DNA of 36,975 nucleotides from a virus (Duplodnaviria > Caudoviricetes): positions 1 through 36,975 of the IMG/VR virus record IMGVR_UViG_3300009506_000107; one strand, 5' to 3'. Shown here in pieces: positions 1 to 36,975 of the stretch; position 1 is the stretch's first letter, and every line of letters starts with the position of its first letter. Under the pieces are notes generated by a model. The model did no database searches. It was not told the DNA's origin and saw only the letters and a program-made list of their open reading frames with translations. The translations under genes and the position numbers were made by a program.

Positions 1-137
1 AGTCAAGTCCGGATGTGGTGGATGATGGCGATGCGGGAGCGGTGCGGATGACGGCGCAGCGGGCTATGATGGTATCGCATGAGACGCCGGCGGGTGATAG
101 TATGGTGGATGATACCAACGATGCGATGAGGGTCAAT
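1..137 (+). repeat. Terminal direct repeat (137 nt), identical to 36839-36975 and to an internal copy at 36629-36765
   Basis: Direct reading: agtcaagtccggatgtgg...gcgatgagggtcaat occurs at all three places. Consistent with a circular assembly overlap that falls inside a coding tandem repeat. Confidence 0.95.
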
Positions 138-764
138 GTGGTGGTGTCTGCTCTGCCGTCTGGTGCTGCAACGGAGGCTACGCTTGCGGCAATCAAGACA
201 GCAGTTGAGCTGATTGACAATATGATAGCGGGGAGTGAGGCGCAGGTGGATGTGGTATCATCTGCTCTCCCATCGGGAGCTGCAACGGAGACTACGCTTG
301 CGGCGATTCAGACGGCGGTTGAGCTGATTGACAATATGATCAGTGGGTCGGAGGCGCAGGTGGATGTGGTGGCGGCGCTGCCGGCCGGGACTAATACTAT
401 TGGAGCCGTTGCGCAGGCGCCGTCCACCTCGGGGGGCTATTCGATATACAGGGATATTGATGCGGATGAAACGGGGGTGAATATCAAGAGTGCGGCGGGG
501 CAGGTGTTTGGTTGGTTCTTGTATAATGCTGCGGCGTCTGCTCGGTATGTGAAGCTATACAATAAAGCCTCGGCGCCTACGGTGGGAACGGATACGCCGG
601 TTCTCACTATTCCTCTGCCGGCTGGGGCTGCGGCGAATATGGAGTATCTTGGGGGGATTGCGTTTGGGACGGGTATCGGGATTGGGGTTACAACGGCGGT
701 TGCGGATGCGGATACGGGGGCGCCGGCGGCGAATGATGTACAAGTCAATCTGTTCTATAAGTAG
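1..764 (+). CDS. 3' part of a repeat-rich virion spike/fibre-like protein that starts at 36085 and crosses the circular join (~505 aa in total)
   Basis: The frame of ORF 15..764 continues the open frame 36085..36975 through the 137-nt overlap. It contains 38-aa ALPSGAATE..ELIDNMI.GSEAQVDVV repeats and a C-terminal beta-rich domain (IKSAAGQVFGWFLYN...YVKLYNKASAPTVGTDTPV). Confidence 0.75.
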   Translation, partial: SSPDVVDDGDAGAVRMTAQRAMMVSHETPAGDSMVDDTNDAMRVNVVVSALPSGAATEATLAAIKTAVELIDNMIAGSEAQVDVVSSALPSGAATETTLAAIQTAVELIDNMISGSEAQVDVVAALPAGTNTIGAVAQAPSTSGGYSIYRDIDADETGVNIKSAAGQVFGWFLYNAAASARYVKLYNKASAPTVGTDTPVLTIPLPAGAAANMEYLGGIAFGTGIGIGVTTAVADADTGAPAANDVQVNLFYK

Positions 765-770
765 GGGCGT

Positions 771-1358
771 ATGAGTACAACGGGCGAGTCTTATTCGTTT
801 GATAGTGATGCGGAGAGTTGGGTGGATGGGTCTGACGGGCAGGCGGTGCGGACGTATGACGGGTCTTATGGCAATTCGGCGGGGAGCCTCAAGACAACGA
901 TTGCGGGGCGGAATAAGACGGATGGCGGGGGTTGGTATTTGCAAGGTACATGGGCGGCGTTGTTTGGTGTTTCGACAGGCGCAACGGTGACAAGTGTTTG
1001 GGTGGAGGCGGGGGAGTATCAGTGTACGGATTATGCGTATGTGGCTGCGTGTACGTTGGGGACGCATGAGCTGCGGGATTCGGTGGGTGCGACCTTGGCG
1101 ACGTTGTATAGCGGCGATGCGGTAAGTGGTACGGGTTCGTGGGTAGATGTTGGGTCGCAAAGTGCGCAAGCGGTGCCGGGGGGTTCTCAGGCGGGTGATA
1201 CGGTGATTCAGCTTTTTGTGGGGGCGGATTTGGATTTGGAGAATAATACGAGTGCAGTAGTAACGTATTATGATGACAATTTGGAGTATTGGATAGAGTA
1301 TACGGAGCCTTCGGCGCCGGATGTGCGGTTGTTGGCGTGTTTGTGTGTAGGGTCATAA
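771..1358 (+). CDS. Beta-rich putative virion accessory protein (195 aa)
   Basis: Clean ORF rich in Gly/Ser/Thr/aromatics with a jelly-roll-like composition, located in the structural block. Confidence 0.6.
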   Translation: MSTTGESYSFDSDAESWVDGSDGQAVRTYDGSYGNSAGSLKTTIAGRNKTDGGGWYLQGTWAALFGVSTGATVTSVWVEAGEYQCTDYAYVAACTLGTHELRDSVGATLATLYSGDAVSGTGSWVDVGSQSAQAVPGGSQAGDTVIQLFVGADLDLENNTSAVVTYYDDNLEYWIEYTEPSAPDVRLLACLCVGS

Positions 1359-1377
1359 AACAGGAGGGGAGGATAAG

Positions 1378-1680
1378 ATGGCTTTGACATTGTTGGAGAG
1401 TGCGGATCTTTATTTCAATGCTGGGGATGAGTTCTATCAGCGTATGATGATGGCGATGGGGAGGCATGCGGTTGAGATTTATATGGAGGATCCGGGGACG
1501 GTGAATCATGCGGAGCGGATGGTGTGGGCTACGTCTGTCCTGTTGGATCCTATTCGGCAGGCGCGGATCTTTCGCATGCCTTTTATCTCTCACCCGACAA
1601 TTGAGGCGTATGGGGCGGCAGCTTCGGATGCGCAGGTGGAGGCGGCGGTGGTGGCGGTGGTGGTGAATATGGTAGGTTAG
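1378..1680 (+). CDS. Small helical hypothetical phage protein (100 aa)
   Basis: Strong SD (aggaggggagg) upstream of ATG and codon usage typical of the genome. Confidence 0.7.
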   Translation: MALTLLESADLYFNAGDEFYQRMMMAMGRHAVEIYMEDPGTVNHAERMVWATSVLLDPIRQARIFRMPFISHPTIEAYGAAASDAQVEAAVVAVVVNMVG

Positions 1681-1695
1681 TGGGGATGGTGTTTC

Positions 1696-2385
1696 ATGGG
1701 GAAGTATAGGGGAAGTAGGCAAGCGGTGGTGGGTGTTGGGGGAGGTGGGGTTGGTTGGGGGTGGTGGGATCCAAGAGTGGAGGGGTTATGCGTTGTTGCG
1801 GCGTATCAGGCGGTTGGGGTTGGGAGTTATGCGGCGAGTTTGGCAGATTTGAGTGGGAATGGGAATGATGCGGTTAGTGGGGGGACGGGTCCGACATGGG
1901 ATACTGTGAATGGGTGGAGTGGTTTCGGCGTTAGTGCGTGGGTTAATTCAGGGATAACGCCGGCGACGGATCAATCTTATTCGATGTTGGTGCGGTATGC
2001 GGGTGCGACGGCGGGTTATTCTGTGGCGGCGGGGAGCTTCTATAATGGTGCAACCGTTCTCGGGTTTGGTTGTGGGTCCGGTCCTTGGAATGCTGGTTGG
2101 TTTGCTAATGGGACTCCGCAGCAGAATAATACGACGCCGGTAACGGCGGCAGGTGTTTATGGGGTCGTAGGGGATCAGCCGTATTTGGACGGAGTAGCGG
2201 TTGTGGGTCCGCTGGGTGGTTGGGCGGGAGGAGTTACGTCAATGATTGCGATTGGTGGTTTATGGAGTAACGGTGCGCAGGTATCTAATGCTTGGCCGGG
2301 GAGTATTCAGGCGGTGGCAATCTATGAGTGCAATTTATCGGAGGGTGCGGCGGGAGCGGTGTCGGCGGCGATGGCGGCATTATGA
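1696..2385 (+). CDS. LamG/concanavalin A-like beta-sandwich virion protein (229 aa)
   Basis: LADLSGNGNDAV...GPTW at the start and YLDGVAV...IAIGG...WPGSIQAVAIY at the end are typical LamG-like strand motifs. Confidence 0.65.
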   Translation: MGKYRGSRQAVVGVGGGGVGWGWWDPRVEGLCVVAAYQAVGVGSYAASLADLSGNGNDAVSGGTGPTWDTVNGWSGFGVSAWVNSGITPATDQSYSMLVRYAGATAGYSVAAGSFYNGATVLGFGCGSGPWNAGWFANGTPQQNNTTPVTAAGVYGVVGDQPYLDGVAVVGPLGGWAGGVTSMIAIGGLWSNGAQVSNAWPGSIQAVAIYECNLSEGAAGAVSAAMAAL

Positions 2386-4778
2386 AAGGGGAGGGAGACT
2401 TGGCGGATATTGCGTTGTGTATGATTGTGACGGATGGGCGGTTGGAGCAGTTGGAGCGGTGCTTGGAAAGTGCGGCGCCGCATGTGGATGAGATCGTGGT
2501 GGCGCGGACTCGGAAAAAGTGGCCGGCAAAGCAGCGGCGGTTGTTCAAGCGGTTTGGGGTCAAGTCGTTTCCCTATGTGTGGGGGGATGACTTTGCGGCG
2601 GCGCGGCAAGCGTCGTTTGAGGCGGCGAGTTCTCCGTGGCGTATGTGGTTGGATGATGACGATGAGTTGCATGGGGGGGAGCACTTGCGAAAGGTGCTGG
2701 CAGGGTTGAAGGTAGACCGGTGGATGGCGCCGCAGGTAGGGTTGCAAATGCCGTATTACTATGGATATGATGACGTGGGCAATCCTACGACGATTTTGAC
2801 GCGGACTCGGGTTGTTTGGTGGGAGGCGGGATGGCGGTGGCGTGGGCGGATCCATGAGGATTTGGAGCCGTTGGGTGTTGTCGAGATGGCGCGGCAGGCG
2901 GATGTGGTGGTGGTGCATCGTCCTGCCGATGATGATCATGGGGACACTTCGGCGGAGCGCAATTATCGGATACTGTTGCTTGAGCTAGAGGAGGAGGGGG
3001 AAAACTGGCGGACGTTGGGATACTTGGGGCATCAGGCATTTGCTCTTCGGCGGTGGGAGGAGGCGGTGCATTGGTATGAGCGGTATCTGCGGGTGGCGCC
3101 GGCGACTATGCAGCGATGGCAGGCGCAGCATTATCAGGCGGTGTGTTTGATGCGGGCGGAGCGGTGGGCGGATGCGTCGGCGGCGGAGTTTGCGTGTTTG
3201 GAGTTGGCGCCGCAGTACAAGGATCCTTACTTCGGACTGGCGGAGATTGCGTATCAAATGGGGGACGCGGAGGAGGCGGTGTATTGGTATGAGGCGGGGA
3301 TGCGGGCGGAGGTTCCTCCGTCGACGGGTCTATTCTTTAATCCTCTCGATTACCAGTTTAATAACGTGTTGGTGGGGCATTTGGCGTATCAGGCGGTTGG
3401 AGCCTTTGATAAGGCACTTGGAGAGGTGGAGCGGGGATTGCAGGTGCGTCCGCATGATGGCTATTTGTTGGGGCAGCGGGATAAGATGCGGGAGTTGATG
3501 GCGCATGAGGAAAAGGCAAGGGCGTTTGCTGTGGTGGCGTGGCAGGTGGATGCGGAGCAGGTGGGGCGGTTGGAGGAGGCGGTGGGGCAGGAGACGGTGC
3601 GGGCCTTTGGGCCTAGCAGGGATCTCGCGTGGCGGGCGGAGTTTCAGCGGCAGGTGTCGGGTGCTGGATATGAGGGGCAGCGGGTGGTGATTCTCTGCGG
3701 TGATGGGCCGGAGCCGTTTAATCCGGTGGCTGTGGAGGCGGGTATGGGTGGGAGTGAGACGGCGGTGATCCGGGTCGCGGAGGGGATGGCGGCGCGTGGG
3801 GCAAGGGTGCAGGTGTTCAATAATCCGGGGATGGAGGCGGGGGCTTGGAAGCATGGGCGGGGGGAGCTGGGTTTTTGGCCTTGGCGATGGTGGGATCCTG
3901 AGCTGCCGTGTGATTTGTTTGTGGCATGGCGGAGGCCGGAGCTGGGGGCAGGGGCGCCGGCAGGTGTGGAGTCCTGGTTGTGGTTGCATGATTTGCATGT
4001 GGGGGACCGGTTTACTCCGGAGTTAGCGGCGCGGTTTGATTTGATTCGTCCGGTGAGTGCGTGGGCGGGGGAGTATTTGCAGCAGGTGTATCCTTGGTTG
4101 GATGCTGGAAAGGTGGTGCCTACGCGGAACGGTACGGATTGGGCGCCGGGGTCGTTGGAGCTGGGGGCGGTGGTGTGGGATGCAGGTCGGGCGCGGCGGT
4201 GCATCTATGCAAGTTCTCCGGATAGGGGGTTGGAGCACTTGTTGCGGATGTGGCCGGAGGTGCGGTTGGTGGTGGAGGAGGCGGAGTTACATATTTACTA
4301 CGGTTGGGAGGTGTGGGATAGGACTATGGCGGCGCGGCGGGATAAGTGGATGGCTCGGGTCAAGGGACAGATTATGCGCGGACTTGAGCAGCCTGGGGTA
4401 TTCTGGCATGGGCGCGTGTCTAAGGCGGAGTTGCGGGAGGGGTGGCGGTTGTGTGGAACCTGGGCATATCCTACGGAGTTCTTGGAGGTGAGCTGTATGA
4501 CGGCGATGGATGCGATGGCGGCGGGAGCTGCGGTGCTTACATCGGAGCATGGTGCGCTGCCGGAGACGTTGGGGGATGTGGGGATCCGGTTGCATGGGCC
4601 GGCGGGTGGGGTCCGGTATCAGCAGCGGTTCTTGGGTTATCTGACGGAGGTTCTATCTAATGAGGAGATTTGGGTGAAGGCGGCAAAGGGTGGGCCGGAT
4701 AGAGCAAGGGCGTTGCAGTGGCCGGGGGTTGCGGAGGAGTGGTTGCGCCGGATGCGGCGGGAAGGGGATGCAGGATGA
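2382..4778 (+). CDS. Fused GT2 (GT-A) + TPR + GT4-like (GT-B) glycosyltransferase (~798 aa)
   Basis: N-terminal IALCMIV...LERCLES...DEIVV, DDFAAARQ, WLDDDD (DxD) and WRGRIHE match TPR-associated GT2. TPR-like helices follow, then a GT-B domain with GMGGSETAV, WLHD, IYASSPDRGL and E..CMTAMDAMAAG. The start is ATG 2382 (ATGA overlap) or TTG 2400 behind GGAGGGAG. Confidence 0.88.
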   Translation: MKGEGDLADIALCMIVTDGRLEQLERCLESAAPHVDEIVVARTRKKWPAKQRRLFKRFGVKSFPYVWGDDFAAARQASFEAASSPWRMWLDDDDELHGGEHLRKVLAGLKVDRWMAPQVGLQMPYYYGYDDVGNPTTILTRTRVVWWEAGWRWRGRIHEDLEPLGVVEMARQADVVVVHRPADDDHGDTSAERNYRILLLELEEEGENWRTLGYLGHQAFALRRWEEAVHWYERYLRVAPATMQRWQAQHYQAVCLMRAERWADASAAEFACLELAPQYKDPYFGLAEIAYQMGDAEEAVYWYEAGMRAEVPPSTGLFFNPLDYQFNNVLVGHLAYQAVGAFDKALGEVERGLQVRPHDGYLLGQRDKMRELMAHEEKARAFAVVAWQVDAEQVGRLEEAVGQETVRAFGPSRDLAWRAEFQRQVSGAGYEGQRVVILCGDGPEPFNPVAVEAGMGGSETAVIRVAEGMAARGARVQVFNNPGMEAGAWKHGRGELGFWPWRWWDPELPCDLFVAWRRPELGAGAPAGVESWLWLHDLHVGDRFTPELAARFDLIRPVSAWAGEYLQQVYPWLDAGKVVPTRNGTDWAPGSLELGAVVWDAGRARRCIYASSPDRGLEHLLRMWPEVRLVVEEAELHIYYGWEVWDRTMAARRDKWMARVKGQIMRGLEQPGVFWHGRVSKAELREGWRLCGTWAYPTEFLEVSCMTAMDAMAAGAAVLTSEHGALPETLGDVGIRLHGPAGGVRYQQRFLGYLTEVLSNEEIWVKAAKGGPDRARALQWPGVAEEWLRRMRREGDAG

Positions 4779-5857
4779 GGCTCGGCTTTTTTATAGCGGA
4801 TCAGGGTCAATGGGGTGTGTTGGATCCGGCGGATGTGGAGCCGGGGGGTCGGGGCGTTGGTGGGCGGGAGACGGCGTTGATTTATCTGTCGCGTATCCTG
4901 GCGGAGCGGGGGCATGAGGTGGAGGTGTTTGCAAGGTGCAAGCCGCAAACATCGGAGGCGGGTGTGCTTTGGCGAGATGTGCGGGGAATTGAGCGGGTGG
5001 GACAACGGGCGTATGATGTGGCGGTGTCGTTTGCTGGGCCGGCGGTGTGGGCGCGGGGGCTGTTTCCGGGCCGGTACCATGTGGTACATGAGCAGTGTGC
5101 GCATTTGGACGTAGGGAATATGGATGAGTTGGTGGATAGGTATTTCGTTCTGAGTGATTGGCAGGGGTGGCACTTGAACCATTACGATCCGGCGATTGAC
5201 ACTAATAAGATGGTGACGGTGGGTAACGGGGTAGACTTGCGGAGGTATGAGGTGGCCGGTGTGGAGCGGGCGCCTCATAGGGTGTTTTATTCCTCCTCCC
5301 CTGATCGGGGGTTGCATCATCTGCTCTCGGGATGGCGGTTGGTGCGGGAGCAGGTGCCGGATGCTGAGTTGTGGGTGATGTATGAGGTAGGAAAGTGGAT
5401 TGAGGGTGTACGGTGGTTTATGAATGACTTGGGCCGGCGGGCGCAGATTGTGCGGATGTATTATGAGGATGAGCCGGGGACGGATGGGATTACGTTTTGG
5501 GGGATGCTCGACAAGTGGACTCTTGCGGAGAAGCAAATGGAGTGCGCGTTGTGGGCATATCCTGCGGACTTGACGGCGGGGACGGAGACGTTTTGTATTA
5601 CCGGTGTTGAAGCGGCAGCGGCAGGATGCGCGTTGTTGGCAACGGATGGGGATTGTTTGCCTGAGATATATGGGGAGGTGGCGGGGTTGGTGGGGTTGCC
5701 TACGGATGGAGCCTTGTTTGCGGGGGCGGTGGTGAAGATGCTGACGGATCCGGCGATGGCGGCGCAGTATACGCCGGGGATGGAGTTTGCGCGGTTGCAT
5801 ACGTGGGAGCGGGTGGCTGATCGTTGGGAGGAAGCGTTGGCAGGGTTGGAGGGGTGA
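4775..5857 (+). CDS. GT4-like (GT-B) glycosyltransferase (~360 aa), paralog of the C-terminal domain of the upstream gene
   Basis: GVGGRETAL, VGNGVDL, FYSSSPDRGL and ETFCITGVEAAAAG (EX7E motif). ATG 4775 overlaps the upstream TGA. Confidence 0.88.
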   Translation: MRLGFFIADQGQWGVLDPADVEPGGRGVGGRETALIYLSRILAERGHEVEVFARCKPQTSEAGVLWRDVRGIERVGQRAYDVAVSFAGPAVWARGLFPGRYHVVHEQCAHLDVGNMDELVDRYFVLSDWQGWHLNHYDPAIDTNKMVTVGNGVDLRRYEVAGVERAPHRVFYSSSPDRGLHHLLSGWRLVREQVPDAELWVMYEVGKWIEGVRWFMNDLGRRAQIVRMYYEDEPGTDGITFWGMLDKWTLAEKQMECALWAYPADLTAGTETFCITGVEAAAAGCALLATDGDCLPEIYGEVAGLVGLPTDGALFAGAVVKMLTDPAMAAQYTPGMEFARLHTWERVADRWEEALAGLEG

Positions 5858-5858
5858 T

Positions 5859-6752
5859 ATGTCTATGACGTTGGATGAGTTGCGGGAGGAGTTGAGCCGG
5901 AGCCTGGGTGCGTGGTATGCGGGGACGGTGACTTTTGCAACGAAAAATGCGGTGATTGATACGGCGTTATTGGGGGCGGGATTGGAGGAGGATGCGTGGG
6001 TGGGCGCGTGGTTGGCGGTGGATACGGGTGGGGGAGTGCAAGAGTCGCGGCGGATTACGGCTTACACTGTGGCCTCCTATGGTTTTACGGTGCGTCCGGA
6101 TTTGGATGTGACTCCTACGGCGGGGGCTGTGTATGAGGTACATTTGCGGCAGGATGCGCCGGCGCTGCATTGGGCGATTAATCGGGCGATCCTGGATGCT
6201 CGTCCGGATGTGTATACGGCTATGGTGTCGGACTTGCTTTTGACGGGGCAGTTGCAGTATATGATGTATGCGGATGTGGATGAGCTGATAGGGTTGGAGG
6301 TGGAGGCGGGGTTTGAGGATGAGGGATTTGTGCCGGTGCCTACGCAGCTCTATACGGTGCAGGAGAAGCATGCGCCTCAGACGTATGCAACCTATTGGGA
6401 GTTCCCTACGGGTTATGGACAAGAGACATTTGGGCCGGAGGGTGGGGATGTGTATGTGACGTTTCGGCAGCCTCTCCCGGCTGGACGGAGGCTGCGGGTA
6501 CATTTTAAGCAGTGGTATCCTACGTTGACGGCGGGCACAATGGAGACGTGGTTGGATCATGATTTTCTGTTGTGGACGGCGGAGGCGCATTTGCGGCGGT
6601 ATATGGTGGGGGTATTGCAGGGGAGTGCGGTGGAGCATCATAAGGAGATGATGGTGCATGCGGAGGAGATGGCGCGGGCGCGGCGGGCTGTGATTGTGGC
6701 GAATCTGGCGGGGGTGCCGTTGGAGCAGGTGCAGGGAAAAAAGAAGCGATAG
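5859..6752 (+). CDS. Putative head-tail adaptor/connector protein with an N-terminal beta insertion (~297 aa)
   Basis: N-terminal MTLDELREEL helix, WAINRAI helix and the beta motif TFRQPLPAGRRLRVHF. It lies two genes before the nozzle-like gene. SD ggagggg precedes ATG 5859. Confidence 0.55.
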   Translation: MSMTLDELREELSRSLGAWYAGTVTFATKNAVIDTALLGAGLEEDAWVGAWLAVDTGGGVQESRRITAYTVASYGFTVRPDLDVTPTAGAVYEVHLRQDAPALHWAINRAILDARPDVYTAMVSDLLLTGQLQYMMYADVDELIGLEVEAGFEDEGFVPVPTQLYTVQEKHAPQTYATYWEFPTGYGQETFGPEGGDVYVTFRQPLPAGRRLRVHFKQWYPTLTAGTMETWLDHDFLLWTAEAHLRRYMVGVLQGSAVEHHKEMMVHAEEMARARRAVIVANLAGVPLEQVQGKKKR

Positions 6753-6761
6753 GGGGGAGCC

Positions 6762-7781
6762 GTGGCGAATCTGATTGTTAATGGTTCATTCGATGAGGAC
6801 TTGAGCGATTGGCGGTATGGGGAGGGTACGAATCCTGCGGAGTGGAATATAGAGGGGTATCAGGCTCCCGGTAGTGCGTTTATGGAAGGGTTGACGGGGG
6901 ATGGGTGCTTTTTGGGGCAGTATGTGCAGGCTGCGGTGACGGGGAAGCATCGCCTCAAGTTTGCGATGAAAGTTGAGAAGGGGACGGGGGATAGCTTTGA
7001 GTTTGATTTAACGTTTGGGAATTTGCATCGGTGGTTGACGCCGTATGCTCCGGGGTGGCATTTCTTGGAGTTTCAGCAAACGGTGCTGCAGGGTACGGTA
7101 AGTTTGGAGATGATGGCGTATCCTGGCTATAATTTCTATATTGATGATGTGGAGGTGGAGGCTCTTGCGTATGATCCGGGGTACCTGTGGTGGTTTATGG
7201 ACCGGTTGCGGAGTGAGCGCAACGATTTGGCCTCCATGTATCATACGCCGGCAACCTATGAGCGGGTAGTGCAGGAGGCGGTGGCTGCGGCGCCGTTGGA
7301 GGTGTGGCCGGCGGAGACGTATGCTACCAGTTCCTTAGTGACGGTGGGGGGGCAGGAGGATTATTCGTTGGCGGCGATCAGTGAGCTAACGCGGGCGCGG
7401 GATGTGTTGGGGGTGCAGCTTAGGCCGGCGGTGTCAAGTGCGCAGGCATATCAGGATTGGGAGGATGTGGGGTGGCGGACGTATGATGAGAGTGCGGTGA
7501 TCCTGCGGTTTGATAGACCGTGGGCCTCCGGGTATGAGATTCGGGTGGTATACCGGCATGCTCCGATTGCTCCTACGGTGGACTTGGAGACGGATTTGGA
7601 TTATGAGTTTTTGATAGCGGATGCGATGGTGCGGTTGTTGCGCCGTCGGCCGATTGACTTACTGCCGGAGGAGAGGGTGGCGGAGATGCAGTTTTGGATG
7701 CGGGAGCGGGAGCAGCGCAGGGCAGCGGCGGAGCAGGTGCGTCCGGCGCGGCGGGCGCTTACTCCGTATTGGCCGATGTAG
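6762..7781 (+). CDS. Carbohydrate-binding (CBM4/9-like) domain fused to a second adaptor-like domain (339 aa)
   Basis: NLIVNGSFDEDLSDW...FYIDDVEV is the CBM_4_9-type signature. The C-terminal half (TVGGQEDYSL, LRFDRPWASGYEIRVVY, LDYEFLIA) parallels the upstream protein. Confidence 0.6.
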   Translation: MANLIVNGSFDEDLSDWRYGEGTNPAEWNIEGYQAPGSAFMEGLTGDGCFLGQYVQAAVTGKHRLKFAMKVEKGTGDSFEFDLTFGNLHRWLTPYAPGWHFLEFQQTVLQGTVSLEMMAYPGYNFYIDDVEVEALAYDPGYLWWFMDRLRSERNDLASMYHTPATYERVVQEAVAAAPLEVWPAETYATSSLVTVGGQEDYSLAAISELTRARDVLGVQLRPAVSSAQAYQDWEDVGWRTYDESAVILRFDRPWASGYEIRVVYRHAPIAPTVDLETDLDYEFLIADAMVRLLRRRPIDLLPEERVAEMQFWMREREQRRAAAEQVRPARRALTPYWPM

Positions 7782-7790
7782 GGGGTTAGG

Positions 7791-10109
7791 ATGAGACGCG
7801 GACATATCAAGCTGGATGGTGAGTGGTATATGCTCTGGACGGATGAGGATGGGCGTATCAGCCAGGGCAATACGGCGCGGATTACTGGACCGTGGGCGGC
7901 GCAAATGTCTCAGGGTCCGCGGGAGTATCATGATCTAACTGAGGAGTCCGTGCATGTGTGGCATGATGTGTTACAGGGGATAGGGTTTTTCAAGTCTACG
8001 GAGGAGAATACTCTGCGGCGGGCGTGGGCTGATACGCGGAGTGGGGATGTGGTGTTGGGACCGCAGGCGCATGGGTCGGTAGGGTATACTTTGGCCTATC
8101 TTCCGGAGCCGGGGCGTCCGGTGGTGGGAGGTGCGCAGCTCGGGCAGGGATATGGGACGGTTGGGGCGAAAGCAGGGGGAGTGCTAGCGGCAACGGCGGA
8201 TATTGAGTCTGTGCAGGTATTGGTGCGGCGGGTGCCTACGGCGGACTATTGGGATAGTGAGCCGGTGTCTGTGGAGTTAGCCTCTGGTTCAGTGTCGTTG
8301 GCGGCGGAGATCGATATGTTGAAGGATTTGCCAAGGGCGGGGGAGTGGCGTTGGGTTACGGCGCGGGCTGCGTCGTATGAGCGGTTTGGTGCGGGTGACG
8401 TGACGTTGACGTTGACTAATGCGTCGGGTGAGTTGTTGGAGTGGGCGGCGAACTATGAGGGGTCGTTGATGCCGTATTATCGGATGCGGGAGTGGGATGA
8501 TGTGGATGGGACTCCGGTAGGATTTATGGAGTTCAAGGGAGCTGATAGGCAGCGGCGGTTGTATGTGGGGGTCAATCATAAGGTGATGTATTGGGGGCGG
8601 GCGGGGGAAAAGTGGAATGTGGCTCGGCGGTTCCCTGCGGATGTAAAGCAAATGGCGGTATTTGGGGCGTCTACGGGTGCGGCGGCGCAGCTCTTTGTGG
8701 CGTTGAGTGCAAGTCAAGGGATCTGGACGTTTACCGGTGGGAGTGTGTATGGGGTATGGGTGGAGCAAAGTGCGATGGGGCAGGCGTTGGCGGTGCATGA
8801 TGGGATGTTGTGGCGGGCGCAGGGGGCGGAGGTGTGTGGTTCTCGGACTGGATTCGGGGGGTCGTATGGGAATAAGGCGCCGGTAGGGTATGGTGGGATG
8901 CCGGTTCTTGATATGGTGTCTCAGGATGGGCAATTGTTTGTGCGGACGGAGGAGGGTATTTATGCGGTGACGTATCCGGATGAGTACCCTACAACGGGGA
9001 CTCCCATAGCGACGCGGGTGGTTAATCTTGAGTTGGATAGGGCGCCGCATGATGCGCCTATGTTGGTTCCCTATGGGGCGGGTGTTTTGTTTCCTACGTC
9101 CTATGATGTGCAGCGATATGAGGCTGGGTTAATCACAAACATCTCGGCGGGTCGGGGGCAGGCGTTGACGGAGGAGGATGCGTTGCAGTATTGGGCGTTA
9201 GCGCCCACAAGTCGGGGGGTGTTTGCTGCGGTGCAGGGTCCGGGGCATGGGTACAGTGGGCTAATGTTGTATCAGGAGCCGGCGGATGGGCCGGCGGGGT
9301 GGCATTATCTGTACCGTAATCCTATGCCGCGGGAGGAGACGCAGGCTATTTATCTGACGTTGGATGATTTTGATTCGGATGTGGCGCGGCTGTGGTTTGG
9401 GGCGGGGGCAGGGGTGCAGTATGTACGTCTGCCGCAGTGGACTAGGCGGCGGTATCTGTGGAGTGGAGCGGATTATGAGCGGAGCGGGGTGGTGGAGTAT
9501 CCTGCATTTGATGCGAACAAAGCGGCGTTGGTGAAGGACTGGCGGAGGGTCAATGTTCGTGCGGTCAACGCAGCAGCGACGGCGCCGATTACGTTGTTTT
9601 GGACGTTGGCGGATGAGGGAATAGAGTATTTTCGTCCGGGTGCTGGGTATCCTATGGCAACGGTGGGGACTTGGGCAACGTTGGGGCAGGTGACGGAGAG
9701 CGGTATAACGCAGTTCACGTTCCCTGCGGATTCGTATGGCTATAAGGTTCTAGTGCGGGCGGAGCTAGAGACGCAGGATCCGGGGTATACGCCGCGTGTT
9801 GAGGCTGTGGAGCTGTGGTATCAAGATATTGTTCCTCCTTTGCGGGCGTTTCGCGTGGTCCTGGCTCTGCAACGTGGGGCGGGTATGCTGGATGGTGGGC
9901 CTATGATGCGGACGGTGGCGGAGCAGTGGAGTGCGTTGTGTGATTTGGCGGATGAGCCGGAGGGTTTTGAGTTTGAGGATGAGTTGGGGGAGGCTTACAC
10001 CGTCCGGCTTACTCAACTTATGCGGACAAGTTATCGGTTTGGTGAGCGGACGGATGATGCGTTGGAGCCGGAGTATCTAGCGTATGTGGAGATGCTTAGA
10101 ATTGACTAA
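7791..10109 (+). CDS. Putative tail nozzle/head-closure beta-propeller protein (772 aa)
   Basis: Repeated short beta-strand blades (LYVGV, LFVAL, LWRAQG, LFVRTEEGIY, LWFG). Size and position after the adaptors resemble P22 gp10/T7 gp12. No tape-measure or tail-tube genes are present. Confidence 0.55.
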   Translation: MRRGHIKLDGEWYMLWTDEDGRISQGNTARITGPWAAQMSQGPREYHDLTEESVHVWHDVLQGIGFFKSTEENTLRRAWADTRSGDVVLGPQAHGSVGYTLAYLPEPGRPVVGGAQLGQGYGTVGAKAGGVLAATADIESVQVLVRRVPTADYWDSEPVSVELASGSVSLAAEIDMLKDLPRAGEWRWVTARAASYERFGAGDVTLTLTNASGELLEWAANYEGSLMPYYRMREWDDVDGTPVGFMEFKGADRQRRLYVGVNHKVMYWGRAGEKWNVARRFPADVKQMAVFGASTGAAAQLFVALSASQGIWTFTGGSVYGVWVEQSAMGQALAVHDGMLWRAQGAEVCGSRTGFGGSYGNKAPVGYGGMPVLDMVSQDGQLFVRTEEGIYAVTYPDEYPTTGTPIATRVVNLELDRAPHDAPMLVPYGAGVLFPTSYDVQRYEAGLITNISAGRGQALTEEDALQYWALAPTSRGVFAAVQGPGHGYSGLMLYQEPADGPAGWHYLYRNPMPREETQAIYLTLDDFDSDVARLWFGAGAGVQYVRLPQWTRRRYLWSGADYERSGVVEYPAFDANKAALVKDWRRVNVRAVNAAATAPITLFWTLADEGIEYFRPGAGYPMATVGTWATLGQVTESGITQFTFPADSYGYKVLVRAELETQDPGYTPRVEAVELWYQDIVPPLRAFRVVLALQRGAGMLDGGPMMRTVAEQWSALCDLADEPEGFEFEDELGEAYTVRLTQLMRTSYRFGERTDDALEPEYLAYVEMLRID

Positions 10110-10116
10110 GCGGAGG

Positions 10117-10635
10117 ATGCAGGGCGCAGGGTCCGGTGTGGGTGGTGTGGCGGGTCTGCGGGAGCGGTTGAAGGACAAGCGGGCGGCGGAGCGGCGGCGG
10201 AGCCGGGATGCAGCTCGGGGGAGTGTGGCAAAGCGTCCGATGTGGAGGCGGGGGCCGGGGCGCAGGTTGGCGCCGGATCCGTTGGCGGAGTTGGCGTTGC
10301 AGGGGTATGGTTCTCTGCCGGAGAAGGTATTGGATAACTGGTTGCGCCGGCGGGGGTATTCGTATGTGCGGGAGGTGCCGGAGCTGGGTGGGTTTACGGT
10401 TGGTGGGGCGATTCTGGATTTTGTGGTATACGGGTTAGGGACGGCGCCTATTGTTCTTCGGATTAATGGCCGGTATATTCATCGCAACCGGCAGCTAATG
10501 GATGAGCACCAACGGGTGCGGTTGCGCATGCGGGGGTATCATGTGGTTGACTTGTGGGATGATGAGTTGATGGCGGCAGCGGATGCGGACAGGTTGGGCC
10601 GGTATGTGCTGGGTGAGATTCAGGCGCAGGGGTAA
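10117..10635 (+). CDS. DUF559/Vsr-like PD-(D/E)XK-fold protein with an Arg-rich N-terminus
   Basis: SLPEKVL..WL...G....REV, LDFVV, NGRYIH, D..QR..L...GYHVV.LW. The start is uncertain (10084-10117). Confidence 0.7.
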   Translation: MQGAGSGVGGVAGLRERLKDKRAAERRRSRDAARGSVAKRPMWRRGPGRRLAPDPLAELALQGYGSLPEKVLDNWLRRRGYSYVREVPELGGFTVGGAILDFVVYGLGTAPIVLRINGRYIHRNRQLMDEHQRVRLRMRGYHVVDLWDDELMAAADADRLGRYVLGEIQAQG

Positions 10636-10708
10636 AAGGATGAACGCCGGCGATTCGTCGCCGGCGTTCGATTGGGCGGCGGGATCGCATCTCTGCGATC
10701 CGGCGGGT
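10634..10708 (-). ncRNA. Candidate ~75-nt two-hairpin small RNA
   Basis: It lies directly behind a perfect minus-strand promoter. It has an 8-bp stem with a GAGA (GNRA) loop (10682-10701) and a 12-bp perfect stem (10642-10669) followed by AUCCUUUU. No credible ORF is present. Confidence 0.65.
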
Positions 10709-10714
10709 ATCAAT

Positions 10715-10743
10715 ATTATAGCGTATGTTGGCGGGTGTGTCAA
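10715..10743 (-). promoter_or_regulatory. Leftward consensus sigma70/sigmaA promoter
   Basis: The minus strand reads TTGACA (10743-10738), 17 nt, TATAAT (10720-10715). Confidence 0.9.
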
Positions 10744-10761
10744 GTGGGGCGGGGATTCTAC

Positions 10762-10790
10762 TTGACAGGGTTTGTAAAGTATGATATAAT
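10762..10790 (+). promoter_or_regulatory. Rightward consensus sigma70/sigmaA early promoter with extended -10
   Basis: TTGACA 10762-10767, 17-nt spacer, TG-n-TATAAT (TATAAT at 10785-10790), then SD ggaggtg and ATG 10816. Confidence 0.92.
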
Positions 10791-10815
10791 TCTTGGGCAG
10801 GAGGGAGGTGGGTGA

Positions 10816-11013
10816 ATGGTGGAGGATGTTTCGTTTCGGTTTCCCCGTTGGGTTAATGTGCCGTTGGATGCTGCGGATTCTGCTCGGTTTGATGCTGTGC
10901 GCAGCTATTACGGTATCAAGGCAGCGACGGAAGTTGTACGTCTTTTGATTCGTCAAGAGGCGCGGAAGCTGAACCTGCCGGAGACTCGGGCGCAGGTATC
11001 GGAGCCGAATTAG
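10816..11013 (+). CDS. Ribbon-helix-helix (CopG/Arc-like) transcriptional regulator (65 aa)
   Basis: Alternating strand WVNVPL, a helix, a G turn, then ATEVVRLLIRQ. It is the first gene after the early promoter. Confidence 0.65.
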   Translation: MVEDVSFRFPRWVNVPLDAADSARFDAVRSYYGIKAATEVVRLLIRQEARKLNLPETRAQVSEPN

Positions 11014-11023
11014 GATCGGGCGG

Positions 11024-11437
11024 ATGGTGGCGATTACTGTTACCGTGGCGATTGGTATTATGCTGCGGTATGATCCGGGTGTGATGGAGGATGTGGTGCG
11101 CAGGCGGGAAGCGATGGGGCAGATTACGGTGACGGCGCCGTTGACGGCGTATGTTGCGGTAGTGGATTGTCAGTTATTGGGGGAGCCGGTGTGGGTCGTG
11201 TGGCCGGATGGCCGGCGAACGATGCACGTTGTTGGGGACTGTTCTCGGCGGGAGGATAGGGCGTTGCATCAGTCTGAGGGATTGGCGGTGGAGGTGAGTT
11301 ATGATGTAGCGGTGCGGTATTCGTTGCAGCAGGGAGGTTGGTTGCTCCCGTTGGATGGTCCGTTGGGGGAGGTGCGCGTGGTGCAGGAGATTCTTGCGCC
11401 GTTGCGTTCTCCCCGGCGGGCCTTTTTGTATTTGTGA
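11024..11437 (+). CDS. Membrane-anchored RlpA/3D-like double-psi beta-barrel protein (137 aa)
   Basis: Hydrophobic N-terminus, then Y.PG, YVAV.DC..LG..VWV, VVGDC and AVEVSYDVA, which fit the DPBB strand pattern. Confidence 0.5.
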   Translation: MVAITVTVAIGIMLRYDPGVMEDVVRRREAMGQITVTAPLTAYVAVVDCQLLGEPVWVVWPDGRRTMHVVGDCSRREDRALHQSEGLAVEVSYDVAVRYSLQQGGWLLPLDGPLGEVRVVQEILAPLRSPRRAFLYL

Positions 11438-11450
11438 AGGGAGGCGGGCG

Positions 11451-11639
11451 GTGATGGGCGGATTGGTGGATACTCCGATAGGTGGGGAGCCGGGGACCGC
11501 AGGCGGGGATGCTGGGTGCGGGTGGGTGCCGTTTATCCTCACGTTGGCGGTTGCGATTTTCTTGATAGGGTTGGCGTTGGCAGGTGGAAGTGAGGCGCCG
11601 CCTGATGGGGGGGTGATTGTGCCGTGTCTGTTCTTTTGA
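11451..11639 (+). CDS. Small single-pass membrane protein (~62 aa)
   Basis: SD ggagg at 11440 before GTG/ATG. Transmembrane segment VPFILTLAVAIFLIGLALA. Confidence 0.55.
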   Translation: MMGGLVDTPIGGEPGTAGGDAGCGWVPFILTLAVAIFLIGLALAGGSEAPPDGGVIVPCLFF

Positions 11640-11920
11640 GATGGGCCTTTCCTGTGGCGGTGGTCCTGGCTCTGGTTGTGGTGCTGCTTCGGTGGCGCCG
11701 GCGGTGGAGCTGGGCGATGCGGCGGATGGAGCATGTGGAAGCGGAGCGGGCTGCGTGGGTGCAGATTGCGGCGGATAGCGCAGCAGCAGCGGAGATATTT
11801 CGGGAGTTGGAGGATGTGGGGCGCAAGATTGCGCAGCAGGCAGCGGATGAGTCTGTGCCTGTGATGGATGTATGGGAGATTGGTCCGCTGCGGTATTGGG
11901 TTGTGGCTCATAGGAACTAA
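11624..11920 (+). CDS. N-terminally anchored membrane protein (98 aa)
   Basis: Transmembrane segment WAFPVAVVLALVVVLL followed by RWRRRW. Confidence 0.6.
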   Translation: MSVLLRWAFPVAVVLALVVVLLRWRRRWSWAMRRMEHVEAERAAWVQIAADSAAAAEIFRELEDVGRKIAQQAADESVPVMDVWEIGPLRYWVVAHRN

Positions 11921-11944
11921 CATATCAAAAGGGGAGGTGTTACG

Positions 11945-12688
11945 GTGGGAACGGAGCAGGCTAAGTTGTTTGAGGAGGCTGCGGAAGGTGCGGCAAAGTT
12001 CAACTTTGTGCGTGGGTTTGAGGAGAAGTATGAGCAGGGCGTGGTGAACCTGCCGGCGGAGCCTACGCAAGCGCAGGTAACGGCGTTTCAGAAGGCGTGT
12101 GCTAAGGCAGCGTTTCAGCGGGCGGGGAAGTGGGCGGAGTATCAGAAGTGGGCGCAAATGGGGGAGCCGATTAGTGGCCGGGATAGGGACGTGCTGTATC
12201 CTACTATGCGCTCGTTTGTGGGACTCTTGGGCGCGTTGTGTAAAAAGTACATCGTGCCTTTGCGGAGGCCGGATCCGGGTGTGGAGGTGGTGTTGGGTGC
12301 GCAGCGGATGCCTGTGAAGGAACGTGTAAAGCGCATCATTCGGAAGTATGGTCGTACGCCGGCGGAGCGGGCGTATTTTGCGGACGTGTTGGGTTGTAGG
12401 CCAAAGAACCTCTATCATCCCTATAAGGAGATGGAGTTGGAGGGGTGGAGTTGTGCTAAGGCGGCTAATGGGTGGTTGGAGTGGACTCCTCCACCTGAGC
12501 CGGAGCCTGAGCCGGAGCCTGAGCCGGAGCCTGAGCCGGACTTGTGGCCGGAGGATGTGGGTGATATGGCGGCTGCGGCGGCGTATATGCAGGCGGCAAC
12601 GGCGGATGAGTTGGAGGAGTTGGCTAAGGCGAAAGAGATGCGCGTGTTTGCGGCTGTGAAGCGGCGGGCAGAGGAGGGGCGGTTGTGA
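11945..12688 (+). CDS. Hypothetical protein with a possible HTH and a (Glu-Pro)n linker (247 aa)
   Basis: SD ggaggtg. RAYFADVLGCRPKNLY is HTH-like and is followed by PEPEPEPEPEPEPEP. Confidence 0.7.
   Translation: MGTEQAKLFEEAAEGAAKFNFVRGFEEKYEQGVVNLPAEPTQAQVTAFQKACAKAAFQRAGKWAEYQKWAQMGEPISGRDRDVLYPTMRSFVGLLGALCKKYIVPLRRPDPGVEVVLGAQRMPVKERVKRIIRKYGRTPAERAYFADVLGCRPKNLYHPYKEMELEGWSCAKAANGWLEWTPPPEPEPEPEPEPEPEPDLWPEDVGDMAAAAAYMQAATADELEELAKAKEMRVFAAVKRRAEEGRL
12494..12540 (+). repeat. 12-nt coding tandem repeat (CCTGAGCCGGAG) x ~4
   Basis: Direct reading; it encodes (PE)n. Confidence 0.9.
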
Positions 12689-12762
12689 GGCGGTTTTGGT
12701 TCGGTTGGGTTGTCTTGGTGTTGATAGTCCTGGTGATGTGCTGTTGGGGTTGTGCGGTATAG
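12685..12762 (+). CDS. 25-aa hydrophobic, Cys-tailed peptide MRRFWFGWVVLVLIVLVMCCWGCAV (absent from the ORF track)
   Basis: GTGA start/stop overlap with the upstream gene, SD gaggagggg at 12671-12679, TAG at 12760-12762. Confidence 0.55.
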   Translation: MRRFWFGWVVLVLIVLVMCCWGCAV

Positions 12763-12764
12763 GG

Positions 12765-12904
12765 TGTTGGCTCATAGGATGGGAGGTGTGGCCTGGACAT
12801 TCTGCATATCGTGGCGGATCCCATAGTAGACCAACAGCGGAGGAGCGTTCGTGGTGGGCGCTCGAGCGCTCTTTCGCATAATCATCCCCTGTTTGCAGGG
12901 GTTA
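12765..12904 (+). ncRNA. Candidate structured RNA element of three consecutive stem-loops
   Basis: TGTTGG/CCAACA plus ATGGGA/TCCCAT (12765-12836), a 15-bp stem 12837-12851/12863-12877, and CCCCTG-TTTG-CAGGGG (12886-12901). Wobbles are G-U on the + strand. Confidence 0.5.
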
Positions 12905-12955
12905 GAGGTTTTCTTGGATGGATAAAATGAAAGTTGATGATTGTGGAGGTGATTT

Positions 12956-13234
12956 GTGAATGAGGCGGCGGTGGATGCGTTGGCGTTGCAGCGGGTGCGG
13001 GTGCCGGCGGCGGGAGATTTGGAGCGGGTGTTGCGGGGTATGCGGGTGGATATGGGATTGGATGAGGGGTGGAATTTCACGGTTGAGGGGCGGGAGTTGG
13101 TGGTGACTATGACGCCGGCGTTAGATGCTCGGCTTGAGGTGTTGATGCGGGATCTTGGGCGCCTACGGTGGGGGTATGAGCCGGGGCGGATGGTGCAAAT
13201 GGTCCTGCCGGGGGTGGTGGAGCCGTGGAAGTGA
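12956..13234 (+). CDS. Hypothetical protein (92 aa)
   Basis: SD ggaggtga before GTG and typical codon usage. Confidence 0.65.
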   Translation: MNEAAVDALALQRVRVPAAGDLERVLRGMRVDMGLDEGWNFTVEGRELVVTMTPALDARLEVLMRDLGRLRWGYEPGRMVQMVLPGVVEPWK

Positions 13235-13446
13235 AGGCGGTAACGGAGCAGGGGTTTTCTTGTTGGCGGGATAGGATGCCCGCGGAGGAGCTGCCGTTGA
13301 CGTGGGATGGGAGTACAATCTGGTGCGATGGCTGCGATGATGGGCAGCGTTGCGGCAAGAGTACGGTGATTGGATGGCCGTCCGGTATTCATCCGGTGGT
13401 CGACGTAAGGACGGGGCAGGTTATGATGGAGGTGGGCGGTGACTAG
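13231..13446 (+). CDS. Small Cys-containing, possible zinc-binding protein (~71 aa)
   Basis: GTGA overlap with the upstream stop. Four cysteines: C...CDGC.....C. Confidence 0.55.
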   Translation: MKAVTEQGFSCWRDRMPAEELPLTWDGSTIWCDGCDDGQRCGKSTVIGWPSGIHPVVDVRTGQVMMEVGGD

Positions 13447-13466
13447 GGAGCTGCGGGAGGTGCGCT

Positions 13467-14180
13467 ATGCCGTTGCGTGATCCTCCTCTTGGTGTGTGGT
13501 TGGAGCCTTGGTTGATTTACGACATAGACGATCTTGAGCGGGAGACGTATCGGGCGTTGTTGCAGTTGGTCGGCTGGATGTGGGTAACGAAAAAGACGGG
13601 CGGGCCTTTGCGGACAACGGTTGCGGAGTTGGCGCAGCGGTGGGGTATCGGGGAGCGGGCGGTGTATTCTCGGTTGGCGGCGTATCGGGAGCGGGGTTAT
13701 ATCGAGTTGGAGGTGCGGCAGGGTAGGGTGACGGTGCGGCTGGGTAGTGCGGACACAAACAAGCAAACAAACAAACAAACAAACAGCGGTGAAGGTAGGG
13801 ATCATGTGGATATGTGGTCGGATTTGCCTGGTGAACGCAGGGATCATAGTGCAGGCGTAGACCGGCGCAATATTAGTGGTAGTGGTAGTTCTAGTTCTAA
13901 TCCCGATCCTGAGCTACTACACCAAACACCTATTAATGCAGCGGTGCAAGGGAAACTGACATTCTTGGGCGTTCGTCCTGCGGCAGCGATGCAGTTAGCG
14001 GCGGATGAGTGGGTGACTATGGAGCGGGTCTTGCGTTGGGAGGCTGCGTTGCGGGCGGATGAGTCGGTGCGGAGTGTGCCGGCGGTGTTGTTTACGAATC
14101 TTAGAGACCATTGGGAGCCTCCGTTGACGGAGAGTGAGTTGCGCCGGCAGCAGTATGCGGAGCTGGGTGTGCTGACGTAG
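13467..14180 (+). CDS. Phage replication initiator-like protein (N-terminal winged HTH, repeat-rich linker, helical C-terminus; 237 aa)
   Basis: TVAELAQRWGIGERAVYSRLAAYRERGYIE is a wHTH. The central low-complexity linker is encoded by DNA repeats, as in lambda O/DnaD-type initiators. Confidence 0.65.
   Translation: MPLRDPPLGVWLEPWLIYDIDDLERETYRALLQLVGWMWVTKKTGGPLRTTVAELAQRWGIGERAVYSRLAAYRERGYIELEVRQGRVTVRLGSADTNKQTNKQTNSGEGRDHVDMWSDLPGERRDHSAGVDRRNISGSGSSSSNPDPELLHQTPINAAVQGKLTFLGVRPAAAMQLAADEWVTMERVLRWEAALRADESVRSVPAVLFTNLRDHWEPPLTESELRRQQYAELGVLT
13756..13935 (+). promoter_or_regulatory. Putative replication origin within the initiator gene
   Basis: (CAAA)~7 at 13756-13785, two GGTGAAnnnAGGGATCAT copies at 13788 and 13830 (42-bp period), (TAGTGG)2(TAGTTC)2 and an A/C-rich tract that reverses the genome skew. 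Confidence 0.55.
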
Positions 14181-14199
14181 GGAGGGCAAGTGGGGGGTA

Positions 14200-14228
14200 T
14201 TGACTTGGCCTCCGGGTCGTGGTATAAT
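14200..14228 (+). promoter_or_regulatory. Near-consensus sigma70/sigmaA promoter heading the late operon
   Basis: TTGACT 14200-14205, 17-nt spacer, TG-n-TATAAT (TATAAT at 14223-14228). Confidence 0.88.
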
Positions 14229-14235
14229 GGGGCGG

Positions 14236-14286
14236 AAAAGGGCGGCGGACTCTCCTCCGGGCGGGTCCAGCTCTTTTTCTTTTCTT
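14236..14286 (+). terminator. Intrinsic terminator/attenuator immediately downstream of the late promoter
   Basis: The stem AAAAGGGC..GGACUC.CC / GG.GGGUCC.GCUCUUUU is capped by a c(UCCG)g tetraloop at 14255-14260 and followed by UUUUUCUUUUCUU. Confidence 0.8.
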
Positions 14287-14301
14287 GTGGGGGTACAGAT
14301 T

Positions 14302-14553
14302 ATGACGGATACGCAGAGGCAGGAGGGTGGTAACGGCGTGGTGCGTTGGCGCAGCCTGGATAGAGAGGGTTGTCAGTATGGAGTGCGGATGCTGGATCGT
14401 GTCGGGCATGTGGAGGGCAAGGTGGATGACATAGGGGAGGAGGTCAACGATCTCAAGCGCAAGATGGATCGGACATTTTGGGCGTTGGTGATGGCTGCGG
14501 TGGCGTTTGGAAGTGCGGCGTTGATGCTCGGTGTGCAGTTGGCTATGCAGTAG
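14302..14553 (+). CDS. Coiled-coil plus C-terminal TM protein (XhlA-like/holin-like topology, ~83 aa)
   Basis: The heptad VEGKVDDIGEEVNDLKRKMD is followed by TM FWALVMAAVAFGSAALMLGV. The ORF-track start at 14200 is really the -35 box. Confidence 0.6.
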   Translation: MTDTQRQEGGNGVVRWRSLDREGCQYGVRMLDRVGHVEGKVDDIGEEVNDLKRKMDRTFWALVMAAVAFGSAALMLGVQLAMQ

Positions 14554-14559
14554 GGAGGT

Positions 14560-14880
14560 ATGATGGCTGAGAAGTGGGCGCAGGATATGGAGTTGAAGGA
14601 AGGTGGGTTGAAGGGATGGGCGGCGGCGGATAGGCCGGCAAAGCGGCGGGCTGCGTTGCGCAAGTCGGTATCGGCGGATGGCTATGCTACAACCGTCCGG
14701 CGGTTGAATGTCCTGATTAATCTCGATAGTCCGCAGAAGGTGCAGCAGGCAGCTCGGGCGGATATGTCCTGGTTGAAGCGGACATATCGGGAGGAGGAGC
14801 AGAAGGGGCAGCGGGCGCCGGAGCAGCAGCAAGCGGCGCCGGAGATGGGGGGGGATACGTGGCGGACAAGACAGTTTTAG
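14560..14880 (+). CDS. Small basic hypothetical protein (106 aa)
   Basis: SD gggaggt before ATG. Motif RRAALRKSV...G...TVRRLNVL...D..WLK..Y. Confidence 0.7.
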   Translation: MMAEKWAQDMELKEGGLKGWAAADRPAKRRAALRKSVSADGYATTVRRLNVLINLDSPQKVQQAARADMSWLKRTYREEEQKGQRAPEQQQAAPEMGGDTWRTRQF

Positions 14881-15383
14881 AGCAGGATTTGCCAGTGGAG
14901 GCGTTGTTGTATTTGGATGTGTTGGGTATGCCTCTGACGGCGGCGGGCAAGCGGATGACGTATGTTGCGGCGGCAAAGTCGGCGGGGGTGTCCTACTCGA
15001 ATGTATGGAGTTGGCGGCAGAAGTATGCCGGCTTTGCGGAGATGGAGCAGCGGGCGCGGACGGGGCGCCGGGAGTCTACGGGGCGGAAGTTGGCGCGGCA
15101 GTATGTCAATGCGTTGGTGGGTCCAGCGGGGCGGTCGGTGTTGCGTGAACTTGAGGCGGAGGATGGCGATGCTCGGCTTGCGTGGGATGTGCTGAAAACA
15201 GCGGCGGGGATTGCGGATGTGCATGAGGTGCGCGGATCCGTGACGTATACGGCGGAGCAGTTGGCGGAGGACAGGGAGCGGGCAGCGCAGGAATTGGAGG
15301 AGTGGGAACGTGAGCAGGGTATGGGCGATATGGCAGGAGCGGGCGAATCTCCTCCCGGTGTCCCGGCAGCGGGTGGAGTTTGA
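14859..15383 (+). CDS. terS: Terminase small subunit (HTH) candidate (174 aa)
   Basis: HTH YVAAAKSAGVSYSNVWSWRQK..GF, located directly upstream of and overlapping TerL. Confidence 0.7.
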   Translation: MADKTVLEQDLPVEALLYLDVLGMPLTAAGKRMTYVAAAKSAGVSYSNVWSWRQKYAGFAEMEQRARTGRRESTGRKLARQYVNALVGPAGRSVLRELEAEDGDARLAWDVLKTAAGIADVHEVRGSVTYTAEQLAEDRERAAQELEEWEREQGMGDMAGAGESPPGVPAAGGV

Positions 15384-16821
15384 GAAGTGTGCGCGGAGTC
15401 CGGCTTATTTCATAGACCGGTATTGCTGGGGCAAGGATGAGCGGACGGGGGATGTATGGCGCTTCCGGATGTGGCCGGCGCAATCCTGGCTCTTGTCGGT
15501 GGTGATGGGGAGTCCGTTGCTTTGTATTCTCAAGGCAAGGCAGCTTGGTATTACGTGGTTGGCGGTGGCCTATGGGGTCTGGTTGGTGGCGTTTCATGCT
15601 AACCGGTATGTGCTGTTATTCTCGCATCGGCAGGAGGATGCTAAGGAGCTGTTGGGGCGGGCGGTGTTCGTGCTAGAGCATTTGCCTGTGTGGTTGCAAC
15701 CTGCGGTGGCAACGGATAATGCGTTGATGATGGAGACGGAGCGGGGGTCGCGGTTGCAGGCTTTTCCTACAACCGGATCGGAGGGGCGGACGTATGCTGC
15801 ATCCCTGGCTATTGTGGATGAGGCGGGGACGGTGCGCAACCTACTTGATTTGATTACTGCGTTGGAGCCGGTGGTGGAGGGGGGCGGGCGGTTGGTGGTG
15901 TTGGGTACGGCGCGGGGTATTGGCGGGTTCTGGACATTGGTACAACGGATTCGGACGGGGATACTTGGGGGATGGCGCTTCGTCTTTCTTCCCTGGATGA
16001 GTAGGCCGGATCGTGGTGCTGGTTGGAGGGAGGAGCAGCGGGAGCGCTTTACTGAGGAGTGGCGTCTTTATCAGGAGTTTCCGGAGTCGGTGGAGGAGGC
16101 GTTTCAGCTCGGCGGTCGTCCGCGTTTTGATAGGGATAGGGTCAAGCGGTTGTCTTTGCGGGTTCGGCGTCCGCTGCCGGCTGCGGCGGTATTGGCGCGG
16201 GAGGAGATGCCGGAGGAGCCGTTGCTGCGGCAGGCTTTGGTGGATGGGCAGTTGCGGATCTGGCGCCGGCCAAAGGGGGGGCATGTGTATATCCTGCCGG
16301 CTGATACTGCGGAGGGGCTGCCGGGGCTTGATCAGTGTGCGGCTATGGTGTTGGATGCGCGGACGGGTGTTGCGGTGGCGGAGTTGGCGGGGTGGTGGGA
16401 GGATCATAAGTTTGCGCGGATTCTAGCGGCGTTGGGTGTGTGGTATCATCGGGCGTTGCTGGCTGTGGAGCGGAATAATACCGGTGTTTCCGTGCTTAAT
16501 TCGCTTGTCAATGTGGAACGGTATTGGAATTTGTATCAGGCAAGTGAGCCGGGGCAAAGTCCGGGGGGGCGGTTTGGTTGGATTACCACAACGCGGACAA
16601 AGCCGCTGATGTATGATGCGTTGGATAGGGCGTTGCATGATGATGGGCGGCGGTGGTATTCGGAGCAGTTGTTGATGGAAGCGTTGTTATGCCAGCGGCG
16701 GGATGATGGGACAGTGGGGGCGCCGGAGGTAGAGGGTGCGCATGACGATCTCCTTACTGCGTATTGCATTGGGGAGGCGGTGTGGCAGGAGCAGGGGTAT
16801 ATGTATCGTGGGGGAGCGTGA
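15310..16821 (+). CDS. terL: Terminase large subunit (503 aa)
   Basis: Walker A ILKARQLGITW, Walker B LAIVDEAG, coupling motif LGTARG, and nuclease acidic motifs ADTAEG, VERNNTG and HDDLL. SD ggaggag lies 7 nt before GTG. Confidence 0.95.
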   Translation: MSRVWAIWQERANLLPVSRQRVEFEKCARSPAYFIDRYCWGKDERTGDVWRFRMWPAQSWLLSVVMGSPLLCILKARQLGITWLAVAYGVWLVAFHANRYVLLFSHRQEDAKELLGRAVFVLEHLPVWLQPAVATDNALMMETERGSRLQAFPTTGSEGRTYAASLAIVDEAGTVRNLLDLITALEPVVEGGGRLVVLGTARGIGGFWTLVQRIRTGILGGWRFVFLPWMSRPDRGAGWREEQRERFTEEWRLYQEFPESVEEAFQLGGRPRFDRDRVKRLSLRVRRPLPAAAVLAREEMPEEPLLRQALVDGQLRIWRRPKGGHVYILPADTAEGLPGLDQCAAMVLDARTGVAVAELAGWWEDHKFARILAALGVWYHRALLAVERNNTGVSVLNSLVNVERYWNLYQASEPGQSPGGRFGWITTTRTKPLMYDALDRALHDDGRRWYSEQLLMEALLCQRRDDGTVGAPEVEGAHDDLLTAYCIGEAVWQEQGYMYRGGA

Positions 16822-18773
16822 TTATGGAAACGGTTAATCCTGGGGCATGGGCTGACCATGTGCGGCAGGCGTGGGAGATAGCGGATGAGTTGGAAAAGAG
16901 GTACAATCCGCGGGATGTGAAGTGGCGGCGGCTAGATGGGCTATATTTCAATGATGAGGATCCGGGTGGGGCGTCTGAGCCTACGCATCTGGATCCTCTT
17001 GGCTTGGTGAGTACGCGGGGCAATCGGGAGCGGGTGGACTTGGCGAATCGCAAGGCAGCTCGGGAGCTAGAGTTGGGCGTCAATATGGTATCGGCATTGG
17101 AGCCGGTGGTGATGGTGCCGGCTGCGTCTCCGGATGAGGAGGCGTTGCGGGATGCGGAGGAGCGGGAGAAGTGGTTGAACGCATTTTGGGAGGCGAGTGA
17201 GCGGGAGGCGCGTAAAAGTCTGCTAACCCGGATGGCATGGCAGGGGTTTCAGCGGGGTATGGTGGTGGCTCGGGTGATATTTCGGTTGGATCGTTTGGTG
17301 CATCGGGGGACCGGGGAGGAGGCGGAGGAGCGTCCGTATGCGCCGGATGAGATGCCAAGCCGGAGAGTGGCGGAGTATGAGCAGGGGGACTTGCTGCCGG
17401 TGCAGGTGCAGGTGCGGGATCCTCTGAGTGTGTGGCCGGAGTGGAATGAGGATGGTTTGGTGTGTGTGGTGGAGACATTGGAGCGGCGGGTGCGGGATGT
17501 GCGGCGCAGGCATGGGGATGAGGCGTTGCCGGGGCGTGGCGGGGCGGAGGTGGTGGAGTGGCGGGAGTATTGGGATGATGAGCGGTGGATAGGATGGGCG
17601 GATGGGGTCTTGGTGGTGGATGAGGAGCATGGGATCGGAGCGGTGCCGTATGCTATTGAGATGCCGATTTCTGCGGAGTCGGGGCAACCTGAGCGGGAGG
17701 TGCGTCCGTTCTTGGAGCAGGCGGAGGGGATTGCGGCGCGGATTAATCGGATTCTCAGTATTCAGGAGACTACGGCGGTCCAGTATAATAACGATGCGTT
17801 AGCGGTGACGGGGGATGTAACGCATGGGCCGGGGCGGGAGCAGGGTATCAGTCTCCGTCCATTTGAGGTCAATTATCTACGTCCGGGGTCAACGCTTCAA
17901 TGGATTCGGCGGAGTGGTGGGAGTCCTCCGGATACAACGCAGCTCTTGCAGTTGTATTTGCAGGAGTGGGAGCGGGCAACCTGGCCGGCGGAGATGCACG
18001 GTATGGAGCGGATGGCGCGGAGTGGGTATGCGTGGGGGTTGCTTACGGAGTCGGGGCGGATCCGGTTGGTGCCGGTGATAGAGGCTATTCAGGATGTGAT
18101 GGAGCGGGCGGATGAGTTGGTGATGCGGGTATTGGAGCGGGAGCTAGGGCAGTTGGTTGGGGGCTGGGTGCATTTGGATGTAGTGGAGGTTGCGGATAGG
18201 GATGGGCGGGAGGTGCGGACTCGGCGGCGGGTGACGATTGATACGCAGGCGATTGAGGGGGATTATGCCTCTCAGGTGACGTTGGGGCAACCTGCGACGG
18301 CGGATAAGATGCAGCGGGCGTTGATGGGGGAGCGGTTGGCTAAGGGTGGGTTGCTCTCCCGGCGGACGGTGGCGGAGGAATATTTGGGGGTGAGTTCGTG
18401 GGCGGAGGAGCGGGAGCGGTTGGCTCGGGAGCAGGCGGAGCAGGATCCGGTGATGGTGCAGGCTCGGGCGGCGTTGTATCGGGTGGAGGCGTTGCGGCAG
18501 TTGCGGAAGGACTTGGAGGATATGGAGTTGGATGAGGAGGAGATGGCGTTGGTGATGACGCAATTGCAGCAGGTGGGGATGAGTCAGAAGCAAGCGCCGG
18601 CGCCTCCTCCTATGGGTCCGGGGATGGCGATGGGTCCGGGTGGGTTCCCTGCGGAGGCCGGTGGAGCGTATGGGATGCCGGGGGAGGAGCAGTTGGCGAT
18701 GGGTCCGGGCATGGGTCCGGGTCTTGAGCAGGAGATGGGGTGGCCGGGGATGATGCCGGGGGGATATAGATAG
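16818..18773 (+). CDS. Portal protein (~650 aa) with a Pro/Gly/Met-rich C-terminal tail
   Basis: It follows TerL (GTGA overlap). VRDPLSVWP, EHGIGAVPY, SGYA and GLLSRRTVAEEYLGV...EERERL are portal-like, and the size fits. Confidence 0.8.
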   Translation: MIMETVNPGAWADHVRQAWEIADELEKRYNPRDVKWRRLDGLYFNDEDPGGASEPTHLDPLGLVSTRGNRERVDLANRKAARELELGVNMVSALEPVVMVPAASPDEEALRDAEEREKWLNAFWEASEREARKSLLTRMAWQGFQRGMVVARVIFRLDRLVHRGTGEEAEERPYAPDEMPSRRVAEYEQGDLLPVQVQVRDPLSVWPEWNEDGLVCVVETLERRVRDVRRRHGDEALPGRGGAEVVEWREYWDDERWIGWADGVLVVDEEHGIGAVPYAIEMPISAESGQPEREVRPFLEQAEGIAARINRILSIQETTAVQYNNDALAVTGDVTHGPGREQGISLRPFEVNYLRPGSTLQWIRRSGGSPPDTTQLLQLYLQEWERATWPAEMHGMERMARSGYAWGLLTESGRIRLVPVIEAIQDVMERADELVMRVLERELGQLVGGWVHLDVVEVADRDGREVRTRRRVTIDTQAIEGDYASQVTLGQPATADKMQRALMGERLAKGGLLSRRTVAEEYLGVSSWAEERERLAREQAEQDPVMVQARAALYRVEALRQLRKDLEDMELDEEEMALVMTQLQQVGMSQKQAPAPPPMGPGMAMGPGGFPAEAGGAYGMPGEEQLAMGPGMGPGLEQEMGWPGMMPGGYR

Positions 18774-18781
18774 GGGAGGAT

Positions 18782-19633
18782 GTGATGGCGATACAATGGA
18801 GAAGGGGACCGTATCAGGTGCCGGAGGGGTATACGCCGGGGATTGGGTGGAGGCGGCAGGGGAATTTGACGGGGCGATATAGACCGCAGGCGGCAGCGGC
18901 GCCGGGGTATGTTTCGGAGGCGGGGCGGGGGTATCGGCAGGCGCAGCGGACGCCGGCAAGCTGGGGGCGGATGCCGTCTTGGTATACGGGTGGGGCAACC
19001 GGTTATGCGCCGGCGGGTGTTGCGTCTGTTGCTGCGCCTCCAAGTGTACCGGCGGGCGTTGGGTATCCTCCTCAGCAGATCGTGTCTGTGGCTCCTCCGG
19101 CGCAACCTACTGGCGGCGGTTTCAATCCGCTTCCTCTGATTGGGGAGGTGGTGCAGAAGGTACAACCGTATTATGGGTTGTATAAGAACGCAGCTCAAGC
19201 GGCAGCGGAGGGGGGATTGGTTGGTGGTCCTGGCTCTGCTCCGGGTGGTGCTGCGGGAGCTGGGGCAGGTGTGGGGGCGCAGTATGAGCCGGCGCCGCGT
19301 GGGGTTCCTGCGGGTTGGTATCGGCAGTTTCAGCAGGAGCATGGTGAGACGCCGGAGCAGTTCTATGGGCGGACGGGGGAGGGGTTGGATGAGGCGTGGG
19401 CTGATAAACAATTTGGGGATGAGTTTTATCGGCAGTATGGGCGGGCGCCTAATGAGCAGGAGTGGGAGGAGAATTGGTATCAGACGCGGCGCGGGCATGG
19501 CCGTCCGGTGTTCTCTCCGGAGCAGTGGGCGCAGTTGCGCAAGTTGCGAAAGCCGGCAAGGTATAAGGCGCCGGAGCAGGTGGCGCCGCGTATCATTCCG
19601 AATCCGGTAAGATGGCGAACTTGGGGAGGGTAG
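18782..19633 (+). CDS. Low-complexity Gly/Pro/Ala-rich protein, candidate internal (ejected) virion protein (283 aa)
   Basis: SD ggagga, disordered composition, and position directly before the giant protein. Confidence 0.55.
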   Translation: MMAIQWRRGPYQVPEGYTPGIGWRRQGNLTGRYRPQAAAAPGYVSEAGRGYRQAQRTPASWGRMPSWYTGGATGYAPAGVASVAAPPSVPAGVGYPPQQIVSVAPPAQPTGGGFNPLPLIGEVVQKVQPYYGLYKNAAQAAAEGGLVGGPGSAPGGAAGAGAGVGAQYEPAPRGVPAGWYRQFQQEHGETPEQFYGRTGEGLDEAWADKQFGDEFYRQYGRAPNEQEWEENWYQTRRGHGRPVFSPEQWAQLRKLRKPARYKAPEQVAPRIIPNPVRWRTWGG

Positions 19634-19636
19634 TGC

Positions 19637-22600
19637 GTGGCTAGTCTATGGGGGACTCGGGGCGGCTTGGGTGCGTTGTTTGCGCCTCCGGAGGAGCAGG
19701 AGGAGCGGGAGCCTTGGCGTCCGTTTGGCCGTCCCTGGTGGACGGAGTTGAATGAGGGGGATTGGCGGGCGGAGCTGCCGGCATGGTTGCAGGGGGTGGG
19801 GGATTGGGCGTATCTTACAACGCAGGATATTGGGGAGCAGGTGGGGCGATGGTGGGAGAAGCCGGTGGAGCGGGAGGCGCGGCCTGCGATAGAAAAGGCG
19901 GAGGCTGTGCAGGGTGCGGGGGATCTCCTTAGCGGGCTAGAGCAGGGGTATCAGAGTTGGGTGGAGTCGTGGTATCCTGAGTGGTTGTCTCAGTTGGTGA
20001 CGCGGCAGGAGGAGGCGGTGGCGCCATATTGGGACATAGGGGATCTTGAGGAGCAAAGTAGGGAGGCGGCGAGTACGGCGTTAGCGGAGGCGAATTATCT
20101 AACGCGGCAGTGGGAGGAGCGGGCAGGGCGGGAGACGGTGCCAGGGGCGTTGTTGACGGGTGCGGAGCAGGTGGGTGGTGGGGTGCTGGGTGTGTTGGAG
20201 CAGGTGGGCAAGGTGCCAAAGCGGATCTATGGGGGGGCGGTGACGGCGGCGCATCCGGAGGCGGATGAGATGGAGGTGGAGGAGTGGTATCCTCTGTCTA
20301 TGATTGCATCGTCCCTGGGGTATCGGCAGCTTACCGATAGGAATATATGGCAGGAGTCGATCCTGGATCCGGAGTCTGTGATGGGGCAGGCTTTGCAACG
20401 GGTGAAGGGGGGAGAAGCGGCGGAGGCGGTGGCGGCGGAGTTGGAGCTGCCTATGGTCGAGATGGCTGTGGAGGCAGCAACGGATCCGCTTAATTTTATA
20501 GAGTTCGTGGCGCCGGGGCATGTGCGGCGGTTGGCGGGGGCGATCTCGGGTGCGGAGGCGGAGGTGGGTGCGGGTTCGGCGCGGATGGTGAGCCGGTTGG
20601 ATAGGGTCTTGGATGTGAGCCGGCAGGCTGATCGGGCGACTCGTCCGGCGCAGGATGTGGGGCGGGTGGAGCAGTTGGTGGGGAAGTGGGATGATTTTAA
20701 GAAGCTAATTAATCCGTTTGAGTTTACGGCGGAGAGTAAGGCGAATCTGGCTAATGCTGAGACGTTTGAGATTGTAAGCAACCTATTGGCGGATGCGGAT
20801 ACGGCGGAGGAGGCGGCTACGCGGCTGACATTCTTTCGCACGAATCCGGGTGAAGCGGCAAAGGTGTATGGCAGGGTCTTGGATTCGGCGGCGGGTAGGC
20901 GGACGGCGGCGACGTTGCGGGATTTGGATTTGGATGCGGTGGAGTGGTTGGCGCCTGGACGCCAGTTTTCTCCGGCGGCGGTGGCTATGGAGCTGCATGA
21001 TATGGCGCGGCCTGTGTTGGAGGCTCGGTATGGGGTCCAGCCGGCAACGGGGTATCGCAAGTTTGCCAAGGGGTTCAAGTCTTTTATGTCGCAGTTCTAT
21101 ATGAACCTTAATCCTGGCTATGCGATTCGTAACGCTTTGAATAATGCCGTGACGTTGGCGTGGGATGGGTTGGGTGGCCTGGACCGTCCGGAGGATTTGC
21201 AGCGGTATTTGGATGAGGTGGCGGTGCTGCCGGCGCGGTTGCAAATGAACAGGGGCGGGGCGGTTGCGGAGTTGGCGGGGGATTATCAGCTTCCGGGTGT
21301 ATTGGGTAAACTTTCGGAGCGGGGTGGGAGACTCGCAAGGGAAAGTATGATCGGGGAGGAGGCGTTTTATAAGAGGGGATTCGGCAACGCTTTGCGTAAG
21401 ACTCTCGGGGAGGTGTGGCATAGTGGGCGGCGTGTCCCTGCTCCTCCGGCGGAGGTGTATCAGGCTCTTGGTCCGGAGGGTGTGGCGGACTTGGTTGCTG
21501 CGGTGGCGTCCGGTCGGAATGAACAGCAGATTATTGAGCGGGCTATGCGGGCGGTTAATCCGCAGGGTCCGGGGGATATTGTTGGGTTTGTTTTGCGATA
21601 TGTGCCGGATGAGGTATTGGAAGCGGTGACGCCGGGGATGGTTCTTGAGTTGGAGCAGCGGGTGATGGCTGCGGGTAGTCGGGAGGAGGCTGCGGCAGCA
21701 TTTGCGGATATGCGCCGGCAGGTGATGCAGTATGGGGATGCGGTGTTGCGGCGGGAGCTGTTGGATCCGGCAAGGGCGCGGTTTAGTGAGGCGGAGGATG
21801 CGGAGACGTTGGCGGGATTGGTCGATTCGTTGGTGGAGGATGCGCGGTTATTCGGTGTTACCGATGAGACGGCGTTGGAGTATATCAGGCAGTTGGAGAT
21901 GCGGTGGGCGCAGCGGGAGCAGGAGGTGGAGGCTGCGGCTACAATGTTGGTGGAGGAGGCGGGTGCGGTGCGGGAGGCTGCGGCGCAGGGTGGCAAGCCG
22001 GAGGTGGGGCGGGCTGCGGCGGAGGTATGTTACGGGGCGAATAGGCGGGTAGCGGATTTGATGGAGGATACGCGGCGGGTTGTGGATACTGCTCGGCGGG
22101 AGGCGTGGGCGGCAGTGGAGGCGAATCCGGGGGCGGCGGATAAGATTTGGAGCAAGTATTTTGACTTGGCGGATAGGGCCTGGGAGCAGAACTTTACTGA
22201 TAGGATTGCGGTGATTACGGATGGCCGGGGGGATTTGGAGCGGTTGGCGGCGGGGGTGGATCCTGCGGATGTAGTGCCGGCTTCGGTGCGTGATATGGTG
22301 GAGGATAGGATCCGGCGGCAGGTGGATTTGGAGGCTCGGGCGGGGCGGGAGTTGGAGGGGGAAACTGGGTTTGATTTGAAGTTGGATACCCTGCGGGCGC
22401 AGGTAGATCAGGCGGAGGAGGGGGCGTGGTCGGCTGCGTTTGCGTCTCCGGATAGGGATGCTCTTGACGTATTGGAGGATGCGGATAGGTATGTGCAGGC
22501 TGTGGCGCGGAAGTGGCGGGCGGAGCGGGAGGCGTTGCGCAACGAATTGTTGAATGACTTGGGGCGGGTGGGGTACAAGCGTAAGGGGATGACAAAAGAG

Positions 22601-25600
22601 CAGATTGCGGAGGTGGGGCGGAAGCGGGCTAAGGTGCGGTTGGAATATGGGACAAAACAGGATCAGCTTGCGGAGATGAGGTTCGGGCAGCAGCGCCGGC
22701 GGTGGCAGATTGCGGAGGAGGAGTTGCGGTATAAGTTGGCGGGTGGTGGGGTTCCTCCTTCGGAGCGTCCGGAGATTGTGGCGCCGGAGGTGTTTCGACG
22801 TGTGGCGCCTCCGGAGGGCATGGATCCGTTGGATGCGGCTATGTGGGAGGTAAATCAGATTCAGGATGAGATAGCGCAGGTCCGGCGGGATATGCAGCGG
22901 GGGGCTAGACCGTGGGATGCGCAGGTGTTGGGGCGGTTGCAGGAGGAGGCTAATACTGCGGCAGCTCGGGGATATGTGGAGTCTCGGCGGGCGTTGGGGG
23001 AATTGGCGGAGGCGGAGGCGGTCAAGGTTAGGCGGTTGGGGAAGGATGAGGAGGGGGCGTGGGCGTTAGACTATTGGCGGGGTGATGAGGTTATTGGGAC
23101 GGAGCGGTTTGACAGGTGGCAGGATTTGCAGCAGCGGCGGGAGATGTTTGAGCAGGCGGTGCCTTCGGAGGCGGCGATGCGGCGGGCGCAGGGGCAGAAG
23201 CGGGTGGTGGAGGAGGGACCGACTAGGTTTGAGCGCATGCGGGGGACTCGGGGGGAGATTGAGGAGGCGCGCAGGTGGGCAGCGGATGCGGTGGAGCAGG
23301 GGGCAACGGGGGCGCGTGTCCAGTGGGACCGGCAGGTGAAGGAGTGGGCGGTGGAGTTTGTGGATGACTCGGATCCGGATGCGCTGCGGGTGGTGAGCAA
23401 GTATATCCTGGGGCGTGATAAGAGTCGGGCGGAGCGGGCGGCTAATCTCGGTAAGGATGTGATAGAGGCGCGGGCTGCGGGGTTTGAGGCGGTGCGGCAG
23501 TGGCCGGAGCGGTATACTCGGGAGCGGTTTGCGGGTGATTTGCGGGATGTGTTTGGGTTGAAGGATGATGAGGCTCGGGCGGTGGAGGCGATTGCGGAGG
23601 CTCGGGCAAAGGCTTGGGCTGCGGCAACGGGGCGGGATCCTGCGGAGTGGTATGGGGAGCGGTTGGCGGGTATGGTGAAAGGTGGGGAGCCTGGTGCTGC
23701 GTATCTGCAACGGGGGCTACAACTAGAGTTGCCTGGATTCGGGGTGGTGGATGAGGTGATGGCGGAGGGGACGCCGGCTTTCCGGACGTGGTTTAAGGAT
23801 TCGGCTGCGGTGGATGAGTCGGGGAGTCCGATAGTGCTGTATCATGGGACGGAGGCGCCGGAGGAGTTTGCGGTGTTTCAAGCTGGGCCTCCTCTGGATG
23901 AGGCAACGGGGTATGAGCGGGTTTCGACAAGTGGGGATCCAACGGCTTACATGGGGGCGCATTTCGCGGAGGAGCCGGAGGTGGCGGGGTTGTTTGCGGG
24001 AGTGGGGGCGCGTCCGCGTTGGTTGACGGGGCGGGCGGTGGAGGAGTCGGGGATGGGGGGGCGCGTCTATCCGGTGTATCTCTCGGTGCAGAATCCTGCG
24101 GTGTATGAGCGGGAGGATGAGTTGATAGATTGGATTCTAAGCCTGGATATGGAGTCGTCGTATGAGGTGGAGTGGGCGGCGCAGGCGTATGAGGGAGGGG
24201 TGGATGCGTTCTGGAATGAGTATCAGTATCGGGATTTTCGGCGGACGGTACATGAGGAGATATTGCAGGAGTCGGCGGGGCGGGAAGATCCGGGGGCGTT
24301 TGCGCAGGAGTTGGGGGATGCGGCGCAGGCGGAGTTGGTGGAGCAGGGGTATGATGGCGTCAAGTATGGCAATCAAGTAGAGGGGGGGACAAGTTGGATT
24401 GCGTTTGAGCCGGAGCAGGTCAAGTCTGCGATTGCGAACGCCGGTAGCTATAACCCTGCGGATCCTAATATCCTTTTTCAGTTGGCGGGGCGGGAGGACT
24501 CGGATGCGTTTCGGCGGTGGTTTCAGCAAAGTGCGGCGAGTGATGGGTGGGGGGAGCCGTTGGTGCTGTATCATGGGACGCCGCGGACGTTTGAACAGTT
24601 CGATCCGTTGCGGGCAAATCCGGAAAGTCATTGGGGCGCCGGTATCTACCTGTCTGATAGTCCGGAGGATGTGGCAACCAACTATGCGGGGATGGGTCCG
24701 GATCTAACGAATCGGATTGAGTATCAGGCGGACCGTATATCAAGTGAGTTTGATTATGATCCGGAGCCGTATCTTGAGACGTTGGCGGAGCTGCGGGGGA
24801 CGGATGTTGATGAGTTGGAGGATTTGTATGAGGCGGGGGCGTTGGAGTTGGCGGAGGGGGAGGCGCAGGCGATTGCTAAGGCGCAGTTGATGGAGCATGG
24901 CGGGGCAACGATGCCGGTTTATGCGTCGTTGCAGCGTCCGTTTGTGGCGGATCCGTATGGGGGTGGCACTCGCCTTAGTATGGAGTGGCGGGCGGATCTG
25001 GATGATTTGGCGTATGAGATTGGGTATCGGGGTGTGGAGGAGTTGGATCGGGATGAGTTGGCGGAGGCGTTGGCGGACATTCGGGGAGGGGATGAGGATG
25101 AGATTTGGCAGGCGTTGTTGGATGAGGAGATAACGTTAACGGATGCGGAGGCGCAGGCGTTGGCGGAGTCCGGTAGATTTGATGGGGCGTTTGATGAGTA
25201 TGTGGAGTCTAATCCGGTGTTGGTGGATGATACGGGGCGGGAGATGGATTTGCAGGAGGCGTTGGAGGAGGCGGCGCATTTTCGCAATATTAATCTTGAG
25301 GATATAGTGGAGGGGGATTGGCCTACGGCGGAGCGGGTGATGGCGGAGTTGCAGGAGGCGTTGGGTTTTGAGTTCTACAACGTTTCGGCGGAGCAGTTTC
25401 GGGAGGCGGTGGCGGGGTTGGATAGTATTCAGTATCTTGCGGGTATTGTGGATGGTGAGCATAGGTTGCTTTCGCATCAGTTTGTCAATGAGATAGTGCG
25501 GGCGTTGGGGTATGATGGGATTGTGATGGATGCGGGGCGGGCGTTTCCCCGAATGGAGGAGGTGGAAGGGGTAACGCATTACATCCTGTTTGAGCCGGAG

Positions 25601-28600
25601 CAGGTCAAGTCTGCAATTGCAAATGTGGGGACGTATGATCCTGCGGATCCGCGTATCCTGTATCAAATGCCGGGGGAGCGGGGGGAGCGGGCAATAGTTA
25701 ACTGGTATAGTAAGGCGCAAAAGGTGGTGGAGCAAAAGATGCCGGCGCGGGCGTCGGTGGAGCAGGTGCGCAATATCTTGACTAAGGGTGGGATAAAGAA
25801 GGATGAATTGGAGTGGAGCGGGGTTTTGCGGTGGTTGGAGGAGGCGGACAGGGCGGGTGTTAAGTCGTTGGAGCGGGATGCGGTGGTGGGGTTCTTGCAG
25901 GAGCATCAGGTGCGGGTGCGGGAAGTGGTGCGGGAGCAACCGGTGGACCGTTTGGCGGAGTTGCGAGATGCGATGCGGGCGTTGGAGCAGGAGCGGCAGG
26001 CGTTGCCGGAGGTGGGGCGGACGGCGGAGGAGTGGGAGCGGGTGCGGGAGATTGATAGGCAATCTGAGTTGGCGATGGATGAGTTGGGGGAGTTGGGGGC
26101 TAAGGGTTATGCGTGGCGCTATGATGATCCGGATCGGTTAGACTTTTATACTCCGGAGGGACGGATAACGGTGCGGCATAACTGGTATCAGGATGATCTT
26201 GAGGAGGTGCCGTATCTGATTGAGTTTCCGGATGGGAGTACGCGGGAAGCAAGGTCAATGCAGGAGGTGATGGATACGGCGCGGAGTAGGGCGATGCAAC
26301 CGCCGCGATATGAGCGGTATACGGAACCTGGGGGGGAGCAGTATCGGGAGCTGTTGCTGCAAATGCCTTATGAGACGCGGCAGGATTTGGAGTGGGCGTT
26401 GGTGCGGAGGATGGAGGAGCGGGGAGCGACGGAGGCGGAAGTGGCGGCGGTGGAGGCGAATTTGGGTGTAAGGGGGGCGATGGGTGATGAGGCGTTTGCG
26501 TTGGCAAATAAGTACGCGCCGGAGGAGTTGTTTCATTGGTATTCGGCAAGGCAGGCGGGGGGCAGGCGTCCGTATAAGTCTCCTCATTGGGAGGAGCCTA
26601 ATGTGCTGGCTCATGTGAGATTCAAGGATAGGGTGGGGGAGGATGGTGCAAGGGTTCTCTTTATAGAGGAGATTCAGTCGGACTGGCACCAAGCCGGCAG
26701 GGAAAAGGGGTATTATAATCAGGAGCGTATTGACGAATTGACGGCGCAGCGGGCAGCGGGGAATAGGGAGTATGCTCGGTTGGATGATTTACGGCGGGAT
26801 GCTTTGGGGGCGGAGCGGCAGCGGTTGTATGAGCAGCAAATGGAGTTGCAGGAGCAGGGGCGGTTGTGGATGGAGGAGATGACTAAGGCTCGGGCGGGGG
26901 TTCCTCAAGCGCCGTTCGCAAAGTCTTGGGATGAGTTGGCGTTGAAACGGATGCTCAAGTGGGCGGTGGATAACGGGTATGATCGTATAGCCTGGACAAC
27001 GGGGGCGCAGCAGGCAAAGCGGTACAATCTCGGGCAGTTTGTGGATGAATTGGAGTGGAGGCGGTTTGATTATAAGGAGATAGTGCCGGGTGGAAGTTGG
27101 GGTGATTTGAGTGATGTGGAGCGGGCGGAGATTTTGGAGTCGGGGGATTACATTGATCATTGGATCCAAAGTCCAGAGGATGCGATGCAGAGGGGTTTTG
27201 TGACGCGGGAGGAGGAGCCGCGTTGGGAGCTATCGGGCAGGCAGGGGGAGGGTACTGTTTTTTACCGTGAGGTGTTTGGGGAGGAGCAGTTGCGGGAGTT
27301 GGTGGGGCGGGATTTGGCGCAGCGTATGAGTGTTGAGGATAAAATAGGGGATGTGATTACGGGGGAGGCGTTGCAGATTGGTGGGCGGGGTATGTCGGAG
27401 TTCTATGATCGGATCCTCCCCTATTCGATGAATAAGGTGGGCAAGCGGTTTGGGTTGAAAACAGGGCGGGGGACTGTGGGGATGGGGGAGGCGTTTGAGC
27501 CGGGGTGGGATGTTGTGTTTGCTCCGGGTGGGTGGACTATTACGAATCCGGCAGGGGAGGCGGTGCAAACGGGGTTTACTTCTCGGGTAGAGGCGTATGA
27601 TGTGGCGCGTAAGCTGTGGAGTCCAGAGCAGAGCGCAGAAGTGTGGACGGTCGATCTTACGGAGGCGGCGCGGCAGAAGGTGGCGAGTGAGGGATTGAGT
27701 CTCTTTCAAGGGGAGGGGGGCAAGGCTGCGGTTGAGTTCTTGGATGATGGGCGGGCAATCCTGCGGGCGTTGGAGCAACCGGATATATCATCGGTGGCGC
27801 ATGAGCTGGGGCATGTTTTCCGGCGGGAGCTGGGTGCGGAGGACTTGGATATAGTTGAGCGGTGGGCTAAGGTGGTGGATGGCGAGTGGACAACGGCGGC
27901 GGAGGAGCGGTTTGCGCGGGGTTTTGAGCGGTATCTGGCGGAGGGTGTGGCGCCGGTTGAAGGCTTGGCGGAGGTGTTTGAGCGGTTCAAGGCGTGGCTT
28001 TTGCAGATTTACCGGCAGATTCGTGGAAGTGATATTGATGTAAAGATGACGGATGAGGTTCGGGGGGTGTTCGATAGGCTCTTGACGGAGCAACCTGCGG
28101 ATCCGTTCGATCTTGCGTTGGAGGCGATGCGTCCGGACGGTGGAGCGGTGCATGCGCATCCCCGGACGTTGGAGGAGGCGGCGGAGTGGAACGGGTATAA
28201 CCCTGCGGAGATGACGCCGGAGGAGTGGGGGGAGCTATCGCAGGAGTTGCAGAGGGAGCGGGATGCTGCGGATTATCTGAGCAGGCCGGAGAATTTAACG
28301 GAGATGGCGTATCGGGCCTCCCATAAGGGCGGGGAGGGATATGTGGAAGTAGGCGGGTATACTCGGGAGGTGAAGCGCAAGCGGAGTATGAGTGCTAAGG
28401 CGGAGGCGGAGTATAGGCGGGGATTGATGGGCGCGTTGGCGGACAATCCGAAGGAGTTTTACCGGCGGCAGGGGGAGGTGGCGCAGTGGTATCATGATCT
28501 TGCGGCGGATGCTGCGGCGCGGGCGGTGGGCGATACGCCGGCGGGCAGGGTGGCGCCGGAGTTTCTAGCTGCCGATGATATGTTGTCTCAGTGGAAGCTA

Positions 28601-31507
28601 GATCAGGCGGCGTTACAGGTGGAGGAGTTGCGCCGGCAGGTGGTGGATTTGCGGGGTAGGGTGGGGGCGGAGGTGGGCGGTGTGTCAAGGTATCAGGTGC
28701 GCAAGGCGCAGGGGCAGCTCAAAAGGGCGGAGGAGACGTTGCGGCAGTATATGGCGGCGGGGCAGGGGCGGTTGGATTTGCGGCAGGCGCAGGGTGTGAT
28801 GGCCGGTGGGCAGGCTGTGGGGCGGTCGGTAGTAGAGGAGATTGGTGCGGTGCGCGGGCGGGAGGGGGTTGCGGAGGCGCCGGCGTTGTGGGATTTGGTG
28901 CGGAGTGTGGAGCCTCAGCAGTTGGCGGCGTTGGATGCGATGGAGCAGGGGGTGATGGGGGATTGGGACCGGTGGGCAGGCCGGCAGGCGGATGCGCTGA
29001 CGCAGCAGGCGGTGGAGGGATGGGTGGATAATGCGGTGATTCCTGCGTTTCGGGATGCGCGGGCGGTTGGTGTGAAGGCTGCGGAGGACTTGGCGAATTT
29101 TGCCTTACTGAACTATTCGGAGCGCAATCGGCTGGATGAGCTGATTCAGCTTGTGTATCCTTACGCTTATTGGTATACTAGATCGGGGATGAATTGGGCG
29201 CGGCGGTTGGCGCAGGATCCTCAGCGGTTGATGTGGTATATGAGGTATCAACAAATGATGGCTCAGATACATGAGCAACGGGGGCTGCGGGAGCGGTTCA
29301 AGGGGCGTTGGCGTATCCCTATTCCGGAGGGGATGGCGCCGGAGTGGATGGAGCCAAGTGTGTATGTGGATCCTACGTCCGTCCTGTTCCCTTTCAATCC
29401 GTTTACGCGGCTGGATTGGGATAGGGATGAGGATGCGGAGAAGGGGTTGGCGGCGTTTTATCAGACGTTGCAGAGCGGGGGGTTTCGGGCGTATCCCTAT
29501 ATCGAGATTCCTATGCAGTTGGCGGGGTTGTTGGGTGAATCTCCGGAGGAGGTGGGGGATATTCTGCCTCAGACGGGGTTGCTCCGGGGTGTGTCGGCTA
29601 TGATGGGGGCGGGTCCGGCGGGTGGGTATGAGTTGGAGGCGCCGTTGCGGAGAGCTGCCGGCCTGCAGGAGCAAGGTCCGTGGGATCCGTATCGGGTGAT
29701 GCGCATGTTGTCCAGTTTGGCGGCGCAGGATCCGGAGCGGTGGCAGGTGGCGTTGGATGCTCAGGAGTTGCAGCGGCGGGTGGTGGAGGGGGAGTTGGAG
29801 CTGCGGGAGGCGACGGGGGAGGCTCCTCCGGGGATTGCGTTGGGTGCGGTGATGCAGGAGCATGGGTGGGATGAGCAGCGGTTGGTGGATGCGCAGGGGT
29901 TGTTACAGGAGGCGATGCGGGCGGCGGCGCAGGAGCGGGGGATAGGGACGGCGGCAAGTTTCTTTGGTGTGCCGTTGTCTGTGGTGGCAAAGGGGGAGCG
30001 GGAGCAGTTGGCGTTGCAGGAGCAGGGGCAGGCGTTGGGGTGGACGCCGGAGACGCCGGAGGGGACTCGGGCGGAGTATCAGGAGTTTCGTGCGCAGCAT
30101 CCGGAGGTGGCGTCAAGGGCGATGGGGTATCAGGTTGTGCCGGGGGAGCGGGAGTCTCAGTGGCTTACTCCGGGTGTCTATGCTAACTTGATTCAGCAGC
30201 AGCAGGGGAGGGATGAGATTCAAGGGAGGTTTGATGATGAGATAGATGCTTTGATTCGGGAGAATCCTGCGGCGCGTTGGGAGGTGGGGCAGTTGCAGGA
30301 TGCGCGGCAGGAGGAGTTGGAGGCGATGGAGGCGGAGTGGCCGGTGCCGGAGTCGGAGGGGGAGTATCCGGTGGCGCGGTATGGGCAGAGTCCGGAGGAG
30401 TATGCGCGGGCGGTCTTGGATGATAAGTTGTATGAGCTGAAAGATAGTCTGCCGGCGTATGGCGATTATGAGGATGCGGGGGAGTGGCGGGCGGAGTATA
30501 ATGCGGCGTTGGCTGCGCTGCCTCAGAGCGTTCCTGAGTTGGAGATGGCGCAAAAGGCGGGTGCAACGTCTGCTCATTCTCTCAGGGAGGCGCTAGAGGC
30601 CTGGATGCGGCGCTATGATAGTCCGTTGGAGGCGATGCAGCGGGCGTATATGGATGAGGTGTATGGTCGGGCGATTGAGGAGCGGGAGGCGTTGGTGGCT
30701 GCGGGGATGGATAAGAGTAAGGCATGGGATAGGACGGTGGGGGCGATTGGTCCTATGTCTGCGGCGGAGTTGGTGCCGGCGGTGATGAGACGCAATCCAG
30801 ATCGGGGATGGACGGTGGAGCAGTTGGTGCAGGAGTATCAGGGGGTGGAGCTGCCGTCTGCGGAGGAGATGGGCAACGGCGGGCAGGATCCGGAGACGCG
30901 GGCGTTTTGGGCGTTGATAGACCGTATCCCTTGGACGGCGGAGGTTAGGCAGGAGCCGTTGGTGGCTATGATGTTGGAGGCGGAGGCGCGGGCGACGGTG
31001 ACGCCGGAGCAGGTGGCGGCAGCTCGGAAGTCATTGGATGAGTGGTTGGCGGCGAATCCGGATGCGCAGCAGGCGGTGATGGAGGCGGAGGAGTTTGAGC
31101 GGTTGCGGGAGGAGCGGTGGCCGGGGATTCGGGATGTAGAGAGTGGATATTTTGATGTGGTGAAGGGCGAACGATCGAGCTATTTGGAGCAGCATCCTGA
31201 GTTGCGGGAGTATTGGGATTGGAAGGATGAGTATAAGTTGGAGCATCCGGTGTATACAAAGTTCTACGATCCGGATTTTGATGCGGAGTTGGTCAAGGGA
31301 TACGGGCGGCGCAAAGCGGAGGCGGAGCGGGAGCCTTCGGGCGATGGGACGCCGGCGGTATCGAGTACGCGCAAGTGGACTCTTGGCAAGCCGTGGTGGG
31401 AGGAGCGGCAGTATTCGGGCAGGAGCTATGGTGGCTCCCGTTATTGGCGTCCGTCTGGTGGGGGAGGGTATACGCCGCGGCGTCCGGTGATTCGGGTAGG
31501 ACTATAA
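19637..31507 (+). CDS. Giant polyvalent internal virion/ejection protein (3956 aa) with two ART-PolyVal-like domains, an EEIQSDWHQ domain and a HExxH zincin-like domain
   Basis: Uninterrupted 11.9-kb ORF. Two copies of F..WF..S...D..G.P.VLYHGT...GYDG...FEPEQVKSAIAN.G.Y.PADP.IL.Q (23765-24481 and 24495-25666), HW.EPNVLAHVRF.DR...LFIEEIQSDWHQ (~26666), and HELGH (27800) followed by EERFARGFERYL.EG.AP. Confidence 0.85.
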   Translation: MASLWGTRGGLGALFAPPEEQEEREPWRPFGRPWWTELNEGDWRAELPAWLQGVGDWAYLTTQDIGEQVGRWWEKPVEREARPAIEKAEAVQGAGDLLSGLEQGYQSWVESWYPEWLSQLVTRQEEAVAPYWDIGDLEEQSREAASTALAEANYLTRQWEERAGRETVPGALLTGAEQVGGGVLGVLEQVGKVPKRIYGGAVTAAHPEADEMEVEEWYPLSMIASSLGYRQLTDRNIWQESILDPESVMGQALQRVKGGEAAEAVAAELELPMVEMAVEAATDPLNFIEFVAPGHVRRLAGAISGAEAEVGAGSARMVSRLDRVLDVSRQADRATRPAQDVGRVEQLVGKWDDFKKLINPFEFTAESKANLANAETFEIVSNLLADADTAEEAATRLTFFRTNPGEAAKVYGRVLDSAAGRRTAATLRDLDLDAVEWLAPGRQFSPAAVAMELHDMARPVLEARYGVQPATGYRKFAKGFKSFMSQFYMNLNPGYAIRNALNNAVTLAWDGLGGLDRPEDLQRYLDEVAVLPARLQMNRGGAVAELAGDYQLPGVLGKLSERGGRLARESMIGEEAFYKRGFGNALRKTLGEVWHSGRRVPAPPAEVYQALGPEGVADLVAAVASGRNEQQIIERAMRAVNPQGPGDIVGFVLRYVPDEVLEAVTPGMVLELEQRVMAAGSREEAAAAFADMRRQVMQYGDAVLRRELLDPARARFSEAEDAETLAGLVDSLVEDARLFGVTDETALEYIRQLEMRWAQREQEVEAAATMLVEEAGAVREAAAQGGKPEVGRAAAEVCYGANRRVADLMEDTRRVVDTARREAWAAVEANPGAADKIWSKYFDLADRAWEQNFTDRIAVITDGRGDLERLAAGVDPADVVPASVRDMVEDRIRRQVDLEARAGRELEGETGFDLKLDTLRAQVDQAEEGAWSAAFASPDRDALDVLEDADRYVQAVARKWRAEREALRNELLNDLGRVGYKRKGMTKEQIAEVGRKRAKVRLEYGTKQDQLAEMRFGQQRRRWQIAEEELRYKLAGGGVPPSERPEIVAPEVFRRVAPPEGMDPLDAAMWEVNQIQDEIAQVRRDMQRGARPWDAQVLGRLQEEANTAAARGYVESRRALGELAEAEAVKVRRLGKDEEGAWALDYWRGDEVIGTERFDRWQDLQQRREMFEQAVPSEAAMRRAQGQKRVVEEGPTRFERMRGTRGEIEEARRWAADAVEQGATGARVQWDRQVKEWAVEFVDDSDPDALRVVSKYILGRDKSRAERAANLGKDVIEARAAGFEAVRQWPERYTRERFAGDLRDVFGLKDDEARAVEAIAEARAKAWAAATGRDPAEWYGERLAGMVKGGEPGAAYLQRGLQLELPGFGVVDEVMAEGTPAFRTWFKDSAAVDESGSPIVLYHGTEAPEEFAVFQAGPPLDEATGYERVSTSGDPTAYMGAHFAEEPEVAGLFAGVGARPRWLTGRAVEESGMGGRVYPVYLSVQNPAVYEREDELIDWILSLDMESSYEVEWAAQAYEGGVDAFWNEYQYRDFRRTVHEEILQESAGREDPGAFAQELGDAAQAELVEQGYDGVKYGNQVEGGTSWIAFEPEQVKSAIANAGSYNPADPNILFQLAGREDSDAFRRWFQQSAASDGWGEPLVLYHGTPRTFEQFDPLRANPESHWGAGIYLSDSPEDVATNYAGMGPDLTNRIEYQADRISSEFDYDPEPYLETLAELRGTDVDELEDLYEAGALELAEGEAQAIAKAQLMEHGGATMPVYASLQRPFVADPYGGGTRLSMEWRADLDDLAYEIGYRGVEELDRDELAEALADIRGGDEDEIWQALLDEEITLTDAEAQALAESGRFDGAFDEYVESNPVLVDDTGREMDLQEALEEAAHFRNINLEDIVEGDWPTAERVMAELQEALGFEFYNVSAEQFREAVAGLDSIQYLAGIVDGEHRLLSHQFVNEIVRALGYDGIVMDAGRAFPRMEEVEGVTHYILFEPEQVKSAIANVGTYDPADPRILYQMPGERGERAIVNWYSKAQKVVEQKMPARASVEQVRNILTKGGIKKDELEWSGVLRWLEEADRAGVKSLERDAVVGFLQEHQVRVREVVREQPVDRLAELRDAMRALEQERQALPEVGRTAEEWERVREIDRQSELAMDELGELGAKGYAWRYDDPDRLDFYTPEGRITVRHNWYQDDLEEVPYLIEFPDGSTREARSMQEVMDTARSRAMQPPRYERYTEPGGEQYRELLLQMPYETRQDLEWALVRRMEERGATEAEVAAVEANLGVRGAMGDEAFALANKYAPEELFHWYSARQAGGRRPYKSPHWEEPNVLAHVRFKDRVGEDGARVLFIEEIQSDWHQAGREKGYYNQERIDELTAQRAAGNREYARLDDLRRDALGAERQRLYEQQMELQEQGRLWMEEMTKARAGVPQAPFAKSWDELALKRMLKWAVDNGYDRIAWTTGAQQAKRYNLGQFVDELEWRRFDYKEIVPGGSWGDLSDVERAEILESGDYIDHWIQSPEDAMQRGFVTREEEPRWELSGRQGEGTVFYREVFGEEQLRELVGRDLAQRMSVEDKIGDVITGEALQIGGRGMSEFYDRILPYSMNKVGKRFGLKTGRGTVGMGEAFEPGWDVVFAPGGWTITNPAGEAVQTGFTSRVEAYDVARKLWSPEQSAEVWTVDLTEAARQKVASEGLSLFQGEGGKAAVEFLDDGRAILRALEQPDISSVAHELGHVFRRELGAEDLDIVERWAKVVDGEWTTAAEERFARGFERYLAEGVAPVEGLAEVFERFKAWLLQIYRQIRGSDIDVKMTDEVRGVFDRLLTEQPADPFDLALEAMRPDGGAVHAHPRTLEEAAEWNGYNPAEMTPEEWGELSQELQRERDAADYLSRPENLTEMAYRASHKGGEGYVEVGGYTREVKRKRSMSAKAEAEYRRGLMGALADNPKEFYRRQGEVAQWYHDLAADAAARAVGDTPAGRVAPEFLAADDMLSQWKLDQAALQVEELRRQVVDLRGRVGAEVGGVSRYQVRKAQGQLKRAEETLRQYMAAGQGRLDLRQAQGVMAGGQAVGRSVVEEIGAVRGREGVAEAPALWDLVRSVEPQQLAALDAMEQGVMGDWDRWAGRQADALTQQAVEGWVDNAVIPAFRDARAVGVKAAEDLANFALLNYSERNRLDELIQLVYPYAYWYTRSGMNWARRLAQDPQRLMWYMRYQQMMAQIHEQRGLRERFKGRWRIPIPEGMAPEWMEPSVYVDPTSVLFPFNPFTRLDWDRDEDAEKGLAAFYQTLQSGGFRAYPYIEIPMQLAGLLGESPEEVGDILPQTGLLRGVSAMMGAGPAGGYELEAPLRRAAGLQEQGPWDPYRVMRMLSSLAAQDPERWQVALDAQELQRRVVEGELELREATGEAPPGIALGAVMQEHGWDEQRLVDAQGLLQEAMRAAAQERGIGTAASFFGVPLSVVAKGEREQLALQEQGQALGWTPETPEGTRAEYQEFRAQHPEVASRAMGYQVVPGERESQWLTPGVYANLIQQQQGRDEIQGRFDDEIDALIRENPAARWEVGQLQDARQEELEAMEAEWPVPESEGEYPVARYGQSPEEYARAVLDDKLYELKDSLPAYGDYEDAGEWRAEYNAALAALPQSVPELEMAQKAGATSAHSLREALEAWMRRYDSPLEAMQRAYMDEVYGRAIEEREALVAAGMDKSKAWDRTVGAIGPMSAAELVPAVMRRNPDRGWTVEQLVQEYQGVELPSAEEMGNGGQDPETRAFWALIDRIPWTAEVRQEPLVAMMLEAEARATVTPEQVAAARKSLDEWLAANPDAQQAVMEAEEFERLREERWPGIRDVESGYFDVVKGERSSYLEQHPELREYWDWKDEYKLEHPVYTKFYDPDFDAELVKGYGRRKAEAEREPSGDGTPAVSSTRKWTLGKPWWEERQYSGRSYGGSRYWRPSGGGGYTPRRPVIRVGL

Positions 31508-31522
31508 TACAGGAGGGGTAAG

Positions 31523-32158
31523 ATGCTGATTTTGGATGAGGCAGGGGTGGAGCGTGATATGGGATGGCTGATTGCCAACTTCGGGCCGGTGGTGTTTCAA
31601 GACAAGTTGCCTGGGCCGGGGTTTGTGGTGACTAAGGTACAGGCGCAGGTGGGTCCGTGCGCAATCATCTGCAGGGTGCTGGATCCTTACGGCGATCCGA
31701 TGGTAGGGGTGAAAATGGGTTGGTATTGGGCGGATGCGGATGAGGCGCCGGGGTGCAATCCTGTGGCCGGGGTGCCGGCGGGGATGCTGCCGGACATTTG
31801 CGATCTGCCGATGGGTGTTACAAACGCGGAGGGTATATGGGGCGGGGCGATGGGCGGTGGGGCGGCGTATCAGCCTCCCGCTATTGATGGACATGCGGTG
31901 TGGGTGGGGCATGGGATCAATAGTGCGCTGGTATGGGGGCTGGGCTGGATTCGTCTGACGGATCATCGCCATTTGAATGTGGAGTTTCGGTTGGTGGAGG
32001 ATGGCGGTGGGGGGGGCGAGTGTCCAGTGGAGCAGGTATTGGCGTTGGTGGCGAGTGCGGAGGAGTTGATGGTGACGGTGCGGGCGCAGGCGGTGGCGGC
32101 GGATGCAGCGATGAGCGGGATTCTGGCGGAGATTCGTGGGTTAATGGAGGAGGTTTGA
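31523..32158 (+). CDS. Hypothetical protein upstream of the holin-like gene (211 aa)
   Basis: SD aggagggg. Beta-rich core (RVLDPYGDPMVGVKMGWYW...TNAEG, prealbumin/Ig-like), Gly linker and C-terminal amphipathic helix. Confidence 0.65.
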   Translation: MLILDEAGVERDMGWLIANFGPVVFQDKLPGPGFVVTKVQAQVGPCAIICRVLDPYGDPMVGVKMGWYWADADEAPGCNPVAGVPAGMLPDICDLPMGVTNAEGIWGGAMGGGAAYQPPAIDGHAVWVGHGINSALVWGLGWIRLTDHRHLNVEFRLVEDGGGGGECPVEQVLALVASAEELMVTVRAQAVAADAAMSGILAEIRGLMEEV

Positions 32159-32160
32159 CG

Positions 32161-32364
32161 GTGGGTGAAAGTAGGCGGCGGGAGATGGTGACGTTTCAGC
32201 TCATAGAGATGAGCGATGAGAGTTGGTGGGGGTATGCGTTGCAGGAGGTTGGTATGCAGATTGAGCCGATGACGGCGGCAGGTATGGGACGGTCGCGGCG
32301 GGAGGCGTTGTTGGCTGCGGCTGCGGCGTGGGTGGATATGGTGGAGGCAGCAGGGGATGGATAA
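32161..32364 (+). CDS. Small protein resembling a HicB N-terminal domain (67 aa)
   Basis: SD ggaggagg before GTG 32161. The pattern strand-D..WWGY-strand-G.GRSRREAL..A..A resembles the HicB G.T.EEA motif. Confidence 0.45.
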   Translation: MGESRRREMVTFQLIEMSDESWWGYALQEVGMQIEPMTAAGMGRSRREALLAAAAAWVDMVEAAGDG

Positions 32365-32701
32365 GTTTGGTTCTGCTCGGGAGTTGGTGGCGTGGTTGTT
32401 GACGCCGGCAGGGTTGGGGGTGGCGGTGGTGGTGGTGGTGCAGCAGATACGCAGGTTTGCAAAGCGGTATGAGGGTGCGGTGGGCTGGGCTTGGATTGGG
32501 GCGCATCTGTGGTTGGTGTCGGTGATCGTCTCCGTGGTCCTGGCTCTTGGCGCGTTTCTGGTGCAGCGGTATGGGTGGGACCGGTATATGGAGGAGTGGT
32601 GGCCGGTGGTGGTGTTGGTGATGGGTTCGGTGACGTGGGGGACAAGTCAGGCGGCGTATAATACCTATAAGGCGGGCAAGCGGGAGGATGGTGTGGAATG
32701 A
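32357..32701 (+). CDS. Holin-like membrane protein with 3 TM segments (114 aa)
   Basis: Three hydrophobic stretches and a charged C-terminus (KAGKREDGVE). Confidence 0.6.
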   Translation: MDKFGSARELVAWLLTPAGLGVAVVVVVQQIRRFAKRYEGAVGWAWIGAHLWLVSVIVSVVLALGAFLVQRYGWDRYMEEWWPVVVLVMGSVTWGTSQAAYNTYKAGKREDGVE

Positions 32702-33465
32702 GTGAGGAAAGAACTATGCCGGTTGGCGAGATAGCGAACGTCATAGGAGCAGCGGGAGGGGCAGGCGCAGGGGCGCCGGCGTCCGGTGCCGGGACGGAGC
32801 TTGAGACGCGCAAGGCAGCTCCGGGGGAGCAGGAGTCTCCTTTGGAGGGAGGAGCAGGGGCAGGGTCAACGCCGGGGGCGCCGGATGGTGGGCAGGCTTC
32901 GCAGGAGGCTGTGTCTCCGGAAGCGATGAAAGTTGCAGCGGAGACGCGGCGCCGGCTGGATGAGATTGCGTCAAAAGAGACGCAGTTGAAGTTGCAGGAG
33001 ATGCAGGCGGCGATCCGGGCGGAGCGGGATCCTGCAAGGCAGCGGCAGTTGGCGGCGCAGTATGAGGCGCATCTTATGCTGCAAACGGATGCTTACATGA
33101 CTCGCTTTGCGCGGCAGCATGGGATTGAGCCGGGGGATCCGCTGACGCGGGTAGAGGGTGCGTCGGGGGATTCTCGGGTCAATTGGAACGCAGGGAGTCA
33201 AGCGGAGTTTGAGGCGAGTGTGCTTGCGGCTGCGAATGAGGATGCTGCGGGCCGGATTGCGGAGCTGGAAAAGAGGGCAAAGCGGGTAGAGGCGTTGGAG
33301 GCAGATTTGCCCAACTTGGTCAAAAGTATCTTGGCAAATGAGGGGGCAAGCGGACGCCATACGGATCCGGGTGATGGAGGGGCGCCGTCCGGTGTGAAGG
33401 ACTGGACAACGGCAACTCCGGAGCAGGTGCAACGTATGCGGGAGGAGTTGCGCCGGCGGAGGTAG
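32698..33465 (+). CDS. Capsid scaffolding protein candidate (255 aa)
   Basis: Disordered acidic N-terminus, coiled-coil middle and short C-terminal helix, directly upstream of the major capsid gene. Confidence 0.7.
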   Translation: MSEERTMPVGEIANVIGAAGGAGAGAPASGAGTELETRKAAPGEQESPLEGGAGAGSTPGAPDGGQASQEAVSPEAMKVAAETRRRLDEIASKETQLKLQEMQAAIRAERDPARQRQLAAQYEAHLMLQTDAYMTRFARQHGIEPGDPLTRVEGASGDSRVNWNAGSQAEFEASVLAAANEDAAGRIAELEKRAKRVEALEADLPNLVKSILANEGASGRHTDPGDGGAPSGVKDWTTATPEQVQRMREELRRRR

Positions 33466-33512
33466 GGCGGCGGGTTGGTGTGTGGTTGCCTGACGAATCT
33501 TAGGAGGATTCG

Positions 33513-34454
33513 ATGGCTTACATAGAAACTACAACTAACCTGTCAAATGAGGCGAAAACTTGGTATGACAGGACGTTGCTCGACCGTGCGCAGGAGGTTC
33601 TTGTGCATGATCAGGCAGCGCAGAAGAAGGGTATCCCGGCAAGAGGCGGGATTAATGTGGAGTTTCGCAGGTTCGGCGCATTGGCTGCGGCTACAACGGC
33701 GCTGACAGAGGGGACGAATCCCGCCGGTTCTAATGTGACGGTGACAACCGTTACTGCGACGGTGCAGCAGTATGGTGATTATGTCGTGGGTTCGGACATA
33801 ATTGAGACGCAGGCGATTGACAATATTCTCACTGAGATCACAGAAGTTCAAGGCGATCAGGCTGGGTTGACGTTTGATGTATTGACGCGGGAGGAGTTGG
33901 CGACAACTTCTAATGTGTATTACGCAAACGGCGCCGGTTCGCGTGGGGATGTTGGCTCGGGAGACTGGTTCGATCTGTCTGAGCTGCGCCGGATGGAGCG
34001 GCTTTTGAGCCGGAATAAGGCTCGACCGATCCGGGGCAATAAGTTTATGGTGTTTATTCACTCGGATACTTATACGGATTTCGTTGGGGATTCGTCGGTT
34101 CAGAATATCCTAATGAACGCCGGGGCGCGTGGTCCGCAGAATCCCTTGTTCAAGGGGGAGGTTGGCGAGATCAGTCGGAGTGTTCTAGTGGAGACGCCAA
34201 ACGGAAAAGTGTACGCATCGGGTGGGGAGGATTCGGTGGATGTGTATGCGGCAATCGGGGTTGGGAAAAATGCCTATGGCGCCATTGATCTTGAGGCGCA
34301 TCAGCTTACAACCGTTTTTGTGCCGGCTAAGGCTGATCATGGGGACCGGTTGGGGCTGACGTGGGTTAAGGGGTGGAAGGGAACGTATGTCGCCAAGATT
34401 CTCAACTCGGATTGGGTTGTGAAGGTTGAGCATGCGTGTACCTATCCCTTGTAG
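33513..34454 (+). CDS. Major capsid protein, N4-gp56-like family (313 aa)
   Basis: WYDRTLL.RA...LVHDQ, IP..GG..VEFRRF, ALTEG.NP, V.ATVQQYGDYV..SD, FKGEVGEI, G.NAYG and D.L......GWK. Confidence 0.9.
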   Translation: MAYIETTTNLSNEAKTWYDRTLLDRAQEVLVHDQAAQKKGIPARGGINVEFRRFGALAAATTALTEGTNPAGSNVTVTTVTATVQQYGDYVVGSDIIETQAIDNILTEITEVQGDQAGLTFDVLTREELATTSNVYYANGAGSRGDVGSGDWFDLSELRRMERLLSRNKARPIRGNKFMVFIHSDTYTDFVGDSSVQNILMNAGARGPQNPLFKGEVGEISRSVLVETPNGKVYASGGEDSVDVYAAIGVGKNAYGAIDLEAHQLTTVFVPAKADHGDRLGLTWVKGWKGTYVAKILNSDWVVKVEHACTYPL

Positions 34455-34548
34455 TTCGGCGTTGTCTCCTTGTGCTTAGTGCCTGTTGCGGTTTCGGGGG
34501 AGGCCGGAGCAGGAGGGTGGGTTGGGTTGGGAATTATGTGGAGGGGCT

Positions 34549-34935
34549 ATGAGTGAGGATCGCAAGATGACGGCGGAGGAGGTTCGTGTGTTGTTGAAGG
34601 AGGCGGCTGCGGCGGGGGCTGCGGCGGCGTTGCGGGAGCGGGAGGATTCTGAAAGGGAAGCGGCGGAGCAGTTGGCGGCGTTGTTGAAGGAGGCGGAGCA
34701 GAAGGCTGCGGCGCGGGAGGCGGCGTGGGTGGAGCGGGTGGCGGCGGCGCCGCGGGAGGTGGTGGTGGCGCCGGAGGATATGGTGCTAACGTATCAGGGG
34801 ATCCGGGTGGAGGTGAAGGGTGGGGAGGAGTGTGAGGTGCCGGCGCCGCATGCCGCGTTGTTCCGGCAGGTGATGGAGGAGCGTATGCAGTTGGAAGCTC
34901 TCAAAAGGGCGATGGCGCAGAAGGGGGTATTTTAG
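34549..34935 (+). CDS. Capsid-gene-adjacent protein (128 aa)
   Basis: SD ggagggg before ATG 34549. A coiled coil is followed by YQGIRVEVKGGEECEVP, a pattern commonly seen downstream of N4-gp56-type capsid genes. Confidence 0.65.
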   Translation: MSEDRKMTAEEVRVLLKEAAAAGAAAALREREDSEREAAEQLAALLKEAEQKAAAREAAWVERVAAAPREVVVAPEDMVLTYQGIRVEVKGGEECEVPAPHAALFRQVMEERMQLEALKRAMAQKGVF

Positions 34936-34945
34936 GGAGGATAGT

Positions 34946-35476
34946 ATGCCATTAGATAGGGAGAATGATCTGTTTGGGAAGTTCGGTGGGTTCACGGTGC
35001 AGGCGTCGGGTTCGGTGACTCGTCCGGCGGATACAACGCAGTATACGGCGGGGGACGCTATTGGTACGTCCAGTTCAAGTGTGATTACGTTGGGTGGGTG
35101 TGCGCGGCAGGCCGGGGGCAGTGGGTTGATTGTGTCTGCTATGGTGGTAGATAGTGCAGCTCAAGCTACACTGCCGGATTTGGAGCTGTGGTTGTTTCAG
35201 GAGGAGCCGGCTGGGGAGGCGGATAACGCGGCGTTTACGCCTACGGATGCGGAGTTGCTTACCCTGCTCGGGGTGATTGATTTTGACACTCCGTTTGTGG
35301 GGGATGCAACGGTGGGGGCGGGTGGAAACGCCGTAGCGCAGGCGCAGGTGCAGAACATTGGGTTTAGGTGTGAGAATGGGAGCCGGGATCTGTATGGTAT
35401 CCTGGTGGAGCGGGGGACTTATACGCCGGTTTCTGCGGAAGTGTTCACGGTGATTCTTGGGGTGCTGCAAGACTAG
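34946..35476 (+). CDS. Putative capsid decoration/spike-base protein (176 aa)
   Basis: SD gggagga. VTRPADTTQYTAGDAIG, LELWLF, DNAAF and LYGILV...YTPVS form a jelly-roll-like structural pattern. Confidence 0.6.
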   Translation: MPLDRENDLFGKFGGFTVQASGSVTRPADTTQYTAGDAIGTSSSSVITLGGCARQAGGSGLIVSAMVVDSAAQATLPDLELWLFQEEPAGEADNAAFTPTDAELLTLLGVIDFDTPFVGDATVGAGGNAVAQAQVQNIGFRCENGSRDLYGILVERGTYTPVSAEVFTVILGVLQD

Positions 35477-35907
35477 TGGGCATTTATCGGGGGAGTCGTG
35501 CTGCGGTCCTGGGTTCTGGCCTCCGTGTGGTGCGGGTGTCGGTGTTGGGGGTGAGTTATGCGGAGGTCGGGGACGTTGGTACGACAACGATAGAGGTAGT
35601 GTTTTCGCAGAATGTGAACGCAACCGACTATAAGGCGGGGGTTACAATCCGGGTCAATAGTATCTCACAAACGATCTCGACGGCGGCGCGGCAGGATCCT
35701 AATTTGAAGTTGGTATACTATGTGATTGCGGCAGCGGCGGATGCGGATGACGTGGTGGATTGGGCGTATGATGCGGACTTGGGTGATTATGAGGATGATG
35801 AGGGCAATCCTATGGATGACGTGTCGGCGGTGGGGCTAACGAATTACATAGGGTGTCATCAGTATTTTGATACGGCGGATGATTCTGCGTGGGTAGGTGT
35901 CTTATGA
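35476..35907 (+). CDS. Ig-like (SwmB-type repeat-like) virion accessory protein (143 aa)
   Basis: TTIEVVFSQNV...VTIRVN...VYYVI....D.VDWAY...D..GN beta-sandwich pattern. Confidence 0.5.
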   Translation: MGIYRGSRAAVLGSGLRVVRVSVLGVSYAEVGDVGTTTIEVVFSQNVNATDYKAGVTIRVNSISQTISTAARQDPNLKLVYYVIAAAADADDVVDWAYDADLGDYEDDEGNPMDDVSAVGLTNYIGCHQYFDTADDSAWVGVL

Positions 35908-36092
35908 GGGTCTTTCGTGTTGCGGTGTCGTTGTGGTGGGATGGGGATTGGTGGGGGAATAGGCGGAGATCGTATCGGCGGCGCCGGTATTGGTTGGCTG
36001 TGGTGCGTCCGGTGAGTGTCAAGGGTTCTGTGTTGGGAGTGCAGGTTGGTCCTGTGAGGATGCAGGTGCAGGTGGAGGGCAAAGATGGCTAA
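35904..36092 (+). CDS. Small Arg/Trp-rich hypothetical protein (62 aa)
   Basis: ATGA overlap with the upstream stop; it fills the gap exactly to the next gene. Confidence 0.5.
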   Translation: MRVFRVAVSLWWDGDWWGNRRRSYRRRRYWLAVVRPVSVKGSVLGVQVGPVRMQVQVEGKDG

Positions 36093-36975
36093 TTTGCAGG
36101 TGAAGGATGCGGCTGCGGCAACCAAGTATATTGCGGCTAGTGGGGCGGGGACTGACATTGATCCGCATGTGGTGGAGCATTTGGATTCTAACTCGGCGGC
36201 GATGTTGACGGCGTTGCAGGCGATTCAGACGGCGTTGGAGCTGATTGACAATATGATCAGTGGGTCTGAGGCGCAGGTGGATGTGGTATCATCTGCTCTC
36301 CCATCGGGAGCTGCAACGGAGTCCACCTTGGGCGCAATCCAAACAGCAGCGGAGGCAATTCAGACCGCAGTTGAGCTGATTGACAATATGATAGCGGGGT
36401 CTGAGGCGCAGGTGGATGTGGTGGCGGCGTTGCCAGTGGGTGCGAATCAGATTGGGTCTGTGATTGTGGATGACATAGAGGACGGCGCCGGGGACTCTGT
36501 GATGGATGCAGTGAATGATGCGATCCGCGTCAATGTGGTTGCGGGTTCTGCGGGTGGTGTTTCTCATATGGATGATGCGGCGTTTACTGTGGGTGTGGAT
36601 GATGTGGTGCCGGCTGGGGCGGTGTATCAGTCAAGTCCGGATGTGGTGGATGATGGCGATGCGGGAGCGGTGCGGATGACGGCGCAGCGGGCTATGATGG
36701 TATCGCATGAGACGCCGGCGGGTGATAGTATGGTGGATGATACCAACGATGCGATGAGGGTCAATGGGGTGTCTCATACGGATGATGCGGCGTTTACTGC
36801 GGGGACGGATGATGTTGTGCCGGCGGCGGGAGTGTATCAGTCAAGTCCGGATGTGGTGGATGATGGCGATGCGGGAGCGGTGCGGATGACGGCGCAGCGG
36901 GCTATGATGGTATCGCATGAGACGCCGGCGGGTGATAGTATGGTGGATGATACCAACGATGCGATGAGGGTCAAT
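36085..36975 (+). CDS. 5' part of the repeat-rich spike/fibre-like protein (open at the window end; continues at 138-764)
   Basis: SD ggaggg, ATG 36085, MANLQVKDAAAATKY..., and 297 codons with no stop. The ORF track missed it because it runs off the end. Confidence 0.8.
   Translation, partial: MANLQVKDAAAATKYIAASGAGTDIDPHVVEHLDSNSAAMLTALQAIQTALELIDNMISGSEAQVDVVSSALPSGAATESTLGAIQTAAEAIQTAVELIDNMIAGSEAQVDVVAALPVGANQIGSVIVDDIEDGAGDSVMDAVNDAIRVNVVAGSAGGVSHMDDAAFTVGVDDVVPAGAVYQSSPDVVDDGDAGAVRMTAQRAMMVSHETPAGDSMVDDTNDAMRVNGVSHTDDAAFTAGTDDVVPAAGVYQSSPDVVDDGDAGAVRMTAQRAMMVSHETPAGDSMVDDTNDAMRVN
36556..36975 (+). repeat. 210-nt (70-aa) coding tandem repeat, two copies
   Basis: GVSH.DDAAFT.G.DDVVPA..VYQSSPDVVDDGDAGAVRMTAQRAMMVSHETPAGDSMVDDTNDAMRVN occurs twice. 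The 3' ~145 nt are identical and the 5' ~65 nt have diverged. Confidence 0.9.

Follow-up and report, generated by a model that had tools for sequence, protein, structure and literature searches.

RNAs that open intrinsic terminators in trans are known as engineered parts, and T-box riboswitches make two contacts at an intrinsic terminator, where the tRNA ligand stabilises an antiterminator fold in cis. The synthetic RNAs called STARs are described as binding in trans the 5' stem of an intrinsic terminator upstream of a gene, leading to read-through, with an output that depends on the ratio of RNA to target (10.1101/022772, PMC5648800); as stated in the STAR preprint, no natural sRNA activators of transcription were known at that time (10.1101/022772). 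Small RNAs that block Rho-dependent termination are reviewed as raising leader read-through in trans (PMC6582626). The CI RNA of phage P4 and the c4 RNA of P1/P7 are described as repressors, located in immunity regions and processed from the operon that they control (PMC4825925, PMC8546580). In the literature searched, no natural phage late-gene case of a trans-acting RNA opening an intrinsic terminator was found.

The viral DNA analysed here (the window, a stretch of 36,975 nucleotides, IMGVR_UViG_3300009506_000107) contains a predicted 75-nt leftward sRNA and a late leader of about 45 nt with a predicted terminator at its end, followed by about 33 kb of virion genes (Table 1). A predicted intrinsic terminator lies between the late promoter and the genes; it was missed by a stock terminator scan and detected by a custom one. 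Its hairpin consists of a lower stem GGGC/GCUC, a GGC internal loop, an upper stem GGACUC/GGGUCC and a cUCCGg loop. Every letter of the elements described in an earlier sequence-only reading was found in its place. Both the sRNA promoter and the late promoter are of the consensus sigma-70 type. Contigs of run X2 span the sRNA and the leader and those of run X1 the leader, with identical letters there, an agreement that is not independent because these runs may be the source data.

Table 1 Features of the proposed early/late switch region and neighbouring genes
Feature	Position	Strand	Remarks
Last late gene, DUF559-like nuclease fold	10084..10635	+	convergent with sRNA, abuts its 3' end
Predicted 75-nt two-hairpin sRNA	10634..10708	-	start ~10708-10709, end in U run 10637-10634; predicted fold (10708 to 10634) ACCCGCC-(8 bp, GAGA loop)-CGCCGCCCAAUC-(12 bp)-AUCCUUUU
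sRNA hairpin 2 and AUCCUUUU tail	10634..10669	-	12 bp at 10642-10669; terminator-like
sRNA arm 2, CGCCGCCC(AAUC)	10670..10681	-	complement of 14240-14247; likely seed
sRNA hairpin 1	10682..10701	-	8 bp, GAGA loop
sRNA arm 1, ACCCGCC	10702..10708	-	complement of 14260-14266
sRNA promoter, TTGACA-17-TATAAT	10715..10743	-	consensus match 12/12
Imperfect 21-bp palindrome, ACTTGACA-N5-TGTAAAGT	10760..10780		over early -35; candidate operator
Early promoter, TTGACA-17-TG-TATAAT	10762..10790	+	12/12; back to back with sRNA promoter
First early gene, 65 aa	10816..11013	+	possibly ribbon-helix-helix-like (a lead)
Last early gene, HTH replication-initiator-like	13467..14180	+	PHROG 186 E 0.005; weak HTH matches
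Late promoter, TTGACT-17-TG-TATAAT	14200..14228	+	consensus match 11/12
Late leader, interrupted hairpin and U tract 14274-14286	14235..14286	+	-22.5 kcal/mol, z -2.5
Arm 2 target	14240..14247	+	lower terminator stem 5' strand and unpaired GGC
Arm 1 target	14260..14266	+	upper stem 3' strand
First late genes	14302..16821	+	small membrane protein, DUF5771-like ORF, terminase small and large subunits

The predicted sRNA fold has an energy of -41.2 kcal/mol (z -6.5), equalled by none of 200 shuffles, and apart from its two hairpins the whole window has no perfect inverted repeat of at least 8 bp (loop 3-8). Its 5' end can be placed with more confidence than its 3' end, since four bases (AUCC) separate the last stem from a run of just four U. 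The 3' end abuts the stop codon (10633-10635) of the convergent gene, and the plus strand lacks a U tract after hairpin 2. Rfam gave no match to the sRNA at E<=5 (0 in the window). A 75-aa ORF starting inside the sRNA was rejected, as it is without a ribosome site and antisense to a conserved gene. With three near-perfect promoters and the predicted structure, the two RNAs are defined independently.

The open arms of the sRNA pair exactly with the leader over 8 and 7 bases in the correct antiparallel order. A sequence search confirmed the original claim of two exactly complementary leader segments in the right order: GGGCGGCG (14240-47) and GGCGGGT (14260-66), 12 nt apart, form the sole exact ordered pair with a gap of 0-40 outside the sRNA gene. 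Composition-matched nulls based on location gave p of about 0.002-0.007, a value that refers to the pairing of the sRNA with the late leader; the scan of the genome found these two and no other short transcripts with a promoter and a terminator. Equally good matches to the leader hairpin were seen in 25 of 3663 minus-strand 75-mers of the genome (0.7%), or 18 of 3663 (0.5%) when only unpaired bases were counted; 0.04% of 5000 within-arm shuffles reached 15, and an order-3 Markov model gave about 0.002 for a given leader. The highest sRNA score over 33 phage translation-start windows was 12, and anti-Shine-Dalgarno action was rejected on this basis. Two structured targets, at 11405-11470 (z -0.3) and in the capsid leader (z -1.4), were likewise rejected. 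The match is thus above chance by location but not genome-wide, where 2 ordered 15-base sites were observed against 3.4 expected (Markov) and 3 in a wrong-order control; the second site lies inside a late gene, at 14618-14650. By exact pairing the leader is tied first among sites; in gapped alignment it shares the top score with 4 other windows. The plus strand is 43% G, with 16 occurrences of GGGCGGCG and 36 of GGCGGGT, in line with the caution that G-rich short words abound. The inner 12 nt of the leader echo hairpin 1 (GGA..TCTC..TCC).

According to the folding models, the sRNA-leader complex has an energy of -71.7 kcal/mol, compared with -63.7 kcal/mol for the two RNAs apart; the gain during transcription is 12-22 kcal/mol, and across models the complex is more stable than the terminator by 8-22 kcal/mol. 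In the equilibrium model, lower-stem pairing of the terminator falls from 0.69-0.77 to 0, and the complex, in which the sRNA is paired with the complementary 5' stem, excludes the terminator. As the leader has no alternative fold, sRNA binding is expected to break the terminator. Sequence and folding models thus support the proposed anatomy, the direction of the effect (opening of the terminator) and its thermodynamic feasibility. Other expectations did not hold: the target site, predicted to come first by hybrid energy, ranks 40th among 572 windows and, with the cost of opening the target left out, 78th among 578; coding regions do hold equally good sites, many windows binding as well or better by cofolding energy; and the suggested CCUUUU/AAAAGG tail pairing brings no gain in energy (-67.0 when included, -67.4 when omitted). 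The window for cotranscriptional binding is short, about 30 nt, and a linear toehold 5' of the leader hairpin is nearly absent.

The -35 boxes of the early and sRNA promoters are separated by 18 bp. The protein encoded at 10816, predicted as an extended segment and two helices, resembles an atlas cluster with 14% RHH_1 (0.93) and RelB/DinJ (E 0.17), and the fold search gave nothing at E<=0.001. The majority of the early proteins are orphans. Among them, the 247-aa protein at 11945 has weak HTH-cluster look-alikes at 0.77-0.78 and no informative relatives; its low-confidence model (pLDDT 48) gave no fold match. Antiterminator (Q), sigma and NusG families were absent from PHROG, Pfam and NCBIfam profile searches, and integrase and repressor families were likewise not detected. 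The statement that there is no Q-like gene stands at the profile level only, and an orphan such as 11945 may be a protein antiterminator. The small membrane protein at the start of the late genes may be holin-like.

Since the sRNA arms are exact complements of sequence on the two sides of the predicted terminator, RNA rather than protein may switch the late genes on. We consider it plausible, at slightly less than an even chance, that the 75-nt RNA is a natural STAR-like trans antiterminator that opens the late-gene terminator. Judging from the sequence elements, the late promoter would fire from the start of infection and transcription would stop after about 45 nt. Folding predicts that arm 2 seeds on 14240-14247, which would be unstructured on leaving the polymerase and would still have GGC bulged out once the hairpin has folded, and that arm 1 then takes 14260-14266, yielding a four-way junction. 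A nascent leader bound in this way could not form the terminator, and the polymerase would enter the virion genes. Released short leaders would probably soak up the first sRNA molecules, so that the late genes would come on only above an sRNA threshold. More speculatively, the RHH-like first early protein may repress the early promoter at the palindrome, which could free the back-to-back sRNA promoter and set the delay. One gate could suffice, as the analysis turned up no strong internal terminator and the C-poor plus strand (17% C) is unfavourable for Rho. Our fuller proposal, that a dedicated sRNA replaces Q by clamping both terminator strands, timed by a promoter switch and a leader threshold, and that a relative uses a different device, is a tentative one.

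Scans with terminase, capsid and DUF559 proteins, two of which covered 47 and 19 of 64 parts, gave at least one true relative among the matches listed (G001). This genome retains the promoter-terminator-late gene layout and carries an RHH gene where the window has 10816 (Pfam RHH_5, E 1.4e-5, just under the cut-off). It has no leftward promoter there and no counterpart sRNA; the sole relative among the matches listed therefore does not share the mechanism. Further relatives, known as proteins only, are at 59-61% for the terminase (P0003) and at 72-88% for the capsid (P0126-P0130), and a portal common to the window and the capsid relatives was found in 0 of 34 cases. The exact sRNA pattern occurred in none of the viral contigs scanned, and the loci compared contained no homologue of the early genes, of the leader or of the sRNA; one search of GenBank phages gave a single 36-base match (E 0.8) and another none. 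A 19-base gapped likeness in a terminator at one locus (L121) was taken as chance and rejected as homology.

The promoter-terminator-late layout was seen in 22 of the 46 terminase-family loci with a strong upstream promoter, a count made without a shuffle control and including the window, G001 and a tRNA-like transcript (L104). The sRNA-leader pair of the window scores 16, compared with at most 14 for other leader-transcript pairs in terminase-related loci (75 pairs, one being a duplicated leader, from 19 of the 22 loci, leaving out L134, L157, L248 and the second L175 promoter). A scan with criteria loosened enough to recover the window's own sRNA found no second sRNA-leader pair among the 420 ordered pairs and 182 short transcripts of 279 loci; three of the pairs, all of them duplicated hairpins, score higher, and an AT-rich one scores the same.

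The alternative to be taken most seriously, which we nevertheless judge unlikely, is that the match is due to chance, that a protein (e.g. orphan 11945, with a possible C-terminal HTH and the look-alikes noted above) lifts the terminator, and that the C-rich sRNA serves some other end, for example by binding a protein or by pairing with mRNAs of host or phage. The G-rich genome, the energy rank of the leader and the chance-level number of sites genome-wide agree with this, as does the relative, which has the gate without the RNA and shows a 16-base match to its own terminator within a coding region, indicating that such scores arise by chance. It has to contend with the location probability and with the failure of any phage translation start to exceed 12. 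Q loading requires a TAnnnT pause element just after the transcription start; sequence inspection found no such -10-like element in the leader (14235-14273), which also speaks against this alternative.

It is also conceivable, if improbable, that the two RNAs do pair but that the released leader serves as a sponge or antisense for an sRNA with its real targets elsewhere. Such leaders should be plentiful, and the complex is preferred by 8 kcal/mol even when compared with a leader that has folded completely; a precedent is StxS, described as a late leader that is terminated and then works as an sRNA (PMC7547250). However, the sites fall on the bases that form the terminator, and a search of the phage showed no other strong target. 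A sponge can coexist with the antiterminator reading.

Slightly less probable is a likeness at the DNA level, in which 10674-10708 and 14240-14266 are diverged direct repeats that arose by duplication, or GGCGGG boxes at both promoters are bound by a phage protein. Gapped alignment takes in the inner GGA..TCTC..TCC, GGCGGG recurs at 10678, 10730 and 10748, and CAAGTGGGG adjoins both promoter regions; yet around the two promoters the shared blocks lack colinearity, GGCGGG occurs much too often in the genome to be an operator, and the conserved parts are those that the RNA leaves unpaired. There is only a slight chance that the sRNA acts as a cis-antisense or roadblock to the late transcript 3' end, so as to shield the early promoter or to silence a toxic nuclease: its position against the stop codon of the DUF559-like gene, the lack of a plus-strand U tract and a possible leak through its own terminator would fit, whereas the leader match would be left unexplained and the relative keeps the DUF559-like gene without a leftward promoter. 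Least probable of all is an immunity factor like P4 CI or P1 c4 that strengthens termination or pausing in the late leader, because, despite the same size class, the split single-stranded arms and the description of CI as causing termination by pairing with two sites (PMC4825925), this leader terminates by default, binding removes the stem beside the U tract, and neither a C4 or IsrK Rfam match nor an integrase or repressor family was detected.

If the antiterminator reading is correct, phages would have in this protein-free late switch a new means of timing their development, and synthetic biology would gain a part that is compact and orthogonal; the switch would also hint at where the missing antiterminator lies in the many phages that have a late promoter and terminator and no Q. 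The whole system comprises two RNAs of less than 80 nt with consensus sigma-70 promoters, and is cheap to test.

Compared with known systems, Rho-blocking sRNAs act on Rho, whereas the sRNA proposed here would act on the hairpin, and the T-box type of cis antiterminator fold is absent from the phage leader. The lambdoid PR'-tR' gate, as described in PMC7547250, shares the always-on late promoter, the short terminated leader, the small membrane gene and the packaging genes; in the window, by contrast, no Q family was detected and the leader is about 45 nt. Q is a processive modification of the polymerase, whereas the proposed key here is an RNA acting once. P4 CI and P1/P7 c4 are likewise described as structured phage RNAs of about 75 nt that pair with split leader sites (PMC4825925, PMC8546580). 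Judged against the C4/CI/IsrK group, the predicted structure has split arms on two leader sites, with neither a covariance-model match nor excision from the controlled operon. Unlike CI and c4, the sRNA has its own promoter and terminator-like end, lies on the opposite strand 3.5 kb from its target and is a predicted activator. As with STARs, it is predicted to be complementary to the 5' stem of an intrinsic terminator ahead of genes. It differs from them, as far as the predicted structures tell, in a phage leader with almost no upstream linear toehold, and, where STARs form one long duplex, this natural sRNA would recognise both stem strands by split 8+7-base pairing around a hairpin.

The window carries all its credible genes on the plus strand, and its record of 36,975 bases, listed by CheckV as only 42% complete, has direct terminal repeats of 137 bases. 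A promoter scan of the window found three strong sites (see table) and no other above 10/12. Downstream of the late promoter lies a hairpin (-22.5 kcal/mol, z -2.5, 4 of 200 shuffles equally good) followed by a U tract, and this late gate of promoter and terminator is highly credible; the terminator is absent from a stock scan because its stem is interrupted. No strong internal terminators were found in the late block, which on a C-poor strand means that a single gate could suffice (the coding strand has an extreme 43% G and 17% C, compared with 35% G and 27% C in the relative G001).

Promoters, transcripts and gene blocks of the window
Feature	Position	Strand	Score	Content
Leftward promoter	10743	-	12/12	
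Rightward (early) promoter	10762	+	12/12	
Rightward (late) promoter	14200	+	11/12	
Predicted small RNA (sRNA)	10708 to 10634	-		
Late leader	14235-14286	+		
Early block	10816-14180	+		
Late block	14302 round circle to 10635	+		terminase, 3956-aa polyvalent protein, capsid, glycosyltransferases

Behind the leftward promoter lies the sRNA, 75 nt with two perfect hairpins and open C-rich arms, whose stability (-41.2 kcal/mol, z -6.5) ranks first among 2460 minus-strand 75-mers of the window (runner-up -31.9) and whose hairpins are the window's only perfect inverted repeats of at least 8 bp. An Rfam search with it matched no family; we have as much confidence in the sRNA gene as in the late gate. 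The -35 boxes of the back-to-back promoters are 18 bp apart, and a 21-bp palindrome spans that of the early promoter. Inverted CAAGT...ACTTG pairs with a G-rich spacer occur at the divergent promoters (10741-10764) and at the late promoter (14187-14207).

The sequence-only reading described the sRNA arms as exact complements of two late-leader segments in the correct antiparallel order, and positions and letters were verified: 8 bases pair with 14240-14247 and 7 with 14260-14266, the sole exact ordered arm pair in the window outside the sRNA gene. That signal was said to rest on order, spacing and location; by location it is above chance. The sRNA and the leader, each defined independently of the other, were the only promoter-terminator short transcripts in our scan of the window genome, and the chance of such a match is ~0.002; equally good matches to the leader numbered 25/3663, or 18/3663 (minus-strand 75-mers), and 0.04% of within-arm shuffles equalled it, all somewhat optimistic values because the statistic was chosen once the match was known. 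Genome-wide it is not: an unbiased score gave 2 ordered 15-base sites (leader and 14618-14650) and 3 in the wrong order, with 3.4 expected. The match thus exceeds chance by location but not genome-wide. Predicted to be the top-ranked hybrid site, the leader instead came 40th of 572 windows by cofolding energy, or 78th of 578 when the cost of opening the target is left out; the best window by that energy is 14618-14650, within the second late gene. Within a coding region of G001, one site matches the terminator of that genome over 16 bases (6/1258 windows), which shows the background level of such scores. On balance, the sRNA and leader probably pair physically. The capsid-gene leader (33465-33512) contains GGGCGGCGGGT, overlapping complements of both arms, and a hairpin across the ribosome site; it is a possible second target, its fold not being significant.

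In an equilibrium folding model the leader is open to ~14251, the longer arm (10670-10681) alone gains 15-17 kcal/mol on it, and binding of both arms forms a four-way junction (-71.7 vs. -63.7 kcal/mol for the separate folded RNAs) in which terminator lower-stem pairing falls from 0.69-0.77 to 0; the sRNA 3' tail, once credited with pairing too, contributes nothing. The leader offers no competing fold, so read-through should rise on binding. The predicted sign, activation with loss of the lower stem, favours the earlier proposal of an activating rather than an immunity RNA. The sRNA would bind the nascent leader and remove the lower stem, permitting read-through into the late genes, while aborted leaders would set the threshold for their switch-on. 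Trans antitermination at the late leader remains a tentative assignment of function, somewhat short of probable. Back-to-back promoters interfere with each other in lambda PR and PRM; those of the window probably do likewise, which would affect timing, as may the ribbon-helix-helix-like first early protein (65 aa) and the palindrome. The resemblance of this protein to ribbon-helix-helix repressors provides leads only; the same slot in G001 gives a near-cut-off match to that family.

Alternatively, a protein antiterminator could open the gate, for example 11945, an early orphan protein of 247 aa. Profile searches detected no Q (lambdoid late antiterminator), sigma or NusG family among the window proteins, in agreement with the earlier remark that no Q-like gene is recognisable, but 11945 has no informative relatives and a structure model too poor to read, so that the window may still encode a protein antiterminator.

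Among the matches listed, G001 (37.8 kb; terminase 58%, capsid 71%) is the one relative with DNA. Its late gene order is that of the window and its early genes are unrelated. Its small membrane gene and terminases, shared with the window, follow a late promoter, an orphan ORF of 65 aa and a strong terminator, an arrangement that supports the gate; neither a leftward promoter nor a matching RNA was found in G001, so the RNA key is not conserved. The G001 late leader (locus L005, 8934-9230; G001 17149-17447) holds this ORF and a small hairpin (GCCCG/CGGGC) overlapping the terminator 5' arm, and may act as an attenuator in cis or as a switch gated by a protein. The polyvalent protein (19637-31507) has three ART-PolyVal stretches and is colinear with its 3442-aa G001 homologue only in part; two adjacent glycosyltransferase genes among the virion genes (2328-5857), one with TPR repeats, are both kept in G001 (48-62%). 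Sequencing runs containing the window DNA are labelled marine sediment metagenome. Because, judged by titles, ~50 of the 80 top-ranking terminase relatives from named genomes belong to Chloroflexota, at 27-41% identity, a host in that phylum is weakly suggested.

Counting the window and G001, a strong promoter lies within 4 kb upstream in 46 of the 138 terminase-family loci whose upstream DNA is long enough, followed by a terminator within 300 nt in 22 and within 100 nt in 13 (counted without a shuffle control). No partner RNA was found in the 19 of 22 gate loci compared, with DNA mostly 10 kb either side; the best pair among 75 reached 14 (duplicated leader aside), vs. 16 in the window. Among the gates counted, that of a Herpetosiphon aurantiacus prophage (L139 8313, 1301) combines a perfect promoter with a terminated leader of 39 nt ahead of the late genes, and two near-identical copies of it lie 7 kb apart; its host being cultured, this gate is testable. 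Related structured leaders of 125-154 nt (L163 4593, L167 305, L163 9594), from two genomes labelled Verrucomicrobiota, share a AAAGAGAACAGGGCAG-like block and a terminator before terminase genes. Strong promoters with terminated leaders of 69-123 nt also occur upstream of terminase genes at L175 3876, L180 1072, L190 1696, L223 9372, L147 2560 and L154 9757, and a large phage (L257 1034-7319) has strong promoters in a cluster, each leading into a short hairpin RNA with a terminator.

The T-box is a further system for comparison. No natural case of sRNA antitermination of phage late genes was found in the open-licence literature, by titles and listings; that described in PMC6582626 concerns Rho. 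Membership of the CI/c4 family of phage P4 and P1/P7 RNAs was rejected: set against PMC4825925 and PMC8546580, the sRNA differs in having no covariance-model match, another placement and the opposite predicted sign. It would act at a late gate like that of lambda (PMC7547250), and would work as do the synthetic small transcription activating RNAs (STARs; 10.1101/022772 and PMC5648800).
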